A stretch of DNA of 64,000 bases from an uncultured Armatimonadia bacterium. GTDB lineage: Bacteria; Armatimonadota; Zipacnadia; Zipacnadales; UBA5352. The stretch covers positions 5,639 to 69,638 of the forward strand of contig CAZTZN010000004.1 in assembly GCA_964617715.1 (NCBI GenBank). Direction: 5' to 3'. Position 1 is the stretch's first letter. Every line of letters starts with the position of its first letter. A program made the translations under genes and the position numbers. Below, piece by piece: positions 1 through 64,000 of this stretch. The notes under the pieces are model-generated. The model did no database searches, was not told the DNA's origin, and saw only the letters and a list, made by a program, of their open reading frames with translations.

Positions 1-2
1 CG

Positions 3-638
3 ATGCACGCGCGCTCGGGCGATCTGGCCGTGGCGGGCGTCGAGCTGACGCCGGTCGAGGTCGCCGCGCCGCTGCGCGACGGCCGGCAGGGCGTGGCGGC
101 GGGTGACGTGTCGGCGACCTGGCGATTCGCGGGGGAGCCGCCGCGCGCGTTGCGCACGATCCTGCCCGGCGCCGAGGGCGCCACCGTCACCGTCTCGCAG
201 TGTCCGCCTGAGGAGGACGCGATCGTCGCCGCCCACGTCGGTGGCGGCGCTCTGAGGCCGGGGACGGTCATCCCCCGGCGCGGGCACCTACAGATCACCC
301 GCAGCGGCCCCACGGCGACCTTCGTCGCGGTGCACGTGCCCCGGCAGGGCGAGGCGGCGCCGGAGGTCGTGGTCCGCCGCAGTGTTGTCGCAGGCCGCCC
401 GCAGGCGGTGGCGCTGGTGATCGACTGCGGCGGCACGCGCTTCGTGGTGCTGCACGATCCCGAGGCCGGGGAGTGCCGCTTCGCTGAGATGACGCTGGAT
501 GGCCGCGCGGCGATCGCGACGCTGCACGAGGGCGCTCTGCGCAGCCTGTGCCTCGGCGCCGGCACGAGCGCGCGGTGGGGCGATGTCGTGATCGACGGTG
601 ACGCGGATGGCAACGGGTTCGTCCGGACGGGCCTGTGA
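3..638 (+). CDS. C-terminal fragment (5' end lies outside the window) of a secreted hypothetical protein. Composition suggests the C-terminal beta-sandwich of a heparinase II/III-like protein.
   Basis: The frame is open from the window edge to a stop at 636-638. Its composition is protein-like, unlike the antisense ORFs that overlap it. It is followed by a + strand gene with an SD at 661-666. Confidence 0.4.
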   Translation: MHARSGDLAVAGVELTPVEVAAPLRDGRQGVAAGDVSATWRFAGEPPRALRTILPGAEGATVTVSQCPPEEDAIVAAHVGGGALRPGTVIPRRGHLQITRSGPTATFVAVHVPRQGEAAPEVVVRRSVVAGRPQAVALVIDCGGTRFVVLHDPEAGECRFAEMTLDGRAAIATLHEGALRSLCLGAGTSARWGDVVIDGDADGNGFVRTGL

Positions 639-674
639 CCGCGAAGGGCATCATCCGATCGGGAGGCATTGACC

Positions 675-2942
675 ATGAACGCCCTGAGGCTCAGTCTGAC
701 CGTGACGATCTGCCTGGGAGTCATCAGTGCCGCAGCGGCGCAGCCGGTGGAGCGGACGCTCGATGAGTTCGGGCCCGTGGATACGGTGATGGCCGCTCAG
801 GCCACGCTGGAGACGGCGGTGCGGACGCTGCTGGATGAAGGCGGCGGCGTGCTGGTGATCCCGCCGCAGGTGACCCAGGATCTGGAGATCGAGAACCTGC
901 AGCAGGGCGAGCGGGCAACCAGCAACGAGGGCCCCGCGGTCACCATCATCGACTACCGGGGCGGTTTCACCGAGTTCCATGTCGCGCCCATCGGCCGCCA
1001 TCAGACCGGCACCTGGACCGGCCTGCGCGTCGAGCGCATGCTCAACCTGGGCGAGGAGAGCCTGCCGCACTGGGGAACGCAGGCGGCCCAGGCCATCGAC
1101 AACTTCATCATCAGCGGCTCCTCCTCGTACATGCACACCCTCACCGAGCCGGTGCAGCCTGGTGAGGATGTGCGCTGCTACCCCGACACCATCCGCGGCA
1201 TCTGGATCGGCGCCTTCCTCAACATCACCAGCAGCGTCATGGGCTACGCTGAGCCGATGGACCGCATCACCGTCAAGGACATCGGCTGGGACCCCGAGCG
1301 CCGGCGCGCCTACTTCACCTGCGACCTGGAGTACGAGCATCCGGCGGGCGCGCTGATCTACAACAAACACAACGTCAACGGGCTGGTCATGCACGGCTGG
1401 TGCAACGCCGACAACCAGACCGCGGGCGAGCTGGCGGTCACGCGCAGCAACTACGCCGTCGGCGACAGCTTCTGCATCAGCGGCATCTTCCGTTACATGG
1501 GCGACGTCTTCTCCGGCTTCGGCGACGAGGGCGGCATCGTGCTCAACGCCGAGACCATCGGCGACCTCGATTTCTTCCGCTCGACCGTCGAATCGTTCGA
1601 TCCGGACACCGACGAGGTCGTGTACACCGGTGGCAGGTGCAACGCCCATACGCTCAGCACCTCGCGGCCGCTCATCAACATGAATCGCGACAAGTGGATT
1701 ACCGAGGGCACGGTCATGATCGTCTCGCCCTCCGGGACCTACCAGGGCGAGAGCTACCCGGGCGTGATCGGCGGGCCGGGCAACGCCTTCAACTACCAGG
1801 GTGGCGCCATCATCGGCTCGGCCGACTGCCCCTGGGATGAGAGCATCATCGGCCGGTTCTTCTGCATCACCGACGACTCCGAGGTCATCCTGCCCGGCGA
1901 CCCGTCCACTTGCGGCGGCTACGGCAAGCCCCCCGACCGGCCGGTATACCGGTGGTACGAGATCAAGGAGTTGGAGACTCGCCCGGACGGCACCAGGCGC
2001 ATCAAGATCCTGCGCGTGCGCTGGTCGGCGGTGGCCGCGGGCGCGCCCAACCTGTTTGACGCCGAGAACTACACCTCCGACGGCCACGAACGCCCGCTGC
2101 ACTATGCCATCGCGCCCGGGGCGTGGGTGTACGATGTGTCGCGCGGCTGGGCGCAGACCCATCAGACCGGCGGGGTGCTGCAGGGCGAGCATCCGCGCAC
2201 CATCCGTGTGACCCCCAACGGCGATCGCGGCACGCGCTTCGACTTCGAGCCCGGCGACGAGATCGAGCAGCCGGTCGGCCCCGACCCGTGGCAGCCGCGC
2301 CCGTTGCGCATCCGCACCTTCGACCAGATCCCCAGCACCATGCCCAGCTCCACCATCGAGGTGCAGCAGCTCGGGCGCGTCCAGGTCCCGCACGGGCTGA
2401 GCTTCGGCGGCATCATCCGCAGCCGCGACCAGCTCGACCGGCGCAAGGACCACCGGCCCGCCTACGACAGCATCATCAACCTGAGCGCGCTCAGTGACAT
2501 CGGCATCGAGTTCGATGGCGAGGTCATGACCGCCGCGATCATGTTCCGCCAGCCCGGCGACTACGCCCAGCCCATCATGTGGCGCGTCAATCAGCCCTAC
2601 GGCTCGGCCAGGCTGACTGTGGACCCGGGCAGCGGTGACCTGCACTTCCGCGGCGGCAACCTCGACCTCAACGGCCGGGCCGTCGAGCGTGTGACCGGGC
2701 TGTCATCGACGCAGACGCCCGCGAACAACCTGCGCGGCATCGACGTGGCGGTCGAGGAGGGCGCGACCGAGGTGACCGTGAGCTTCGCCACCCCCGAGAC
2801 CGACGCCGCCTACGCGGTCTCGATCACGCCCTCGTGGCTGACCGCGTATGCCGTACCGACGAAGAGCGCCGAGGGCTTCACCGTGCAATTCGCCCAGTCG
2901 GCGCCTGCCGACGCCACGCTCGACTGGGTGATCGTGCGCTGA
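675..2942 (+). CDS. Secreted right-handed beta-helix protein (pectate-lyase-superfamily-like fold), 755 aa
   Basis: ATG at 675 follows GGGAGG at 661-666; the ORF track begins at TTG 669. N-terminal signal peptide MNALRLSLTVTICLGVISAAAAQ. An N-terminal DEGGGVLVIPP block resembling the Pectate_lyase_3 motif, then an N/G/T-rich repeated beta-strand composition. The 664-aa antisense ORF 651..2645 is rejected. Confidence 0.6.
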   Translation: MNALRLSLTVTICLGVISAAAAQPVERTLDEFGPVDTVMAAQATLETAVRTLLDEGGGVLVIPPQVTQDLEIENLQQGERATSNEGPAVTIIDYRGGFTEFHVAPIGRHQTGTWTGLRVERMLNLGEESLPHWGTQAAQAIDNFIISGSSSYMHTLTEPVQPGEDVRCYPDTIRGIWIGAFLNITSSVMGYAEPMDRITVKDIGWDPERRRAYFTCDLEYEHPAGALIYNKHNVNGLVMHGWCNADNQTAGELAVTRSNYAVGDSFCISGIFRYMGDVFSGFGDEGGIVLNAETIGDLDFFRSTVESFDPDTDEVVYTGGRCNAHTLSTSRPLINMNRDKWITEGTVMIVSPSGTYQGESYPGVIGGPGNAFNYQGGAIIGSADCPWDESIIGRFFCITDDSEVILPGDPSTCGGYGKPPDRPVYRWYEIKELETRPDGTRRIKILRVRWSAVAAGAPNLFDAENYTSDGHERPLHYAIAPGAWVYDVSRGWAQTHQTGGVLQGEHPRTIRVTPNGDRGTRFDFEPGDEIEQPVGPDPWQPRPLRIRTFDQIPSTMPSSTIEVQQLGRVQVPHGLSFGGIIRSRDQLDRRKDHRPAYDSIINLSALSDIGIEFDGEVMTAAIMFRQPGDYAQPIMWRVNQPYGSARLTVDPGSGDLHFRGGNLDLNGRAVERVTGLSSTQTPANNLRGIDVAVEEGATEVTVSFATPETDAAYAVSITPSWLTAYAVPTKSAEGFTVQFAQSAPADATLDWVIVR

Positions 2943-3040
2943 CCACGCCCCTCGGCGGTGGCAGGTTGCGGCATCCTGCCCGGGGAACTCTGCACTTCCC
3001 GTGTCATCCCATGCTGCGGACGCACCGGTAATCACGGACT

Positions 3041-5029
3041 ATGAGGCAGACCACCGAGCGCGTTCTCGCCCTGGAAGAGGCGGCACTGCCTCCGCGCTCG
3101 GCGCTGGTGGGTGTGACCGTGCGCGGCCTCGTGCTGGTCGTGCTCCTGACGCTCTTCACCTACCTGGTCATAAACCGCCTGGGCTTCATGCAGCTCGTGC
3201 CGCCGGTGCCGGCGCTCATCCTGCTGCTTTTGCTGGTGATCTGCAACAAGCTGGTGGCGCTGCTGGCGCGCGCCTTCCCGCTCGGCGGCTGGCTGCGCCC
3301 GCTCTCGCGCGGCGAGCTGCTCCTGATCTACGCCGCACTGTCGATCGCCCCGGTGATGGACCGGGGCGTCTACGTCATACACTACCTGCTCTACCCGATC
3401 TACTACGGCAACGATGTCAACCAGTGGCAGGAGTTCGCGCGGCATTACCCGGGCTTCTACATCCCTGAGGACCATGCCGTCGCCCAGGGGTTCTGGGAGG
3501 GCTCCAGCACCGGCCTGATCCCGTGGGCGGCTTGGCGCCTCCCCCTGATGTACTGGATGAGCTTCAACCTGCTGGTGATGGTCGCGGTCGGCTGCCTGGT
3601 GGCGTTCTTCCGGCGGCAGTGGGCCGAGGCCGAACGCCTGCGCTATCCGCTGCTGTTCCTGCCGCTCGAGATCACCGGCGGCTTCGAGGGCTCGGCGGTC
3701 CACCGTGGCTTCTTCTTCCGCGACCCCCTCATGTGGATCGGCTTCATCGCCGCCGCGCTCTTCAACGGCGCGCGCATCCTGCACGAGATCTACCCGGCGG
3801 TGCCCGAGATCAAGCTCTACATCCGACTGGCCACCAGCTTCGCCGATCCCCCCTGGCGCTGGATCCGGCCGCTGAACCTCTTCCTCATCCTCGACGTGTG
3901 GGGGCTGTCCTACCTGATGCCCGGGGATGTGCTGCTCACCGCCTGGGGCTCCTACTTCCTGATGAAGACCATCAAGGTCGTCGGGCTGTACGCGGGCTAT
4001 CGCCGGGCCCGCTTCCCGTTCTACCAGGAGGTCAGCTCGGGGGCGTGCGTCGCGGTCTGCCTCTACATGTTCTACGTCTCACGGCGTCACTTCCGCCGCG
4101 TGCTCGGGCGCATCATCCGGGGGCCGGGCGAGTACGACCGCAACGAGGCGATGAGCTATCGCCTGTTGCTCATCGTGTTCGTCGCGGCGACCGCGGCCAT
4201 GATGACCATGCTGCTGCGGGCCGGGCACCGCATCGACCTGCTGCTGATCTATTTCGCCAGTCTGTACATGTTCGTGCTGGTAACCGCCCGCATGCGCGCC
4301 GAGGCCGGGCCGCCCGTGCCCTGGACTCACCCCTACGGCTACGACACCGAGATGCTCTACCATCTGCTGGGCAATCGCTACATTCGCGGCCTGGGCTCGC
4401 TGCAGCCCATGGTGCAGTTCTACTCGCTGTTCTACATCGGCCGCACCGTCTTCGCCCACAGCGCCGGCCAGTACTTCGCCGACGGCTACCGTGTCATCGA
4501 CTACGGCAACGCCAGGCGCAGCTCGGTGTTCAAACTCATGCTGCTCGTGTGCCTGCTTTCGGTATTCCTGGCGTTCTGGACCCACCTGGACCTGGGCTAC
4601 CGCCACGGTCAGGCGTTCTACTTCGCCGCCGAGGGGCGCGAACACCGCACCTGGCCGATCGCGTGGTCGAGCTACAACTACCGGCTGCTTGACGCGGGGG
4701 TGGACAAACCGGCGGGACCCAACATGTCGCGCATGGCGGGCTATGTCGGCGGCTTCGTGGGCACGGCAATCATCACCTGGGGGCGGCTGAACGTGAGCAA
4801 CTTCCCGCTGCACCCGCTGGGGGTGGTGATGGGCACGCTCTACAATGACTGGTCGCCCTACTGGGCGCCCTTCCTCATCGCGTGGATCGCCCAACGCATC
4901 ACGCTGCGCTACGGGAGTCTGCCCGCGTACCGGCGGATGGTGCCGCTCTTCCTCGGCCTGTTCCTGGGGCACACGATCGTCGGCAATGTCCTGCGCCGCA
5001 TCATCATTCGGCTGGGGCCGGCGGGGTAG
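3041..5029 (+). CDS. Polytopic membrane protein, 662 aa, uncharacterised family. Paralog of 55913..57892.
   Basis: More than 10 hydrophobic spans. Blocks shared with the paralog: GFWEGSSTGLIPWAAWRLPLMYW vs GFFEGARTPGGIPWELWRGPLMRW; RRQWAEAERLRYPLLFLP vs RRRWIDHERLPFPLAEIP; IYPAVPEI vs YIPAVPEI; YLMP. Co-directional with its flanking genes. Confidence 0.7.
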   Translation: MRQTTERVLALEEAALPPRSALVGVTVRGLVLVVLLTLFTYLVINRLGFMQLVPPVPALILLLLLVICNKLVALLARAFPLGGWLRPLSRGELLLIYAALSIAPVMDRGVYVIHYLLYPIYYGNDVNQWQEFARHYPGFYIPEDHAVAQGFWEGSSTGLIPWAAWRLPLMYWMSFNLLVMVAVGCLVAFFRRQWAEAERLRYPLLFLPLEITGGFEGSAVHRGFFFRDPLMWIGFIAAALFNGARILHEIYPAVPEIKLYIRLATSFADPPWRWIRPLNLFLILDVWGLSYLMPGDVLLTAWGSYFLMKTIKVVGLYAGYRRARFPFYQEVSSGACVAVCLYMFYVSRRHFRRVLGRIIRGPGEYDRNEAMSYRLLLIVFVAATAAMMTMLLRAGHRIDLLLIYFASLYMFVLVTARMRAEAGPPVPWTHPYGYDTEMLYHLLGNRYIRGLGSLQPMVQFYSLFYIGRTVFAHSAGQYFADGYRVIDYGNARRSSVFKLMLLVCLLSVFLAFWTHLDLGYRHGQAFYFAAEGREHRTWPIAWSSYNYRLLDAGVDKPAGPNMSRMAGYVGGFVGTAIITWGRLNVSNFPLHPLGVVMGTLYNDWSPYWAPFLIAWIAQRITLRYGSLPAYRRMVPLFLGLFLGHTIVGNVLRRIIIRLGPAG

Positions 5030-5262
5030 GGGGTAGTCTGACTCGGGCCCCGGCATCACAGTACCCGGACTTCGACCGGCGCCACCGACAGCATCACCTC
5101 CGCCACGACGGCGAGCACGACCACGGCGCCCGGCGTCTCGAGCATCGTCACAGGCGGGCCTCCACGGGAGACGACTGTGCAGGAGGCAGCGCCGGGCCCC
5201 GGGATGAGTCTCCGCAGGGGCCGCCCGCACCTGCGGCGAACCGCCCGCCCGAGGTGATGGCG

Positions 5263-6243
5263 ATGCGCGATCCGTCGCGGACGGACTTCCTGAGCGAGGC
5301 CGGGTGGGGCGTCTTCCTGCACTACCTCGCGCCGGTGGTCGCGGGCGACGATGTCGATCCCGCGACCTGGCAGCGGCTGGTGGCGGGCGTCGATGTCGAT
5401 GGCCTGGCCGACCAACTCGCCGACGTGGGCGCCGGCTATCTGTTTATCACACTGGGCCAGAACTCGGGCTACTACCTCTCACCGAACCAGGCCTATGACC
5501 GCATCGTTGGCCGCGAGCCCTCACGCTGCGCGGAGCGCGACCTGGTCGCGGACCTGTACGCGGCGCTGGCGCCTCGCGGCATTCACCTACTGGTCTACCT
5601 GCCCTCGGGCGCGCCCGACCGCGATGAGCGGGCGATGCAGGCCCTCGGCTGGCGCAAGGGCACACAGCCGATCCACGCGCGGCCGACGCGAGGCGCCGAT
5701 GAGCACGGACGGCCCTGGGGCATCAACAACCCGCGCCTGGAGGGCTTTCAGCGCAAGTGGGAGGCGGTCATCGCCGAGTGGTCTCGACGCTGGGGGGAGC
5801 GCGTGCGCGGCTGGTGGTTCGACGGCTGCTACTACCCGGAGATGTACGAGAGCCCGTTCCCGCCCAACTGGGCCAGCCTGTGCGCGGCCGCGCGTGCGGG
5901 CAACCCGAACAGCATCGTCGCCTTCAACCCGGGGGTGATGGTGGACCTGATGGTGCTCACCGAGCACCAGGACTACGCGGCGGGGGAGATCAGCGACACC
6001 TTCCCACCCTGCGCCGGGCGTTTCATTCACGGCGTACAGTGGCACGTACTCAGCTACCTCGGCGACACCTGGGGCCATGGTGAGCGGCCGCGCTTCGCCG
6101 ACGACTTCCCCGAGCGGTACACGGGCGCGGCCGTCGAGCAGGGGGGCGTGGTGACCTGGGACGTGCCGCCCCGGCCCGACGGCCTCATCGACGATGTGTT
6201 CCTGCGGCGCCTGCGGTCCATCGGCGCCGCCGCTCACGGCTGA
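5263..6243 (+). CDS. Hypothetical TIM-barrel-like protein with weak GH29 (alpha-L-fucosidase)-like blocks; no signal peptide
   Basis: ATG at 5263 with GAGGTG at 5251-5256; alternative ATG at 5257. The ORF track starts at 4882, but the upstream 125 aa are low-complexity junk. Blocks GWGVFLHYL, RDLVADLYAALAPRGIHLLVYLP and RVRGWWFDGCYYPE resemble the GH29 blocks GIFIHWG / RDLVGEL-KA-RK-GLKFGVYYS / WFDG. The canonical HHDGF nucleophile block is absent. Confidence 0.5.
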   Translation: MRDPSRTDFLSEAGWGVFLHYLAPVVAGDDVDPATWQRLVAGVDVDGLADQLADVGAGYLFITLGQNSGYYLSPNQAYDRIVGREPSRCAERDLVADLYAALAPRGIHLLVYLPSGAPDRDERAMQALGWRKGTQPIHARPTRGADEHGRPWGINNPRLEGFQRKWEAVIAEWSRRWGERVRGWWFDGCYYPEMYESPFPPNWASLCAAARAGNPNSIVAFNPGVMVDLMVLTEHQDYAAGEISDTFPPCAGRFIHGVQWHVLSYLGDTWGHGERPRFADDFPERYTGAAVEQGGVVTWDVPPRPDGLIDDVFLRRLRSIGAAAHG

Positions 6244-6246
6244 AGC

Positions 6247-8685
6247 TCAGTCGGCCCGCTCGATGACCGCCATCTCGCCCTCGCCCAGCGCCAGGCGCAC
6301 CAGCCGCCGGCCATCCTCGATGCGCTGCTCACCTGTGTTCGGCGTCAGCGCCCCATCGGCCCCGTACCAGTAGACCGTGACCGGCGCGTCGTCGCCGAGG
6401 GTGAAGGTCCCCGGCACGCAGGTGATCAGCCGCTCCTCGCCCAGCAGCCAGCCGCGGTGCAGCTCCACCGGCGTGAACGGGAACATGTGCCCGGTGATGG
6501 TCGGGTGCGGCTGCGTGGGCCGCGAGTAGTAGTAGTAAACCGTGCCCCACATGAGCTTGAGGCGGATGTCGGCCAGCAGGTCTTCGAAGTTCTTGATGAC
6601 CAGATGATCTCCCAGTGAGATCGGCGTATACAGGTGCGAGCGCGCCGGGTACCAGGTGGCTGCGGTCTCTACGAAGCGCGGGAAGTGGTAGTCGCTGAGC
6701 GTGGCGGTGCGCGGGCAGGAGTTGCCGATGAGCGCGCCGCCCCTGGCGAAGATGTAGTCGATCAACTGCGCCTTGGCCTCCAGCGACAACAGTTGCGGGT
6801 CGCCGAACCTGCGTACGATCCGGTGCCGCTCATCCAGCTCCGCTGAGTGCCCGTCCCAACGGTCGTAACTGCGCTTGGGCGAGATCATCTCCAGCTCGTC
6901 CCAGTAGATGCCGTCGGCGCCGATGCGGTCGTCGTCGAGGCACATGTCGATGACCTGCTTCATGGCCTCGAAGTAGGAGTTGCCGATGGCCGGGTAGCAG
7001 TAGTAGAAGGTCATGCCGATGCGGTTGGTGTAGCCCTGATTGACGTAGGGCGTGCCGTCCTCGTTGGTGATAAGCGAGTCGGGGAAGCGCGCGGGCGTGT
7101 CCTCGTACAGGTTGATGAAGCTGTGAATGTAGATGAGTGACTTCACCTCGGGTGTCGCCGCGCGCAGGTTCGCGCAGGCCTGCCGGAAGCGCTCCTGCAG
7201 ATGCGTGGCCTCCAGCATCTGCGCCCCGTGGTAGTAGGGCGGGTCGCCGCCGATGTTGGCCCAGGTGCCGGTTGACACGAAGGCCAGGTCGCGTTCCCGC
7301 ACCATCGCGCGGATGTCGTCGGCGCTCATGTCGGCGAGGCTGGAAAGACCGAACTGGAAGCCGCCGGGCACGGTGAAATTCACGTTCAGGTCGCGGCGGC
7401 ACAGGTTGATGAGGTCAAAGTAGTCCGGGCGCAGGACCGGGTAGACCGCCCAGCGCAGCGTGTACTCCCCGCCCGCGGGCAGACAGAACACGTCGCTGCG
7501 CACCCCTGCCGCGCCGGCCGCGTCCCAGTAGAACACACCCTGCACCCGCGCCACATCATCGAGCGCCAGCAGCCCGCAGCCCGCCTGCGCGCCGGCGATG
7601 AAGACCGTGGAGTTCTCGTAGCCGCGCAGTTGCGCCACCGCCGGGTCGGGATTGCCGCACAGATACGCGTCCTTGATCTCTTCTAGGGGCGCGCGCAACT
7701 CGTGCGCCCACGCCAGCCCGATGTCCCGGTCGGCGAGGTTGCGCAGTCGGTCCTCGATGAGCAGGTGATCGCCCTCGAAGGTGACCGTGCGCTCGACGTC
7801 GTAGTCGGGCGCATGCCCGAGGGCGCCCGCGCCATCCTCGCCACCCCTCACCTCGACGCGCCAGCCCTCCTGCCCCTCAGGCGCACCGGTCGCGGGCATG
7901 GTATTGAAGCCGCCGCCCTCGTACGAGAACCGGGAGACTACCTCGACACCCAGGCCCGGCAGCGTGATGGTCATGCCGCCGCCTTCACCCACCGCCGCAA
8001 CTTCGCCGATGGTCGCGGTCGCCGGGGGCTGGACCATCAGCCGATCGGGCGAGAACTCCTCCTCGGCAGCGACCTGCCCCTTCACCACCGCCGGCTCGTC
8101 GGACAGCTCCACGCCAAGCTCCGCAAAGACCAGGTCGAGCGTCGGGTTGTCCTCCGGAAAGTACGAGCGCAGGTTCATACCCGGGCCCCGATGGGTGATA
8201 GTGAGCGTATTCTCTTCGCCCGGGCGCACCAGGTCGGTGATGTCGATGATGAAGCGGTAGGCCGAGACCTCGACCATCTCGCCGCCCACCTCGGCCTGGT
8301 AGCCCAGCGGCGTGAAGTCGGGCGCGTAGACCACGCGCCAGTTGGCACCCTGCGCCCAGGGAATGCGCAGGCCTCCGGGCATGATGGCCTCGAGCGGCTT
8401 GTTGATCAGCCGCACCGCCGACCGGGTTGCGGCGGCGTTGAGCGGGTCACCGTTGACCGCGAGCCCCATGACGTAGGTCGATCCCGCGGTGCGCGGCGAG
8501 TCCATGCGCACCTCGTAGATCAACCGCACAGAGGCGTAGTCACCCTCCGGCGTGAAACTCAGCTCGGCCTCCTCGCCGTAGGGCAGCACCCAGCCGGGCT
8601 CGGCCAGCTCGATGGTCTCGGCCGCCGCCGGCAGTGTGGCGAGCATTCCCAGGACCAGCACGATCGCCATGCGCATTGCGGTCAC
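6247..8685 (-). CDS. Secreted hypothetical protein, 812 aa, probably glycan-active (W/Y-rich C-terminal region)
   Basis: Signal peptide MTAMRMAIVLVLGMLATLPAAAE. A long coherent frame on the minus strand. Stop lies 10 nt from the start of the downstream-upstream neighbour 8696..11350, so they are probably co-transcribed. Confidence 0.65.
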   Translation of the reverse strand: MTAMRMAIVLVLGMLATLPAAAETIELAEPGWVLPYGEEAELSFTPEGDYASVRLIYEVRMDSPRTAGSTYVMGLAVNGDPLNAAATRSAVRLINKPLEAIMPGGLRIPWAQGANWRVVYAPDFTPLGYQAEVGGEMVEVSAYRFIIDITDLVRPGEENTLTITHRGPGMNLRSYFPEDNPTLDLVFAELGVELSDEPAVVKGQVAAEEEFSPDRLMVQPPATATIGEVAAVGEGGGMTITLPGLGVEVVSRFSYEGGGFNTMPATGAPEGQEGWRVEVRGGEDGAGALGHAPDYDVERTVTFEGDHLLIEDRLRNLADRDIGLAWAHELRAPLEEIKDAYLCGNPDPAVAQLRGYENSTVFIAGAQAGCGLLALDDVARVQGVFYWDAAGAAGVRSDVFCLPAGGEYTLRWAVYPVLRPDYFDLINLCRRDLNVNFTVPGGFQFGLSSLADMSADDIRAMVRERDLAFVSTGTWANIGGDPPYYHGAQMLEATHLQERFRQACANLRAATPEVKSLIYIHSFINLYEDTPARFPDSLITNEDGTPYVNQGYTNRIGMTFYYCYPAIGNSYFEAMKQVIDMCLDDDRIGADGIYWDELEMISPKRSYDRWDGHSAELDERHRIVRRFGDPQLLSLEAKAQLIDYIFARGGALIGNSCPRTATLSDYHFPRFVETAATWYPARSHLYTPISLGDHLVIKNFEDLLADIRLKLMWGTVYYYYSRPTQPHPTITGHMFPFTPVELHRGWLLGEERLITCVPGTFTLGDDAPVTVYWYGADGALTPNTGEQRIEDGRRLVRLALGEGEMAVIERAD

Positions 8686-8695
8686 CCCGGTCTCG

Positions 8696-11350
8696 TCAGT
8701 TCAGCGGACGCAGCAGCCAGCGCCGCACGCTGATGATGGTGTTGGTCGCTTTCTCGTTCTTGCCGACCACGCGGATGGTAATTGTGTGCTCGCCCGGCCC
8801 AAGTTCCACCTCACCGACCGGCACCACGTAGCCGCCTGAGTAGACGCTCGTCCAGTAGGCGTCGAAGGGCTCGCCCACCGGCTCGCCATCCACTTCTACC
8901 TGGTTGATGCCGTAGACGTTCGCGAGCACCCAGTCGGCCAACAGCTCGTAGCGGCCCGGCTCGATGTCGGGCAGCGTGAAGGTGATCCAGTCGCCCACCT
9001 TGCTGGCGCCCAGGAGCTGCGAGCCGAGCCCGTCGAGACGCTTGGTGTAGCAGCCCTCGGCCACCTCGACCGGCAGGTCGCGCGCATCCAGCTCGATGCC
9101 CTCGAAGGCAGGGATGGTTCGCTCGAGCGTGACTGTGTACTCGCCGGTGTCTTCGAAGGGCATGACCAACACCAGCTTGGCGTTGCCGAGCGAGGATCTG
9201 CCGTCCCTGGTGTACGGGTTGTGCTGGCGCGCCGGCCAGCGCAGGCCCGCGGGCGGCTGCACCGTGACCGTCACGTCGGCGTAGGTGAACGCCCCGCCCA
9301 CCTCCTCCGCCGACAGCTCCACCGGCTCGTCGGTCAGCCTGACGCGCCGGTCATCAGCCAGCTCCACCGCCGGCCCGCGCATCATCAGCGGCAGGTGCGC
9401 CTCGACGCGGTTGCCCGGCTCGGCCCGGTAGGTCAGCACCACGCGTTCGCCCTCCTGGCGCACCTCGACCGAGCAGGTGACCGCCGCATCGGTCCGGTCT
9501 TCGGTGATGACGCGCCCGAGCGCCACGTCGTCGAAGTAGCCCTCGGCAACCGAGGTCGTGCCGCTGTAGACCAGTACGGTGGCGGCCACCGTGCCCTCGG
9601 GGGCCCGCGCCGTAGCGCGCACCTGCGTCCACTCGCCGGTGCCCGCGCAGGAGACCGAGCGGACGCTGTCGTCGATGCGGCCCTCCTCGCTCCAGAACTC
9701 GAGGTAGACCGCCGCGGTGTTCTCGGGCGCCCCCAGCCACCAGGCCTCGATGTAGTACTCGCCACCCGGTTCCGCAGGGACCTGCGGGCTGCGCAGGCCG
9801 AGGCTGCCCACGGCATCCTGATCGGACAGCCACAGCGCCTGCCCGCCCCCGTGGGCCTGGTCGGGGCTCACGCGCATCTGCTCCGCGGCGCCGTAACTTA
9901 CGCGCCAGCCGTCCGGGAACTCGCCCGCGGCGACCCCCTCGAAGCCCTCGGCGAGCAGCTCCTCGCGTCGCACTACCGGCGGGGGTGTGAAATCGACGTC
10001 CAGACGCGTGACCTCTCCCTCGCGGGAGACAGTCGCGTCCGTGGGCGTCCATTGCAGGTCGATGCCCTCGGGCGAGAAGTCGGGGCTCTCATCGCCGGGC
10101 GTGTGCACCAGCAGGCTCGGGTCGCCCACCGTGAACGTTGACCAGTAGGGCTGCAGCTTGGTGTTGCCTCCGCCGGCGACCATGCCCAGCTCCGAGTGGA
10201 AGAGGTCGATCAGGTTCTGCCGGTCCTGGATCCACCGGCTGTCGGAGACCTGTGCGGTGTAGGCCGACAGGCACCAGCTCCAGGGCTCGCCGTGGCGGAT
10301 CAGGGCGTCGGCATCGCCGAGCATGACCACCCCGCCCTCACCCATCTCGCCGGGCAGCACCACCTCACCGGCGCCTGCGTCCGTCAGCATCGAGGCGGCG
10401 TAATCGGCTCCGACCAGTCGTCGCTTCGGGGTGTTGTAGGCGGCGAGCTGGCTCACCAGGAAGCCGCGCCCTTCGGGGGTGAAGGTGAAGCCGACGTTGC
10501 CCAGCGCGATACTGCCGCCGTAGATCTGGCGCTCGTCGATCGCGGCCACCGACGAACCGTTGGGCCAGAGTACCGAGGCATGGAAGTTGGCCGAACGTCG
10601 CAGCGCCTCCAGCACCACCGGGTCCCGAGAGTGCGCGAAGTAGATACCCAGCGCCTCGACGTACACGTAGTTGTAGCCGATGACCGGACCGGAGTGTTCG
10701 GTCCAGAAGCCGCCGGGATCCTGGGCGGCAACGGTCTTGGCCATGAACTGCCGGGCGCGGTCGCGCCAGTCCTCGTTGTCGAAGCACTCTCCCGCGATAT
10801 ACAGCGCCATGGCGCGGTGCACCGGGATGTTCTGCACACCCGAATCGGGGAAGTACTGCGCCATTACCTTGAAACCCAGCAGCAGCCCCTGCTCCCACTT
10901 CGCGCGGCTCTCGGGCGGCAGGGCATCGCGCACAAGCTGGTAGGCGCGGATCCAGCGGCTGTAGGTCCACGGCATGTGGATCTGGCCCCAGTACGAGCCG
11001 TCCTTCTTGTCGAAGCGCCAGCGCCCGGCCTCGTCCTGGGCATCCACCAGAGCCTCGCCGCCGCCGGCGATGGCCGCCAGCAGCTCGTCGGAGTGATAGA
11101 ACGGATTGCTCGGGTCGTCGAGGCTCCAGGCGACTGCGAGCGGGAAGATCACGTTCTGGTCCCGGCAGATCCACGGCTCGGTGCCGAAGCGCCCGGTCTC
11201 GGCGTGGTAAGAGTTCAGGATCCCGGGGATGTCGTCAACCAGGCTGTCAATCAGGTACTGTCGTGGGGGCCAGGTGTCGAACTCCCCGGCATCGGCCGTG
11301 GCGAACGAGCAGCAGAGAAGCATCATTGCACTCAGGCACACCGCCTTCAT
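8696..11350 (-). CDS. Secreted heparinase II/III / alginate-lyase-like (alpha/alpha-toroid) protein with a C-terminal CBM4_9/CBM6-like carbohydrate-binding module, 884 aa
   Basis: Signal peptide MKAVCLSAMMLLCCSFATADA. The N-terminal 400 aa are W/Y/H-rich with a toroid-lyase-like composition. The C-terminal block AAEQMRVSPDQAHGGGQALWL...EYYIEAWW...AAVYLEFW has a CBM-like beta-sandwich signature. Confidence 0.65.
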   Translation of the reverse strand: MKAVCLSAMMLLCCSFATADAGEFDTWPPRQYLIDSLVDDIPGILNSYHAETGRFGTEPWICRDQNVIFPLAVAWSLDDPSNPFYHSDELLAAIAGGGEALVDAQDEAGRWRFDKKDGSYWGQIHMPWTYSRWIRAYQLVRDALPPESRAKWEQGLLLGFKVMAQYFPDSGVQNIPVHRAMALYIAGECFDNEDWRDRARQFMAKTVAAQDPGGFWTEHSGPVIGYNYVYVEALGIYFAHSRDPVVLEALRRSANFHASVLWPNGSSVAAIDERQIYGGSIALGNVGFTFTPEGRGFLVSQLAAYNTPKRRLVGADYAASMLTDAGAGEVVLPGEMGEGGVVMLGDADALIRHGEPWSWCLSAYTAQVSDSRWIQDRQNLIDLFHSELGMVAGGGNTKLQPYWSTFTVGDPSLLVHTPGDESPDFSPEGIDLQWTPTDATVSREGEVTRLDVDFTPPPVVRREELLAEGFEGVAAGEFPDGWRVSYGAAEQMRVSPDQAHGGGQALWLSDQDAVGSLGLRSPQVPAEPGGEYYIEAWWLGAPENTAAVYLEFWSEEGRIDDSVRSVSCAGTGEWTQVRATARAPEGTVAATVLVYSGTTSVAEGYFDDVALGRVITEDRTDAAVTCSVEVRQEGERVVLTYRAEPGNRVEAHLPLMMRGPAVELADDRRVRLTDEPVELSAEEVGGAFTYADVTVTVQPPAGLRWPARQHNPYTRDGRSSLGNAKLVLVMPFEDTGEYTVTLERTIPAFEGIELDARDLPVEVAEGCYTKRLDGLGSQLLGASKVGDWITFTLPDIEPGRYELLADWVLANVYGINQVEVDGEPVGEPFDAYWTSVYSGGYVVPVGEVELGPGEHTITIRVVGKNEKATNTIISVRRWLLRPLN

Positions 11351-11520
11351 GGCTACCTCCGAAACCGCGCTCCGTCCAGGTTTCCCGTCGGCGCACCACT
11401 TCTCTGTCCGCCCCGGGGTGACCTCGCTCCGGCGACCACGGCCCCTTCAGGTGCGAGGTCCGCGGGTGTCGGGCGAAGAAGCCTGTCGCACGTGAGTCGC
11501 CGTGCCGAGGAGTGATCGCC

Positions 11521-13482
11521 GTGAGGTACGCCCTGCTGGTGCTCGTCGCGCTGCCCTGCTGCGCCGCCACGGCGGCCAATGACTTCGTTTTCGCCCCGCT
11601 GGACGACTTCGAGGATACCTCACCGTGGGTCAAGGGCGACCCGAACACCGACATGACCCAGCGCGATTCGGCGGTCGTGCCCAGTCGCGAGGTCGTGCGC
11701 GAGGGCGAGCAGTCGCTCGCCTTCATGATCCACGTGAACTGGACGCCGCGCGAGGGTGAAGAGTACCCCAGGGGCTGGCCCATGATGTCGCGCGACCTCG
11801 ACCCGCCGCAGGACTGGCGCGAGTGGGACCGCGTCTTCTTCTGGCTCTACACGCAGACCGACGACCCGCTGCCTCAGGACCGCGTACTGCGCGTGGGGTT
11901 CTTCACCGAGGGCGTGGAGGTAGTCGGGGGACCGTGGTACACCATCCCCGGCATCGTTCCCAACCGGTGGCAGGAGATTTCGGTGCCGCTCGACCCCGGG
12001 CGCGACCGGTCGCGCGTCAACCGCATCAGCTTCTACGTCGCCGAGGGCTGGTACCAGGATGGCGACCGCGTCACCTTCTACCTCGATGACATGCGCCTGG
12101 CGCGGCGCACCAGCCCGGCCCTGCTATCGGCCTCCGCATCGGCGCGGACGGCCGGGCGGGCCACCCTCGCGATCGACGTAGCCCTGGAGGGCAGGCCTGA
12201 TCCCGCGCGCCACAGCCTGCGCTGCACCGTGACCGACCTCGCCGGCGCCGAGCAGGCGAGCTTCCGCTGGCGCCTGGAGGAGCAGACGCAGCAGTTCGCC
12301 ATGGACCTCGCCGGCGTCGCTCCCGGCGGCCACCACGCGCGCATCGATCTGCTCGAAGGCGACCGCGTGATCGACAGCCGCGAGCAGTACTTCCGCAGCC
12401 TGGAGCCGGGGCGCCGCACCTACCTCTCGCTCATCAGCTTCTACTCCTCGGGTGTCTGGCAGGGCGACTCGCTCGAACCGCTGCGCGTGCTCAATGACTC
12501 GGCGTACGCGGGCGTGGCGCTGCCCTTCTGGAGCGCGTACTACACCGGTCCGGTTGAGGATTGGGAGGCCCTGGTCCCGAAGCTCGACCAGGCGCGCGGG
12601 ATCCTGGAGATTGACCCGTGGCCGTGGGTGTTCTCCAACCGCTTCATCGGCGCGCCCGAGGATGCCAGGGGCCACTCCGGCATCGCGTCACACCCCGAGT
12701 ACTTCCAGCGCATCCCCATCCTCGACCTCGATGATGAGACCGGCGCGCGCTCGGACCTGCTCAAGATGTGGCGGCTGGCGGTGCGCGCGGCGAAGTACTG
12801 GGACTCGCCGGGCATCGTCCTCGACCTCGAGGCCTACAACAACTACCCGTCATACCACATCAGGTACACCGCCGAGCGTCGCGGTGAGAGCTACGCCGAG
12901 GTGATCCGCAAGACCGAGCTGGTGGGCGAGGACCTGGCGCGCATCATCGAGGAGGAGTACCCGCGGTGCATCGTGTGGACGCTGTTCAGCCGGCTGGAGG
13001 TTGTCAGCCCGATCGCGGGCTACGACGGCGTCGTGCACCCGGTTCCGGGCCACATCAGCCTGGGGTTCCTGCGCTACGCTCAGGAGCATGGGGTGCCCTG
13101 CAAGCTGCTGTGTGGGGGTGAGACCACGCCCGGCTACTACAACCCGAACCCGGCGGCGCTGCGCGCGAAGATCGTCCGACGCGACCAAGACATGGCGCCC
13201 TACCTCGAGCGCTTCCCCGACCACCTGTTCCTGGCGGGGACCATCTCACCCTATCATGACATCACCGTCAACACGAGCTGGATGAGGGACCGGCCGGGAG
13301 AGAACCCCGAGATTCGCACGCTCGACGATTTCGCGCCCATGTTCGAGACGCTCTTCAGCGCGTATGACTGGAACTGGATCTACGCCTCCAGCGCCGCGAA
13401 GACCATGCCCTACGACCCGGCGCACAACGCGCTGTACACGCCGGTGTTGAGCGCCGCCCTGTCCGCGGCCGCCGCGGAGTGA
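11521..13482 (+). CDS. Secreted hypothetical protein, about 653 aa
   Basis: GTG at 11521 is preceded by GAGGAG at 11506-11511 with 9-nt spacing; the ORF track uses GTG 11512. Signal peptide MRYALLVLVALPCCAATAAND. Divergent from 8696..11350 across a 160-nt intergenic region. Confidence 0.6.
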   Translation: MRYALLVLVALPCCAATAANDFVFAPLDDFEDTSPWVKGDPNTDMTQRDSAVVPSREVVREGEQSLAFMIHVNWTPREGEEYPRGWPMMSRDLDPPQDWREWDRVFFWLYTQTDDPLPQDRVLRVGFFTEGVEVVGGPWYTIPGIVPNRWQEISVPLDPGRDRSRVNRISFYVAEGWYQDGDRVTFYLDDMRLARRTSPALLSASASARTAGRATLAIDVALEGRPDPARHSLRCTVTDLAGAEQASFRWRLEEQTQQFAMDLAGVAPGGHHARIDLLEGDRVIDSREQYFRSLEPGRRTYLSLISFYSSGVWQGDSLEPLRVLNDSAYAGVALPFWSAYYTGPVEDWEALVPKLDQARGILEIDPWPWVFSNRFIGAPEDARGHSGIASHPEYFQRIPILDLDDETGARSDLLKMWRLAVRAAKYWDSPGIVLDLEAYNNYPSYHIRYTAERRGESYAEVIRKTELVGEDLARIIEEEYPRCIVWTLFSRLEVVSPIAGYDGVVHPVPGHISLGFLRYAQEHGVPCKLLCGGETTPGYYNPNPAALRAKIVRRDQDMAPYLERFPDHLFLAGTISPYHDITVNTSWMRDRPGENPEIRTLDDFAPMFETLFSAYDWNWIYASSAAKTMPYDPAHNALYTPVLSAALSAAAAE

Positions 13483-13555
13483 GTGCGTGTCCAGGGCCTG
13501 CCGGGGAGCCCCCCAACGCCCGGACGCGGGGCCGACCCACCGAGGAGGACTGAGC

Positions 13556-16462
13556 ATGCGCCACGCCCTGATCGCCGTGCTCGCGCTCGCCGCTGCGGCG
13601 GGCTTCGCGCAAGACGACGCCATGACATTCTACGCGCCCTTCGACGGCAGTCCCGAACCTGCGCTTGCAACCGGCTCGGCGCAGGTGACCGTTGAGGGCA
13701 GCCCGCGCTTCATCGCGGGACGGGTCGGTCAGGCGATCGTGGTCAGCAACGACAACTGGCTGAGCTACCCGCTGGCGGGCAACATGAACCCGTCGCAGGG
13801 CGCCGTCGAGTTCTGGCTCCAGCCCATCGACTGGAAGGGCACCGACAACACCGACAGCCACTTCTTCGTGGGCGCCTTCGGAGCCGATCGCATCTTCATC
13901 TACAAGTTCGCGCGCTGGCGACACTTCACGTTCCACGTCGCCACCGACGACGCCGACCACTACGAGTCACTGCGGGCGGGCATCTACCCCTGGCAACCGG
14001 GCGAGTGGCACCACGCGGTAGTCACCTGGGATCCGGCCTACCTGCGCATCTACCTGGATGGCGAGATGAAGGCGGAGGCCTCGGTCCCCTCACCCATCGA
14101 TGACCTGGGCGACACCATCTACGTCGGCAGGGAGCTGGCGACGGTGCAGTTCGCGGCCGGCGAGACCGCCATCGACGAGCTGCGCATCTACGCCCGCCCG
14201 CTCTTTCCCGAGGAGGTGGCGCGCGCATACCGGCGCGCCGACAACCCGGAGATCACGCGACAGCCCTACGACGACCTCCTGGTCTACTACACCGGTTTCC
14301 CGAGCCGGCATCGTGCCGAGCTTCAGTTCGTCTCCTCGGTGCGTGTGCCCGACGGGGGCTCCGCCACGCTGACCATCACTGATCCGGAGAGCGGCGCCAC
14401 GCCCGTCGAGCAGGCGCTCACCGTCGAGTCCACCGGCACGCTGGCGGGCTGCGAGATCGACACCTCCGGCTTCGTGCCCGCGCGCTACGACGTGACCGTG
14501 CGCATCGCCGACGCCGAGGGGCAGGAGCTGCTGGAGCAGAGCAAGCTGCTGTGGATTCGCGACAGGTTCTGGCAGCGCGAGCCCCAGGGCCTCACCACGG
14601 AGGTCCCCGCGCCCTGGGAGCCGGTTGAGGTCGGCGGGCTGACCGTGAAGACCTGGAACCGCATCTACCGGCTCGGACGCGGCCAGGTGCAGAGCATCAC
14701 CACCGCCGGTGAGCAGATCCTCGCGCGCCCGCTGGGGCTGGTCGCGGAGTCCGGCGGCGCCGCCCTGCGCCACTCCCGCGACTGGACGCTGGTCGAGCAG
14801 ACGCCGCAGCAGGCGGTCTTCGAGTCCGAGCTGGCCCTGGGCGAGGCGCGCATCCCCCAGCGTCTCACCATCGAGTATGACGGTTTCATGCGCCTCGACG
14901 CCACCGTCCCCGCGGGCACCAGCCTCGACCGCCTGGAGCTTCAGGCGCCGGTGCGCGCGCCGATCGCGAAGTACCGTCGCAACTCCAGCCAACAGGAGCG
15001 CTACTACGTCTCGGGCGACTTCGCGCCCGGCGCCTGGCCGGCCGCCGAGGTCTATGACGTCTGGCTGGGCAACGAATACCTGGGCCTGAACGTGATCTAC
15101 GAGGGCTGCATCGGCTGGCCGACGGAGAGCGATGAGACGCAGGTGGAGCTGTCGGCGAGCGATGATGAGGCCGTTTTCACCGCGCACATCGCCCGCGAGC
15201 CGGTGACGCTCGACCGGCCGCTGAACCTGAGCTTCGGTATCATCGCGACGCCGGTGCGGCCGATGGCGGAAAACTGGCGCACCAACTGGCGGCTGTCGCC
15301 GCGGGTGGGGGAGATCCCCGACCCGGAGGTCGCTGAGGAGTTCGGAGCCGAGCAGGCGGTCATCTGGTGGTCCGAGCGCCCCGACACACCACGCTGGTTC
15401 GCCTTCCCCGAGCCCACCGCCCCGGACGCCTTCCGGGCGATGGTGGATGACTACCATGCGCGCGGTGTCAAAGTGGTCGTCTACGATAACCTGACGAACA
15501 TCTCCCCGAACGTGCCCGAGGCCATCGAATACTCGGGCGAGTGGTTCCATCGCCCCACCCCGGCACTGCTGCCCGATCCCGACCACCCGGCCCCACCTGA
15601 GCGCTGGCTCCACGCGAACCTGCGCAACCCGGACTGGATCGACTTCATCATCGGCTGGGAGGCGCGCGTCATTGACGAGTACGGCGTGGATGGCTGGTAC
15701 TACGACGAGGCGGTGCCGTACGCGATGGATGGCACCCATCCGGTGTTCGCGTACCGCGAGGCCTGCAGGCGCGCCTGGGTGGCCCTGCACGACCGCAAAC
15801 CCGAGGGTGGTATCATCACCCACATGTCCGGCCACTACACGGCGGCGTTCCTGTCCTTCAGCGATGCCATGCTGCAGGGCGAGCAGTACCGCTGGCCGCT
15901 GCCGCACTGGCAGGTCAGGAACGATTACACCCAGGTGCTCAAGCTCGACTACGCGCGCACCGAGCTGACCGGCATCAACCTGGGCGTGGTGCCGGTCTTC
16001 CTGCCCGAATTCTCCGGCGCGCGCGGCGGGGAGCGCAACCGGCGCAACACCGAGCACCTGCTGGCGGTCACGCGCCTGCACGACATGCTGGTCTGGCCGA
16101 TATGGTGCGACCCTGAGCCGATCCGTGAGCTGTGGCAGGCTCAGGACGAGCGCTTCGGCATCGGTGAGCCGGATGTCGAGTTCCTGCCCTACTGGGAGGA
16201 GCCGCCGGCGGTGACCGACGTTGAGGACGTGCTGGTAAGCGGCTACCGGAGGCCGGGCCGCGGACTGCTGGTGGTGTCGAACTTCCTGGGGCATGAGGAT
16301 CGCACGGTGACGGTGCGGCCCAACGCCGCCGTGCTGGGCTTCGAGCGGGCGTTCACGGCCGCCGACCTGCTGACCGGTGAGCCCATCGCGGTCGAGGCCG
16401 GCGCGCTACGCCTTGATCTGCCCGAGGGCCGCGCGCGCTACGTGGTGCTGATGGAGCAGTAG
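13556..16462 (+). CDS. Secreted protein with an N-terminal LamG-type concanavalin-like domain (Laminin_G_3-like) and a large C-terminal glycan-hydrolase-like region, 968 aa
   Basis: ATG at 13556 with GAGGAGGA at 13543-13550. Signal peptide MRHALIAVLALAAAAGFAQDD. LamG block GAVEFWLQPIDWKGTD...GEWHHAVVTWDPAYLRIYLDGE. Confidence 0.7.
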   Translation: MRHALIAVLALAAAAGFAQDDAMTFYAPFDGSPEPALATGSAQVTVEGSPRFIAGRVGQAIVVSNDNWLSYPLAGNMNPSQGAVEFWLQPIDWKGTDNTDSHFFVGAFGADRIFIYKFARWRHFTFHVATDDADHYESLRAGIYPWQPGEWHHAVVTWDPAYLRIYLDGEMKAEASVPSPIDDLGDTIYVGRELATVQFAAGETAIDELRIYARPLFPEEVARAYRRADNPEITRQPYDDLLVYYTGFPSRHRAELQFVSSVRVPDGGSATLTITDPESGATPVEQALTVESTGTLAGCEIDTSGFVPARYDVTVRIADAEGQELLEQSKLLWIRDRFWQREPQGLTTEVPAPWEPVEVGGLTVKTWNRIYRLGRGQVQSITTAGEQILARPLGLVAESGGAALRHSRDWTLVEQTPQQAVFESELALGEARIPQRLTIEYDGFMRLDATVPAGTSLDRLELQAPVRAPIAKYRRNSSQQERYYVSGDFAPGAWPAAEVYDVWLGNEYLGLNVIYEGCIGWPTESDETQVELSASDDEAVFTAHIAREPVTLDRPLNLSFGIIATPVRPMAENWRTNWRLSPRVGEIPDPEVAEEFGAEQAVIWWSERPDTPRWFAFPEPTAPDAFRAMVDDYHARGVKVVVYDNLTNISPNVPEAIEYSGEWFHRPTPALLPDPDHPAPPERWLHANLRNPDWIDFIIGWEARVIDEYGVDGWYYDEAVPYAMDGTHPVFAYREACRRAWVALHDRKPEGGIITHMSGHYTAAFLSFSDAMLQGEQYRWPLPHWQVRNDYTQVLKLDYARTELTGINLGVVPVFLPEFSGARGGERNRRNTEHLLAVTRLHDMLVWPIWCDPEPIRELWQAQDERFGIGEPDVEFLPYWEEPPAVTDVEDVLVSGYRRPGRGLLVVSNFLGHEDRTVTVRPNAAVLGFERAFTAADLLTGEPIAVEAGALRLDLPEGRARYVVLMEQ

Positions 16463-16518
16463 CGGCCGGCGGGACCTCGTCGTCGGAGAGGCGGGACCAC
16501 CGTCCGCCCCGCCGCTCG

Positions 16519-18939
16519 TCAGTCCCGGGCTCCCAGCGCCGCCCGCAGCGCCACGATGTGGTTGGCCGTGGTGCGGCGCAGGCGCTCGTAGTCGGCGCCG
16601 GTAAGCCGGTCGGCGATGGTCGAGACCACCGGGTAGTTCGCATACTCCTCGCGACTCACCGTCTGCACCTCGTCCGAGGTGGGCATCATCGCGCGCACCT
16701 CGTCCAGCCACGCCCGCGCCGCCGCGCAGTCAACGGCGCGTTCGGTCGCCTGCCCCACCAGCTCCTCGAGCATGCACAGATACCAGGTGTCCTGCGCGCC
16801 CAGCCGGAAGCCCTCCCAGTTGCGCGTGGCGATGGGGGTCACGAAGTCCTCGGGCGACATGACCGTGTAGGCCATGTTGTGGATGAAGGGCAGCGGCCAG
16901 GAGCGCATGGTGCGGTAGCGGTACGGGCAGTGCACCGTCAGCGGGCTGGTCCACAGGTAGAGGCCGTTGATGATGCGCGCCCACTCGGCGACGTACCAGG
17001 ATCGGTGCGGGTTGAAGTAGAGCCAGCCCTCGTCACCCGCGGCCGCCAGCTCTTCTCCCAGCGCCTGCCACGAGCCCCCGGCCTGCAGGTGCCTGTCCAT
17101 GGCGTAGCCGTTGTAGCAGCGGATGTCCATCCACGGATCGAGATCGGCGATGGCGCCCGGCACGTAGTCCCGCGGCAGCGTGTGCATGGTGATGTAGATG
17201 CGCTGCCGGGGGACGCGCCGGATCGGACGCGCCAGCTCGATGAACAGGTAGCGCCGCCGCTCACCCATCACCTCGTCCATGTGCGTGAGCACGATCTCGA
17301 ACTCGGGGTACTGCGCCTTGAGGGGCTCGAGCCCCCGGATGGCGCGCTCCACCGCTTCGGCGTAGCGCCCATCGCCCGCCAGCGACTCGCCGCGGTCGCC
17401 CTCGTGGATGTCCTCGTGCCCGAGCAGCGCCGCGATCTGGCGGAACTCATCCATGACGATGATCTCGCCGTGGAAGCCGAACTCGCGCAGCAGCGCCAGG
17501 CCCTCGGCCAGCTCGTCGTAGGAGCTGACGATCGCGCCATCAACCAGCTCATGGCGGAGCCGCAGGTAGCTGAACAGGCGGGTGACGTGGTGATCGCGCA
17601 GGTCCTGCAGCTCGGCGCGCACGCGCTCGCGCACCGCGGGCGCCAGGTCCATCTGGTAGTACATACCGAAGGCCTTGCGCTCGGAGGGTTCGAGCGCGAA
17701 GGGCAGCACCTCGACCTCGACCGGCACCGCCAGGTCATCGCCGCCTGCGCAGGAGACCGCGAGTGTACCCGCATACCCCCCTGCGGGAGCGTCGCCGGGG
17801 ATATGCACGGTCAGCGCGATCTCCTTGAAGCGCCCGGCGGGCAGGTCGAAGGGGTTGGCCGGGTCGAGCAGCGCCGCCGCGGGCACCCGCTCGGAGTCAT
17901 CGACGCGCGGTCGGGGGAGCTGCATTACCCGTCGCACCGCGCGCACCTGCACGTTGGCCGCCGGGATCGCGGCGCCGTCAGGCCCGGCGAGGTCCGACGG
18001 CGTCAGCGTCAACTCACCGAGATCGCGGGTCGCGTAGATCACCGCGCCCACGGTCTGCCACTCGCCGCGCGCCGCGAAGGCGCTCAGGCGCGGCGCGTCG
18101 GGCAGCTCCGCGGGCGACTGCGCCGGGTCCAGCTCATCGACGTAGTGCTTCGGGACGAAGTGATAGCCGCGCGCGGCGGCGGGCAGGTCGAAGGGATAGC
18201 GATCGAGGTCGGTGACCGGCGGCGGCAGGGTGGTGCTCGCCTCAGGCGCCTCCAGCTCGGGCGCGTCGATCGGCGCCTCCAGCGCGAACCGGGTGTGCGG
18301 TTCATCCCAGATCGCCAGCTCGTCGATGGCGCCATCCCACTGTCCGCTGATGGTAATGACGGGCATGGCCTGGCGGGGCGGGATGGAGTCGGCCTCCTCG
18401 CCGATCAGTTCGCCATCGACGTAGAGCGCCAGCCGGCCGTCGCCCCAGGTGAAGGCGACGTGGCGCCACTCGCCCGTGCGCCAGGCGGAGATGTCGGTGT
18501 CCACGCGCACATAGCGTCCGATGCCTGCGGCCCCGGTCGCGGCGCCGAAGACGTTGGTCGCGAGCTTGTTGCACTCGAGGTAGTTGCCACGCTCCACGCG
18601 CGCGCTGAAGAGCACGTGCACCTGCCCGTCGTCGCCATCCCAGTTGGGCCGCACCCACATCTCGACCGTGCCGCGATCCGGCCGGAAGTTCCCGTCATCA
18701 CCCACGATGGCGAAGCTCTGACCGGGAACCAGGGACAGCGCCCGGCCGAAGCGCCCCTCGGTGAGCTGCAGCGTCGGGTCCATGATCGTGGGCGCGCGCG
18801 ATCCGGCGGCCCAGCTTGCCGCCGCGTACCCGTCGAAATGCGCCACGTAGAGCAACCCATCAGGCACGTCCTGCGCAAGGGCTGCGGCGACACAGGTCGC
18901 AAGCATGGATAGCACGGCCAGCAGGCGAGCGGGGCGCAT
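16519..18939 (-). CDS. Secreted LamG-domain protein, 806 aa
   Basis: Signal peptide MRPARLLAVLSMLATCVAAALAQD. LamG block GTVEMWVRPNWDGDDGQVHVLF...GEWRHVAFTWGDGRLALYVDGE is homologous to the blocks in 13556..16462 and 45754..49833. The 784-aa antisense ORF 16558..18912 is rejected. Confidence 0.7.
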   Translation of the reverse strand: MRPARLLAVLSMLATCVAAALAQDVPDGLLYVAHFDGYAAASWAAGSRAPTIMDPTLQLTEGRFGRALSLVPGQSFAIVGDDGNFRPDRGTVEMWVRPNWDGDDGQVHVLFSARVERGNYLECNKLATNVFGAATGAAGIGRYVRVDTDISAWRTGEWRHVAFTWGDGRLALYVDGELIGEEADSIPPRQAMPVITISGQWDGAIDELAIWDEPHTRFALEAPIDAPELEAPEASTTLPPPVTDLDRYPFDLPAAARGYHFVPKHYVDELDPAQSPAELPDAPRLSAFAARGEWQTVGAVIYATRDLGELTLTPSDLAGPDGAAIPAANVQVRAVRRVMQLPRPRVDDSERVPAAALLDPANPFDLPAGRFKEIALTVHIPGDAPAGGYAGTLAVSCAGGDDLAVPVEVEVLPFALEPSERKAFGMYYQMDLAPAVRERVRAELQDLRDHHVTRLFSYLRLRHELVDGAIVSSYDELAEGLALLREFGFHGEIIVMDEFRQIAALLGHEDIHEGDRGESLAGDGRYAEAVERAIRGLEPLKAQYPEFEIVLTHMDEVMGERRRYLFIELARPIRRVPRQRIYITMHTLPRDYVPGAIADLDPWMDIRCYNGYAMDRHLQAGGSWQALGEELAAAGDEGWLYFNPHRSWYVAEWARIINGLYLWTSPLTVHCPYRYRTMRSWPLPFIHNMAYTVMSPEDFVTPIATRNWEGFRLGAQDTWYLCMLEELVGQATERAVDCAAARAWLDEVRAMMPTSDEVQTVSREEYANYPVVSTIADRLTGADYERLRRTTANHIVALRAALGARD

Positions 18940-19322
18940 GAGGTGGACCTCCCCGTCGGGTCATCGTCGCGTCTTGGGTCAGTATGCCCGCGGGTTGGTC
19001 GGCCGGTCAAGCATCATCTGTTTCTCCTGCCGGCGCCGCCGGCAGCCACTGCTTCAACCTCCGCCGCGAGATCGAGGTGGCATTGGCCGAGGTCACGGGC
19101 CGACGTGCCCGGGCGGAACTCATTGTACGACCGGACCGACTCAAGGGGGGCGTGTGCCACGCCTTCGCGCATGGTCATGCCAGGTGGCTGCCGAAGAACA
19201 AAGCGATGTAAGGAGAATGTCCGCTGGTGAAACAACTGCCGCCGCGATCGAGCACACAAATGCCGGTGTGAAGAAATCAGGCGACGCGTGCCTCCTCGCA
19301 CTCGCCTGGGCAGTCCGCCGCA

Positions 19323-20066
19323 CTATCCTTGCAGCCTCGTCACCCGGATGTTGTCCCACCACAGGTAGGTGCGGAAGGTGCGCAGGCCGATCAGGCCCGA
19401 GGGCCACGGGTCGGGGTCGCGCACGCCCAGCAGGTACCGCTCGTCCACGCTGAAGCGGATGAAATCGTCGCGCCGCTCGATCTCCACGTGGTAGGTCTCG
19501 CCCTGCCGGCAGCGGTAGTTGTAGGTCTCGGCGAGAAGTTCGAAGCCGGGGCAGTGGCGGATGCGGATGCGCGCCGGCGGCGCCTCGCCCTCGGGCATTG
19601 CCTCGGCGGCGGGAGCGTTCAGGAAGGTGATGATGTTGCCGTTGAGGACGTGGTAGCTGGCGTAGGCCGCGTCGGCGCGGTCCGCGCGGCTGTCGTAGAG
19701 GGGCGTGCCGGCAGGATCCGAGAAGAACATGAAAAAGTTGATGTTGTTGACGCCGGTCGATGAGCTGACCACGTGCGCGTCAAACTCGATGCGTACGTTG
19801 CCCTCGATGGGGGTCCTGCACCACACCGTGGCGACGTAGGCACCGCCCGAATCTGCGGGCGCGTCGGCCTTCACGTGCAGGCGGCCATCCTCGACCCAGA
19901 CGCGCTCACCGCCCTCGACCCACCAGTTGTCCATGCCGTGCTCGAAGTCCTCAAACAGCAGGCAGTTCTCGTCCGCAGCCATGGGCGGAGCCTCCTGAGC
20001 GAGCAGCGGTGCCGCGGCGAAGGTGAGCACCAGCAGTGGGGAGCAGGCAGGCGAGTGTCGGCGCAT
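19323..20066 (-). CDS. Secreted DUF1080-like (3-keto-disaccharide-hydrolase-like) concanavalin-fold protein, 247 aa
   Basis: ATG at 20066 lies inside the longer ORF 19323..20747. Signal peptide MRRHSPACSPLLVLTFAAAPLLAQE. The pattern FEDFEHGMDNWWVEGG...GRLHV...IGLRTF is typical of this jelly-roll family. Confidence 0.6.
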   Translation of the reverse strand: MRRHSPACSPLLVLTFAAAPLLAQEAPPMAADENCLLFEDFEHGMDNWWVEGGERVWVEDGRLHVKADAPADSGGAYVATVWCRTPIEGNVRIEFDAHVVSSSTGVNNINFFMFFSDPAGTPLYDSRADRADAAYASYHVLNGNIITFLNAPAAEAMPEGEAPPARIRIRHCPGFELLAETYNYRCRQGETYHVEIERRDDFIRFSVDERYLLGVRDPDPWPSGLIGLRTFRTYLWWDNIRVTRLQG

Positions 20067-20170
20067 CGTGACCACCCTCAAAAGTAGTGCGATGCAGCGG
20101 AAGCTGTCAGGGAAGTATTCCCGCGCGTGGTGCCGGGCTCCTGCCGAGGGTGCGTCCGGGGATTTTCGGT

Positions 20171-20270
20171 GGCGGGTGGGGAGCCGGCCGTCCGGTATCG
20201 TACCGCACCACGAGCGCCCTCCCTTCATCTCAGCCCGGTTGTTTGCCGACAATCGGGATCCACCCCCCCA
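20171..20270 (+). promoter_or_regulatory. Conserved upstream module, copy 1. Core GGTATCGTACCGCACCACGAGCGCCCTCCCTTCATCTCAGCCCGGTTGTTTGCCGACAATCGGGATCCAC.
   Basis: About 80% identical over roughly 75 nt to 35701..35770, with weaker flanking similarity. It sits in the divergent intergenic region, 130 nt upstream of manC. Confidence 0.5.
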
Positions 20271-20397
20271 CGCCGACCCCGCCTTGCCTTGCGGCGCGGG
20301 GGCTGGTAGGATAGCTATGCTGCGCGCGGGCGCGAACTTCCGCGCGCCGCACGTGTCTGATTGTACGCATGGCCACTCGCAATGCGGAGGACAGGCG

Positions 20398-21540
20398 ATG
20401 TCACCTTCGGCGAGCCGACGCATTGCCGTGATCATGGCCGGTGGCGCGGGCGAGCGCTTCTGGCCGATCTCACGGCCCCACCGGCCCAAGCAGCTTCTGC
20501 CGCTGGGGCCGGGCGGGCGCACACTGCTCGCCGACACCGTGCGGCGCATGCACGGGCTGGTCGATGACGATTGTATGCTGGTGGTGACCGGGCGCGAGCT
20601 GCGCGAGCCCATTATCTCCTCGGACATGCCGGTATTCGCCGACCAGGTCATCGCTGAGCCGGCGCGGCGCAACACCATGGGGGCGATCGCCTGGGCGACC
20701 GCGTGGGTGCTCGGACACATGGGCGTGGCCGCCGAGGACGCCATCATGGCCGTGATCCCCGCCGATCACTACGTGGGCGACATGGACGCCTTCCGCGATG
20801 ACGTGGAGGTGGCCATGGCCGCCGCCGAGGAGCTGGGGGCGCTGGTGACCGTGGGCATCCCGCCCACCCGGCCGGAGGTGGGCTACGGCTACATCGAGGT
20901 GGCGCCCGAATCGATCCACCTGCGCGGCCGAGCCGATGGCGACGGCCGAGTGCATGCCGTGGCGCGCTTCCGCGAGAAGCCCGACTTCGAGACCGCCGCC
21001 GAGTTCCTGCGGCGCGGCCACTTCCTGTGGAACAGTGGCATGTTCTTCTGGCGCATCTCGAGCTTCCTCGAGGAGCTGGCCCAGGCCGGTGCCGAGATCG
21101 CGGCGACGATCCGCCGGATGGCCGCGGCCTTGGCCGAGGACGGTCTCGCGGCGGCGGAGCGCCTCTTCGAGACACTGCCCGACATCTCGGTGGACTACGC
21201 CCTGATGGAGCGCGCGCAGCAGGTCGCGGTGGTGCGCGCCGGCTTTCCCTGGGACGACTTGGGCGCCTGGGACGCGTGGCGGCGGGTCGAAGCGGGCGAC
21301 GCGGTCGGCAACGTGACGCACGGTGATCCGCTGCTGATTGACTGTCGCGGCTGCGCGGTCTACGACGAGATGGGGGAGGACGGGCCACCGATCGCGGTCA
21401 TCGGCCTCGACGGGGTGGTGGTCGCGGTGGGGCGTGACGGCGTCCTGGTGGCGCCGCTGTCGCGCGCCCAGGAGGTGCGCGACGTGGCGGCGCGGGTGCA
21501 GCGGCAATCCAACGACGCCGAAGGTCAAGTGGAGGGGTAG
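20398..21540 (+). CDS. manC: Mannose-1-phosphate guanylyltransferase (GDP-mannose pyrophosphorylase), 380 aa
   Basis: ATG at 20398 with GGAGGA at 20385-20390. N-terminal motif IAVIMAGGAGERFWPISR...KQLLPL is the ManC/GMP signature. The stop lies 1 nt before the manB ATG. Confidence 0.85.
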   Translation: MSPSASRRIAVIMAGGAGERFWPISRPHRPKQLLPLGPGGRTLLADTVRRMHGLVDDDCMLVVTGRELREPIISSDMPVFADQVIAEPARRNTMGAIAWATAWVLGHMGVAAEDAIMAVIPADHYVGDMDAFRDDVEVAMAAAEELGALVTVGIPPTRPEVGYGYIEVAPESIHLRGRADGDGRVHAVARFREKPDFETAAEFLRRGHFLWNSGMFFWRISSFLEELAQAGAEIAATIRRMAAALAEDGLAAAERLFETLPDISVDYALMERAQQVAVVRAGFPWDDLGAWDAWRRVEAGDAVGNVTHGDPLLIDCRGCAVYDEMGEDGPPIAVIGLDGVVVAVGRDGVLVAPLSRAQEVRDVAARVQRQSNDAEGQVEG

Positions 21541-21541
21541 C

Positions 21542-22912
21542 ATGGGTGAGGGACGGACGGCGGCCTTCGGGCCGTACGATGTGCGCGGGCGCATCCCCGA
21601 CGAACTCAACGAAGATATCGTCTACGACATCGGCCGCGCGTACGTGAAACTGGTGCGGCCCGAGGGCCCGGTGGCGGTAGGGCGTGATGTCCGTCTGTCG
21701 AGCCCGGAGATGTCGGCGGCGCTGATCCGCGGGCTGACCGACGCCGGCGCGGACGTGCTCGACATCGGCCAAGTGGGCACCGAGGTGGTATACTTCGCCT
21801 CCGCGCTCGAGGGCATGGGCGGCGGGATCATGGTCACCGCCAGCCACAATCCGGCCGACTACAACGGGCTCAAGCTCGTGCGCGCGCACGCCGTCCCCGT
21901 CAGCGGGGACTCAGGACTGCGCGAGATCGAGCGCATGGTGGCGGAGCGTGACGTGGAGAACGCGCCACGCAGGGGCAAGGCGCGGCGCGAGGACCTCAAC
22001 CAGGCCTACATCGACGCGGTGATGCGCTTCGTCGAACCCGACCGGCTCGATCCACTGCACCTGCTGGTCAACGCCGGCAACGGCTGCGCCGGACCGTTCC
22101 TGGACATGATCGCCGAGCGCGTCCCGCTGCGCTTCACACGCATCGACCATGAGCCGGATGGGAGCTTTCCGCGCGGCGTGCCCAACCCGCTGCTGCCCGA
22201 CAACCGCGATCGGACCGCCGATGCGGTGCGCGAAGCGGGCGCGGACCTGGGCATCGCCTGGGACGGCGACTTCGACCGCTGCTTCTTCTTCGACGAGCAC
22301 GCCCAATTCATCGAGGGCTACTACCTGGTGGGCCTGCTGGCGCGACAGATGCTGCGCGGCGCGCCCCCGGGATCGAAGGTCATCCACGATCCGCGTCTGA
22401 TCTGGAACACCATCGAGATCGTGCGGGAGGCCGGCGGGGTGCCGGTGCAGAGCAAGACCGGTCACGCCTTCATCAAGGAGCGCATGCGCGCCGAGGACGC
22501 GGTCTACGGCGGCGAGATGTCGGCCCACCACTACTTCCACGATTTCACCTACGCCGATTCGGGCATGATCCCGTGGCTGGTGGTGGCCTCGATCCTCAGC
22601 GAGACCGGACGCACCATGTCGGACCTGGTGGCCGAGCGGGAGGAGCGCTTCCCGTGCAGCGGTGAACTCAACGAGCCGGTGGCCGACCATGACGCCCAGG
22701 CGGTGACGCTGGAGCGCGTCCGCGACCACTACGTGGCGCTGGGCGGAGGGTTGGACACCACCGACGGCGTGTCCATCGCCTTCGAGCGCTGGCGCTTCAA
22801 TCTGCGCCCCTCGAACACCGAGCCGGTCATCCGCCTCAACCTCGAAACCCGTGGTGACCGTGCGCTGCTCAAGGAGAAGACCGAGGAGGTCCTCGGGCTC
22901 ATCCGCGTCTGA
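21542..22912 (+). CDS. manB: Phosphomannomutase/phosphoglucomutase, 456 aa
   Basis: GGAGGGG at 21531-21537 precedes the ATG at 21542. Active-site block GIMVTASHNPADYNGLK (TASHNP) and a metal-binding loop DGDFDR. Confidence 0.9.
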   Translation: MGEGRTAAFGPYDVRGRIPDELNEDIVYDIGRAYVKLVRPEGPVAVGRDVRLSSPEMSAALIRGLTDAGADVLDIGQVGTEVVYFASALEGMGGGIMVTASHNPADYNGLKLVRAHAVPVSGDSGLREIERMVAERDVENAPRRGKARREDLNQAYIDAVMRFVEPDRLDPLHLLVNAGNGCAGPFLDMIAERVPLRFTRIDHEPDGSFPRGVPNPLLPDNRDRTADAVREAGADLGIAWDGDFDRCFFFDEHAQFIEGYYLVGLLARQMLRGAPPGSKVIHDPRLIWNTIEIVREAGGVPVQSKTGHAFIKERMRAEDAVYGGEMSAHHYFHDFTYADSGMIPWLVVASILSETGRTMSDLVAEREERFPCSGELNEPVADHDAQAVTLERVRDHYVALGGGLDTTDGVSIAFERWRFNLRPSNTEPVIRLNLETRGDRALLKEKTEEVLGLIRV

Positions 22913-23030
22913 CATCGGGCCGCGCGCCTCGCCTCGTCATCGGCGGGCGTACGCACGAAGCCTTGAGCCAACCATCGAGGCGTGGCGGCGCGGGCAGTAG
23001 CGTCTCACATGCCTGGACGGAGCCGACGCC

Positions 23031-24044
23031 GTGAGCAGATCCTCACGACAATCGCCGCTGGATGTCCCGCTGCGCTGCCGTCCGCTGCTCAAGCCCAAGG
23101 TCTGGGGTGGGCGCGGGCTGGCGACGGTGCTGGGGAAGGAGCTGCCGCCCGGCGAGCCGGTGGGCGAGTCGTGGGAGGTGGCCGATGTGCCCGAAGGCAC
23201 CTCCGGCATCGCCGACGGTCCGCTGGCGGGACTGACTCTGCGCGAGGTGAGGGCACGTTTCGGCGATGAGCTGCTGCCCGGGTGGGGCGCCACGCAGTTC
23301 CCGCTGCTGGTGAAGTTCATTGACGCGCAGGAGGACATCTCCATCCAGGTCCACCCCGATGCGGAGGCGTGCCGGCGGTTGTTCCCGGCCGAGCGCTCCA
23401 AGAACGAGACGTGGCTGATCGTGCATGTGGAGCCGGGCGCGGCCGTGCTGCACGGCGTCCGCCCCGGCGTCACCCGCGACGAGCTGTGCGGGCGTATCGC
23501 CGACGGGACGGTGACGCAGGTAATGCGCCGCATTGACGTGCGGCCCGGCGACGTCATCCACCTGCCTGCCGGCACGCTGCACGCGATGCTGCGCGGGGTG
23601 ATGCTGCTTGAGGTGCAGGAACCCTCGGACTCAACCTTCCGCGTCTATGACCACGACCGCGTAGGCCTCGACGGCCGGCCGCGCGAGCTGCACATCGACC
23701 AGGCCCTCGCGACTCTGCGCCTCAACAGCCATGTCCCCGCGCTGATCGATCCGCGCCGCGAGCCACAGGCGTGGGGCGAGCGTGAACTGCTCATCGACTT
23801 TGCGCCCTACCGCGTGGAGCGCCTGACGCTGCGCCGTCCCCTGACCTGGCGACCTGACCCCGACTGCCCCGCGGTGCTGGTGGTGGTGCGCGGTGAGCTG
23901 GAGTTCGAGGCCGGCGGCGTCCGCGGCGCGCTGCGCACGGGGGAGACGACCATCGTGCCGCCGGCCGTCGCGCGCATGACCCTGGTGCCCGGCGGTGAGT
24001 GCCAGGTCGTGGTTGTGCACCCGCGCAGGAGCGCACCGGCCTGA
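23031..24044 (+). CDS. manA: Type I (cupin) mannose-6-phosphate isomerase, 337 aa
   Basis: Motifs LLKPKVWGG, ISIQVHPD, ETWLIV and a His-containing cupin block. The start is assigned to GTG 23031 and could lie slightly downstream. Confidence 0.8.
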   Translation: MSRSSRQSPLDVPLRCRPLLKPKVWGGRGLATVLGKELPPGEPVGESWEVADVPEGTSGIADGPLAGLTLREVRARFGDELLPGWGATQFPLLVKFIDAQEDISIQVHPDAEACRRLFPAERSKNETWLIVHVEPGAAVLHGVRPGVTRDELCGRIADGTVTQVMRRIDVRPGDVIHLPAGTLHAMLRGVMLLEVQEPSDSTFRVYDHDRVGLDGRPRELHIDQALATLRLNSHVPALIDPRREPQAWGERELLIDFAPYRVERLTLRRPLTWRPDPDCPAVLVVVRGELEFEAGGVRGALRTGETTIVPPAVARMTLVPGGECQVVVVHPRRSAPA

Positions 24045-24203
24045 CGGGCGCACGCGTCGCACGAGGCCGCCCCCTCCGCGGGCCGGCCACCTCCAGGATC
24101 GGGGAGACATCGTGCCGCCTTCACAGCCCGTCCGCGGGTTGATGACCATCTCGATCTGCCATCAGGAAGGAGCCTGAGCGCGACGCGACGAACACTCTCA
24201 GCG

Positions 24204-24226
24204 GATATTGTTGCGCACACAACTAC
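24204..24226. promoter_or_regulatory. Candidate MarR operator half-palindrome, ATTGTTGCgcacaCAAC
   Basis: GTTG-N6-CAAC inverted repeat. It shares the ATTGTTGC...CAAC pattern with the site at 24966..24990. Confidence 0.3.
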
Positions 24227-24305
24227 TCGGTGGTGCCGGTGCGCAGGACAGGCAGCGGCGGGTGGTGTGCTGCATGCTTGACCTCGAGCGGTCACGGACG
24301 GCCCG

Positions 24306-24366
24306 CAGGTACGGGAGGGAAGACCTTCGCTGCAATCGGGGCTACTTCGCGGCACAGGGTGAGGCC
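24306..24366. repeat. Imperfect direct repeat of the first ~60 nt of marR (copy A; copy B is 24432..24490)
   Basis: By hand alignment 38 of 58 positions match overall and 24 of 28 at the 3' end (GCTACTT[C/T]GCGGCACAG..GAGG). Random expectation is about 30%. Confidence 0.35.
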
Positions 24367-24426
24367 GGCGCGCCGGGCAGACGCCGATCGGTGATGAGGC
24401 GCAGGCCCCCCCACAAGAGGTCGCGG

Positions 24427-24861
24427 ATGGCCGGACGGTACGTCGGAGCGATCCATCGCTTTGCCCGGCGCTACTTTGCGGCACAGATGGAGGAGCTGAG
24501 CCTCCCCGCGGGGGCCTTCCCGCTCATCTTCCGCCTGCTGCGACGCGACGGCGTCAGCCAGGACGAACTCGCCGATGACTTCCTGGTGGACAAGGGCACT
24601 ACGGCGCGCACCCTGGCGCGGCTGGAGGAGGCGGGGCTGATCACGCGCAGCGTGGACGAGCACGACCGACGGATCAAACGCGTGCGTGTCACCGACCGGG
24701 CACGTGAGATGGCCCCGGCAATCCGGGCCGCGGCGCGCGCATGGAACGACAAGCTGCTCGAAGGCTTCAGCGCCGAGGAGCGGGAGATGGCGCTGAGCTT
24801 CCTGCAGCGGATGACCGACAATGCGCGCCGACATTGGGAGAACATCCAGTCGGACAGGTGA
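24427..24861 (+). CDS. MarR-family transcriptional regulator, 144 aa
   Basis: wHTH pattern ...FPLIFRLLRRDGVSQDELADDFLVDKGTTARTLARLEEAGLITRSVDEHDRRIKRVRVTDRAR. The ORF track begins at TTG 24208, but the first 73 codons are Arg-rich junk; ATG 24427 gives a canonical MarR length. Confidence 0.8.
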   Translation: MAGRYVGAIHRFARRYFAAQMEELSLPAGAFPLIFRLLRRDGVSQDELADDFLVDKGTTARTLARLEEAGLITRSVDEHDRRIKRVRVTDRAREMAPAIRAAARAWNDKLLEGFSAEEREMALSFLQRMTDNARRHWENIQSDR

Positions 24862-24965
24862 CCCCCGCCTCGCCGCACGCCGTGCCGCCGGCAGATTCCC
24901 CCCCGGCACAGATGGGGCCAGCACAAGGCTGTTGCGTTGTCCGTGCATATCTGGTATTGTGCCGG

Positions 24966-24990
24966 ATAATTGTTGCAAGCGCAACGTTTC
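24966..24990. promoter_or_regulatory. Candidate MarR operator: perfect inverted repeat GTTGCaagcGCAAC within ATAATTGTTGCAAGCGCAACGTTTC, about 54 nt upstream of the tolC-like start
   Basis: 5-bp arms with a 4-nt spacer, extendable to TTGTTGC/GCAACgtT. A second GTTGCG copy lies 30 nt upstream. Confidence 0.4.
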
Positions 24991-25041
24991 TTCGCGGGAG
25001 AGGGCACGCAGTTCAAGCGATTGGCGGTCAGGACAGTGCTC

Positions 25042-26427
25042 ATGAAACGTTCAGTGACGCGGTGTCTGAAGCCCCTGCTGTTGGCGTGGTGCCTGCTGAG
25101 CCTCACGAGCCTGCTGTCGGCGCAGGATGACGGGGGCGGACAGCAGGAGGCGCGGGCGGATGCGAATGTGTTGACGATCGCCGACGCGCTGCGACTGGCA
25201 ATCGAACGCAATCCGTCCATCGCGAGCGCCCGGCTGGAGATCGAGGCCCGCCGGGCTGCGCTGGCGGGACAGCGCGGACGTTGGCTGCCCACGCTCACCG
25301 CCGACGCGAGCGCGCGCATTCAGCAGTCGCTCGCCCGCCCGATCAATGTCGGTGGCGGCACCATCGTCACCGCCGGGCAGACCTCGGAGACCAGCGACGT
25401 TGCTCTCACCCTGCGGCAGACCTTCTATCAATCGGGGATCGCCGAGGCGATCGACTCGGCGCACGAGCAGGTGGCGGTGAGCGAGCTGGGGCTCGCCGAC
25501 GCGCGGCGCCGGCTGCTGGTGCAGGTCGCCGCGACCTTCTCGACCATCCTCGCGGACCAGTTGCTCGTGGATGTGGCCGAGCAGGCGGTCAGCGCCGCCG
25601 AGCTGCATCTGCAGCTCGTCGATGCCCGCATCGACGCCGGCACTGCGGCCCCGGCCGACCGACTCCCGGTCGAGGTGGAGCTGGCCGACGCGCGCTACGG
25701 TTCGGTCAGTGCCGCGAACGCCGTCTGGCAGGCCATCGCCGACCTGCGGGCATTGCTCGCGCTCCCGCCCGACGAGCTACCCCTGATCCGGGGCACACTG
25801 GAGATCACCCCCGAAGACACCGATCTGACCGGATGGATTGAGCGCGCCATGGCCAACCGGCCGGACCTTGAGGCCCAACGCCGCCGCGTGCGCCTGGCGG
25901 AGCTGTCGGTGCGGCAGGCCCGGATCGACGGGGGCCTCACCCTCCAGGCATCCGGCCAGGCCGACTACGGCCGGCACACCGGGACAACCGGCGAGACCTG
26001 GGCCCTGATGGCCGGGGTCAGCTATCCGCTCTTCAACGGTCCGGCCCGGGCCAACATCGAGCAGGCGAAGGCCAACCTCGAGGCCGCCCGCCAGGGGCTG
26101 GCAGAGATGGAGCTGGCGGTGGCCCGGGAGGTCAGCCGGGCGTGGTACGGCCTCGACGACGCCAGCCAGCGCGTCGAGATGGCGACGGTGTCACTGGCGG
26201 CAGCGACCACCAACCTCGAGGCCGCCCGGGCGCGTTACGCCGAGCAGGTCGGCACCATCGTAGAGGTGACCGACGCCGAGCTGAGCTGGCGGCGCGCCGG
26301 CGTGCAGCTCGTGCAGTCGCGCTTCGATCGCAGCATCGCGTATTACCAGCTTCTCGCGGCCAGCGGCGCTCTGGAGCTGCCCTTACCGCCCGAGGCCGAC
26401 GAATCCGGGACGGTGATTGAGCCATGA
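25042..26427 (+). CDS. TolC-family outer-membrane efflux protein, 461 aa
   Basis: Signal peptide MKRSVTRCLKPLLLAWCLLSLTSLLSAQ. Two repeated coiled-coil/beta-barrel halves (LTIADALRLAIERNPSIASARLEIEA...). ATGA overlap with the next gene at 26424-26427. Confidence 0.8.
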   Translation: MKRSVTRCLKPLLLAWCLLSLTSLLSAQDDGGGQQEARADANVLTIADALRLAIERNPSIASARLEIEARRAALAGQRGRWLPTLTADASARIQQSLARPINVGGGTIVTAGQTSETSDVALTLRQTFYQSGIAEAIDSAHEQVAVSELGLADARRRLLVQVAATFSTILADQLLVDVAEQAVSAAELHLQLVDARIDAGTAAPADRLPVEVELADARYGSVSAANAVWQAIADLRALLALPPDELPLIRGTLEITPEDTDLTGWIERAMANRPDLEAQRRRVRLAELSVRQARIDGGLTLQASGQADYGRHTGTTGETWALMAGVSYPLFNGPARANIEQAKANLEAARQGLAEMELAVAREVSRAWYGLDDASQRVEMATVSLAAATTNLEAARARYAEQVGTIVEVTDAELSWRRAGVQLVQSRFDRSIAYYQLLAASGALELPLPPEADESGTVIEP

Positions 26428-28343
26428 AGCGCAACCTCATCATCGCGGCGGTGGTCGCGGTCGTGGTGGCGGGCGTGTGGTGGATGCGGCGGGAGAAGGG
26501 CGAGGAGGAGGCCGAGCCCGAACTGGTGACCGCCGAGGTCACCCGGGGCGATCTGCGCGTGACCGTCGCGGCCACCGGTGTACTCGAACCGCTGACCACC
26601 GTGGAGGTGCGATCGCGCAGCGGCGGCGAGATCTCCAAGCTCTACGTGGAGGCCGGGGACTACGTCGAGGCCGGACAGCTCATCGCCCAGCTCGATCCGA
26701 CTGAGCTGCAGAGCGAGATTGACCAGGCGGCGGCTCAGGTGGTCTCGGCCAACGCTCGGGTCGCGCAGGCGCGCTACTCGGCTGAGGCCCAGTCAACGCA
26801 GACCCGCACCGGCATCGATGAGGCACGGGCCGCGGTTGAGACCGCGCGCGCCCGCCTCGAACAGGCTCAGGCGCAGCTCGAGCAGACGCGACGGACCACC
26901 GCCCAACAGATTGAGCAGGCGCGGGCCGGACTGGAGTCGGCTCGGGCGCGACTGGCGCAGGCCGAGGTGCAGGCCGAGACCGAACCCGAGCTGGTGGCCG
27001 CCGACATCGCTCAGGCGGAGGCGGGCCTCGAGCGCGCCCGGCAGCAGCTCGCGGCGCTGGAGGCGGGCGCGCGACCTCAGGAGATCGCTCAGGCTGAGGC
27101 ACGCGTCACCGAGGCGCAGGTGATCGCCGACAACGCCGCGACGGAATTGCGACGCCAGCAGCAGTTGGCCGAGAAGGGCTTTGTCTCGCAGCAGGCCGTT
27201 GACAGCGCCCGGCGCGCCGCCGACACCGCCGCCGCACAGCTCGCCTCGGCCCGCGAAGCCCTGTCGCTGGCCCGGGAGGGGGCGCGCAGCGAAGAGATCG
27301 AGAGTGCCCGCGCGCAGGTCAGGCAGGCCGAGGCGGCGTTGGAGGCGGCCCGCGCGCGTGGCGTCTCGGTGAGCGTGCGCGAGAGCGATCTGATGGCGGC
27401 GCGCGCGGCGGTCGCCGAAGCGGAGGCGTCGTTGCGCAGCGCCGAGGCGAACCGGGCTCAGGTGGCGGTGCGCGAGGGCGACGTGGAGGCTGCGCGCCGC
27501 GCCGTCGAGCAGACTGAGGCCGCCCTGGAGCGCGCCGAGTCCGGAACTCTCACCGATGACGCGCGCCGGCAGGAGATCACCGCCGCCATGGCCGACCTGC
27601 GGCGCACGCAGTCGGCCCTCGACGATGTGCGTTACAGCTTCGACCACACCACCATCGTCGCCCCCCGCAGTGGTGTCGTGCTGGAGAAGTTCGTTGAGGA
27701 GGGCACCGTAATCCCCCCCGGCACCGCCGCCCTCGCGCAGGGCACCGGCATCGTGAGTATCGCCGACATCACTGAGATGTACGTGACCGCCGACGTCGAT
27801 GAGGTGGACATCTCTCGTGTCGCCGTCGGTCAGCCGGTCGAGATCGAGGTCGAGACCCTGCCCGGCGTCACCATCACCGGGCGCGTGGACAAGGTCTTCC
27901 CGCAGGGCAAGGAGGAGACCAATGTCATCTACTTCCCGGTCCGCATCCGGATCGATAAGCTGCACCCCAAGCTGCGCCCGGGCATGACCGCCGACGTGAA
28001 TATTCTCATCGCCGAACGCCAGGATGTCCTGCTTGTGCCGGATGCCGCCATCGACCGCTCCGGTGGGAGGACCGTGGTGCAGGTGCTGGAGCAGGAGGGC
28101 GCCGAGCCGGTCGAGCGCGAGGTGGAGGTAGGTGTGACCGACTACGAGCAGACCGAGATCCTCAGCGGCCTGCGCGCGGGCGAGCGGGTTGTGCTGCCGT
28201 CTGCCGCGCCCATGTTCGGCATGGGTGGACCGGGCGGTCCCGGCGGCAGAGCGCAGGCCGGTGATCGAACACCCCAGGAGGAACGGGCCCGCAGCGTCCG
28301 CCGCACCACACGCATGATCGGTCATACCAGGGAGCGTCGCTAG
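26424..28343 (+). CDS. macA: HlyD/MacA-family periplasmic adaptor subunit with a long coiled coil, 639 aa
   Basis: N-terminal TM MKRNLIIAAVVAVVVAGVWWM. Blocks GVLEPLTTVEVRSRSGGEI and ...GTVIPPGTA...VSIADITEMYVTADVDE... An extended Ala/Gln/Arg/Glu-rich coiled coil sits between the lipoyl half-domains. Confidence 0.85.
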   Translation: MKRNLIIAAVVAVVVAGVWWMRREKGEEEAEPELVTAEVTRGDLRVTVAATGVLEPLTTVEVRSRSGGEISKLYVEAGDYVEAGQLIAQLDPTELQSEIDQAAAQVVSANARVAQARYSAEAQSTQTRTGIDEARAAVETARARLEQAQAQLEQTRRTTAQQIEQARAGLESARARLAQAEVQAETEPELVAADIAQAEAGLERARQQLAALEAGARPQEIAQAEARVTEAQVIADNAATELRRQQQLAEKGFVSQQAVDSARRAADTAAAQLASAREALSLAREGARSEEIESARAQVRQAEAALEAARARGVSVSVRESDLMAARAAVAEAEASLRSAEANRAQVAVREGDVEAARRAVEQTEAALERAESGTLTDDARRQEITAAMADLRRTQSALDDVRYSFDHTTIVAPRSGVVLEKFVEEGTVIPPGTAALAQGTGIVSIADITEMYVTADVDEVDISRVAVGQPVEIEVETLPGVTITGRVDKVFPQGKEETNVIYFPVRIRIDKLHPKLRPGMTADVNILIAERQDVLLVPDAAIDRSGGRTVVQVLEQEGAEPVEREVEVGVTDYEQTEILSGLRAGERVVLPSAAPMFGMGGPGGPGGRAQAGDRTPQEERARSVRRTTRMIGHTRERR

Positions 28344-28362
28344 AGCCGCGGAGCAGGGGAAG

Positions 28363-29067
28363 ATGGCGCTGATCGAAGTCACGGATGTCCACAAGATCTA
28401 CCGCATGGGCGAGGTGGAGGTTCATGCCTTGCGCGGCGTATCGCTGCAGATCGAGGCCGGCGAGCACCTCGCCGTCATGGGGCCGTCGGGCTCGGGCAAA
28501 TCCACGCTCATGAACCTGCTGGGCTGCCTGGACACCCCCACCCGCGGAAGCTACTATCTTGACGGGGAGGACGTCAGTCGCCTCAGCTCTGATCGTCTGG
28601 CGGCGGTGCGCAACCGCAAGATCGGCTTCGTGTTCCAGCAGTTCAACCTGCTGCCGCGCGCCACCGCCGCCCAGAATGTCGCCCTGCCCTTGATCTACGG
28701 CGGCGCGGCCAACAGCCCTGAGCGGGCCCTGCAGGCGCTCGAGCGCGTCGGTCTTGCCGAGCGCGCCCACCACCGCCCGCGCGAGATGTCCGGCGGCGAG
28801 CAGCAGCGGGTGGCCATCGCCCGCGCGCTGGTCAACAATCCGAGTATCGTGCTGGCCGACGAGCCCACGGGGAACCTGGACACCCGCACCGGCGCCGAGA
28901 TCCTCGCGCTGTTTGATGAACTCAACGCGGAGGGCATCACGCTGGTGATGGTGACGCACGATCAGCACGTGGCCGAACGCTGTCGCCGCGTGGTCCGGCT
29001 GGTAGACGGCGAACTTGAGAGTGATCGCCGCAACCATGAGATGCTCCCGGCCGGTGAGGGCACATGA
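28363..29067 (+). CDS. macB: ABC transporter ATP-binding protein, MacB/LolD type, 234 aa
   Basis: Walker [10 protein letters not shown], signature [15 protein letters not shown], Walker [14 protein letters not shown]-loop VTHD. Its stop overlaps the permease ATG (ATGA at 29064-29067). Confidence 0.9.
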
Positions 29068-30263
29068 GTCTGCGGGAAGCGCTGCGTGCGGCCCTCCTCA
29101 GCCTGGCGGCGAACAAGACCCGCTCGCTGCTGACCATGCTCGGCGTCATCATCGGCGTGGCGGCGGTGCTGGTGGTCGTCGCCATCGGCGAAGGGCTCAA
29201 GACCGACACCCTCAACCGCATCCGCTCGCTGGGCACCAACCTGATCATGGTCTTCCCCGGTGCCGGCCGCGGCTTCGGCCCGACCACGCGGCCGGGGCGG
29301 ATTACTCAGGAGGATTTCGAGGCTCTCTCGGCCGAGCTGACCGGGATCTCCGCCATCGCGCCGGTGGTGCAGACCGGCGCTACCGCCAAGTACCGCAACC
29401 TCACGCACAACACTCAGGTCGTCGGGAGCAACTCGCAGTGGGCGAGGGCCATGGCCTTCGAGATCACCGACGGCCGTTTTCTCAGCATCGGTGATGAGCG
29501 GGGCCGCGCGCGTGTAGCGGTGATCGGCACCGAGGTCATGGACGAGCTGTTCTACGGGCGCGCGATGGTCGGCGAGTACATCCGCCTCAACGGTATCCCC
29601 TTCGAGATCATCGGCATCCTGGAGGAGAAGGGCGGCGGGTGGGGCAACCCCGACAACCAGGTGGTCATCCCCATCTCCACCGCACGCCAGCGACTGGTGG
29701 GCAACGCCGACCTCTCGCGTATCTACATCTCGGCGGCGAACGAGAAGGTCGTGCCCGAGGTCATCGAAAGTGTGAAGCACATCCTGCGCCGCACTCATCG
29801 CGTGACCGAGGCCAACGAGGACTTCCGGATCCGCGACCAGAGCGAGTTCCTCACCACCGTGAGCGAGACCACCGGCCAGATGACCATGTTCGTCGGCGGC
29901 ATCGCGCTGGTCTCGCTGCTGGTGGGCGGTGTGGGGATCATGAACATCATGCTGGTGTCGGTGGCCGAGCGCACGCGCGAGATCGGCATCCGCAAGGCGG
30001 TCGGGGCGCGCGGGCGCGACATCCTCGCCCAGTTCCTGATCGAGTCGGTGATGCTCAGCGTCATCGGCGGCCTGATCGGCATTGCCATCGGCTTCTCCGT
30101 GTCCCGGGCGTTGGGCAACTCCCTTGGTTGGGAGACCGTGGTGCCGACGTGGTCGGTGGTGCTGTCCTTCCTGTTTTCCGCCGCCGTTGGTGTCTTCTTC
30201 GGGTACTACCCTGCCCGCAAGGCCGCCATGCTCGACCCCATCGAGTGCCTGCGCTACGAGTAG
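29064..30263 (+). CDS. ABC transporter permease, MacB/FtsX type, 399 aa
   Basis: N-terminal TM followed by a large periplasmic domain, then three C-terminal TMs (FtsX-like). Translationally coupled to the ATPase gene. Confidence 0.85.
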   Translation: MSLREALRAALLSLAANKTRSLLTMLGVIIGVAAVLVVVAIGEGLKTDTLNRIRSLGTNLIMVFPGAGRGFGPTTRPGRITQEDFEALSAELTGISAIAPVVQTGATAKYRNLTHNTQVVGSNSQWARAMAFEITDGRFLSIGDERGRARVAVIGTEVMDELFYGRAMVGEYIRLNGIPFEIIGILEEKGGGWGNPDNQVVIPISTARQRLVGNADLSRIYISAANEKVVPEVIESVKHILRRTHRVTEANEDFRIRDQSEFLTTVSETTGQMTMFVGGIALVSLLVGGVGIMNIMLVSVAERTREIGIRKAVGARGRDILAQFLIESVMLSVIGGLIGIAIGFSVSRALGNSLGWETVVPTWSVVLSFLFSAAVGVFFGYYPARKAAMLDPIECLRYE

Positions 30264-30630
30264 CGGCCGGTCGCAGGCTGCAGGGCGCACGCGCACCGTA
30301 GGGGCAGGGGGCCGCTCCCGCTGTCGTCGTCTCCCGTCTACTCTCCGCCGAGGGCCTCCGCAAGCTGCCGGAAGGCCCCAGGATGACCTCGCGCGTGAAC
30401 CCCGCCGCTGACCACGCCATGTGCGACGTGACTGCAACCTTCTCCGTGCGCAGCAGCGGATTGTCCGGAAAGGGTGGTTCGCGCGCGAGCACGTCCGGCC
30501 TCGCACCCCCTGCCCGGGCCCCGTGCTGAGCCGAGCTTACCCCCTTGCCCCATTGCGGACTCTCTCGGGGAGAACGCGAGCGAAGGTTGGCTTTTGGGCA
30601 ACCCATCTCGCGGGAGGAGGGATCGCCTTC

Positions 30631-30660
30631 ATGCAGAACGAATTGCTCAAGCAGAGGTGA
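30631..30660 (+). other. AT-rich 9-codon uORF (MQNELLKQR) with a strong SD (GGGAGGAGG at 30612-30620), inside a 620-nt non-coding gap
   Basis: GC is about 43% over 30 nt in a 70% GC background. The SD sits 10 nt from the ATG. No credible longer ORF exists in 30264..30882. Confidence 0.25.
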
Positions 30661-30882
30661 TGCGCACCTGGAGTATCGCCTGTGCCCGCCCGGGGACAGG
30701 CCTGAGCTGCGGATGCGCCAGGTGGGTCGCCGCAAGCTCGTTGCCGTGCCTCCAACGTCAACTATCGCCGCATCCGCGGCGGCTGCTCGCACCGGCCCTC
30801 GGGCCATCGCCCGCCCGGGGGGCACAGGCAGCCGTGAGGGTGAGTGCCATAGGAGTGATGTCACGGATAGGAGGCAGGGACA

Positions 30883-31608
30883 ATGTTCCGCAAAGGGTTC
30901 ACGCTCATTGAGTTGTTGGTTGTGATCGCGATCATCGCGATCCTCGCGGCCATTCTCTTCCCTGTGTTCGCCCGAGCGAGGGAGAAGGCCAGACAGACCT
31001 CGTGCTTGAGCAACATGAAACAGATCGCGACGGCCACGGAGATGTACACCCAGGACTACGACGAGTGCTACCCCATCAGCATCTACCCGTCAGCGGTCGG
31101 CGTGGTCACCTTCTACCACGAGTTAATGCCCTACATGAAGAACAGTCAGATACTGGAGTGTCCCTCTGAGCCCAAGCGCATCGGGATGGACGAACTGGAG
31201 GCGGCTCTGGGGGTGCCCCCTGTGCCCGGCCTGACGGGCACCGGCTTCAACGGCAACTACGCCATCTTCGAGGATGGATACACCGCCTCCAGCCCGAATC
31301 CCATCACGGGCGAGTGGGGTGCGGTGGTCAGCAATGCCCAACTCGTGTATCCCGCTGAGACCTTCGTGATGGGTGACGGTGAGATCGCGTCGGGGTACGG
31401 AGACATGGATCCCTTCGATTCACCGGTCGTCGGTGCTCACAACGAGGGCTTCAACGCAGCCTTCGCCGACGGCCACGCGAAGTGGATCAAGTGCGTGGAG
31501 GAACCATCCGTCCACTTCGTTGATCTCGGCGGGAACGTCATGAACGCCTGGCGGATTCAGGGTACCCGCTACGACGGTAGAATGCAGCTCTGGGGCCTGC
31601 CCAGGTAG
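30883..31608 (+). CDS. Pseudopilin-like protein with a prepilin-type N-terminal cleavage/methylation domain and a C-terminal H-X9-DG motif, 241 aa
   Basis: N-terminus [49 protein letters not shown]-terminal [13 protein letters not shown] (H-X9-DG). SD AGGAGG 8 nt upstream. Confidence 0.85.
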
Positions 31609-31716
31609 AGGACACGTGGCGCCGCCGGGAGATGGCGGACAAGCACGGCCTCGGGCGTTCCACACGCGCGGGTGCCCGGGGCCGTGAGGTGTTGCTTGAT
31701 GTTCGTGCTCCCACGC

Positions 31717-31748
31717 ACTTTCAGCCCGGTCTGAACAGCCGAGTCAGG
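31717..31748 (+). promoter_or_regulatory. 3' half of the conserved upstream module (TCAGCCCGGTCtgaacagCCGAgtCAGGA), 39 nt upstream of the C45 gene ATG
   Basis: 11 of 11 matches to TCAGCCCGGTC in copy 2 (35737-35747); the downstream CCGA..CAGGA block is also conserved. Confidence 0.4.
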
Positions 31749-31759
31749 AGGGAACGCTC

Positions 31760-32947
31760 ATGCTCGCGTTCCGACACTGGTCGTCATTGATCGCTCGCCT
31801 GTCGATGTGTGCCCTGCTGCTTGCCGCCGGATGTACGCGCCAATCCGTGGTCGAGCCGCCCCTGGTGGCGGCGGCCGCGGGGGCCGCAGAAGCTGCCCCT
31901 GAGGTCAAGGGCGAACTCTCGTCGATCGGCGAGGGCGAGGACCAGATCTGGCTGCTGCATCTGTGGGGCAGCCCGTATGACATGGGCTACGCGCATGGTG
32001 TGCTGTGCGGCGAGCAGGTCCGGAGCTTCTATGAACAACTCATAGCCGCGGCCGAGCGGTTCGGAGCCAACACGGCGCTGCTGGACGCGGCCTGGGCGCA
32101 GATGCAGCCGTACGCGCCGCAACGCTACCTCGAGGAGATGCAGGGTCTCGCGGATGGTGCGGGCATTGACCTGGCGATGATCCAGCGCGCTCACGCCATC
32201 CCCGACCTGTCGGAGTTCCACTGCACCTTCTTCGCCGCATGGGGGGATGCCACCAGCGACGGGCACTTGCATCAGATCCGGGCGCTGGACTACGAGATGA
32301 ACGCGGGCATCCAGAACGTGCCCGCGCTGATCGTGTGCGAGCCCGAGGGGCACAACGCCTTCGTCAGCATCGGCTGGCTGGGCTTTGTCGGCTGCGTGTC
32401 GGGCATGAGCGCCGAGCACATCGCCCTCAGTGAGATAGGCGAGCACTTCGGGGACGACGTGGAGACCCTCGCGGGGGAACCGATGCCCTTTGTGATGCGG
32501 CGCGTGCTCGAAGAAGCCGATACCATGCAGCAGGCGATCGAGATCATCCGGGAGACCACGCGCACAAGCTCGTACCTGTACTGCGTGAGTGACGCCAAGA
32601 TCCCGGATGCCCGCGGCCTGCGCACCAGCCACGAGTTCTGCGAGGTCTGGGCGCCTGACGACTACGGCGAGCTGGCCCTGCCCAACGTGGTCGCCTGGTC
32701 GATGGGCGAGGAGAGCGAGTGGGACCGCAGGCTGTACGAGGTGCTCAAGCCGCTGGTCGGACAGATCAACGAGACCACGGGCATGGAGACGGTCATGCGC
32801 GAGATGGGCACGGGCAACCTGCACGCGATCCACTACGATGTGACCGATCTGGAGCTGTGGGTCGCGAACGCCACGCCGGGCCCGGATCCCAAGCCCGCCT
32901 ACGATCAGCAGTTCGTGCACTTCGATCTGGCCGCGTTCCTCGAGTGA
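31760..32947 (+). CDS. Lipoprotein, peptidase C45 / acyl-CoA:6-APA acyltransferase-like Ntn-hydrolase family, 395 aa
   Basis: Lipobox LLLAAGC. C45-like blocks WGSPYDMGYAHG and SEFHCTFFAAWG (candidate nucleophile Cys). RBS CAGGAGGGA. Confidence 0.55.
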   Translation: MLAFRHWSSLIARLSMCALLLAAGCTRQSVVEPPLVAAAAGAAEAAPEVKGELSSIGEGEDQIWLLHLWGSPYDMGYAHGVLCGEQVRSFYEQLIAAAERFGANTALLDAAWAQMQPYAPQRYLEEMQGLADGAGIDLAMIQRAHAIPDLSEFHCTFFAAWGDATSDGHLHQIRALDYEMNAGIQNVPALIVCEPEGHNAFVSIGWLGFVGCVSGMSAEHIALSEIGEHFGDDVETLAGEPMPFVMRRVLEEADTMQQAIEIIRETTRTSSYLYCVSDAKIPDARGLRTSHEFCEVWAPDDYGELALPNVVAWSMGEESEWDRRLYEVLKPLVGQINETTGMETVMREMGTGNLHAIHYDVTDLELWVANATPGPDPKPAYDQQFVHFDLAAFLE

Positions 32948-32958
32948 CCCAGCGCCGT

Positions 32959-32985
32959 GGCTCCGCCGCCTTCCGGAGCGGAGCC
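32959..32985 (+). terminator. Hairpin GGCTCCGC-(11)-GCGGAGCC immediately after the C45 gene stop. No U-tract.
   Basis: 8-bp GC stem, 12 nt downstream of the TGA at 32945-32947. Convergent with the NrpR-like gene. Confidence 0.3.
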
Positions 32986-33200
32986 CTACCGCATCGTTGA
33001 CACCCACGGGCCGGGGCCGCGAATGAGCGCTCGGCGGGCCTCTGGGCCCCGGGCCCGGCCGGTGGGGACGACTTCAGCAGATGGTGCGCACGCTTGTCCC
33101 CCTGCGGGCGCCCCTCAGAACTCCCCCAAGTCACATGCGTGCGGCTGTGAGCGCGTGCCGGTGGCCATGTGGCAGTCATGCATGGCGCACCTCGGCGGCG

Positions 33201-34217
33201 CTACACCAGCTCGTCAATGGGCGTGAGCAGCGAGTAATCGCAGGTGGTGGACATCGCGTGCTGGTCGATCTCAATACCCTGCTCGGAGGCGGCGGCCATG
33301 GGGGTCAGGCCCGCGACCACCACCAGCCCGACGCGGTCCATGCCCACCGGCAGGTCGAGCAGCGGCTGGCCCGGGGAGCCCAGCGCCAGCACACCGCCCA
33401 GCCCGTGGTCCTTGAGCCGCTCGATGACCTCCAGCGCTTCATTGAGCGCGATCGCGGGGATCTCGCGGAAGCCTGCGCCGACCATGCCCGAGCCGGTGGT
33501 GGCCGCCTGATGCGACGAGGTCAGTCCGGAGTGGATGAAGATGTGCAGCGGGTCGATCGACGAGCCGGCATAGCTGACCAGCTCGACGAAGCGCAGCGGG
33601 CGCGTGTCACGCACTTCCAGCAGCCCGCCATAGATCGAGCTGGCCGGGATGTAGCGATGCAGCAGCACGCCGTTGAGCGTGACCGAGCACACCGTGCCCA
33701 CCGCGACCATGCCCTCGGGGACGGGATCTCCCAGCACCTCGCCCTCCTCGGCGATGATCACCAGGTGGCTCATGCACAGCTCGGCGTCCATGACGGTCTT
33801 GGCGCACTCAAGCGCCTGCGGCAGGTCCTCGGCGCGCAGGCGCGAGACGTTGAGGATCACCTCGCCCTCGCCGGTCTCCACGTCAAAGCTGGTGGCGTAA
33901 GCGAGCCGGTCGATACGCGCGGCCACGAAACCGACCTTCTCATGCACCAGCGCGCTGGCCAGCTCCTCGCGGCCGAGGTCGGTGAGCACCCGCCCGGCGT
34001 TGCCCACCGCCAGCGTCAGGCCGCGCTCGTCCATGAACTGCAGGTGGTAGCGCACCTGACGCTCGCTCAGCTCGATGCCGAGTTTCTGCAGCTCGCGCCC
34101 GAGCGCGCGCGCCCCCAGTGGCTTTTCGTAGTCGGACAGCACGCGCAGGATGGCCACCATCTTGCGGCGCACATCGCGGTCATCGTTCAGAGGCTGCACT
34201 GAGGGCGACTGGGCCAT
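33201..34217 (-). CDS. NrpR-like nitrogen regulator: winged helix plus a single NRD/DUF128-like domain, 338 aa
   Basis: N-terminus KMVAILRVLSDYEKPLGARALGRELQKLGIELSERQVRYHLQFMDERGLTLAVGNAGRVLTDLGREEL. This closely parallels, as recalled from memory, the archaeal NrpR N-terminus (...GERAVRYHLKLLDEEGLT..VGYAGR.IT.KG.EEL). RBS GGAGAG. Confidence 0.55.
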   Translation of the reverse strand: MAQSPSVQPLNDDRDVRRKMVAILRVLSDYEKPLGARALGRELQKLGIELSERQVRYHLQFMDERGLTLAVGNAGRVLTDLGREELASALVHEKVGFVAARIDRLAYATSFDVETGEGEVILNVSRLRAEDLPQALECAKTVMDAELCMSHLVIIAEEGEVLGDPVPEGMVAVGTVCSVTLNGVLLHRYIPASSIYGGLLEVRDTRPLRFVELVSYAGSSIDPLHIFIHSGLTSSHQAATTGSGMVGAGFREIPAIALNEALEVIERLKDHGLGGVLALGSPGQPLLDLPVGMDRVGLVVVAGLTPMAAASEQGIEIDQHAMSTTCDYSLLTPIDELV

Positions 34218-34235
34218 GGCATCTCTCCGTGTAGA

Positions 34236-34264
34236 CGTTCAAAAACTGCTCCCTTGAGGGGAGC
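34236..34264 (-). terminator. Rho-independent terminator on the minus strand: GCUCCC-cucaa-GGGAGC followed by AGUUUUUGAAC
   Basis: 6-bp GC stem (34248-53 / 34259-64) and a U5 tract (complement of AAAAA at 34241-45). It lies between the stop of 34461..35576 and the NrpR-like ATG, which is 24 nt beyond the U-tract. Confidence 0.55.
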
Positions 34265-34460
34265 TTGAGCGGCGGAAGGATAAGGCCTCGCGTGGGCGGT
34301 GTCAAGCGGTTGCGGATCTGCTGCGCGTGCTCCCGGTCGCCGTCGCGCTCCTACCCGGCGCACCATGGGAAGGCGCTCGTGGCCCGAGGTGCTCTGCCTA
34401 CGGTGCGCTCGCGTGGAAGTGGCCTCGGACGCGGGGAGGAACATCTCCGCAGGCCCCTCG

Positions 34461-35576
34461 TCAGGGCGCGTCGTAGGCCGCGGCGGCGTCGATCAGGAAC
34501 CGCGCGAAAACTGGCCCGACGGTCTGGTTGGCAAGCGTGTTGGGGTGCGAGTCGCCGTCGGCGTGCGAGCCCTCGTAATCCCATTGCAGCATGTTGCGGC
34601 GCACCGACCCATCGTCCGGGTGCGCCAGCGCGTCGAACAGGTCGAAGCAGACCACGTTCGGATGACCGGCGAGGTAGTCGTCGCTCTTGAGCCAGTCGGC
34701 GAAGGCGCGGGCGCGGTCGGCCTCGCTCAAGTTGGTAGCCAGCCGATGCAGCGGCGGCGGCGACATGACCACGAACAGCCGATCGGGGCGCGTGTCAAAG
34801 AAGTCGCGCATCGCGCGGTACCAGGCCCTGTACTGATTGAGCATGGTCGGACTGGTGATCGCTGAGGCCGGGAAGCACGACTTGAAGGCGATGACCTGGT
34901 GGTTGGCGAGGATCGCGGTGCGCGCGGCGTTGCTCGTGGTCCACAGGGTGTTCAGGCCATCGGGATCGGTGTTGTCGCCGGGGATGTCGTAGCTCGTGCC
35001 GGTCCACACGCCGGCGGCGTCGCGCAGGCCCTCGGAGTTGTAGCCGTGGTCCCAGAACTCGTACGCGGTGCTGTTGTCGGTGTTGTACGTGTTGATGACA
35101 CCGCGCATGTTGCCCTCTTCGATCAGCCCGTTGCCGGTCGAGTGGTGCAGGAAGAACATATTGGTCAGCTCCCCGGTCGGACCGCCACCCGCCTCGGTGA
35201 CTGTGATGGTGCAGCGGGCCACCAGCCTGTCGGCGCGCGCCTCGACCGTGGCGCCGCCCACCGCGGTCGCCTCGAACCGGCAGGTGGCGACGGTCGTGCC
35301 CGCCTCGCCGCCGGGGGTGATGGTACCCCCGTCGCCCGTCAGTGTCCACGTCGCCGTGAAGCCGATGGCGTGGTGGTCCTGATCGTAGCCGGAGACCTGC
35401 ACCTGGCGCGACTGTCCGACCTGCAAAGTCGCGCGCGCGGGTGAGATAGTGAGCGAGGTCAGCACCGGGGGCACCGTGCGGGCGCCACTGCAACCGAGTA
35501 TGCAGGCGACCAGGAGCGCGACAAGTGCCGTGCAGCCACGCGCCGCCGTCACGACATGCCGCGATGTGCAGTTCAT
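34461..35576 (-). CDS. Lipoprotein with an N-terminal Big_2 (bacterial Ig-like) domain, 371 aa
   Basis: ATG at 35576 with GAGAGGTG upstream; the ORF track extends to 35753. Signal/lipobox MNCTSRHVVTAARGCTALVALLVACILGCSG. Big_2 block SLTISPARATLQVGQSRQVQVSGYD. Confidence 0.65.
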   Translation of the reverse strand: MNCTSRHVVTAARGCTALVALLVACILGCSGARTVPPVLTSLTISPARATLQVGQSRQVQVSGYDQDHHAIGFTATWTLTGDGGTITPGGEAGTTVATCRFEATAVGGATVEARADRLVARCTITVTEAGGGPTGELTNMFFLHHSTGNGLIEEGNMRGVINTYNTDNSTAYEFWDHGYNSEGLRDAAGVWTGTSYDIPGDNTDPDGLNTLWTTSNAARTAILANHQVIAFKSCFPASAITSPTMLNQYRAWYRAMRDFFDTRPDRLFVVMSPPPLHRLATNLSEADRARAFADWLKSDDYLAGHPNVVCFDLFDALAHPDDGSVRRNMLQWDYEGSHADGDSHPNTLANQTVGPVFARFLIDAAAAYDAP

Positions 35577-35676
35577 CCGTTGCACCTCTCTGCGCGCCTC
35601 ACGCGGCCTTCGGCGTCGGTATGATTGTCCGCCGGGCCTCCCGGAACCTGCCCGAATGCGTCCAACGCCTGCAGGC

Positions 35677-35777
35677 GGCGGGCGGAGGCGCCCGCCGTGC
35701 AGTATCGTACCGGACCACGAGCCCCCTGTCCTCGTCTCAGCCCGGTCGCTCACCGACAGCCAGGATCCACACCCGGT
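35677..35777 (+). promoter_or_regulatory. Conserved upstream module, copy 2. Core AGTATCGTACCGGACCACGAGCCCCCTGTCCTCGTCTCAGCCCGGTCGCTCACCGACAGCCAGGATCCAC.
   Basis: Aligns with 20171..20270. Same + orientation, ending about 90 nt upstream of the PAP2 gene ATG at 35863. Confidence 0.5.
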
Positions 35778-35862
35778 CGAGTTGACACTATCCGGCGCGA
35801 TAGGGTATACGGTACCAGGCAGTCACCCACCCGGAGTACGTGGCCACCAGGAGCAGCCCTCC

Positions 35863-36540
35863 ATGTCGCAGAACGTACCTGCACGCCCCACCCGCGCATG
35901 GCCCGATCGTCGGCGGCTGACCCTCTGGCTGGCGATTGCCCTCGGGGCGCTGGCGCTGATCGCACTGTGCATCGTGTTCGTGGATGAGCCCGTGGCGCAG
36001 GCCAAGCCTGCGTGGCTCAACAGCATCGGCGTCGAGGTGGTCGAAACTCTCGGCTACTGGGCGGGAGGATGGCCGTTGGCGCCGTCGCTGCTGGCGGTGG
36101 CACTGATCTACGCCGGAGTGCGCTGGCGCCGGCTGCTGCTGAGCTTCGTGGTGGCCTATCTGATGCGCACGGCGGCGGTGGAATCGCTGAAGTGGCTCAC
36201 GGGCCGCCCGCGCCCCCGGCAGATGGATGGCGTGTCGGCGTTCTACGGCCCCAGCGCCGAGTTTCACTCGTTCCCCTCGGGGCACGCCGCCTTCGGCTTC
36301 ATGTTCGCGGTGCTGCTCTCCGCCTACTTCCCGCGCTATCGCTGGTTGTGGTACGCGGGCGCCGTGCTCATCTGCGTCGCGCGGGTGACCTGCGACGCGC
36401 ACTTCGTGTCCGACGTGATCCTCGGCGGGGTGATCGGTGCGCTCGTCGCGCTGCTGGTACTGCGCCGGTGGCCGCCCGACGCGCCGGTCGGCGTCGAGTC
36501 ATCTCGTTTCGCCGGGCACGCCCCTGAGCCCACGCGCTGA
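35863..36540 (+). CDS. PAP2-family membrane phosphatase, 225 aa
   Basis: Motifs KWLTGRPRP (KX6RP), PSGH and ARVTCDAHFVSDV (SRX5HX3D-like). Five to six TM segments. ATG at 35863 inside the longer track ORF 35449..36540. Confidence 0.8.
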   Translation: MSQNVPARPTRAWPDRRRLTLWLAIALGALALIALCIVFVDEPVAQAKPAWLNSIGVEVVETLGYWAGGWPLAPSLLAVALIYAGVRWRRLLLSFVVAYLMRTAAVESLKWLTGRPRPRQMDGVSAFYGPSAEFHSFPSGHAAFGFMFAVLLSAYFPRYRWLWYAGAVLICVARVTCDAHFVSDVILGGVIGALVALLVLRRWPPDAPVGVESSRFAGHAPEPTR

Positions 36541-36630
36541 TCGTGGGCTCGCCCCGGGCGGAGGTCGGGCGACCGGCCTCGTGGAAGGCCTTTGTGGTCG
36601 CCTACCGCAACGTGATGGGGGAGCCCGCCC

Positions 36631-38382
36631 ATGATATACGTCATGGTGTCGATCCTCGCCGCCCTGCTTGTGTTCGTGTGGGTCGAGCCGGCCGACGCGC
36701 AGTCGGCCGACAGGCCCGTCTTTACCCCCCTGGGCGAGGCCACGCGTGATTACGATTTCGGCTCCCTGACCAGGCTGCCCGATGGCCGCCTGTTCACCTG
36801 GTGGGCGGTGGGGAAGAGGTGGCTCAACGAGGAGGACATCGCCGATCCCGACATCCCCCAGCAGGCGTTGTGCCGATGGTCGGACGACGATGGCCGCACC
36901 TGGTCGAGCAAGCAGCTGCTCTTCGAGTTCCCGCGTGTGATCGGTGAGCGTCTGGATGGCCTGACCATGGTGGACAGCGAGGGCGTGCTGCGTATCTTCG
37001 GCATGAATCACCTCGCGCTCAACGTGCAGACCATGGCTCCGGAGGATCAGGACCGCGACATCTGGCAGTCGGTGTCGCGCGACATGGGGCGCACCTGGTC
37101 GCCCTGCGCCGAGATCGACTACGGCCACAGCACGGTCGGATGGCTGAACAACGTCACTGAGCTGTCTGATGGCCGTATCGTGCTGCCCCTAGCCTATCTG
37201 TCGGCCCGCGAAACCGGCAAGTGGATAGCCACCTGCATCTACTCCGATGACCGGGGCGACACGTGGCGGCACAGCAGATCACATCTGGTGGTGGACTCCG
37301 GGCGCGGGGACCTCGAATCGGGCGCCTGCGAGCCGGTGGTCATCGAACTTGAGCCCGGGCGGCTGTGGATGCTCATCCGCACACAGACCGGCTGGTTGTA
37401 CGAGGCGTTCTCGGACGACGGCGGCGAGACCTGGTCGGCGCCGCTGCAGTCGCGCTTCAAGAGCACCAACTCACCGGCGGGCGTGTTCAAGCTCGACGAC
37501 GGCCGCATCGTGCTGATGTGGAACAACTGCACCTTCGGCAATCTCGAGGACTTCCGCGGAGACCGTTCGGTAGTCGCGGCGGCGATCAGCGCCGATCAGG
37601 GCATAACCTGGCACGGCTACCGGGAGATCGCGCGCGCGGTGAGCACGTGGGCGCTGGCCTACCCCTTCGCCGCGCAGACCAACCGGGGCGACATCATTAC
37701 CTACCTGCAGTTCGGCAGCCACCGCCTTCCCCCCTTCGATCCCGACTGGCTGATGGAGGTCGCCGACGCCGACGACTTCGCGAACGGCATGGATCTGTGG
37801 TCGGTGGCCGGCGCCGAGGGCGTCACGGTCGAGGAGCTGCCCGATGCGACCGGTGGGCGCGCCCTGGTCATGCGCAAGACCGCTCGCGAACGCCGGGCGG
37901 CGGTGTCGCGCAACTTCCCCTTCGGCGCGCGCGGGCGCGTTGAGCTGCGCCTGCGTCCGGTCGAGGGCTGGGGCGGGGCGTCGATCACGCTTACCGACGT
38001 CTACTCTCTCCCGCCGTTTGACCGTCCGGGCAGCTTCCGCGTTGAGATACTGGCGGACGGCACGCTGATCGCGGTGCAGCCCAACGGGGCGTCGGCTCCC
38101 GTCGCGACGGCGCCGGTGGGCGAGTGGTTCACGCTGGCCTTCGAGTGGGACTGCGCTCGACATCGTTGCGCGCTGATGCTCGACGGCACGCAGGTCGGTC
38201 GGCTGTGGCAGTTGCCGGCCCCGGACCTGGCCAAGTACCCCTCGAACGCGGCGAGCGGGCAGGCGACGTCCTACGCCCCCGGGATCTGCTACGTCCGGCT
38301 GCGGTTGAGCGCCGAGGAGACCGACGAGGCGGGGCTGGTGGTGGATCGGTTCGCGGCCGCGGTGAGCGCCGACCGGGACTGA
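36631..38382 (+). CDS. Secreted BNR-repeat (sialidase-like) beta-propeller protein with a C-terminal concanavalin/LamG-like domain, 583 aa
   Basis: Signal peptide. Five Asp-box (BNR) motifs: SDDDGRTW, SRDMGRTW, SDDRGDTW, SDDGGETW, SADQGITW. C-terminal block ...GEWFTLAFEWDCARHRCALMLDG. Confidence 0.75.
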   Translation: MIYVMVSILAALLVFVWVEPADAQSADRPVFTPLGEATRDYDFGSLTRLPDGRLFTWWAVGKRWLNEEDIADPDIPQQALCRWSDDDGRTWSSKQLLFEFPRVIGERLDGLTMVDSEGVLRIFGMNHLALNVQTMAPEDQDRDIWQSVSRDMGRTWSPCAEIDYGHSTVGWLNNVTELSDGRIVLPLAYLSARETGKWIATCIYSDDRGDTWRHSRSHLVVDSGRGDLESGACEPVVIELEPGRLWMLIRTQTGWLYEAFSDDGGETWSAPLQSRFKSTNSPAGVFKLDDGRIVLMWNNCTFGNLEDFRGDRSVVAAAISADQGITWHGYREIARAVSTWALAYPFAAQTNRGDIITYLQFGSHRLPPFDPDWLMEVADADDFANGMDLWSVAGAEGVTVEELPDATGGRALVMRKTARERRAAVSRNFPFGARGRVELRLRPVEGWGGASITLTDVYSLPPFDRPGSFRVEILADGTLIAVQPNGASAPVATAPVGEWFTLAFEWDCARHRCALMLDGTQVGRLWQLPAPDLAKYPSNAASGQATSYAPGICYVRLRLSAEETDEAGLVVDRFAAAVSADRD

Positions 38383-38410
38383 TGGCGAGCCGCGCTTGCG
38401 GCCGCGCGTG

Positions 38411-39142
38411 TCAGTAGGCGTAGAGCTTGCCGTAGGGCCGGGCGCTGCGCGGGTAGAGCTTGACGAACTCGTCGGGGGAGAACCGCTCCGGATCGGCGTC
38501 GAACCTTCGGCACCAGTGCGCGATGATTTCCGCGAGCGCACTCCACTCGGCCTCGCCGACGCGGCCGATGCCCACCTCGGCGCCGAGTTGGTGGTCCGCG
38601 ACGTGGCCCCGGATGAACATGGCGCCCCCATGCATCCCCGTGCCGCAGTAGCGGCCGACCGGGGAGCCGTCCGCATTGCCGTGATTGAGCACCACAATGA
38701 CCCCGCCCGCCATGTACTCGCCGAGGTAGTCGCCGGCGGTGGTGCCCACGACCATGACCGGCAGCTTGCTGTCGTAGGCCTTGCAGTGGATGCCGCAGCG
38801 GTATCCCACCTGCCCGCGTACCAGGATCATCCCGCCGCGCATGGAATGCCCGAGGATGTCGCCTGCGTCGCCGCCGACCACGATACGCCCCGCGTTCATG
38901 GTGTTGCCCACGCCATCCTGGACGTTGCCGTTGACGGTGATCCCGGCTCCGTCCATGAACGCCGCGAGGTCGTTGCCCGGAGTCCCGTTGATAGCGATGG
39001 TCACCCCGGCGCGCAGTCCCGCGCCGATGTAGCGCTGGCCCAGCACGTTGTCGAGCACGAACTCGCGCTCGCCGGCCTCGACGGCGGCGTGGATGCGCTC
39101 GTTCAACTCGCGGTAGTGCAGTCCGTGTGCGTCGATCTTCAT
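38411..39142 (-). CDS. Glutamate synthase GXGXG (GltB C-terminal) domain protein, archaeal split type, 243 aa
   Basis: Repeated G-rich beta-helix motifs: GAGLRAGVTIAINGTPGNDLAAFMDGAGITVNGNVQDGVGN...GGMILVRG...GGVIVVLN. Start ATG overlaps the stop of the upstream gene (ATGA at 39139-39142). Confidence 0.8.
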   Translation of the reverse strand: MKIDAHGLHYRELNERIHAAVEAGEREFVLDNVLGQRYIGAGLRAGVTIAINGTPGNDLAAFMDGAGITVNGNVQDGVGNTMNAGRIVVGGDAGDILGHSMRGGMILVRGQVGYRCGIHCKAYDSKLPVMVVGTTAGDYLGEYMAGGVIVVLNHGNADGSPVGRYCGTGMHGGAMFIRGHVADHQLGAEVGIGRVGEAEWSALAEIIAHWCRRFDADPERFSPDEFVKLYPRSARPYGKLYAY

Positions 39143-40431
39143 ACCTCAATCCCCTGGCCGGAGACGATGTGCTTGCGGTACTCGGCAGGCAGTGAGATCA
39201 GCCCGAACTCCTCGGTGAGCAGCATGTGCTTGATGTCCGACACGTCAAGCCGCCGGCGGATCAGGCCGGTGATGATGCCCGCGCGGTCGATATCATTCAC
39301 GAACACCGCGCCCACGATGCGGTTGCCGCGCAGCACCACCTTGCGGTAGGTGAAGCTCGCCTCGTCGAGGTCCACGAGTTGCTCGCAGCCCTCGTCCGGC
39401 GGTTCGGTGACGCCGACGGAGATGGTGGGCAGATCGACCACGGTCACCGCGTTCATGACCAGGCCGCCGTCGAAGTGCTCATCGCCGCCCGCCATGTTGC
39501 GCCCCGCGACGGAGCCCTGGCGGAAGGCGTTGGGAAAGATAGCGATGCAGCGCTTCTCCCCCCCGATCAGCTCACGCGCCTGGGCCACGTCGCCGGCGGC
39601 GTAGATGCCCTCGGCCGAGGTGTGCATCCGGTCATCGACGATGATGCCGCGATCGACCTCGATGCCGGTGCCCCCGACGATCGCAGTGTCGGGCAGCACG
39701 CCGATGGCGAAGATGACCAGCCCGCACTCGACCTCGGAGCCATCTGTGAGCCGCGCCCCGGCGACGCGTTCGGCGCGTGTGATGATGCTCGCCACGGTCG
39801 TCCGGCAGCGCACCTGGACGCCGCTGTCGGCCAGGCGCCGCTGGGCCAGCTTCGATGCGGTGTCATCGAAGGTGGCGCTGAGCATGCGCCCCGCCAGCTC
39901 GACCACCGTGGTGCGCACATCTCGCGCGATCAGCGCCTCGACCGACTTGAGGCCGATGAGCCCTCCGCCCACCACGACCGCCGAGTCGATGTCGTGCTCG
40001 TCGATGAAGGCGCCGATGGCTTCGGCATCGTCCCAGGTGGTGAAGGTGAATACGCCGCGCGCGCCCACGCCCTGCACGTCGGCGGGAACGATCGGCCGCC
40101 CACCCACCGCGATGAGCAGCCGCTCGAAGCCGATGGTCCGGCCGTCGCCGGTCGCCACCGTGCGCGCCTGCGGATCGACCCGCGTGACCTCCACGCCGAG
40201 CATCGGGGTCACGCCCATCTGCTCGTACCAGCCCTCCGACCGGTAGCGCATCTGCTTCTCACCGACCTTGCCGCCGAGCAGATAGGTGATCAGCGGGCGC
40301 GAGTAGGTGTGTCGAGGCTCCTTCGCGATGAGGGTGATCGCGCCGTCGCGGTCCTCTGCGCGGATGGCCTCGACCGCGGCGACGGCCGCGACCGAGTTGC
40401 CGACTATCAGATACCTGGTCTCACTCGTCAT
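39139..40431 (-). CDS. FAD-dependent pyridine nucleotide-disulfide (NAD(P)H) oxidoreductase, 430 aa
   Basis: ATG at 40431 (MTSETRYLIVGNSVAAVAAVEAI is the FAD-binding GXGXXG/A region); the track ORF extends to 40623 through Ser/Ala/Arg junk. A second Rossmann VVVGGGLIGLKSVEAL for NAD(P). Motif AAGDVA. Confidence 0.75.
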   Translation of the reverse strand: MTSETRYLIVGNSVAAVAAVEAIRAEDRDGAITLIAKEPRHTYSRPLITYLLGGKVGEKQMRYRSEGWYEQMGVTPMLGVEVTRVDPQARTVATGDGRTIGFERLLIAVGGRPIVPADVQGVGARGVFTFTTWDDAEAIGAFIDEHDIDSAVVVGGGLIGLKSVEALIARDVRTTVVELAGRMLSATFDDTASKLAQRRLADSGVQVRCRTTVASIITRAERVAGARLTDGSEVECGLVIFAIGVLPDTAIVGGTGIEVDRGIIVDDRMHTSAEGIYAAGDVAQARELIGGEKRCIAIFPNAFRQGSVAGRNMAGGDEHFDGGLVMNAVTVVDLPTISVGVTEPPDEGCEQLVDLDEASFTYRKVVLRGNRIVGAVFVNDIDRAGIITGLIRRRLDVSDIKHMLLTEEFGLISLPAEYRKHIVSGQGIEV

Positions 40432-40861
40432 CTTCGAGCACCAGCGCCTCATTCGGGCAGTTGGCGACGCAGGCGGGCAGCTCCTCGCCCAGGCACAGGT
40501 CGCACTTGGACGCGATCTGCTCGCCGCCGCGCTTGATCGCGCCGACCGGGCAGACCATGATGCACATCCAGCAGCCCACGCAGCGATCGGTGTCGCACAG
40601 CACCGCGCCGGTCTCCGGGTCACGATGCATGGCCCCGGTCATGCACGCCTCGATGCATGGCGCATCCGCGCAGTGTCGGCACTGCAGCGCGAACGCGTGG
40701 TAGCCGAGCTGCTCCACCCGCAGCCGCGGCTCGATCAGGTCGCGCTCCTCGCGGAAGGCCTTGATGATCTTCTTCGAGCGCGAGTGCTGCACCAGGCAGT
40801 GCACCTCGCACAGCCGGCAGCCGATGCAGTACTCCTCGTTGATGCGGATGCGCTTCATCAC
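40421..40861 (-). CDS. 4Fe-4S dicluster ferredoxin-domain protein, 146 aa
   Basis: Cys clusters CIGCRLCEVHC, CRHCADAPCIEAC, CVGCWMCIMVCP and CDLCLGEELPACVANCP. Overlaps the start of the oxidoreductase gene by 11 nt. Confidence 0.8.
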   Translation of the reverse strand: MMKRIRINEEYCIGCRLCEVHCLVQHSRSKKIIKAFREERDLIEPRLRVEQLGYHAFALQCRHCADAPCIEACMTGAMHRDPETGAVLCDTDRCVGCWMCIMVCPVGAIKRGGEQIASKCDLCLGEELPACVANCPNEALVLEDDE

Positions 40862-42370
40862 TCACTCCCCCGCGGCGGCGATGCCCAGGATGTCCAGCTC
40901 GCGATCGGTCAGGCCGACGCCACGCAGGTGATCGCGGTTGCCGCGCAGGCTCTCGATGGCATTGATGCCCATCCCGCCCATGATCTCCTTGATCTCGTGC
41001 CCCCAGCTTCGCAGCAGGTTGACCAGCCGGCGCGTGGCGATGTTGGGGTTCAGCCGCCGGGTGAGGTAGGGGTCCTGGGTGGCGATGCCCCAGTTGCATT
41101 TGCCCGTGTAGCACTTCTGGCACAGGTGGCAGCCCATCGCCACCAGCGCCGCCGTGCCGATGTAGACCGCGTCCGCGCCCAGTGCCACCGCCTTGACCAC
41201 GTCGGCGGCGCAGCGGAAGCTGCCGGCTACCACCAGCGAGGCCTCCTGCCGGATGCCCTCCTCGCGCAGCCGGCTGTCCACGGCCGCGAGCGCGAACTCG
41301 ATGGGGATGCCGACATTGTCGCGGATCATGGTGGGCGCCGCGCCGGTGCCGCCGCGGTAGCCGTCGATGGCCACGATGTCGGCGCCCGCGCGCACGCAGC
41401 CCGAGGCGATGGCCGCCACATTGTGCACCGCCGCGATCTTCACCGAGATCGGCTTGCGGTAGCGCGTGGCCTCCTTGATCGCGAAGATGAGCTGGCGCAG
41501 GTCCTCAATCGAGTAGATGTCGTGGTGCGGCGCGGGGGAGAGCGCGTCGGTGCCCTCGGGGATCATGCGCGTGGCCGAGATGGCCGCATCCACCTTCTCG
41601 CCCGGAAGGTGCCCGCCGATGCCCGGCTTGGCGCCCTGGCCGATCTTTATCTCGACCGCCGCCGCTGAGTCGAGGTACGCCACATCCACGCCGAAGCGTC
41701 CCGAGGCCACCTGCACGATCATGTTGTCGGCGAACTCGCGCAGGCTCTCGTGCAGGCCCCCCTCCCCGGTGTTGGCGTAGGTGCCGACCTCGCGCGCCGC
41801 CCGTGCCAGCGCCTCCGAGGCGTGATAGCTGATCGAGCCGTAGCTCATTGCCGAGAACATCACCGGTATCTGCAGTTCAAGCTGGGGCGGGATCTGCGCC
41901 TGCAGGTCCGGCTGGGCGCCGGCGAAGTCGAGCCGCCCGGGTTTGCGTCCCAGCCGGGTGAGCAGCTCCATGGGCTCGCGCAGCGGGTCGATCGAGGGGT
42001 TGGTCACCTGACTGGCGTTGAGCAACATGCGATCCCAGTAGACCGGCAGCGGCCGGTCGTTGCCCATGCCGGTGAGCAGCACGCCGCCATCCTCGGCCTG
42101 CCGATAGAGGTTGCGGATGATCTCCGGCGTCCAGTTGGCGTTGGCGCGGAACTCAAGCTGGGCCGCGCGGATCGAGATGGCCTGCGTCGGGCACAGCGAG
42201 GCGCAACGGTGGCAGCCCACGCAGCGAGTCGCGTCGCTGAACACCTGCTGCAGGTCGGCGTCGAACTCGTGCACATCGTTGGCGCACTGGCGCACGCACA
42301 CCTCGCACTCGATGCAGCGCTCGGGATCGCGCTCGATCAGGAAGTCAGGTTGGACGAGCCACTTGCGCAC
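40862..42370 (-). CDS. Glutamate synthase FMN-binding catalytic domain (GltB domain 2) with N-terminal 2x[4Fe-4S] ferredoxin, archaeal split type, 502 aa
   Basis: N-terminus CIECEVCVRQC...CVGCHRCASLCP. Core motifs GEGG, IKIGQGAKPGIGGHLPG, SPAPHHDIYSIEDL, DGYRGGTGAAP. C-terminal Cys cluster CHLCQKCYTGKC. Confidence 0.85.
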   Translation of the reverse strand: MRKWLVQPDFLIERDPERCIECEVCVRQCANDVHEFDADLQQVFSDATRCVGCHRCASLCPTQAISIRAAQLEFRANANWTPEIIRNLYRQAEDGGVLLTGMGNDRPLPVYWDRMLLNASQVTNPSIDPLREPMELLTRLGRKPGRLDFAGAQPDLQAQIPPQLELQIPVMFSAMSYGSISYHASEALARAAREVGTYANTGEGGLHESLREFADNMIVQVASGRFGVDVAYLDSAAAVEIKIGQGAKPGIGGHLPGEKVDAAISATRMIPEGTDALSPAPHHDIYSIEDLRQLIFAIKEATRYRKPISVKIAAVHNVAAIASGCVRAGADIVAIDGYRGGTGAAPTMIRDNVGIPIEFALAAVDSRLREEGIRQEASLVVAGSFRCAADVVKAVALGADAVYIGTAALVAMGCHLCQKCYTGKCNWGIATQDPYLTRRLNPNIATRRLVNLLRSWGHEIKEIMGGMGINAIESLRGNRDHLRGVGLTDRELDILGIAAAGE

Positions 42371-42407
42371 TGCGGGTCTCTCCCGGGAAGCTGGGTTGGT
42401 GTCTCGC

Positions 42408-43511
42408 TCAGCCGGCCGCGACCTCGGCCCGGAGTCGTCCGACCACCGGCTCGCCCCCTTCGGGGCGCCAGACCAGCTCGGGGTCGGGGCACACCACTCG
42501 AATCGCCGCCTCCTCCGAGGCGAGGTAGAGCACGTCGCCGGCCCGCGCCGCGACCTGCGGGCGCAGCTTGATGCGGTCGGAGAAGCCGATCATGCGCCCC
42601 GTCGAACCCACCACGATCGCGAAGGGGCCGTTGAGCAACGCGCCGCCGTAGACCGTGCGGATGGCCTGCGCCTGCGCCTGTCGCTCCGGCGGCATGCGCT
42701 CGATCTCCTCCCAGAACGGCGGCGCCATGGCCGTGAAGGCCGCCTCGGGCGGCAGCCCATGCTTGCGCATAAGCAGGTCGAACAGGTAAGCGATGACCTC
42801 GGTATCGGTCTGCAGCGTGCAGTCGTAGCCGAAGTTCTTGAGATAGCGCTTGTTGATCCCGTAGGACGAGATCTCGCCGTTGTGTACGATGGCCCAGTCG
42901 AGCAGTGCGAACGGGTGCGCTCCGCCCCACCAGCCGGTGGTGTTGGTGGGGAAGCGGCCGTGGGCGATCCAGGTGTAGGCATCGTATTCGTCGAGGCGGA
43001 AGAACTCGCCGATGTCCTCGGGATAGCCCACGCCCTTGAATACGCCCATGTTGCGGCCACTGGAGAACACGAAGGCGTCCTCGACCGCCGCGTTGATGTG
43101 CATGTGCAGCGCGACGATGAGGTCGTCCTCGTCGAGGTGCCGCGCGGCGGCCAGGTCGTCGGGGTGGATGTTCACGAAGTAGCGGTGCAGGATCGGCTCG
43201 CCGCCGACGGCCGCCACCGGGCGCGTGGGGATGGGCTCAGCGTGATGGACCAGGCAGCGCTGCTCCAGCAGCGCCTCGGTCGCCGCCCGGGCCGCCGGCG
43301 TCTCGAACATCAGGTGCAGAGCGTAGCTGTCGGCGCGTTCGGGGTAGATGCCGTAGGCCGCGAAGCCTCCGCCCAGGCCGTTGGAGCGCTCGTGCATGTT
43401 GGCGACGGCGCGGATGATGGTGTCGCCTGAGAAGCGTCGGCCGCTCTCATCCATGATGCCTACGATGGCGCACGCGCCGATGTCTTTGAAGGGCAGACTC
43501 CTGGATCCCAT
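42408..43511 (-). CDS. Class-II glutamine amidotransferase domain protein (GltB domain 1 homolog), 367 aa
   Basis: CAIVGI appears after a 13-residue leader MGSRSLPFKDIGA; the conserved RGLGG-type block is NGLGGGFAAYGIY. No start codon immediately precedes the Cys, so a propeptide is inferred. Confidence 0.75.
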   Translation of the reverse strand: MGSRSLPFKDIGACAIVGIMDESGRRFSGDTIIRAVANMHERSNGLGGGFAAYGIYPERADSYALHLMFETPAARAATEALLEQRCLVHHAEPIPTRPVAAVGGEPILHRYFVNIHPDDLAAARHLDEDDLIVALHMHINAAVEDAFVFSSGRNMGVFKGVGYPEDIGEFFRLDEYDAYTWIAHGRFPTNTTGWWGGAHPFALLDWAIVHNGEISSYGINKRYLKNFGYDCTLQTDTEVIAYLFDLLMRKHGLPPEAAFTAMAPPFWEEIERMPPERQAQAQAIRTVYGGALLNGPFAIVVGSTGRMIGFSDRIKLRPQVAARAGDVLYLASEEAAIRVVCPDPELVWRPEGGEPVVGRLRAEVAAG

Positions 43512-43599
43512 GACCGTGACTCACTTCGCACGCCTCGGGTGGTGTCGCGAACCAGCCGCAAGGCTCTCCGCGGTGCACATTCTCGGCGGAGAGGCAAGA

Positions 43600-43622
43600 C
43601 GGCAGTCGGCAACCGACTGCCG
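43600..43622. terminator. Perfect 10-bp inverted repeat CGGCAGTCGG-caa-CCGACTGCCG between the glnA stop and the GOGAT operon start. Candidate glnA terminator (followed on the minus strand by UCUUGCCUCU) and/or operator.
   Basis: Seen directly in the sequence. 125 nt downstream of the glnA stop and about 90 nt upstream of the GATase start. Confidence 0.4.
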
Positions 43623-43746
43623 ACCCTCATGGGCGCAGCCTACACTACCGGCGCGGCAGTTGTCAAGATCGCCCGGCACTCGGGGGTACGCGCAGCCGGG
43701 CGCAGCGGCGCTGCGCCCGGGGCTCGGCGGCTCGCAAGTTCTTCGC

Positions 43747-45180
43747 CTACAGATCGTAGTAGAGCACGTACTCGTGTGGATGAGGCCGCAGGTTGACCTG
43801 TGCGACCTCGTCGCGCTTGAGCGCTATCCACTCCTCGATGAGGTCGGCCGAGAACACGCCCCCCTCGAGCAGGAAGTCATGGTCGGCCTCGAGTGCGTCG
43901 AGCGCATCCGCCAGCGAAGTGGGGAGCTGGGTGATACGCGCCCGCTGCTCGGGGGCCATCTGTGTGATGTCCTCGTCGAAGGGCCCGAAGCCGTGTTCGG
44001 CGGGGTTAATGGCGCGTTTGACGCCGTCGAGGCCTGCCATGGTCATTGCCGCGAGGCTCAGGTAGGGGTTGCAGGTAGCGTCGGGCGGGCGGAACTCGAT
44101 GCGATTCTCACGCTCGTTGACCGCGTAGGCGGGGACACGGATGGCGGCGGTGCGGTTGGACAGGCCGAAGAACGCGCTGATGGGCGCTTCGTATCCCGGC
44201 ACCAGCCGGCGGTAGGAGTTGGTGCTCGGACTGGTGAGCGCCAGCAGCGCCGCGGCGTGCGTGAGCAATCCGCCGATCCAGTGCAGCGCCATCTCGCTCA
44301 GGTTCGCGTAGGCGCCGTCGGGGTCCCAGAACAGCGACCTGCCGTCATCGGTCACGTACTGATGCACGTGCATGCCGTTGCCGGCCTCGCCGAACATGGG
44401 CTTGGGCATGAAGGTCGCCGACATGCCCGCACGGTCGGCGATGTTGCTGATAAGATACTTCATCTCCATGACCGCATCGGCCATCTTCAGCAGCGGCCCG
44501 AAGCCCACCTCGACCTCCACCTGCCCCGGCGCCCCGACCTCGTGGTGATGGTAGTGCACCGGCACGCCCGCGGCCTCGATGGCCAGGAGCATCTCGGTGC
44601 GCAGGTCGTTCAACCGGTCACGCGGGGGCGCCGCGTGGTAGCCCCCGTGCGTGTCAATGGTGTGGCCCAGGCGCGGCTCGCCCTCTGCGGGCGTGTGCCA
44701 TGAAGCCTCTGTCGAGTCCACCTCGAAACCCGCGGCGCTGATCTCCGACCGATATGCCGCGCTTGAGAATACGTAGAACTCCATCTCGGGCGAGAACACC
44801 GGGTAGCCGGAGGTAACGACCTCCGAGAAGTACTTCTCGGCTCGCCGCGCGACCCCCCGTGGATCGCGCACGTAGGCCTGCCCGTCGGTCGGCTCGACGA
44901 TATCGCAGATGAAGCTGAGGGTCGTCGCCCGACAGAAGGGATCGAGCATCCCGGTGCTCAGGTCGGGAACGACCCGCATGTCCCCGGCCTCGACGCTCTT
45001 GTAGCCGACATAGCTGGAAGTGTCCACCCCGCTGCCACGTAGCAACGCTTCCTCGGTGAGGTGGCTGGCCGGAAGCGTCACGTGACGGCGTCGCCCCAGC
45101 AGATCAACGGTCTTCAGGTCCACCATCTGGACCGCTTCAGAGACCACGAATTCGAGTGCTTCACTGGCGTCTGCGAACAT
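43747..45180 (-). CDS. glnA: Glutamine synthetase type I (GSI-alpha-like; no adenylylation motif seen), 477 aa
   Basis: ATG at 45180 with GGGAGAGGG 8 nt upstream; the track ORF begins 15 codons earlier. Conserved GS blocks GPLLKMADAVMEMKYLI, KPMFGEAGNGMHVHQ, NSYRRLVPGYEAP, RIEFRPPDATCNPYLS. Confidence 0.9.
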   Translation of the reverse strand: MFADASEALEFVVSEAVQMVDLKTVDLLGRRRHVTLPASHLTEEALLRGSGVDTSSYVGYKSVEAGDMRVVPDLSTGMLDPFCRATTLSFICDIVEPTDGQAYVRDPRGVARRAEKYFSEVVTSGYPVFSPEMEFYVFSSAAYRSEISAAGFEVDSTEASWHTPAEGEPRLGHTIDTHGGYHAAPPRDRLNDLRTEMLLAIEAAGVPVHYHHHEVGAPGQVEVEVGFGPLLKMADAVMEMKYLISNIADRAGMSATFMPKPMFGEAGNGMHVHQYVTDDGRSLFWDPDGAYANLSEMALHWIGGLLTHAAALLALTSPSTNSYRRLVPGYEAPISAFFGLSNRTAAIRVPAYAVNERENRIEFRPPDATCNPYLSLAAMTMAGLDGVKRAINPAEHGFGPFDEDITQMAPEQRARITQLPTSLADALDALEADHDFLLEGGVFSADLIEEWIALKRDEVAQVNLRPHPHEYVLYYDL

Positions 45181-45425
45181 GATCGCGCCCTCTCCCTGAT
45201 GCGCCGGTTGATTTGTGCACGACATGATAGCGCGATTCGGCGTCCGGATTCAACTGTCGGCATAATGTTCACCGCACTCCTGCGGGCACCCGGGCCGTAT
45301 CCGCAGGTTTGCTCAGACGGCCTGCGCGATTGCCGATGATGTACTGGAGATGCCTGGCAAGCACAGGATGCGCGCCCCCCGGAAACCGCGGGGGAGTGGG
45401 GAGTGAGTGAACCCAACGAGCGCCG

Positions 45426-45665
45426 GTGGCGGAGGACAGCACGGCGTCACGTATTGCAGTCGCGCGACTGCCCGAACGCAGCGGCCGCCTGGTCACGGTC
45501 GCCGAGGACGGCTTGCGGCCGATGGCGCTGGCCACGCCGGAGGTGGACGTGGCGCTGATCGACCGGCTGATGCCCGGCACCGACGACTACGTCGCCGGGC
45601 CCGTCGTGGACCACCGCGGGCTGGTCGAGCGCGTCGCCTCCCTGCTCGTGCGAAGGGTCGCGTGA
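45426..45665 (+). pseudogene. Degenerate response-regulator receiver-domain remnant (about 80 codons, no proper start; ORF track begins at GTG)
   Basis: ...RLVTVAEDGLRPMALATPEVDVALIDRLMPGTDDYVAG matches REC beta2-alpha2-beta3 (GYxVxxAxDGxxAL...PDLVLLDLMLPGMDG). It lacks the N-terminal DD pocket and the T/K segments. It is bounded by a stop 5 codons upstream of the GTG and a stop at 45663-45665. Confidence 0.3.
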
Positions 45666-45753
45666 GGGCGCAGGCCAACTCGGCGGTAGCGGCGAATACA
45701 TCGGCCACGAGGTGCGCCCCATCTCCGGCATCCGCCGCCGAGGAGGCAGCACG

Positions 45754-48700
45754 ATGAACGTCAGCGTCCCTCTGATCCTGTGCGCACTGCTGCTGTGCGC
45801 CCCGCTCGTCGGCGCTCAGACGCGCGAGTGGTGGAATCCCGGCTGGAGTTACCGGACCACCGTTGCGCGGCCGACGCCCTTCCGCGATGACGCGCCGCGC
45901 GCGGTCGCGGCGGCCATCGACTTCCCGCTGCTGCTGCAGCGCGCCGGTGTCGCCGGGGAGTTCGACCCGGCCTCAGTGCGCGTGGTCGATCCGGCCACGG
46001 GGACCCAGGTGCCCTGCGCGCTGCGCACTGAGTGGGACCCGTGCAGCCATCGCGAGGTGGACTACCTGGCGTGGTGGGCGCGTCCGCGCGCGGGCGAGAT
46101 CGGCAAGTTTGATGTATACTTCGACACCGCCGACCGCGCCGTCGCGCCCGCCGAGTACCGCGCCGACGAGCTGCCGCCTGAGGAGCTGCTCGCCAACCCC
46201 GGCTTCGAGGACGAGGAGGGCGGCCTGCCCGCGGGTTGGTCGATCTCCGTCCCTGAGCTGGCCTCGTTGGGCCGTTGCGCGCACACCGTAGGTGAGCGCT
46301 CTCTGCGCCTGCACGTGGATGCGCGGACCGACGAGGGACTTCCCCGCGAGGTCGCCATCTCGCAGCGGGTCGATGTACGCGAGTTCGCCGGTCAGGAGGT
46401 GCGCTTTGCCTGCTCGCTGTGGCCTGAGCGCGGCAAGTTCGGGACGCCCATGACCGTCGAGCTGGTGCAGCTTCGCGCCGACGGCTCGCGTATCCCTGAG
46501 TTCGCGATCCAACCGCGCTGGCTGACCGTCGAGATGGCCGAGGGGCAGCTCGTCGAGTTCGCCGAGCACGGACGCATCAACCCCGAGGCCGCCACCATCG
46601 AGGTCATCATACGCCTGCGCCTCTACGCCCGGGCGGCGTTCGATGGCACCGCGCCCACCGATGACGAGCGCGAGTACACCGTCTGGCTCGACCGTGTGAG
46701 CCTGCGCCCGGGCGAGCGCTGGCCGTGGCCGGAGGCGGCGCACGAGTGCTTCGCTGAGGGTGCTCTGACCGACGCTCCCGTCAACCGGGCCATCGACTTC
46801 ACCGGCGATCGTATGCTGATGTTCACCGGCGCTTCCGAGGGCACTCTGACCGGCGGGCGCTACAACCCGAACCTGCGCTCCGTCCACTGGGGCCCCACCG
46901 CCGGAACGCTGGAGATGTGGGTAAGGCCCCACTGGTCCTCGGGCGATGACGGGGTGCACACGCTCTTCTACGCGAAGGCGTACATGCACCGGCTGCAGTC
47001 GCGGCTGCGTGTACTTGGCGGCGACAATGCCGCGCTGGAGTTCACCATCTCCGATGCCGCCCGGCAGAACCACACGGTCCGCGGGCCGGTGACGCTGGAG
47101 GCGGAACGCTGGCACCACGTGGCCGTCACCTGGGATCTGCCGCGCGCGCACCTGCAGCTCTTCCTCGATGGCGCGCTCATCGCCACCGAGGGACCGGGCG
47201 CCGATCCCTGGCCGTGTACCGACGACCCCAACGACCCCGACATCGAACTCGGCCAGGGCACCAGCCCGGACGATCGGCGCTCTATCCCCATGCAGGCCAC
47301 CATCGGGGCGGGGGCGTCCGGCTCGTACACCGCCGACGCGGTGATCGACGAGGTGCGCATCTCCGACGTGGTGCGCTACACCGGCGCCTTCGAGCCGCCG
47401 GTGACCGAATTCGCCGTCGATGACGCCACCCGCGCGCTCTTCCACTTCGACCACGAGAAGCACGGCACGCACGCCGGCGACGACCGCTTCGTCGAGGGGT
47501 TCTTCGTATGCGAGGAGCAGCCGCGGGAGGAAGCGGTCCCGTTCGCCGTCAACCGGGGCGGCGGGGTGCAGGAGCGTATGCTCGTCGTCGCGCCCCACGC
47601 CTCCGAGCAGTTGTGGGAGCGCAACCGGGTGCACACCAGGCTTCCGGTCGTGCGCCCCGAGCGCGAGCTGCCCGATCCGCGCTTCGTCGAGCTGCGCCGG
47701 CGCTCGATCATGCGCACCGTCACCGGAGACGCCGAGCCGCTGTCGGTTGAAGTCGGCGGCGATTTTGTCCCGCTGATGCTCTCGTCGAGCTTCCGCCGCG
47801 CTGATGAGGCGGGCGAGGCGACCACCTTGATCCCGCGCTGGCGAGCGGGCGACGCGGTAGTGCCCTTCAGCTTCGAGGACCTGCAGGCCACGCTCGCGCC
47901 CGGCGCCGAGACCGACGCTGCGCGCGCGCTGGAGATCTTCCGCTACGCGCTGGAGACCACCAACTACTACGATGCGCGCTACTGCGAGAGCGTCGGAGCC
48001 ACGCAGCGCAACCGGGTGTCATACACACTGATCCGCGCGCTCAACATCTACCCCTTCGACCAGTGCGGGCCGCTCAATCACATGCTGCGCTACCTGCTCA
48101 TCGCCGGCGGTATCTCCAGCAACAACGCGCCCGGCACCCACCATCAGTTCGAGCAGGCTCACTTCGACGGCAGCCTGCGTCTGCTTGACCTCTCACCACG
48201 CCAGTACTGGCTCGACCGCGACAATCAGACCGTCATCAGCCTGCGCCGCATGACCGAGGACCCGTGGCTGAAGATCCGTCAGGGCGGCGACATCAACGCC
48301 TGGATGCCCGGCATCCGCAGCTCCGCCACCTTCGGGAGCGTGGCCAAGCATCATCGCATCGACGTCCCCCTCCGTCCCGGCGAACGCATCAGCTTTGGCT
48401 GGCACAACGAGGGCCGCTGGATGGAGCTGGGCGCCGAACGCAGGCCGGTCCATCCTGCGCGCATCCCACCCTTCTACGGCAACGGCGCGCTCATCTGGGA
48501 GCCCACCGACACCGCCGGTGAGGCCGCGACGCTCGACAACCTCGCGCTCGACGATGGCGTCCTGCGCCCGATCGACGCGCAGGCTCCGGCGACGCTCATC
48601 TACCGCGTACGCCTGCCCTATGTCATCTCGGCGGCACGGTTGCTCGGGCAGCTATCCGGTGCGGCCACGGTCGCGGTCTCCTGGGACGATGGTGCGACCT

Positions 48701-49833
48701 GGACTGAGGTGGCGCAGGCGGCGGACGCGCTGGATGTCGATCTGTCCGCCCCGGTGATGAACCGCTACAACTACCGGTTGCGCATGGAGCTGGCGCCGGG
48801 CGCCTCGCTCGCGGGGGTGCGGGTACGCACGGTCTTCTGCGTCTCGCCGCTGTCGCTGCCGGGCACGCTGGACCTCGGCCAGAATGACCTCAGCTTCGTC
48901 GCCGGGCCGGTCACCGAGCCGGTCGTGGCGGAGCTGGCGTGGCTGGAGCGCTACCGCAGCGACCTCGGGGTCTCGCTCAACGCGCTGGGCTTCTACCTCA
49001 TGGACGACGAGAACCGTCGCGACCTGTATGTCACGCGTCCGGGCGAGGCCTTGCCCGTCGAGGTCACGGTTGAGGGCCGAGCCTTCGCCGGCGAAGTTGC
49101 ACTTGAGGGCCTGCCCGCCGGCTGGGTCGCCGAGCCCGCGGCGCCGCTGCGTACCGACGGCGCGCCGACCAGCGTCGGCTTCACACTGACCCCATCCGGC
49201 CAGGCGGGGGAGATCGTGCCCTTCGAGGTCGTGGTGCGCGAGGGGGAGCGCGAGCGCCGCGTGCCCGCGCAGGTACTGATCGCCGACGCCGCGCTGGTCG
49301 CCGAGGCCGAGGACGTAGACTTCGAGGGCCCGGTCCGGGTGGTTGAGGCGCCCGAGGACAGCGGCGGGCGGCGTGTCGAGCTGGCCGATGACGCCACGCT
49401 GACCTTCGTGGCCGACGCCCGACGAGCCGGAGAGCACGCCCTGTGGGTGCGCATGCTCATCCCCGAGGGTACCAGCACCCGCATGACCCTCACCGTCAAC
49501 GGCGAGGCGCGTGACGTGCGCGTAACCTCCATGATCGGCTTCAGCGACTGGGAGAGCAGGACTCACGCGAACACCAAGCTGTTTGCGCACTACGGTGAGG
49601 CGCGCCGCTTCCCGGCGTGGTACCGCGTGCCCGACCTCGAGCTTCCTGCCGGTGAGAGCACCATCGCCATCACCGCGCACGCCGGCGCGCGCTTCGATGC
49701 CGCGCTGGTGCTGCCGCAGACGTCCGAGGTCGATCGCGCGGCCATGAACCTGCTGATGACCTGGAACTTCGCGCCGTGGCTGCTGCCGATGCAGGACCGC
49801 GGGCAGGAGCCGGCCGGCCGCGCCGCGAAGTGA
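45754..49833 (+). CDS. Giant secreted protein (1359 aa) with an internal LamG-type concanavalin-like domain and C-terminal beta-sandwich/CBM-like regions
   Basis: ATG at 45754 with GGAGG at 45742-46. Signal peptide MNVSVPLILCALLLCAPLVGAQT. LamG block GTLEMWVRPHWSSGDDGVHTLFYA...ERWHHVAVTWDLPRAHLQLFLDG. The 553-aa antisense ORF 45973..47634 is rejected. Confidence 0.75.
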   Translation: MNVSVPLILCALLLCAPLVGAQTREWWNPGWSYRTTVARPTPFRDDAPRAVAAAIDFPLLLQRAGVAGEFDPASVRVVDPATGTQVPCALRTEWDPCSHREVDYLAWWARPRAGEIGKFDVYFDTADRAVAPAEYRADELPPEELLANPGFEDEEGGLPAGWSISVPELASLGRCAHTVGERSLRLHVDARTDEGLPREVAISQRVDVREFAGQEVRFACSLWPERGKFGTPMTVELVQLRADGSRIPEFAIQPRWLTVEMAEGQLVEFAEHGRINPEAATIEVIIRLRLYARAAFDGTAPTDDEREYTVWLDRVSLRPGERWPWPEAAHECFAEGALTDAPVNRAIDFTGDRMLMFTGASEGTLTGGRYNPNLRSVHWGPTAGTLEMWVRPHWSSGDDGVHTLFYAKAYMHRLQSRLRVLGGDNAALEFTISDAARQNHTVRGPVTLEAERWHHVAVTWDLPRAHLQLFLDGALIATEGPGADPWPCTDDPNDPDIELGQGTSPDDRRSIPMQATIGAGASGSYTADAVIDEVRISDVVRYTGAFEPPVTEFAVDDATRALFHFDHEKHGTHAGDDRFVEGFFVCEEQPREEAVPFAVNRGGGVQERMLVVAPHASEQLWERNRVHTRLPVVRPERELPDPRFVELRRRSIMRTVTGDAEPLSVEVGGDFVPLMLSSSFRRADEAGEATTLIPRWRAGDAVVPFSFEDLQATLAPGAETDAARALEIFRYALETTNYYDARYCESVGATQRNRVSYTLIRALNIYPFDQCGPLNHMLRYLLIAGGISSNNAPGTHHQFEQAHFDGSLRLLDLSPRQYWLDRDNQTVISLRRMTEDPWLKIRQGGDINAWMPGIRSSATFGSVAKHHRIDVPLRPGERISFGWHNEGRWMELGAERRPVHPARIPPFYGNGALIWEPTDTAGEAATLDNLALDDGVLRPIDAQAPATLIYRVRLPYVISAARLLGQLSGAATVAVSWDDGATWTEVAQAADALDVDLSAPVMNRYNYRLRMELAPGASLAGVRVRTVFCVSPLSLPGTLDLGQNDLSFVAGPVTEPVVAELAWLERYRSDLGVSLNALGFYLMDDENRRDLYVTRPGEALPVEVTVEGRAFAGEVALEGLPAGWVAEPAAPLRTDGAPTSVGFTLTPSGQAGEIVPFEVVVREGERERRVPAQVLIADAALVAEAEDVDFEGPVRVVEAPEDSGGRRVELADDATLTFVADARRAGEHALWVRMLIPEGTSTRMTLTVNGEARDVRVTSMIGFSDWESRTHANTKLFAHYGEARRFPAWYRVPDLELPAGESTIAITAHAGARFDAALVLPQTSEVDRAAMNLLMTWNFAPWLLPMQDRGQEPAGRAAK

Positions 49834-49999
49834 TTGTCGGCCCGCGAACCGGCTCGTGAGCGTGTGGCACCGACCCTGCAGGCGGGGCGCGTGCTGCGCG
49901 ACTGGTCCGGCGGGAAGTCATTGGCGCATCAAACCCGGGTGCGGGCTCCCTCACCGGCACATGTTGTCAGCACCAACCGGAGACGTGGAGCAGAAGGAC

Positions 50000-50944
50000 A
50001 TGGAGCGACGGGAGTTCATCGCCCGGCTGGTGGCGATGGGGTTGACGGCCGCCGCCGGGATAGCCTTCGCCGAGGACGCTCCCGAGCCCGCGCCCACGCT
50101 GCCGCGCCGCCCGTTCAAGCCCGGCGGGCCCGGGCTGTCCATCATCGGCTTCGGCGGCCTGTTGCTGCGCGGCATGGAGCAACAGCAGGCCGACGACATC
50201 GTGGCGTGGGCCGTCGATCGCGGCGTCAACTACTTCGACGTGGCGCCCACCTACGGCGACTCACAGGACCTGCTCGGGCCCGCGCTCGAGCCGTTCCGGG
50301 ACAACTGCTTCCTCGCCTGCAAGACCACGCAGCGCGAGGCCGCAAGTGCGCGCGAGGAGCTGGAAGGCTCGTTGCGGGCGCTGCGCACCGACCACGTGGA
50401 CCTCTATCAGCTCCACGCGCTCACGAAGATCGAGGACGTCGAGACCGTCTTCGGCCCCGGCGGCGCGATGGAGGCCTTCATCGCTGCGCGCGCTGAGGGC
50501 AAGGTACGCCACATCGGCTTCTCGGCGCACTCCGAGGAGGCGGCGCTGGCGGCCATGGACCGCTTCGACTTCGACAGCGTTCTGTTCCCAATCAACTGTG
50601 TCTGCATCGAGAACGCGAACTTCGGCCCGGCGGTGATCGCCAAGGCGCAGGAGATCGGCACCACGATCCTGGCCATCAAGGGCCTGGCGTGGCGACCCGT
50701 GACCGACGCGCGCGACAGGCCCTATCCGAATTGCTGGTACCGGCCCGTCGAGGCCCCGGACCTCGCGCGTCTGGCGCTGAGCTACACGCTCGACCTGCCC
50801 GTCGCGGCGGCGGTCTCGCCGGCGGCGGCGGAGTTGCTCATACTTGCGGTCGAGGTGGGCCGACGTTACCGTCCGCTTACCGACGACGAGCGCTCCGGCC
50901 TGCTGGCCCGCGTCGAGGGCGTCCCGCCGATCTTCCCGCAGTAG
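50000..50944 (+). CDS. Aldo/keto reductase with a twin-arginine (Tat) signal, 314 aa
   Basis: MERREFIARLVAMGLTAAAGIAFA has an RR motif. AKR blocks GVNYFDVAPTYGDSQDLLG, HVDLYQLH, KVRHIGFSAHS. Confidence 0.8.
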   Translation: MERREFIARLVAMGLTAAAGIAFAEDAPEPAPTLPRRPFKPGGPGLSIIGFGGLLLRGMEQQQADDIVAWAVDRGVNYFDVAPTYGDSQDLLGPALEPFRDNCFLACKTTQREAASAREELEGSLRALRTDHVDLYQLHALTKIEDVETVFGPGGAMEAFIAARAEGKVRHIGFSAHSEEAALAAMDRFDFDSVLFPINCVCIENANFGPAVIAKAQEIGTTILAIKGLAWRPVTDARDRPYPNCWYRPVEAPDLARLALSYTLDLPVAAAVSPAAAELLILAVEVGRRYRPLTDDERSGLLARVEGVPPIFPQ

Positions 50945-51020
50945 CGGGCGCCCTGCGGAGGCTCCTGGCTTCCGGCAGGCGTGACGCGGGCCTTCTCCGG
51001 AACGGAGGGGCAGCCCGAGC

Positions 51021-51041
51021 GACGGACGCGCCGCGTCCGTC
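51021..51041. promoter_or_regulatory. Perfect 21-bp palindrome GACGGACGCG-C-CGCGTCCGTC, about 105 nt upstream of the DUF362 gene
   Basis: 10-bp arms, perfect, seen directly in the sequence. Candidate operator. Confidence 0.35.
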
Positions 51042-51145
51042 CGAGGGCGGGGGAGGTCCGGCTCCCGCAATGTCTGACTCAGGATCAGTCGATGCCACAT
51101 CCCAACCACGGACGGCTCCGGTCGTCCTTCCACGGAGGTCTCACC

Positions 51146-52243
51146 ATGCACGAGGTTCTGTTCGCCTCGGCGCACGTGCCCAGGCTCGAGCGCGATGTAT
51201 CGCTCCCGGCCCGCTTCGAGCGCCTGCTGGAGCGCTGCAACTACGGCGACCGCTTCGAGGGCAAACGCGTCGCCATCAAGATGCACGTCGGGAGCGCCAT
51301 CGGCTTCTACACCATCCACCCGATCTTTGTGCGCACCCTGGTAGATGCGGTGAGGGAAGCCGGAGGCAAGCCCTACCTCACCGACGGCAGCTTCTCCACC
51401 GACGCCGCCACCGCGCGCGGCTACGTCCCGGAGGTCGTGGGCGCGCGCGTGGTCGGGGCGGGCGGCGAGCATGACCGGTACCTGCGCACGGTCACCACCG
51501 AGCTGCCGGAGCTGGGCGACATCGAACTGTGCGGCAACATCGTGGACGCGGACGGGCTGATCGTCTTCAGCCATGGCAAGGGCCACGGCAACTCCGGCTT
51601 CGGTGGCGCCATCAAGAACATCGCCATGGGCTGCGTCAGCTACCCCACACGCGGCAAAATCCACGCGCTCATGCGCGGTCATTTCGAGTGGGACGGCGAA
51701 CTGTGCACCCACTGTGAGCAGTGCATCTCGGGCTGCCCGACCGGCGCGATCAAGTTCGATGACCAGGGCGAGCTGGTCATCTTCGACCACCACTGCCGCT
51801 ACTGTATGCATTGCACCATCTCGTGTCCCGTTGGCGCGATCACCATGGAGGAGCCGATCGAGAAGTTCGAGCTGTTCCAGGCCGGGATGGCGGCTACGTG
51901 CAAGGAGGCGCTCAAGTTCTTCGACCCCGCGGCGGTGCACTACGTCACCGTGCTGACCAACATCACGCCCCTGTGCGACTGCTGGGGGTTCTCGACCCGG
52001 CCACTGGTGCCCGACATCGGCATCATCGCCTGCGACAACATCGTCGCGGTCGAGCAGGCGGCACTGGACATGATCCGCCACGAGGACTACATCCCGGGGA
52101 CCCTGCCCGACCAGTACACCACCATGGGCGACGAGGGGCACCTGTTCCAGCGCATCCATGGCAAGGACCCCTACGAGCAGGTCCGCCAGGCTGAGAAGCT
52201 GGGTCTGGGCAACCCGCAGTACCGCCTCGTTGAGGTGCAGTAG
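51146..52243 (+). CDS. DUF362-family iron-sulfur protein with an inserted 2x[4Fe-4S] ferredoxin domain, 365 aa
   Basis: ATG at 51146 with GGAGG at 51133-37. Blocks VAIKMHVGS, GKPYLTDG, SHGKGHGNSGFGGAIKNIAMG. Ferredoxin insert CTHCEQCISGCPTGAI...CRYCMHCTISCPVGAI. Confidence 0.75.
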   Translation: MHEVLFASAHVPRLERDVSLPARFERLLERCNYGDRFEGKRVAIKMHVGSAIGFYTIHPIFVRTLVDAVREAGGKPYLTDGSFSTDAATARGYVPEVVGARVVGAGGEHDRYLRTVTTELPELGDIELCGNIVDADGLIVFSHGKGHGNSGFGGAIKNIAMGCVSYPTRGKIHALMRGHFEWDGELCTHCEQCISGCPTGAIKFDDQGELVIFDHHCRYCMHCTISCPVGAITMEEPIEKFELFQAGMAATCKEALKFFDPAAVHYVTVLTNITPLCDCWGFSTRPLVPDIGIIACDNIVAVEQAALDMIRHEDYIPGTLPDQYTTMGDEGHLFQRIHGKDPYEQVRQAEKLGLGNPQYRLVEVQ

Positions 52244-52275
52244 CTCCATCACGGCCACGAGGCGCGCGACCGCGG

Positions 52276-53295
52276 CTACTGCGGGGGCGGCAGCGCAACG
52301 GGGAGATCCGCCTCCCCGAGCTGCGCGAAGCACTCGTTAGTGCGTACGAAGGCCAGCAACAGCCGGTCCAGGTTAGGTTTCTGGCTGTGATAGCAGCGAA
52401 TGGCCGCGTCCTTGGCGTGTTCCTCAGTGGGGCTCAGTGGCAGCTCCAGCCATGTACGGTCGTTCAGCGCCGCCGGCGGCAGGAGGCCCAGCGCGGGTGA
52501 GTAGCCGCGCGGCGTCGGCCAGTGCGGCCAGTGGATCAGGTAACCGTAGACACTCAGCTCGCGGGTCCACGCCGTCCCCTGGGCCAGCAGCCCCGCCACG
52601 GCCGCGACCGTGATCTCTGCGGTGGCCCGATGGTCCGGGTGAATGTCCTCGGGCAGCACGACGAACAGCATGGTCGGGCGCGTGCGTGACAGCAGCGCTT
52701 CCATGTCGGCCCGGAGCTGCTCGCCGCAGTACACCGCGTCGGGTGTGAAGGCCCGTGAGTAGGGACAGGCACAGGCGCCGGTGTACGGTGAGGTATACGG
52801 CCGCTCCGGGGACCAGTGTTCAGGCGTGAGCAGCTCCTGCAGACCATTGTTCGGGTAGCCCAGGAAGTGCACGTGACGCGGGGGCACTCCCAGTGCCGCG
52901 AGCGCCGCCAGAGTCTCCCGTTGGCGGATCTCTCCCAGGCCGCGGTACTGCACGGGCGTGCGCCGCGCCACCTTCCCGGCGAAGATCAGCGACAGTTCCG
53001 AGGCGTCGCCGTTGGTCAGCAGACCCACCTGCAGGTCCGCTCCGGCCACCACGGAGCGCCGGATCAGCCCCGCGCACCCCAGGACCTCATCATCGGGATG
53101 GGGCGCGATCACCAGCACGCGATCATCCGCGGTCGGCGCCGGCAGCTCGCCCGACCACTGCGTGATGCGCAGGAGGTGCTCCCAGGCGAAGTGCCCTGAA
53201 ATATGCAGGATCGCGAGCGTCACGGCGGCGAACACCATCGCCACCACGAGTGCCTCGCGCTTCGTCCCTCTCCCCCTGCTCAGGCGAATCAGCAT
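52276..53295 (-). CDS. PIG-L / LmbE-family N-acetylglucosaminyl deacetylase with an N-terminal TM anchor, 339 aa
   Basis: ATG at 53295; the track ORF extends to 53424. Motifs VLVIAPHPDDEVLGCAG and HPDH. Confidence 0.8.
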   Translation of the reverse strand: MLIRLSRGRGTKREALVVAMVFAAVTLAILHISGHFAWEHLLRITQWSGELPAPTADDRVLVIAPHPDDEVLGCAGLIRRSVVAGADLQVGLLTNGDASELSLIFAGKVARRTPVQYRGLGEIRQRETLAALAALGVPPRHVHFLGYPNNGLQELLTPEHWSPERPYTSPYTGACACPYSRAFTPDAVYCGEQLRADMEALLSRTRPTMLFVVLPEDIHPDHRATAEITVAAVAGLLAQGTAWTRELSVYGYLIHWPHWPTPRGYSPALGLLPPAALNDRTWLELPLSPTEEHAKDAAIRCYHSQKPNLDRLLLAFVRTNECFAQLGEADLPVALPPPQ

Positions 53296-53347
53296 GTCAA
53301 TCACAGGTCTCGTGCGGGAGAGGGGCACTCCTCCCGGCGCCCGGACT

Positions 53348-54619
53348 TCACCGGCGCAGGTCGAAGCACAGCAGGTTCCCGTCGAGGTCACGAACGTAGA
53401 CGCGCCTGTCCGCCAGCGCCACATGCGGCCATGTGTGCGCCGACCCCACGCCCGGGCGCACGGACAGCTCGGTGTACATGTTCGGCGACCGCGCGGCGCT
53501 CTCGCATAGCGTCAGCCGCCGGTTGCCCAGGACGATCAGCCGATCGTCGCCGGTCAGGATCAACGAGGCGTCATCGCTGAATGAGCCGCCCTGCCACAGG
53601 AGCCGTCCGGTCTCCCAGTCGAGGCAGCGCAGCTTCTGCCAGGCGAAGTAGACGCGTCCACCGTGGATGACCGGCGTGCACACCTTCGAGTACTGGCCCT
53701 TCGCCTCCCACACCAGCTCGGCGCCCCCCGGCGTCACCCGCACGCGCGCTGCGCGCTGCTGGCTGTAGCCGCTGGTGAGCAGCACGCTGTCACCGAACGC
53801 CACCGGGCTGGCGATGGAGTTCGCGTAGGCGGTCTCCCACGGGAACTCGGCCATCGTCTCGCCCTCATGGCCGGCGTCCAGCCGCGCCACCAGCAGGCGG
53901 CGCAGCGTCAGCACCGCTACGCACGGCACGCCTTCGACGGTCATCAGCGCCAGGCCCGCGGTGTGGCCCGCCGGGTCGGCGCGCTGCGACGTCCATATCT
54001 GCTCGCCGGTGCGCTTGTCGAAGGCGATCAGACTCCCCGTCGGGGCCCCCACCTCGACGATGAGCCACTCGCCCCTCACCAGCGGCGAAGTGGTGTAGCC
54101 GTAGTCGCGCAGGCCGCCGCTCACCTTCGGGCGCTGGCCTGCGCCGAAGCTGTCGTACAGATTGAGGCCCCAGATGCGCTCCCCCCCTCGCCGCGTGTCC
54201 CAGCAGTTGAGGTCGCCGTCGATGCTCAGCGTGTAGAGCAGGCCGGTCTCGGGGTCGAATTCGGGCGTGGAGGATGGACCGCGGTAGAGGCTCTCGTCGC
54301 CGGCGTGGAAGCGCCCCCACTTCGGGCAGGGATAGTCCCGGCTCCAGAGCAGCTCACCGGTCGCGGCATCGCGGCACTGCACGTGGTCGGCGTCATCGCT
54401 CCAGCCGATGGTGTAGAGACGCCCACCCGCGACGATGGGCGAGCTGCCTCCGGCGCCCACCTGTGCGCTCCATGCCGGGTCGCCGGGCGGCCACGCGCCC
54501 TCTTCCCACCCGGAAGTCTCAGCCGTAATGTCGGTGCGCTCCGGTCCGCGCCAGTGCGGCCAGTCGTCGGCGACGGCCAGCGTCGGGAGCGCTACGAGCA
54601 GCAGAACGATTCGGGTCAT
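53348..54619 (-). CDS. Secreted PQQ-like (BamB-type) beta-propeller repeat protein, 423 aa
   Basis: Signal peptide MTRIVLLLVALPTLAVA. The DDWPHWRGPERTD start is typical of this family. Repeated G.LYT/GELLW-type blades follow. Confidence 0.7.
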   Translation of the reverse strand: MTRIVLLLVALPTLAVADDWPHWRGPERTDITAETSGWEEGAWPPGDPAWSAQVGAGGSSPIVAGGRLYTIGWSDDADHVQCRDAATGELLWSRDYPCPKWGRFHAGDESLYRGPSSTPEFDPETGLLYTLSIDGDLNCWDTRRGGERIWGLNLYDSFGAGQRPKVSGGLRDYGYTTSPLVRGEWLIVEVGAPTGSLIAFDKRTGEQIWTSQRADPAGHTAGLALMTVEGVPCVAVLTLRRLLVARLDAGHEGETMAEFPWETAYANSIASPVAFGDSVLLTSGYSQQRAARVRVTPGGAELVWEAKGQYSKVCTPVIHGGRVYFAWQKLRCLDWETGRLLWQGGSFSDDASLILTGDDRLIVLGNRRLTLCESAARSPNMYTELSVRPGVGSAHTWPHVALADRRVYVRDLDGNLLCFDLRR

Positions 54620-54753
54620 CGCGCGGCTCCCTCATGCCGGGGAACAGTCACAGGCTCGAAACCTGCGCCACCAGGTGATGCCTTGGCTTCGGCGCGCCCA
54701 CCGGTCGTCCACCGTTCGCGGTCTGCCGTTCGCTCAGAGCCGGTAGCCGGCGG

Positions 54754-55791
54754 CTAACCCGTCTTTCCCCCGCGGTGCACCGGCACGCGTATGCCCAGGG
54801 TGTACGAGTCCCAGATCGCGTGCAGGAACTCCGAGGTGCTGATGCTGTCCTCCAGCGGACAGATCAGCGGCTCGTCGCGCAGGATCGCGCCCAGGATGTT
54901 CGCGGTGCGCGTGTGATCGCCGTGGCCGGTATCCGAGCCCGCCTCGATGGGTCGCTCGCCATCGGCGTCGGCGATCACCCCGGTGTACTCGCCCTTCTGG
55001 TTCATCACCGTGTGAATGGTGCCCTTCGTGCCCTGGAGCACCACCACGGTCGGGTTGCGCAGGCCATCAGGCGGCGAAACCCCCGCGACCATGGTACACG
55101 CGCCACCGCCCTCAAAGGTCGCGACGGCGCTGATGCCGTAGCGGCGGCGGTAGGCGAAGACCTCGTCGGCATCGCCCATGAAGTAGCGCGCCAGATCGAA
55201 CACATGCGTTGGCCCCGCAGCTTCGGAGGACGGGATGTAACGCCCTCCCAGGTCCGAGAGCATCCCGTAGCCGGGTGCCTGGCGACGCGCGATCCCCTGC
55301 TCCACCGGCTCCCCGTGCATGGGGTGGTTCCAGGTGAACTGCCCGGCGAAGATCTCGCCGATCGCCCCTTCACTGACGAGCCGCCGGGCCGCGACGTTCA
55401 CCGGGTAGTAGCGCAGTGAGTAGGCCACCGCGACCCTGGGCTCGGGGCAGCGCATGCGCCAGTAACGCAGCAGGCGGCACTCCTCGAGCGTGTAGCCGGT
55501 CGGCTTCTCAGTGACGATGTGCTTGCCCGCCTGCAGCGCAGCGATGATCTGCTCGGCATGCAGGTGGCTGGGGGTGCAGATGTCCACGATGTCGATGTCG
55601 TCGCGCTCGAGCGCGTCCTCGTAGCGCGTCGAGATCGGCGTGTCGGGCGGCAGCTCAAGCTGCTCGCGCGCCTCCTCCGCGAGTGACTCGTCGAGGTCCA
55701 CGAGCATGACCACCTCGGCCTCCGGGTGGCCCTGCCACGCCCGGATGTGTCCGCGCGAGACCTTGCCGCTGCCGATGATCGCGACTTTCAT
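54754..55791 (-). CDS. Gfo/Idh/MocA-family NAD(P)-dependent oxidoreductase, 345 aa
   Basis: ATG at 55791 with GAGGAGGA 8 nt upstream. MKVAIIGSGKVSRGHIRAW Rossmann fold; EKP motif (HIVTEKP). Confidence 0.85.
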   Translation of the reverse strand: MKVAIIGSGKVSRGHIRAWQGHPEAEVVMLVDLDESLAEEAREQLELPPDTPISTRYEDALERDDIDIVDICTPSHLHAEQIIAALQAGKHIVTEKPTGYTLEECRLLRYWRMRCPEPRVAVAYSLRYYPVNVAARRLVSEGAIGEIFAGQFTWNHPMHGEPVEQGIARRQAPGYGMLSDLGGRYIPSSEAAGPTHVFDLARYFMGDADEVFAYRRRYGISAVATFEGGGACTMVAGVSPPDGLRNPTVVVLQGTKGTIHTVMNQKGEYTGVIADADGERPIEAGSDTGHGDHTRTANILGAILRDEPLICPLEDSISTSEFLHAIWDSYTLGIRVPVHRGGKTG

Positions 55792-55810
55792 GGCGACGAT
55801 CCTCCTCGAG

Positions 55811-55855
55811 AAGTCGCAAGTCGCAAGTCGCAAGTCACAAGTCGCAAGTCGTAAG
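55811..55855. repeat. Heptanucleotide tandem repeat, (AAGTCGC) x about 6.4 with two variant units (AAGTCAC, AAGTCGT). It lies immediately upstream of the SD of the Gfo/Idh/MocA gene and downstream of the stop of 55913..57892.
   Basis: Seen directly: aagtcgc aagtcgc aagtcgc aagtcac aagtcgc aagtcgt aag. Confidence 0.9.
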
Positions 55856-55912
55856 CTGACGGTGACGGCATGTGCGGGCCAGGCGCATGGACCGCGATTC
55901 TGCCCGCACTCC

Positions 55913-57892
55913 CTACCCCGGCGGGCCAGCAATCATCCCGATGACGATCCACATGGCCTGGGTCAACGCCCCACCGAGCACCAGCCCCAGAAACAGCGGG
56001 CGCAGGTGCAGGTAGCTGCGCGGGCCCGAGTACTTGGTGATCACGCGCGCGACGATCCAGCCGATCATCACCGAGAACCACTGCGCGGTGATCTGCCACC
56101 CGCACGGGATGAGCATGCCCAGCGGATGCACCGGCCACCACATGAACTGGCGGTACATGAACTGGAGCGCCCACATCAGCCCCGCGCCCAGCAGCATCCA
56201 GTGGAAGCTCAGCGCCGGGTTGGGCTGGTCGATCATGCGCATCGCCCACAGCACTCCGTAGTAGGGCGAGCCCATGCCGCCGGAATGCTGCTGCCAGCGT
56301 GACGTGGTGGACAACATCAGGCTCTCGTTGTACGCCAGGTGCATGAGCGCGATTGAGTTGATGGCGATCAGGGCGGCGCCGGCGACCATGAGCGCGGTAA
56401 TGAAGCGCCGGTCGCCGAACCGCTCGGTGTCGGCGATCTTCAGGCCGTGAATGGCCTGAGGCTGCAGCGCATGGCGCTTGTACCATGAGAACATGGTGTT
56501 GAAGAAGCCGATCAGCGCCATGTTGCGCAGGCCGATCTCGCGTGCGGGCATCACGCCGGTGAGGAACTGGGCGGGCAGATTGTCGATCTGCAGCGCCGGC
56601 AGGCCCGACTGAGCGGTGAGCAGCGCGAAGCCGAAGGTCAGCGCCAGTGTGGCCAGCATGAAGCTCAGTGCCACCCACAGGCTGATGCCCGCTGAGACGC
56701 TCCACCAGCACATCGCCAGCAGCCCCAGCACGAACGCGGCCAGCATCCACCGGTCGGGATGCCGGCGCCGGGCCGGCCCGCGGCGCAGGTCCTCCCACAG
56801 ATCGCGCACCATCTGCCCGATCTCGCCGCGTGAGGCCCAGAACACGAAGCTCAGCAGGCCGAGGTAGGCGCCGCCCTGGATGTCCTTCTGGCTGCCCCAG
56901 CGGCTCCAGCGCAGCGGGCCCAGCGTCGGGTCCCCGAGGAACCGAGACAGCACCATGATCCCGATCATCAGCAGGAAGAAGGCGAAGATGCCCAGCGCGA
57001 TCGCAGACGGCATCAGATAGGCGATGCCGATCAGCGGCAGGTCTACCCACGCTCGCGACCACGATGCCCCGGCGAGGATGTTCCACGGCGCGTTCTCGAA
57101 CAGCACGCTCAGGGTGAAGTTGCGCGGGATCTCGGGGACCGCCGGTATGTAGCGGTGCAGGCCGTTGATGCTCTCCAGCAACGCCACCACGCCGATGCCG
57201 ATGCCCATCAGGCGGGTGCGGCCGGAGGTCTCGGCCATGCCGAAATGCCCGTGACCGGCGACGAACATGGGGATCTCGGCCAGCGGGAAGGGCAGGCGCT
57301 CGTGGTCGATCCAGCGGCGCCGGAAGATGCCGAGCATGGCGATGCCGGTGACCAGGTAGAGCAGCGCCAGCACGCCCCAGCGCATCAACGGCCCCCTCCA
57401 CAGCTCCCAGGGGATGCCGCCGGGGGTGCGCGCGCCCTCGAAGAAGCCGCGGGCGGCGACCTCGTTGGTGATCTGCAGTGTCTCGGCGATCGCCGGGATG
57501 GCCTCATCCTCGAAGCGGTTGGCGGAGGTGGCGAAGTAGCGCAGCGAGGGAATGATCTGCGGGATCTGCAGCACGGTAAAGGTGGTCGCGAAGCCGCCGA
57601 TACTCACCGTGAGCGCATACAGCAGCAGGCCACCGCGCACCAGCCGCTCGGCGCCGCCGAACCAGCGTCGGGCCATGGGCGCGATTATCCAGCACACGAA
57701 GGCGAGCAGCGCCAGCGGGCCCGCGGGCAAGTAGCCTCCGACCGGATCGCCGGCGCGGTACACGTACATGACCCAGGGGACCGCCGCGACGAAGCCGATG
57801 GCCAGCGCGCACACGAACACGACCGCCCCGACGCTCAGTCGGGGCACGTCATCGTGCGTCGCGACATTCCGTGTCTGCTGCGCGCGCGCCAC
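55913..57892 (-). CDS. Polytopic membrane protein, 659 aa. Paralog of 3041..5029. Starts at GTG.
   Basis: Homology blocks as listed for 3041..5029. The gene lies at the head of a minus-strand array: Gfo/Idh/MocA, PQQ-propeller, PIG-L. Confidence 0.7.
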   Translation of the reverse strand: MARAQQTRNVATHDDVPRLSVGAVVFVCALAIGFVAAVPWVMYVYRAGDPVGGYLPAGPLALLAFVCWIIAPMARRWFGGAERLVRGGLLLYALTVSIGGFATTFTVLQIPQIIPSLRYFATSANRFEDEAIPAIAETLQITNEVAARGFFEGARTPGGIPWELWRGPLMRWGVLALLYLVTGIAMLGIFRRRWIDHERLPFPLAEIPMFVAGHGHFGMAETSGRTRLMGIGIGVVALLESINGLHRYIPAVPEIPRNFTLSVLFENAPWNILAGASWSRAWVDLPLIGIAYLMPSAIALGIFAFFLLMIGIMVLSRFLGDPTLGPLRWSRWGSQKDIQGGAYLGLLSFVFWASRGEIGQMVRDLWEDLRRGPARRRHPDRWMLAAFVLGLLAMCWWSVSAGISLWVALSFMLATLALTFGFALLTAQSGLPALQIDNLPAQFLTGVMPAREIGLRNMALIGFFNTMFSWYKRHALQPQAIHGLKIADTERFGDRRFITALMVAGAALIAINSIALMHLAYNESLMLSTTSRWQQHSGGMGSPYYGVLWAMRMIDQPNPALSFHWMLLGAGLMWALQFMYRQFMWWPVHPLGMLIPCGWQITAQWFSVMIGWIVARVITKYSGPRSYLHLRPLFLGLVLGGALTQAMWIVIGMIAGPPG

Positions 57893-57893
57893 T

Positions 57894-58056
57894 GTATCGT
57901 CCCGGCTCGGTCGGAGGATGGCCCGGCGCGGGTTTCGTCCCGAGCGTGTGCCATCCCTCCGCGCGCGCCCGGAGCGATGGCGAAAGGACCGACACAGCGC
58001 GCCACACAGCTCGCCGCCGGCACCGGCGGGATATCCCCTCAGTGCCGGACCACGAG
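57894..58056 (+). promoter_or_regulatory. Split occurrence of the conserved module: GTATCGTCCCGG (57894-57905) and CCGGACCACGAG (58045-58056), separated by a 143-bp structured segment flanked by CCGG
   Basis: The fused form GTATCGTACCGGACCACGAG occurs at 35702-35721. The second half lies 39 nt upstream of the response-regulator ATG. Confidence 0.35.
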
Positions 58057-58094
58057 AGCTTGGGCGTAAGACTCGATCTATTGGAGTGACGACG

Positions 58095-58496
58095 ATGGTG
58101 CAACTTGCCGAGCGGCCACAGGCGACCGAGAGCGCCCCGCCCCTGCTGCTGCTGGTGGACGACGATCCGAATCACCGCGAGATCTATCAGCGCCGACTGC
58201 AGCGCCGTGGCTATCGCGTGCGCGTGGCCGGGAGTGCCGACGCGGCCGTGGCGGCGCTGCGCGAGAGCATGCCGGCCGCGGTGGTGCTTGACATCGTCAT
58301 GCCCGCGCGTGACGGCCTCAGTGCGTTGCAGGAGATGATCGCACTCAGGCCCGATCTGCCCGTCATCATCCACAGCGCCTATCCGGTCTTCCGCGACGAC
58401 TTCACCGCGTGGATAGCCGACGCCTACGTGGAGAAGAGCTGCGACATCGAGCCGCTCTTGAGGGTGCTGGAGCGCACCCTGAGCCCGGCGGCGTAG
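58095..58496 (+). CDS. Single-domain (CheY-like) response regulator, 133 aa
   Basis: ATG at 58095 with GGAGTG upstream. LLLLVDDDPNHRE...AVVLDIVMPARDGL...PVIIHSAYP...YVEKS carries the D-D-D-T/S-K receiver signature. Confidence 0.8.
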   Translation: MVQLAERPQATESAPPLLLLVDDDPNHREIYQRRLQRRGYRVRVAGSADAAVAALRESMPAAVVLDIVMPARDGLSALQEMIALRPDLPVIIHSAYPVFRDDFTAWIADAYVEKSCDIEPLLRVLERTLSPAA

Positions 58497-58514
58497 TCGG
58501 GAGTTGGCGGCTCA

Positions 58515-59147
58515 CTACCGATGGCACGCCGCCCCGCCGCCGCGCCTGGCCAGGTACTGCTGGTGGTAGTCCTCGGCGCGCCAGAAGGTCGGCGCGGACT
58601 CGATGGCCGTCGCCACCGGCCGGCTCAGCTCGCCCGCAGCGTCCAGTGCGGCCTTCGATGCCTCCGCCAGCCGCTTCTGCTCAGGGGTGTGGTAGAAGAT
58701 GACCGACCGGTACTGATAACCGTAGTCCGGGCCCTGGCGGTTGATCTGCGTGGGGTCGTGGATGCGCCAGAATACCCTCAGCAGTTCCTCGTAGCTCACC
58801 CGCGCGGGGTCGTACCGCACCTGCACGACCTCGGCGTGGCCGGTGCGGTCGGTGCACACCTGCCGGTAGGTCGGGTTCTCGACATGTCCACCCGCATATC
58901 CGGCCACCGTCTCGGTCACGCCCTTAACCTGCCGGAACGCCTCCTCGACGCCCCAGAAGCAGCCTGCGCCGAAGGTCGCCGTCGCCATCGCTCCATCACT
59001 CCCCGTCGCCCCGGTGTCCGCCGTCTGCGCACTCGTGGCGGGTGCCACGGCCTCGCCCTCCACCGTGACGCAGCCCCATGCCAGCGCGATGATCACGCCC
59101 GTCGTCACCGTCATCGCGATCCCGGAGAGGACACCACCGGCTCTCAT
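58515..59147 (-). CDS. msrA: Peptide methionine sulfoxide reductase MsrA with an N-terminal signal/anchor, 210 aa
   Basis: Active-site block [15 protein letters not shown] plus [13 protein letters not shown]...HAEVVQV. It is the 3' third of track ORF 58515..60422; the remainder overlaps a real + strand gene and reads as junk. Confidence 0.85.
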
Positions 59148-59468
59148 CTGCTCGAACACCCCGGGCACCTCCGTGACCTGCGACCATGGCGAATGCTCCG
59201 CTGATGTGACTCCTCGCCCGGCGTTTGCCGTCCCCGGGCGGTAGCCAGATGCGTCCCCCTGCGAAATGATAGACGTGAGCGCGCCCCGCGGCGTTCGTGC
59301 GCGGTGGGCGAGCACGAACACTTCGGCGCCCGGGCTGCGCTGTATCGCGCCGCCAGGGCGGGGAGTCGCCGCGACGGGCGCGCAGGGCCACGAGGTGACG
59401 CGCGCCGTCGGAGCGAAATGAGCAATGATGGCTTTCGCGCGAGAATACCGTTGCGCACGGAGGACGCC

Positions 59469-60503
59469 ATGAGGAGCCTGAGCCACGTCGCGTTCGTGCT
59501 GTTGTTCCTCGGTGCCACCGCCGCCGCCCCGGCCGCCCCCACCCGCATCCAGAGCCGGCTGATGAACCTTCAGCCCAATGGACTGGCGGTCTCGCCCGGC
59601 GGCCATCAGCTCGCGGTCATCAACTTCAACGGGCTGCGCCTGCACGCCATCGACGGTGACGGGCATATCGGAGGCACCGTCGCCACCGTCAATCTCCGCA
59701 ACCTCAGCCACGTCGCCTTCAACGGCAGCGGCAGCAAGATCATCTGCACCGACAACAGCAACCACATCTATCTTATCCGGCGCGACACCTGGGAGGTCAC
59801 GACGCTCGAGCGACCCCGGGGGAACGACGCCAAGGGCCTGGCTATGTCCACCCCGCGCCGCGAGGCCTACGTCATTGACAGCAACGGCTGGCTGACCGTC
59901 GTGGACCTGCCGACCGCCGCTGTCGTGGACGAGTACAGGCCGGAGATGGGCACCGAATGGCACGGGCGCGACGTGTGCGCCTTCGCCAATGGCGCGCGGC
60001 TGGGCATCGCCATGAGCCGCCTTGGCTCCGGCGCCCCAGGCGTGGTGCTGGCCCTGATTAACACCCCCGGGGACCGCCATGCGGACCTGGAACGCATCCT
60101 GGCGTGCACGGCTCCGGTCGCCTGCTGCGTGGGGCCCGACGAGGATTACGTCACGGCCATTGAGAGCGATCTGAGCGTGCTGCAGATGATGAACGTCTAC
60201 GATGGGACCCGGGCGACCGTTGAGTTCAGTGACCTGACCATGCCGGTGGACGTGGCGGCGTCGGCGGGGTTCGTGTGGACGGTCATCGCGGACTACGCCG
60301 AGCAGAAGCTGAAGGCTGTCATCGGCGACGACCTGCGCGCCTGGCTGATGCCGGGGCCACGGCCCATCGTCATGGACTACGACGTGCCGCTCAGCGGCCG
60401 CCCGCAGGGCGTGGTCACTCACCCCGAGAAGCAGATCGCCTACGTGTGGTCGTGGGAGGACCGCCGCATCGATGTGGTGCGCCTTGGGCGGCCGCCCGAG
60501 TGA
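59469..60503 (+). CDS. Secreted beta-propeller-like hypothetical protein (YVTN/lactonase-like repeats), 344 aa
   Basis: ATG at 59469 with GGAGG at 59458-62. Signal peptide [24 protein letters not shown]. Repeated blocks of about 40 residues with hydrophobic strands. Confidence 0.55.
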
Positions 60504-60554
60504 GCCGCTCCCCGCGCACGCGGGCGGCCGCCCGCACTCAGCCCGGTCCGCGCG

Positions 60555-61577
60555 CTACCCGATGATCACCATCTCGCGGCTGGAGATCGACTCCGCCTCG
60601 GCCTTGACGATGCGCACAGATTCGCGCGCCGACTGCGGCGTTACTCGCTCAGGCGGCTGCCCCGATTCAATGCACTCGACGAAGTAGGCCAGCTCGTTCT
60701 CGTAGCCGGTCCCGGCCTCATACTCGGGCGTCATCGGCTCGCCGTCGGCGGGGTAGAACTGCAGCGCGGGGTCTCTTGCGAGGCTGAACACCAGCAGCCC
60801 CTTCGTGCCCAGCACCTGGAAGCCCATCTCGAAGGGGAAGCCGTCGGGCATCACCCAGCCGCCCTGCGCGGTGCACACCATGTCGCCGTAGAGGTAGCTG
60901 GTCTCCACGTGATCGACCGGCGCGCCCTCGCTCACCATGTTCATGCCGCGCGCGAAGACCGCGTTTGGTGTTCCGAAAACCGAGAGGATGAAGTCCACGT
61001 CGTGGATGTGCAGGTCCAGCAGCGCGCCGCCCGACTGCTCCGGGTCCAGCAGCCAGCCCTCTGACGCCCACGTCGGGGTCGGCGACTGCCGGACGAAGCG
61101 CGCCCATCTGACCTCGCCCAGGTCGCCGTCCGCGACCATGCGCGCGAGCACCTCGTACTCCGGCCAGAAGCGGATGCATTGCGCGATGAGCAGCAACTTG
61201 CCCGTCTGCTCCGCGGCCTTGATCATGGCGTCGCACTGCGCCAGCGTGCGCGCCATCGGCTTCTCGCACACCACGTGGCAACCCGCCTCGAGCGCCCTGA
61301 CCGTCATCTCAGCGTGCAGCGGCGTGGGCGTGCACACGTCCACCACGTCGAGGCCGCCCGCCTCGAGCATCTCGTCGAAGCTCACGTAGCGCGCTTGCGC
61401 GCTCAGGTCCAGCTCCGTGGCCTCGCCCAGGTTCCCGCCCACGCTCGCGGCCCGCTCGGCCACGCGCTCGGGGATCCTGTCACACACCGCGACCACCTGT
61501 GCGCCCTCCAGCGCATCGTAGATCGCGAAATGCTGCTGGCCCATGAACCCCAGCCCGACCAGTCCCACGCGAACCAT
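60555..61577 (-). CDS. Gfo/Idh/MocA-family oxidoreductase, 340 aa
   Basis: ATG at 61577 with GAGAGGGG upstream. MVRVGLVGLGFMGQQH Rossmann fold; EKP (HVVCEKP). Confidence 0.85.
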   Translation of the reverse strand: MVRVGLVGLGFMGQQHFAIYDALEGAQVVAVCDRIPERVAERAASVGGNLGEATELDLSAQARYVSFDEMLEAGGLDVVDVCTPTPLHAEMTVRALEAGCHVVCEKPMARTLAQCDAMIKAAEQTGKLLLIAQCIRFWPEYEVLARMVADGDLGEVRWARFVRQSPTPTWASEGWLLDPEQSGGALLDLHIHDVDFILSVFGTPNAVFARGMNMVSEGAPVDHVETSYLYGDMVCTAQGGWVMPDGFPFEMGFQVLGTKGLLVFSLARDPALQFYPADGEPMTPEYEAGTGYENELAYFVECIESGQPPERVTPQSARESVRIVKAEAESISSREMVIIG

Positions 61578-61686
61578 CACTGTCGCCCCTCTCGACGGTC
61601 GACTCATGCCGCAGCCGACCGGTTCCTGATGAGTGCCTGTGTCCTTATCCTTCCGCGCGCGGCGGCCGGCTCCTGCCCCCGGCTGC

Positions 61687-63267
61687 TCAGATGTGCGGCG
61701 CCGGCGGGCCGGACTCCTCGCTTTCCTCCGGCAGCGTCATGAACACCGCGTTCGGGTCCTCTCCGCGGCGTCGGCGCGCCGCCCACATCCAGCCGAAGAT
61801 CGCCGCACCGACCGCCATGACCACCAGCCACTGGACCACGATGCTGCCGGTCAGCGCCCCCACAACCGTGCCCTCGCCCTGCACCGCTGCAGTCAGGTTC
61901 TCGGCCAACGCGCCCAGATCGGCGACCACCTGCGTGTACAGCAGCACCCCGATGCTCACGATGCACACCAGGGCGACGATCACCTGGGCCGTGCGGTCGC
62001 GCATGAAGGCCACGCGCGCGTAGAGCGTGGGGTTGCGCCGGGGGAAGGTGATGACCGACAGACCGATGAGGATGTAGGTGAAGCACAGCGCGACGACCAC
62101 GATGTCGATGCCCTTGAAGAAGCCGTGCACGTTGCAGCCGATGGCGATGACGCTGGCCACCAGTGCTGAGGTGGTGAGCGCCCAGTGCGGCGTGCTGAAG
62201 CGCTCGTTGATGGCCGCCAGCCCGCGCGGGAAGATGCCGTCCTCGGCCCATGCGAAGAACAGGCGCGACACCGCCAGCAGGATCGGCGGCAGGTCATTGG
62301 CCAGCGCGACCGCAGCCATCAGCGCCACGAACACCGCCAGGCTCGCGGGCATGATCACGCCCATGATCTCGGGCACCGACAGATCGGTCCCCGGCACGAT
62401 GCTCGCCACCACCTCCCACGGCACTGCGTGGTAGACCGCGGCCGAGAACAGCATGTAGTAGCCGGTGATCACCACCGTCGCGAGCAGGAAGGCGCGGGGG
62501 AGCAGGCGCGAGGGATCGCGGCATTCGCCCCCGGCCTGTGAGATCGAGGCAAAGCCGACGTAGGCGAAGAACAGGATGCTCACCGCGCTGAGCAGCTCGG
62601 AGAACCCGCCCTGCGCCGGCGGCGCGGAGTCGCCCACGGGCCAGTTGCCCGAACTGTCGATGAGCGTGGCGCCGGTGGAGGCGGGGGTCAGGAAGCCGTA
62701 GATGATGACCATGAGGCCGCCGGCGAGCATCAGGCCCATGAGCACGATGACCGTCCACCCGTATCGGCGCACGCCCACGAGGTTGACCAGCCAGAACACC
62801 CAGATCATGGCCAGCGGCAGCCACAGTGTGGCCGCGCCGGTCTCCAGCCAGGCCGCGAGGTCGGTCATGTTCGCGTGCAGCGCGGCGGCCTTGAGCAGCG
62901 CCACATCCATGTAGGCGATGACCCCGCACGCCGCCGCCAGCCCGAACCACTTGCTGAAGGTCGCGATGAAGCCCACGAAGGGGTGCAGAGCGCGGGAGAT
63001 GTAGATGTACCCCCCGCCCGCCCGCGGCATCGCCGAGGACAGCACCCCGTATGACAGCGCGGCAAACAGCGCCGGAATCGCCCCCAGCATGAAGGCCAGT
63101 GGCACCAGGCTGCCGATGCCCGGCACCTTCTCCTGAATCTCGACCGTGAGGACGTTGATCCCCCCGCCGATGACCGTGCATACCGCGGTCGCAACCAGCG
63201 CCAGCAGCGTCAGCTCACGGCGCAGGCGGGGGCTGCCGGTGGGCGCGCTCGTCGGTTGTGTCGCCAT
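61687..63267 (-). CDS. APC-superfamily amino-acid/polyamine permease, 526 aa
   Basis: Twelve hydrophobic spans. N-terminus RLRRELTLLALVATAVCTVIGGGI matches the APC signature. Confidence 0.85.
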   Translation of the reverse strand: MATQPTSAPTGSPRLRRELTLLALVATAVCTVIGGGINVLTVEIQEKVPGIGSLVPLAFMLGAIPALFAALSYGVLSSAMPRAGGGYIYISRALHPFVGFIATFSKWFGLAAACGVIAYMDVALLKAAALHANMTDLAAWLETGAATLWLPLAMIWVFWLVNLVGVRRYGWTVIVLMGLMLAGGLMVIIYGFLTPASTGATLIDSSGNWPVGDSAPPAQGGFSELLSAVSILFFAYVGFASISQAGGECRDPSRLLPRAFLLATVVITGYYMLFSAAVYHAVPWEVVASIVPGTDLSVPEIMGVIMPASLAVFVALMAAVALANDLPPILLAVSRLFFAWAEDGIFPRGLAAINERFSTPHWALTTSALVASVIAIGCNVHGFFKGIDIVVVALCFTYILIGLSVITFPRRNPTLYARVAFMRDRTAQVIVALVCIVSIGVLLYTQVVADLGALAENLTAAVQGEGTVVGALTGSIVVQWLVVMAVGAAIFGWMWAARRRRGEDPNAVFMTLPEESEESGPPAPHI

Positions 63268-63487
63268 GGGTCATCCTCCGCGTGCAGAGTATTGGCGTGG
63301 CGGCATGCTGCCGTCGCGATGGTTCGCACCGGCGGCCCCCGAAACCTGCCGGGACCTGCAGGTCGGCTGCGCCCGGATTGCCGGTCGCGCCGGTTGACCG
63401 CGCTCGCGCCATGCGGGTATCATCCGCCGGTGAGGCGGGGGAGCACGCCCGGACGCTCACATCACCCATCGCTGGAGGGTTACCTGC

Positions 63488-64000
63488 ATGGACACACCGA
63501 TCCGCATCGGCGTCATCGGCATCGGGGGGCGCGGGCGTATCGCCCGCCACTGGAAGCGTGAGGACGGGCTGTCGGTGGTGGTCGGCGGCGCCGACATCAC
63601 CGACAGGTACTTCGACGAGTTCCGCGAGTTCAACGGTGATGACGTCTTCCTCACCCACGACTACCGTGAGCTGCTCGCGCGCGATGACATCGATGCCATC
63701 GCGGTCACTTCGCCCGACTTCACCCACGAGGAGTACGCCGTCGCCGCGCTCGAGGCGGGCAAGCACGTGTTCTGTGAGAAGCCGCTGGCCATCACCATCG
63801 AGGGCTGTGACCGCATCCTCGAGGCGTGGCGGGCGTCGGGGAAGCACTTCATGGTCGGCTTCAACATGCGCTACATGCGCATGTTCAGAGTAATGAAGTC
63901 GATCGCCGACGACGGTGTCATCGGCGACATCAAGGCCGTCTGGGTGCGGCACTTCGTCGGGCAGGGCGGCAACTTCTACTACCATGACTGGCACGCCACC
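63488..64000 (+). CDS. Gfo/Idh/MocA-family oxidoreductase, N-terminal 171 codons (continues past the window edge)
   Basis: MDTPIRIGVIGIGGRGRIARHW Rossmann fold; HVFCEKP. The open frame runs to the window edge. The ORF is not in the track because it has no stop within the window. Confidence 0.8.
   Translation, partial: MDTPIRIGVIGIGGRGRIARHWKREDGLSVVVGGADITDRYFDEFREFNGDDVFLTHDYRELLARDDIDAIAVTSPDFTHEEYAVAALEAGKHVFCEKPLAITIEGCDRILEAWRASGKHFMVGFNMRYMRMFRVMKSIADDGVIGDIKAVWVRHFVGQGGNFYYHDWHAT

Follow-up and report, generated by a model that had tools for sequence, protein, structure and literature searches.

A split glutamate synthase operon in an Armatimonadota bacterium, with a putative ferredoxin/FAD reductase module and a candidate NrpR operator

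Our results indicate that a six-gene block in a 64-kb stretch of DNA (the window) from an Armatimonadota bacterium, probably of the class Candidatus Zipacnadia, is a genuine nitrogen-assimilation cluster, namely a glutamine synthetase/glutamate synthase locus. We favor, with somewhat better than even confidence, a joint reading in which a five-protein glutamate synthase would receive its electrons from NADH through FAD and iron-sulfur clusters, and in which the operon would be repressed by an NrpR-family regulator in response to 2-oxoglutarate; here, the enzyme step is proposed by homology, and we infer the electron-input and regulatory steps. Clusters of this kind are widespread among bacteria yet have received little study, and the palindrome CGG(C/T)AA-NCGN-TT(G/A)CCG, identified upstream of split glutamate synthase operons and nrpR genes, is new.

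Layout of the locus and predicted enzyme

All genes of the locus lie on the minus strand. The glutamine synthetase gene glnA (43747-45180, TIGR00653) is followed by those of a class II GATase glutaminase subunit (42408-43511, PF00310), a synthase subunit with Fer4 and Glu_synthase FMN domains (40862-42370, PF01645 and Fer4_7), a stand-alone four-cluster ferredoxin (40421-40861, PF13247), an FAD/NAD(H) reductase with Pyr_redox_2 and Rubredoxin_C domains (39139-40431, domain search) and a GXGXG beta-helix subunit (38411-39142, PF01493). The gene of a 338-aa NrpR-family regulator (33201-34217, PF08461 and PF01995) is located 4.2 kb past the GXGXG gene, at a distance of 9.5 kb from glnA. Domain searches confirmed the positions of the six-gene block and the NrpR gene given in an earlier note on this DNA, as well as all its domain calls, including a glutamate synthase split into three proteins. 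The FMN-subunit stop codon directly abuts the ferredoxin start codon, and overlaps of 11 nt (ferredoxin and reductase genes) and 4 nt (reductase and GXGXG genes) follow; from the FMN subunit to the GXGXG gene, these predicted junctions fit the translational coupling of ferredoxin and reductase within the operon that the note had proposed.

The identification of a glutamate synthase built from separate proteins rests on homology. The class II glutaminase would release ammonia from glutamine; its catalytic Cys at residue 14 (CAIVGI) implies a putative 13-residue propeptide, and its homologues match mostly from around residue 9, the first residues being variable (the stretch CAIVGIMD was one of the query stretches serving as search pattern). 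The FMN/iron-sulfur subunit, which would reduce 2-iminoglutarate to glutamate, consists of an N-terminal 2x[4Fe-4S] ferredoxin domain (Fer4_7, residues 18-64) followed by the FMN/Glu_synthase barrel (PF01645, E 2e-142), and was aligned to residues 856-1181 of Azospirillum brasilense GltB; the match as a whole scores 220.9 bits. The subunit keeps the three cysteines of the GltB 3Fe-4S site and adds one (C-x2-C-x2-C-x4-C), which suggests a 4Fe-4S cluster. The GXGXG protein matches residues 1285-1437 of 1llw, the GltS C-terminal domain; it corresponds to the C-terminal domain of GltB and would have the equivalent structural role.

Regarding electron input, the stand-alone ferredoxin contains 16 Cys in four cluster motifs and is HycB/AorA/PadI-like; its closest solved relatives are chain C of 8c0z (55.8 bits) and HycB-type proteins, and PadI is among its NCBIfam matches but is not the best. 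The reductase is of the ferredoxin-reductase type (AorC/PadH-like), without redox-active cysteine; chain E of 8c0z is its closest solved relative (188 bits over residues 6-407), and PadH its best NCBIfam model (297 bits, short of the 475-bit cutoff). An acidic residue closes its second Rossmann strand (TVVE), which suggests NADH over NADPH as the donor. The predicted ORFs of the window that were scanned include no GltD-like protein, and the co-translated FAD enzyme and four-cluster ferredoxin would stand in for GltD. As judged from homology and gene linkage, electrons would pass from NADH to FAD, to the stand-alone ferredoxin with its four [4Fe-4S] clusters, to the N-terminal ferredoxin domain of the FMN subunit with its two, and then through the four-Cys cluster at the GltB 3Fe-4S site to FMN.

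The glutamine synthetase scores as a type I GlnA (508.6 bits to TIGR00653, above the equivalog cutoff of 429); its ORF extends to 45225, with the ATG at 45180 as the likely start. Its assignment in the earlier note as an alpha-type enzyme lacking the adenylylation loop had to be revised, as sequence comparison places it in the beta type: full-length matches to beta-type structures reach 431 (3ng0) and 430 bits (1hto) vs 229-253 bits for alpha-type structures, and the beta-specific insertion is present. The adenylylation Tyr alone is missing: the alignment of DEDITQM to DKDLYEL of Mycobacterium tuberculosis has Thr in its place. A promoter scan identified a sigma-70-like glnA promoter (TTGAAT-N18-TATCAT, 45224-45253, minus strand), and the weight-matrix scan found no NrpR-type site near it (best score -7.9 bits); therefore, the adjacent glnA is probably controlled differently from the glutamate synthase operon. 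A hairpin search also revealed a perfect GC-rich hairpin with 12-bp arms just 3' of the glnA stop codon (43696-43720, minus strand), which may be a terminator, though it has no T tract.

NrpR homolog and candidate operator

The regulator gene encodes a winged helix and one NRD domain (PF01995, E 1.7e-77); the NRD matches 3nek (MJ0159), and the Cys of the GTVCSVT motif is conserved. Bacterial and archaeal species genomes yielded at least 578 NrpR-like matches, of which the best 80 are all bacterial, and in 24 of 80 bacterial NrpR loci glnA, GOGAT, nadE, PII or amt genes lie within 10 kb. The domains, the gene neighborhood and the operator-like motif described below uphold the NrpR homolog as a true family member tied to nitrogen genes.

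For the glutamate synthase operon, a putative promoter was read from the sequence at 43637-43666 on the minus strand, with TTGACA (43666-43661), an 18-nt spacer and TAGGCT (43642-43637), the latter being too weak a -10 box for the promoter scan. Just downstream lies the candidate NrpR operator (43600-43624), whose core CGGCAG-TCGG-TTGCCG (minus strand, 43622-43607) sits within a palindrome with 10-bp arms, CGGCAGTCGG-TTG-CCGACTGCCG (43622-43600). With a weight matrix whose training set excluded the window, positions 43605-43624 scored 14.8 bits, the top match in the whole 64 kb. The second best match (7.4 bits) is a weak operator-like site (34298-34317) overlapping the -35 box of the nrpR promoter (TTGACA-N17-TATCCT, 34277-34317, minus strand, promoter scan); this site is not conserved in the relatives L004-L006. 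A conserved NrpR-type operator had been suggested as a check in relatives, and the promoter-plus-palindrome unit of the operon is conserved in three of them (L164, L165 and L166), where TTGACA-N17-TATAAT or TATACT lies just upstream of the same palindrome.

Across loci, the palindrome CGG(C/T)AA-NCGN-TT(G/A)CCG is strongly enriched upstream of split glutamate synthase operons and nrpR. In 1.9 Mb, 53 matches to CGGCAA-N4-TTGCCG with up to 1 mismatch were counted vs 3-9 in shuffled sequence, and most of the 53 precede the first gene of the GOGAT operon or nrpR by 20-120 bp. Further, the relaxed form GG[CAT]AA-N4-TT[GTA]CC reaches 1.14 per kb upstream of nrpR vs 0.036 per kb elsewhere, and forms a continuum with GGAAA-N4-TTTCC, which itself satisfies the archaeal NrpR operator consensus GGAAN6TTCC (PMC2723118). 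The exact archaeal operator is absent from the 64-kb window. When the window was shuffled 100 times, 17 of the shuffled sequences gave a single match with up to 1 mismatch by chance; the case for the operator leans on position and cross-locus conservation.

We propose that the operon would be driven by its own sigma-70-type promoter, with the GG(C/A/T)AA-N4-TT(G/T/A)CC palindrome directly downstream, and that NrpR, encoded 4 kb away, probably acts as a repressor that binds this palindrome at low 2-oxoglutarate levels; rising 2-oxoglutarate would free the palindrome, as with archaeal NrpR. Co-location and resemblance to the archaeal operator point to NrpR, rather than another protein, as the probable binder.

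The main alternative, which we regard as unlikely, is that the palindrome is an RNA element, such as a stabilizing hairpin in the 5' UTR, an attenuator or a portion of the glnA terminator. It is a perfect GC-rich 10-bp stem with a 3-nt loop inside the predicted transcribed leader, its arms are kept while the loop differs among the window, L164 and L166, and in the clade of the window the site belongs to a longer hairpin with 10-bp arms, which the 5' UTR would form as well. However, what is conserved across phyla is the arm sequence and not merely the pairing, and in 13 of 18 asymmetric sites a C-A mismatch on the mRNA strand would disrupt the RNA stem, which favors a DNA site. The hairpin is followed by no T tract and has no Rfam match, and the same motif is found upstream of nrpR genes, grading into the archaeal NrpR operator.

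Distribution and alternative explanations

The same five glutamate synthase genes were found in Armatimonadota, Planctomycetota, Thermodesulfobacteriota, Chloroflexota and Actinomycetota, and in identical order in a Thermodesulfobacteriota MAG, a Brocadiia MAG, a metagenome contig and Armatimonadota relatives, while other relatives carry the ferredoxin/reductase pair at other operon positions. Among the 42 metagenome loci with a complete GATase, FMN and GXGXG trio, ferredoxin and/or reductase lie inside the cluster in 33, with at least 3 gene orders, and within these operons the reductase is always accompanied by the four-cluster ferredoxin. This co-occurrence, proposed as a check, bears out the view that the pair belongs to the glutamate synthase. 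The pair is absent from the other 9 clusters, so the core enzyme can use another donor.

The earlier note saw the combination as unusual for a bacterium, pointing to horizontal acquisition or to an under-described bacterial variant of nitrogen control, and it is the latter part that stands. Both the cluster and NrpR are common in many bacterial phyla, and a recent acquisition of the whole block from archaea seems very improbable to us. The split architecture and NrpR were indeed first described in archaea (PMC8097209; PMC9765008), and window positions 36484-43712, with the whole operon and one neighboring gene, are missing from L004 and L005, the closest two relatives. However, GC content is alike in block and flanks (0.68-0.69), and the operon occupies the same neighborhood in more distant Armatimonadota relatives (L006, L008 and L164-L166), so its absence from the closest ones looks like loss. 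Furthermore, the closest homologues of the reductase and NrpR are bacterial wherever the organism is named (44-92% identity, at least 6 phyla), and the sole archaeal comparison, MJ0159, is far more distant (82 bits).

Many bacterial nitrogen genes use sigma-54 promoters, and the GGCA and TTGC of the motif resemble their -24 and -12 elements; moreover, the Brocadiia locus L002 carries a sigma-54 activator gene ahead of amt-PII-glnA, 4.6 kb upstream of the GATase gene. A sigma-54 promoter (TGGCAC-N5-TTGC) in place of a repressor site is nevertheless very improbable, as the motif has GG-N9-GC vs the strict GG-N10-GC spacing, is truly palindromic in the weight matrix (conserved central CG, symmetric flanks), occurs with its asymmetric variants in both orientations relative to the gene, and grades into GGAAA-N4-TTTCC, without the -12 GC; a good sigma-70 promoter lies just upstream of it in L164-L166. 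Least credible is that the trio is another amidotransferase, such as an N-methylglutamate synthase (MgsABC, which has the same three-domain split), or that the reductase is an oxygen-detoxifying NADH oxidase outside the enzyme, as its generically annotated homologues ('NAD(P)/FAD-dependent oxidoreductase', 'NAD(P)H-nitrite reductase large subunit') might allow: the neighbors in relatives are glnA, amt, PII, nadE and nrpR and not methylamine genes, the glutamine synthetase of the window exceeds the type I equivalog cutoff, and the reductase, read from sequence, lacks the active-site Cys of Nox/CoADR enzymes and always comes paired with the four-cluster ferredoxin within the operon.

Comparison with known systems

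Compared with GltBD of A. brasilense and Escherichia coli, the predicted enzyme would share the chemistry and the three catalytic/structural domains, with an FMN barrel matching A. brasilense GltB (220.9 bits) and its three 3Fe-4S cysteines conserved. In contrast, its domains are separate proteins, the FMN subunit has the fourth Cys, and GltD is missing, electrons presumably entering by an unrelated ferredoxin-reductase-type flavoprotein and a polyferredoxin.

With the archaeal-type split enzymes of methanogens and Archaeoglobales, it shares the separate glutaminase, FMN/Fe-S and GXGXG proteins and the two-cluster ferredoxin domain at the FMN-subunit N-terminus; it differs in its bacterial host and in the four-cluster ferredoxin and FAD reductase genes inserted between the FMN and GXGXG genes. 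Methanogen clusters are not known to contain this pair, and the annotation of Thermotoga maritima includes a similar five-gene set. Glutamate synthase is annotated as three genes in Geoglobus ahangari (PMC4600277), and a review notes only the existence of split glutamate synthase ORFs in Archaea (PMC8097209).

The input module resembles two NAD-linked modules, AorC/AorA of tungsten aldehyde oxidoreductase (PDB 8c0z) and PadH/PadI of phenylglyoxylate dehydrogenase, with the same two-protein arrangement of FAD enzyme and four-cluster ferredoxin: the reductase aligns end-to-end with 8c0z chain E (188 bits) and PadH (297 bits), and the ferredoxin with chain C (55.8 bits) and PadI. The module of the window differs in its partner, a glutamate synthase in place of a tungsten or 2-oxoacid enzyme, and its scores below the NCBIfam equivalog cutoffs indicate a sister family rather than a member.

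Finally, the regulator shares with the 2-oxoglutarate-sensing NrpR repressor of methanogens the winged-helix and NRD architecture, the alignment with MJ0159 (3nek) and its conserved Cys, and a candidate operator in the form of a 14-bp inverted repeat bounded by GG...CC, as in GGAAN6TTCC (PMC2723118), just downstream of a promoter. It differs in its bacterial host, in having one NRD and not two, in the half-site GGCA(A/G) and not GGAA, in a glnA without an operator-like site, and in its putative target, a glutamate synthase operon, absent from the operator-bearing genes of Methanococcus maripaludis listed in PMC2723118.

Split glutamate synthase and its proposed electron-input module

The glutamate synthase (GOGAT) of the window has the split, archaeal-type architecture, being encoded on the minus strand as three separate proteins, namely a class II glutaminase (GAT; 42408-43511; PF00310), an FMN/Glu_synthase subunit with an N-terminal ferredoxin domain (FMN; 40862-42370; PF01645, E 2e-142; Fer4_7 at residues 18-64) and a GXGXG beta-helix protein (38411-39142; PF01493, 98 bits; matching GltS residues 1285-1437), from which a glutamate-forming activity is predicted. 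Between the last two genes, on the same strand, are those of a ferredoxin with 16 cysteines in four CxxCxxCxxxC-type motifs (Fd; 40421-40861) and of a reductase with Pyr_redox_2 and Rubredoxin_C domains (FADred; 39139-40431). Domain searches bore out the coordinates and domains of all six genes described in the earlier note, including the three-protein GOGAT. The stop codon of the FMN gene abuts the ferredoxin start, and the following junctions overlap by 11 nt and then 4 nt, an arrangement that fits translational coupling. The glutaminase nucleophile is Cys 14, within a CAIVGIMD stretch, and we infer that a propeptide is removed ahead of it. In the alignment, the FMN subunit keeps the three 3Fe-4S cysteines of GltB and adds a fourth (MGCHLCQKCYTGKC versus MGCIMVRQCHSNTC in GltB). 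An N-methylglutamate synthase reading of the core proteins was rejected.

No GltD beta subunit was found among the predicted ORFs of the window that were scanned. The reductase aligned end to end (188 bits) with chain E of 8c0z, a tungsten aldehyde oxidoreductase, which the depositors of the structure describe as similar to ferredoxin:NADH oxidoreductases, and it scored 297 bits against PadH of the NADH-dependent phenylglyoxylate dehydrogenase, below the NCBIfam equivalog cutoff of 475. The ferredoxin matched 8c0z chain C, HycB-type proteins and PadI, the last at 60 bits and thus short of the equivalog cutoff of 700. Together, the two proteins display the hallmark of the PadH/PadI or AorC/AorA pair, that is, an FAD/NAD protein with Rubredoxin_C plus a four-cluster ferredoxin. 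At the position of the active cysteine of Nox and CoA-disulfide reductases, the reductase carries YSRPLITY and is therefore of the ferredoxin-reductase type, not a disulfide reductase; an NADH oxidase reading was rejected, the Nox cysteine being missing. Electrons would pass from NADH to FAD, and then through four, two and finally one cluster to FMN.

Co-occurrence of this pair with split GOGAT elsewhere, a check proposed beforehand, was found in 33 of 42 metagenome loci with a complete GAT, FMN and GXGXG trio, which carry the ferredoxin, the reductase or both; the pair is missing from the other nine, several of which extend for kilobases to either side of the cluster. The commonest gene order was Fd-FADred-GAT-FMN-GXGXG (20 of the 42 loci), followed by FMN-Fd-FADred-GAT-GXGXG (5), FADred-GAT-FMN-GXGXG (4), the window's own GAT-FMN-Fd-FADred-GXGXG (3) and FMN-GAT-FMN-Fd-FADred-GXGXG (1). 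Because the pair has been reshuffled inside the operon yet retained there, these loci provide strong evidence that it shares a function with GOGAT. In loci of the commonest order, the GOGAT genes are interspersed with those for a class I amidotransferase resembling HisH and for a HisF-like (His_biosynth) protein, as at 4073-4699 and 7191-7964 of locus L108, with the same gaps in about 20 loci (Fd-x-FADred-GAT-x-FMN-GXGXG); these two proteins constitute a second glutamine-using enzyme pair within the GOGAT operon.

Glutamine synthetase type and the NrpR regulator

Glutamine synthetase I-alpha is about 445 aa long, is devoid of a 25-residue insertion and is closest to the Bacillus and methanogen enzymes. 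The glnA gene upstream of the operon (43747-45180, minus strand) had been assigned to this type, an assignment that does not hold, as its 477-aa product possesses the beta-specific insertion and finds its best structural matches among beta-type enzymes. Its full-length alignments with 3ng0 (Synechocystis), 1hto (M. tuberculosis) and 1f52 (Salmonella) score about 414-431 bits, the insertion region being gapless against 3ng0 and 1hto, versus 229-253 bits and partial alignments only for the alpha-type structures (4lnf of B. subtilis; 8ool and 8tfb of methanogens). All other beta-type features are present and the adenylylation tyrosine alone is missing (Tyr406 in M. tuberculosis, Tyr397 in E. coli), with threonine in its place (DEDITQM versus DKDLYEL in M. 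tuberculosis). Among relatives, the glnA upstream of the GOGAT operon is either of the 477-aa type (Armatimonadota loci L164 and L166) or of the 445-aa type (L165, also Armatimonadota, and the Brocadiia locus L002).

The regulator gene (33201-34217, minus strand; PF08461, E 2.8e-20; PF01995, E 1.7e-77) encodes a bona fide member of the NrpR family, as the earlier note had supposed, with a winged helix and an NRD regulatory domain that aligns with the solved M. jannaschii domain (3nek) and conserves the cysteine of GTVCSVT. A scan with one genome per species returned at least 578 confirmed relatives, the best 80 of which were all bacterial, from Armatimonadota, Dehalococcoidia and other Chloroflexota, Nitrospirota (including Thermodesulfovibrionia), Thermodesulfobacteriota, Actinomycetota and Hydrogenedentota. 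Genes for glnA, split GOGAT, nadE, PII or amt lie within 10 kb of nrpR in 24 of these 80 loci, and in some loci nrpR closes the GOGAT operon or is divergent from it. The glutamine-dependent NAD synthetase gene nadE often adjoins both nrpR and the GOGAT operon. Furthermore, L046, L055, L058, L068, L076, L077 and L080 each encode a pair of NrpR paralogs, in tandem or divergent, that share 41-48% identity with the window protein, recalling NrpRI/NrpRII of Methanosarcina.

Between the promoter and start codon of the window's nrpR, a hairpin resembling a terminator (GCTCCCCTCAAGGGAGC, then AGTTTTTG) occupies 34248-34264 (minus strand). It is kept in L004, one of the two closest relatives, and reads GCCCCCCTCGCGGGGGC in the other, L005, with both stem sides changed and pairing preserved; this element may be an attenuator or leader structure.

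A candidate operator

The archaeal NrpR operator consensus is GGAAN6TTCC (PMC2723118). No exact GGAA-N6-TTCC is present in the 64-kb window; in Dehalococcoidia, the archaeal form (GGAAAACGGTTTCC) precedes nrpR by about 50 bp. From a palindrome search upstream of nrpR genes emerged CGGCA-N6-TGCCG, and CGGCAA-N4-TTGCCG, allowing at most one mismatch, had 53 matches across 1.9 Mb of collected loci versus 3-9 in shuffles, most of the 53 being located 20-120 bp upstream of nrpR or of the first gene of the GOGAT operon. Of 80 loci, 26 have the degenerate form GG[CAT]AA-N4-TT[GTA]CC in the region preceding nrpR, at 1.14 per kb versus 0.036 per kb elsewhere. Mixed sites (e.g., GGCAA...TTTCC) bridge the GGCAA-type and the archaeal-like GGAAA-N4-TTTCC extremes, and the variant at the window's operon promoter, CGGCAG-N4-TTGCCG, belongs to the same continuum as the GGAAA-N4-TTTCC of Dehalococcoidia nrpR.

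With a weight matrix built from 31 sites, all outside the window, the top position in the whole 64 kb was 43605-43624 (14.8 bits), within a palindrome (43600-43624) directly downstream of the putative operon promoter. This promoter, TTGACA-N18-TAGGCT, is weaker than those of relatives and was missed by the promoter scan; in L164, L165 and L166, the same palindromic element (CGGCAGTCGGCTACCGACTGCCG in L164, GGCAGTCGGCAGCCGGTTGCCGCCTGCC in L165 and CGGCAGGCGGCTGCCGACTGCCG in L166) comes directly after a promoter reading TTGACA-N17-TATAAT or TATACT. In this comparison, the element precedes the glutaminase gene where the gene upstream is a beta-type glnA that has a promoter of its own, and precedes glnA where an alpha-type glnA heads the operon. 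The search for a conserved NrpR-type operator in relatives, suggested in the earlier note, located a candidate upstream of GOGAT operons, and the matrix scan of the window gave no operator-like or NrpR-type site at the glnA promoter. The second-best matrix position (7.4 bits) overlaps the nrpR -35 box; this site is weak and not conserved among close relatives, and autoregulation is not claimed for the clade. A palindrome with the same half-sites and a 2-nt spacer, CGGCAATATTGCCG, was observed between divergent nrpR and nadE in L001 (about 4640), L087 (about 3289), L049, L068 and L076; in the window, the short-spacer CGGCAA-N2-TTGCCG had chance-level matches only.

The element could alternatively act in the RNA, given that in the window's clade it extends to a perfect hairpin with 10-bp arms inside the predicted leader. 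However, conservation across phyla extends to the sequence of the arms, the mRNA-sense stem would contain a C-A mismatch in 13 of 18 asymmetric sites, and the hairpin has neither a T tract nor an Rfam match. Rfam yielded no match in the whole window at gathering thresholds, nor in 43400-45800 at E<=1, which excludes known riboswitches and leaders. We consider an RNA role improbable. The symmetry of the site and its GG-to-GC spacing, 9 instead of 10, make a sigma-54 promoter unlikely. As judged from these sequence features, a DNA site is favoured for the palindromic element over an RNA hairpin.

Spread among bacteria and comparison with known systems

In DNA sequence, the window is closest to MAGs named for the Armatimonadota class Candidatus Zipacnadia, among them a collinear one with about 85% identity. 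The block does not differ in GC content from its flanks (0.68-0.69). Homologues of the reductase at 55-77% identity number more than 100, the named ones from Armatimonadota, WS1, Planctomycetota and Thermodesulfobacteriota, and the five GOGAT genes occurred in identical order in all three of the reductase-homologue loci inspected; a metagenome scan with the glutaminase subunit gave at least 597 confirmed matches. The block had been considered unusual for a bacterium and possibly acquired horizontally. Neither that rarity nor a recent acquisition finds support, as split GOGAT and NrpR are common across bacterial phyla. The best-ranked matches listed in every search were bacterial, and the reading of a recent transfer from archaea was rejected. 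These results show that split GOGAT and NrpR occur widely among uncultured and anaerobic bacterial phyla and are physically linked there, probably with a regulatory link as well, and that the window carries an ordinary example of a widespread, under-studied variant.

A 7.2-kb segment (36484-43712) comprising a BNR-repeat gene, the whole GOGAT operon and its promoter is absent from the otherwise collinear L004 (compared at 1891-2103) and L005 (near 1941). In L004, glnA directly adjoins a PAP2 gene, and the operon is retained in the more distant Armatimonadota loci L006 and L008. This pattern suggests a loss, or else an assembly difference, and the breakpoint near 36484 is a recurrent one. Elsewhere in the window, two paralogous large proteins, each with DUF6785 and DUF6784, are encoded about 50 kb apart (3032-5029, plus strand; 55913-58171, minus strand), five further large ORFs (639-2942, 4849-6243, 6247-8700, 8696-11446 and 11422-13482) have no Pfam match, and a DUF362 protein that accommodates a two-cluster ferredoxin domain as an insertion is encoded at 50945-52243 (plus strand), downstream of an aldo/keto reductase gene.

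Split glutamate synthase is known to reviews as archaeal ORFs only (PMC8097209), and NrpR as a euryarchaeal repressor (PMC9765008). The literature searched contained no biochemical description of a bacterial enzyme of this five-protein kind or of a bacterial NrpR regulon, and nothing usable on Thermotoga TM0394-TM0398, on 'archaeal-type glutamate synthase' or on NrpR with bacterial taxa. We take the Thermotoga operon (TM0394-TM0398) to be a similar glutamate synthase gene set, and RegPrecise presumably contains NrpR regulogs; comparative-genomics databases may cover such an enzyme or a bacterial NrpR regulon. Bacterial nitrogen control is classically described in terms of NtrBC, GlnR/TnrA, NtcA and AmtR.

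The fullest interpretation, for which we see the case as evenly balanced, is that the locus represents a phylogenetically broad class of five-subunit NADH-dependent glutamate synthases, with an AorC/AorA (PadH/PadI)-type input instead of GltD, governed by NrpR in many bacterial phyla via a GGCAA-N4-TTGCC operator. Repression by the 2-oxoglutarate sensor NrpR would in that case be a form of nitrogen control shared between domains and not a euryarchaeal speciality. The data supply a specific candidate operator sequence and a defined five-protein enzyme for testing, which would close a gap concerning ammonium assimilation and 2-oxoglutarate sensing in Armatimonadota, Dehalococcoidia, Nitrospirota, Planctomycetota and others. 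Compared with the bacterial NADPH-dependent GltS (GltBD), GltD is replaced in the window by an AorC/AorA-like input module; the half-site of the candidate operator is GGCA(A/G), in contrast to the GGAA of the archaeal NrpR operator; and, unlike in described NrpR systems, the apparent target here is the GOGAT operon.

Follow-up and report, generated by a model that had tools for sequence, protein, structure and literature searches.

Introduction

Among cyanobacterial STRR units, CCCCAGT, TTGGTCA and CAACAGT were reportedly described by Mazel et al. in 1990. Heptanucleotide SSRs are over-represented in prokaryotes, and a polymerase-slippage hypothesis has been put forward for them (Mrazek et al. 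2007, via PMC4679880 and PMC4692102). In the summaries that these two papers give of Mrazek, Guo and Shah (2007), the heptanucleotide LSSR is the most abundant class in many genomes, lies mostly in intergenic DNA and varies between close relatives, with a polymerase-related slippage bias as the proposed cause. Dispersed heptamers have also been described as families, including GGGAATC / GGGGA(T/C)T in Xanthomonas and Nostoc (PMC4692102), the TAACTGA repeats of Beggiatoaceae, which lie directly upstream of start codons and for which a post-transcriptional network has been proposed (PMC4679880), and the dispersed four-heptamer elements of Geobacter (GGGACCG x4; PMC2700814). Heptanucleotide switches whose function is proven have another geometry. 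In H. influenzae hmw1A/hmw2A, 13-24 units of (ATCTTTC)n lie between promoters P2 and P1 and expression falls as the units rise (PMC8262952), and in E. coli K1 the 5' coding region of neuO carries 3-53 units of (AAGACTC)n, which gate the reading frame (PMC13001214).

Here we describe an array of the heptamer GCGACTT upstream of a Gfo/Idh/MocA oxidoreductase gene, found in a stretch of 64,000 nucleotides (hereafter the window). The array is likely a heptanucleotide VNTR, generated by slippage in an untranslated spacer that expanded recently, and it probably has little or no effect on regulation.

Results

A heptanucleotide array in a 121-nt spacer

The array lies between two genes of the same orientation, and the features of the locus are as follows, in window coordinates.

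52276-53424, minus strand: PIG-L gene (Pfam)
53348-54619, minus strand: PQQ_2 beta-propeller gene (Pfam)
54754-55791, minus strand: Gfo/Idh/MocA oxidoreductase gene, 345 aa, starting MKVAIIGSGK (Pfam PF01408, PF22725)
55781-55787, minus strand: AAGTCGC within codons 2-4 of Gfo, which reverse-complements the repeat unit exactly (inverted repeats I5-I8)
55792-55912, minus strand: untranslated spacer of 121 nt from the DUF6785 stop to the Gfo/Idh/MocA start (ORF coordinates, orthologue spacers)
55800-55807, minus strand: Shine-Dalgarno (SD) sequence GAGGAGGA, 3 nt (CTC) after the array and 8 nt (TCGTCGCC) before the ATG
55811-55855, minus strand: heptanucleotide tandem array (TRF, direct sequence reading, excess over shuffles)
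55872-55909, minus strand: perfect inverted repeat of 8 bp, GTGCGGGC / GCCCGCAC, with a 22-nt loop, just past the DUF6785 stop
55913-57892, minus strand: DUF6785 + DUF6784 polytopic membrane-protein gene (Pfam PF20581, PF20580)

TRF describes the array as 6.4 copies of period 7 with 92% matches, no indels, a score of 76 and the plus-strand consensus AAGTCGC. This score is the highest in the 64-kb window, where other arrays reach at most 3.7 copies. Read on the transcribed minus strand, the array is (CTT) ACGACTT GCGACTT GTGACTT GCGACTT GCGACTT GCGACTT, that is, six full units and a partial unit of 3 nt, with ACGACTT and GTGACTT as the two variant units. It consists of head-to-tail copies of a unit within the 1-11 nt that define an LSSR or VNTR, and its length is above chance expectation, as judged from the top TRF score and from shuffled sequence. 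A two-unit probe allowing up to two mismatches gave five overlapping matches in the whole 64-kb window, every one within the array; the same pattern averaged 0.35 matches in dinucleotide shuffles, and five or more were reached in 0 of 100. Outside the array, the 64-kb window has no (GCGACTT)2 site at this tolerance.

Along the minus strand the stop codon TAG of the DUF6785/DUF6784 gene (55915-55913) is followed by the spacer holding the array, then CTC, the SD, the 8 nt and the ATG (55791-55789), after which the ORF continues AAA GTC GCG. To the left of the array lies CACCGTCAGCTT, and the unique flanks of the locus are CACCGTCAGCTT ... CTCGAGGAGGATCG. An SD of the GGAGG type is kept at the equivalent place in all orthologues. 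The description of the locus in the first-pass annotation was accurate in every respect, namely the repeat, the stop at 55913, the start at 55791, the 121-nt gap, the SD and its 8-nt distance to the ATG, and the two variant units. The 8-bp inverted repeat has no T-run and is hence not a canonical terminator.

The position of the array relative to the coding sequence depends on where the Gfo ORF begins. Homologues of the Gfo protein at E <= 1e-30 (n = 99) are mostly 341-358 aa long with query coverage of ~100%, and the orthologous loci that we read all begin MKVAI(I/V)G(S/C)GK at the aligned position, with MNVAI in L129 (the L numbers denote the sequences compared with the window). Because the homologue lengths match and the orthologues begin MKVAI, the ATG at 55791 is the true Gfo start, and a start fixed there makes the array non-coding. 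An N-terminal extension was considered, in the form of an in-frame TTG ORF from 55932 that reads through the array as LRLATCD repeats. It was ruled out, since the eight-unit allele described below shifts its frame, the L124 allele carries an in-frame TGA inside a GTGACTT unit, and the homologues all start at MKVAI.

The GC content is 68-71% throughout the window, and the named close Gfo homologues come from Armatimonadota MAGs. The gene order DUF6785 to Gfo is found also in L001, L003, L004, L123, L124 and L212. Upstream of the DUF6785 gene and divergent from it is a stand-alone response-regulator receiver gene (window 57768-58496, plus strand), which is conserved in relatives at ~134 aa (L001 285-686, L123 380-784, L124 54-458); this conserved divergent gene suggests that the operon is under two-component control. 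The genes downstream of Gfo vary: the window has PQQ_2 and PIG-L (52276-54619), and L004 has a BNR_2 sialidase-like, a PQQ_2 and a GHL10/GHL6 glycoside hydrolase-like gene (4345-7041). Such differences would fit a glycan-processing operon of variable content, centred on the DUF6785 membrane protein.

Copy number differs among close relatives

Orthologous loci were gathered from the 90% clusters of the Gfo and DUF6785 proteins, whose members were looked up by exact protein sequence. The loci were compared with the window by blastn, their spacers were set side by side and the array-bearing ones were aligned; the comparison is one of assembled consensus sequences. A metagenome scan with the Gfo protein added L128, which equals L125, and one 73% relative without the array. 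The spacers are listed here with nucleotide identity to the window, except where amino acid identity is stated.

Window: spacer 121 nt, 6 units
L209 (JGI 3300033150): 98.9% over 2638 nt, flanks identical, spacer 135 nt, 8 units
L210 (Logan SRR15988952): 99.0%, contig begins inside the array, at least 3.7 units
L124, L125 (= L128), L126, L127 (four samples): ~85-91%, spacer 358 nt, 4 units
L123, L208: ~83-90%, spacer 29 nt, no array
L001: ~83-85%, spacer 121 nt of unrelated sequence, no array
L003 / L002: ~82-84%, spacer 29 nt, no array
L004: ~82-84%, spacer 12 nt, no array
L212: spacer 18 nt, no array
L129: 73% amino acid identity, no array within the last 199 nt upstream

The first-pass annotation had proposed that copy number be compared among related strains and MAGs, and this comparison bears out its expectation of variability. 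Whole-unit differences separate close genomes, with six units in the window, eight in the 98.9%-identical contig L209 and four in the sister lineage L124-L127, which is ~88-90% identical overall. The alleles of the window and L209 differ by exact multiples of 7 nt (spacers of 121 and 135 nt), and the composition of the arrays differs as well: L209 has ACGACTT x2 and GCGACTT x6, and the sister lineage has GTGACTT x3 + GCGACT, identical in all four samples. The position of the sister-lineage array matches that of the window, with the homologous left flank TGCCGTCGCCATCAGC (window: TGCCGTCACCGTCAGC), sharing TGCCGTC[A/G]CC[G/A]TCAGC, and the SD on the right. As judged from the window and L209, whole-unit changes occur while the flanking DNA diverges by ~1%, which is positive evidence for slipped-strand instability. 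Since four samples share one and the same four-unit allele, a very high mutation rate is not required.

Six more distant orthologous lineages lack the array, which is therefore not a conserved regulatory element. As judged from these loci, it appears to be young and confined to two sister lineages. The DUF6785-to-Gfo spacer is itself a hot spot of length change, with lengths of 12, 18, 29, 121 (two unrelated sequences), 135 and 358 nt, and the SD and the first Gfo codons are conserved despite these changes.

Chance similarity or an assembly artefact has practically no probability as an explanation of the array. The short contig L210 does begin inside the array, as happens at assembly-ambiguous repeats, but the 45-nt array is shorter than typical reads, none of the 100 shuffles reached the observed count, and the array is present in at least three independent assemblies of the window lineage and in five contigs (four samples) of the sister lineage; the independent assemblies already refute the artefact.

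The growth of the spacer from 12-29 nt to 121-358 nt solely in array-bearing lineages would also fit a small element, mobile or dispersed, that brought in the heptamer array and left a remnant in the spacer. Against such an origin, the non-array parts of the spacers of the window and L124 have no second copy in the window or the fetched loci, and there are no evident terminal inverted repeats or target duplications. The first of these points, which holds for all the sequences compared, led us to reject the view that the spacer is itself such an element. Likewise, no other copy of the 358-nt insert of the L124 lineage was found among the window and the fetched loci. Two features of arrays in other genomes, described in the next section, speak for a mobile origin, and with all of this in hand we regard it as extremely improbable.

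The period, not the unit sequence, is favoured in other genomes

An exact three-unit probe, (GCGACTT)3, matched at least 118 stretches in a collection of species-representative genomes, compared with a chance expectation, by our own arithmetic, of ~0.3 for a random 21-mer in 596 Gb. Among the matches listed are Cyanobacteria (many of them Nostoc), Acidobacteriota, Chloroflexota, Actinomycetota, several proteobacterial classes, Campylobacterota, Bacteroidota, Planctomycetota and even Woesearchaeota. Several loci per genome also occur among the matches listed, as in Uliginosibacterium flavum (5 contigs), Acidimicrobiia BMS9Abin07 (4 contigs) and Nostoc spp.

The stretches bearing (GCGACTT)3 were fetched (L005-L122, ~0.8 Mb) and searched with TRF for arrays of at least three copies. 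Period 7 predominates strongly, with 312 arrays against 20 of period 6 and 22 of period 8. These period-7 arrays use 121 different units, the 181 arrays other than the seed accounting for 120 further units. In viral contigs the real unit had 2 matches, against 1, 6 and 2 for three composition-matched permuted units. The 7-nt period is favoured, not the sequence GCGACTT; sequence specificity is rejected because neighbouring arrays use 121 units and viral contigs contain permuted units just as often. A special heptamer with a GACT/ACT core common to the STRR, neuO and TAACTGA units was sought and likewise rejected. At many of the fetched loci (for example L009, L011, L034, L038, L096 and L118), compound arrays of different heptamers stand side by side.

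These data bear on the idea that the array is a set of binding sites for a sequence-specific RNA- or DNA-binding protein, comparable to the Beggiatoaceae TAACTGA network or the Geobacter four-heptamer elements (PMC4679880, PMC2700814). The array does lie in forward orientation directly upstream of a start codon, and GCGACTT is found at several loci in other genomes (U. flavum, Acidimicrobiia BMS9Abin07, Nostoc spp.). However, the diversity of neighbouring units and the equal frequency of permuted ones count against recognition of a particular sequence. There is a single such array in 64 kb, the orthologous loci do not conserve it, and it is followed by a canonical SD, unlike the TAACTGA cases. 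Nor is there an orientation bias overall among 102 arrays elsewhere, which lie forward in 33 and reverse in 34 cases relative to nearby long ORF starts by an ORF heuristic that is crude and unreliable in high-GC genomes; in low-GC genomes, where the ORF calls are more trustworthy, 12 are forward and 5 reverse. We therefore regard binding by a sequence-specific protein as very improbable.

Some of the arrays elsewhere sit in structures of their own. In Nostoc and relatives (L006, L007, L008, L040, L063-L067, L085, L088, L094, L105, L106 and L120), (GCGACTT)3-5 lies inside a conserved dispersed element whose left flank occurs in two variants, ...ggggtctaaatccccgtcacaaaacttactt and ...tcgcagactcgct..cacaaaacttactt, and whose right flank (gttttaa) does not vary. 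The element has the look of a small repeat, mobile or dispersed, that carries a heptamer array. In L114 (2160-2250) and L022 (~7880-7940), (GCGACTT)3 faces its reverse complement across ~32 nt, which gives hairpin arms of ~30 bp, GGGACTTGGCGACTTGCGACTTGCGACTTG ... CAAGTCGCAAGTCGCAAGTCGCCAAGTCCC; in L114 the inverted pair accounts for two of the three (GCGACTT)3 arrays that lie within 8 kb. The conserved flanks in Nostoc and the inverted pairs in L114 and L022 are the two features that favour a mobile origin for the array in the window, but the flanks in the window are unrelated to the Nostoc element.

Expression is predicted to be largely insensitive to copy number

Slippage in an array that lies outside the ORF, upstream of the intact SD-8 nt-ATG arrangement, cannot frameshift Gfo or change the spacing between SD and ATG. 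The periodicity of the array also means that a change in copy number leaves the nucleotides next to the SD as they are. The array thus does not have the position of an ORF-type switch. A phase-variable locus has its repeat inside an ORF, or within or between core promoter elements, where the number of units alters the frame or the promoter geometry; the first is not the case here, and the second is weakly excluded by a scan with a sigma-70-like consensus, which does not extend to a promoter consensus for this phylum and which found no such promoter in the spacer. A consensus scan for intrinsic terminators in the spacer was also negative. By eye, TTGCGA-16 nt-GAGGAT can be read as a promoter, but this candidate was rejected: it has merely 4/6 + 3/6 matches, it is independent of copy number, and the leaderless transcript that it implies conflicts with the strong SD.

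According to the first-pass annotation, slippage would alter the promoter-to-RBS spacing or the coupling from the upstream gene. Neither is supported: no sigma-70-like promoter was found in the spacer, and a gap of 121 nt already abolishes coupling, however many units there are. The spacers of 12-29 nt in most orthologues make co-transcription of the DUF6785 and Gfo genes most likely.

We also considered the leader RNA as a site of control. An Rfam scan of 54000-58500 at E <= 1 gave no match, the leader does not fold to a lower energy than its dinucleotide shuffles (z = -0.37) and the array is absent from orthologues, so the locus does not present itself as a structured cis-regulatory RNA of the riboswitch or leader kind. 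The folds do contain two elements that involve the start region, in both the MFE and the centroid structure. A helix of 9 bp is predicted between a unit, UUGCGACUU, and codons 2-4, AAGUCGCGA, and a local hairpin, GCGAC.UUCUC / GAGGA..GUCGC, is predicted to cover part of the SD. Among composition-matched circular permutations of the unit, 10 of 90 match the duplex energy between array and start region, as do 7-12% of random 69%-GC units. We therefore judge the complementarity between the unit and codons 2-4, as predicted, to be compatible with chance, and a designed anti-start structure was rejected because the leader is no stabler than shuffles and permuted and random units match the duplex energy. 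Codon 2 of Gfo (55786-55788) is AAA in the window, L209 and L210 and AAG in all other orthologues. AAA is unusual at this codon for a 69%-GC genome and lengthens the pairing of the unit with the ORF start from 7 to 9 bp; the change is statistically compatible with chance.

The energy needed to open the start region, computed for SD..+13, is predicted at 10.9 kcal/mol without the array, ~17 with six units and 14.2 +/- 1.8 with scrambled units, and it is flat at 16-17.6 kcal/mol from 5 to 12 units. The folding model allows a modest effect of the presence of the array and predicts essentially no difference between 6 and 8 units. Because the unit is complementary to codons 2-4, some effect on translation may exist.

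These predictions are relevant to the possibility that the array is a contingency locus or expression rheostat, in which slippage alters the expression of the Gfo/Idh/MocA-PQQ-PIG-L genes. Two routes could be envisaged, through the structure of the leader RNA, where units pair with codons 2-4 and the UUCUC junction masks the SD, or through the distance from an upstream promoter, on the model of the graded response of hmw1A to ATCTTTC repeats in H. influenzae. The copy number is polymorphic (4/6/8 units), the array lies in sense orientation in the 5' leader within 11 nt of the SD, the 9-bp helix to the ORF and the SD-pairing hairpin appear in the MFE and centroid folds, the start site is predicted to take more energy to open when the array is present, and heptanucleotide SSRs have precedents for control (PMC8262952, PMC13001214). 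On the other side stand the constant SD-ATG geometry of an array outside the ORF, the flat accessibility from 5 to 12 units, the ease with which permuted (10/90) and random GC-rich (7-12%) units match the complementarity, the negative promoter scan of the spacer, the lack of an array in most orthologues and the invariance of the four-unit allele across four samples. The target genes are, in addition, not surface or host-interaction genes. Taken together, we regard a contingency locus of this kind as unlikely. Its most specific form is a slippage-tunable translational rheostat, in which the units UUGCGACUU would serve as alternative 9-bp partners for codons 2-4 AAGUCGCGA; from the folding predictions we consider this decidedly unlikely. 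In such a rheostat the UUCUC junction of array and leader would pair with the SD, and the number of units would set the occupancy of the inhibitory structure and with it the output of a sugar-processing operon, a step that we find equally doubtful.

The phase-variation reading of the first-pass annotation is accordingly supported in one part and unsupported in the other. The copy number is hypermutable, as the 4, 6 and 8 units across relatives attest, but a switch finds no support in the location outside the ORF and 5' of the SD, in the flat predicted accessibility between 5 and 12 units, or in downstream genes that are of a sugar-metabolism type and do not encode surface antigens.

Discussion

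The array itself, its position, its 4/6/8-unit polymorphism, its absence from the more distant orthologues and the unremarkable sequence of its unit are direct observations. What we infer beyond them is the slippage mechanism, co-transcription and near-neutrality. In the explanation that we prefer, a VNTR of little or no consequence, the array would have arisen in the expanded untranslated spacer between the co-oriented DUF6785 and Gfo/Idh/MocA genes, and whole 7-nt units would be gained and lost through slipped-strand mispairing in replication. Occasional transitions at unit positions 1-2 (A/G, C/T) would then be spread or lost by the same slippage. The array would be transcribed within the 5' leader or intercistronic RNA of the oxidoreductase gene, where a change in copy number would merely lengthen or shorten the leader upstream of the SD-8 nt-ATG arrangement, with a nil or slight effect on expression. 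On this basis, the array is probably near-neutral.

As it stands, the locus is of little significance, a further example of the over-represented heptanucleotide repeats of bacteria, seen here as three alleles in a phylum that has been little studied. The 6- and 8-unit alleles, whose 2.6 kb of flanking DNA has diverged by ~1%, offer a clean natural case of whole-unit change, and the array could be used as a strain-typing marker for this Armatimonadota lineage. The 312 period-7 arrays of 121 units, against ~20 each of periods 6 and 8 in L005-L122, touch on the preference for period 7 across phyla. The importance of the array would rise if copy number were shown to tune expression. To our knowledge, there are hardly any documented cases in which SSRs regulate genes of bacteria other than host-associated pathogens, or genes of metabolism as opposed to the cell surface; were the rheostat real, contingency-type SSR regulation would reach the metabolic genes of an environmental, non-pathogenic phylum.

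How the array compares with known systems depends on which of them is taken. Like hmw and neuO, it has a 7-nt unit in the 5' region of a gene and a copy number that is polymorphic through slippage. In contrast to neuO, it is outside the ORF, and in contrast to hmw it has 4-8 units and no mapped promoter. Its gene also differs from both, as it encodes a cytoplasmic-type oxidoreductase of an environmental Armatimonadota-like organism.

With the dispersed same-unit families the array shares shortness (2-8 units), an intergenic location, often near gene starts, and variation in length and sequence between strains, and GCGACTT itself is dispersed in Nostoc, Uliginosibacterium, Acidimicrobiia and other genomes. 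Those families have tens to hundreds of arrays of the same unit per genome, whereas the window has one in 64 kb. The TAACTGA arrays replace the SD, whereas this array is followed by the strong SD GAGGAGGA and so departs from that type. Its unit is not G-rich and so has no quadruplex potential.

The closest match is the heptanucleotide LSSR, as that class is summarised in PMC4679880 and PMC4692102. The array in the window is a tandem 7-nt unit, intergenic and above chance length, whose copy number and unit sequence vary among relatives, and period 7 dominates the array-bearing stretches here (312 against 20 and 22). Set against the class as those summaries give it, the array differs in nothing essential, with one array in 64 kb. 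It has all the defining features of an LSSR or VNTR, and is an ordinary member of a well-known class of bacterial heptanucleotide repeats.
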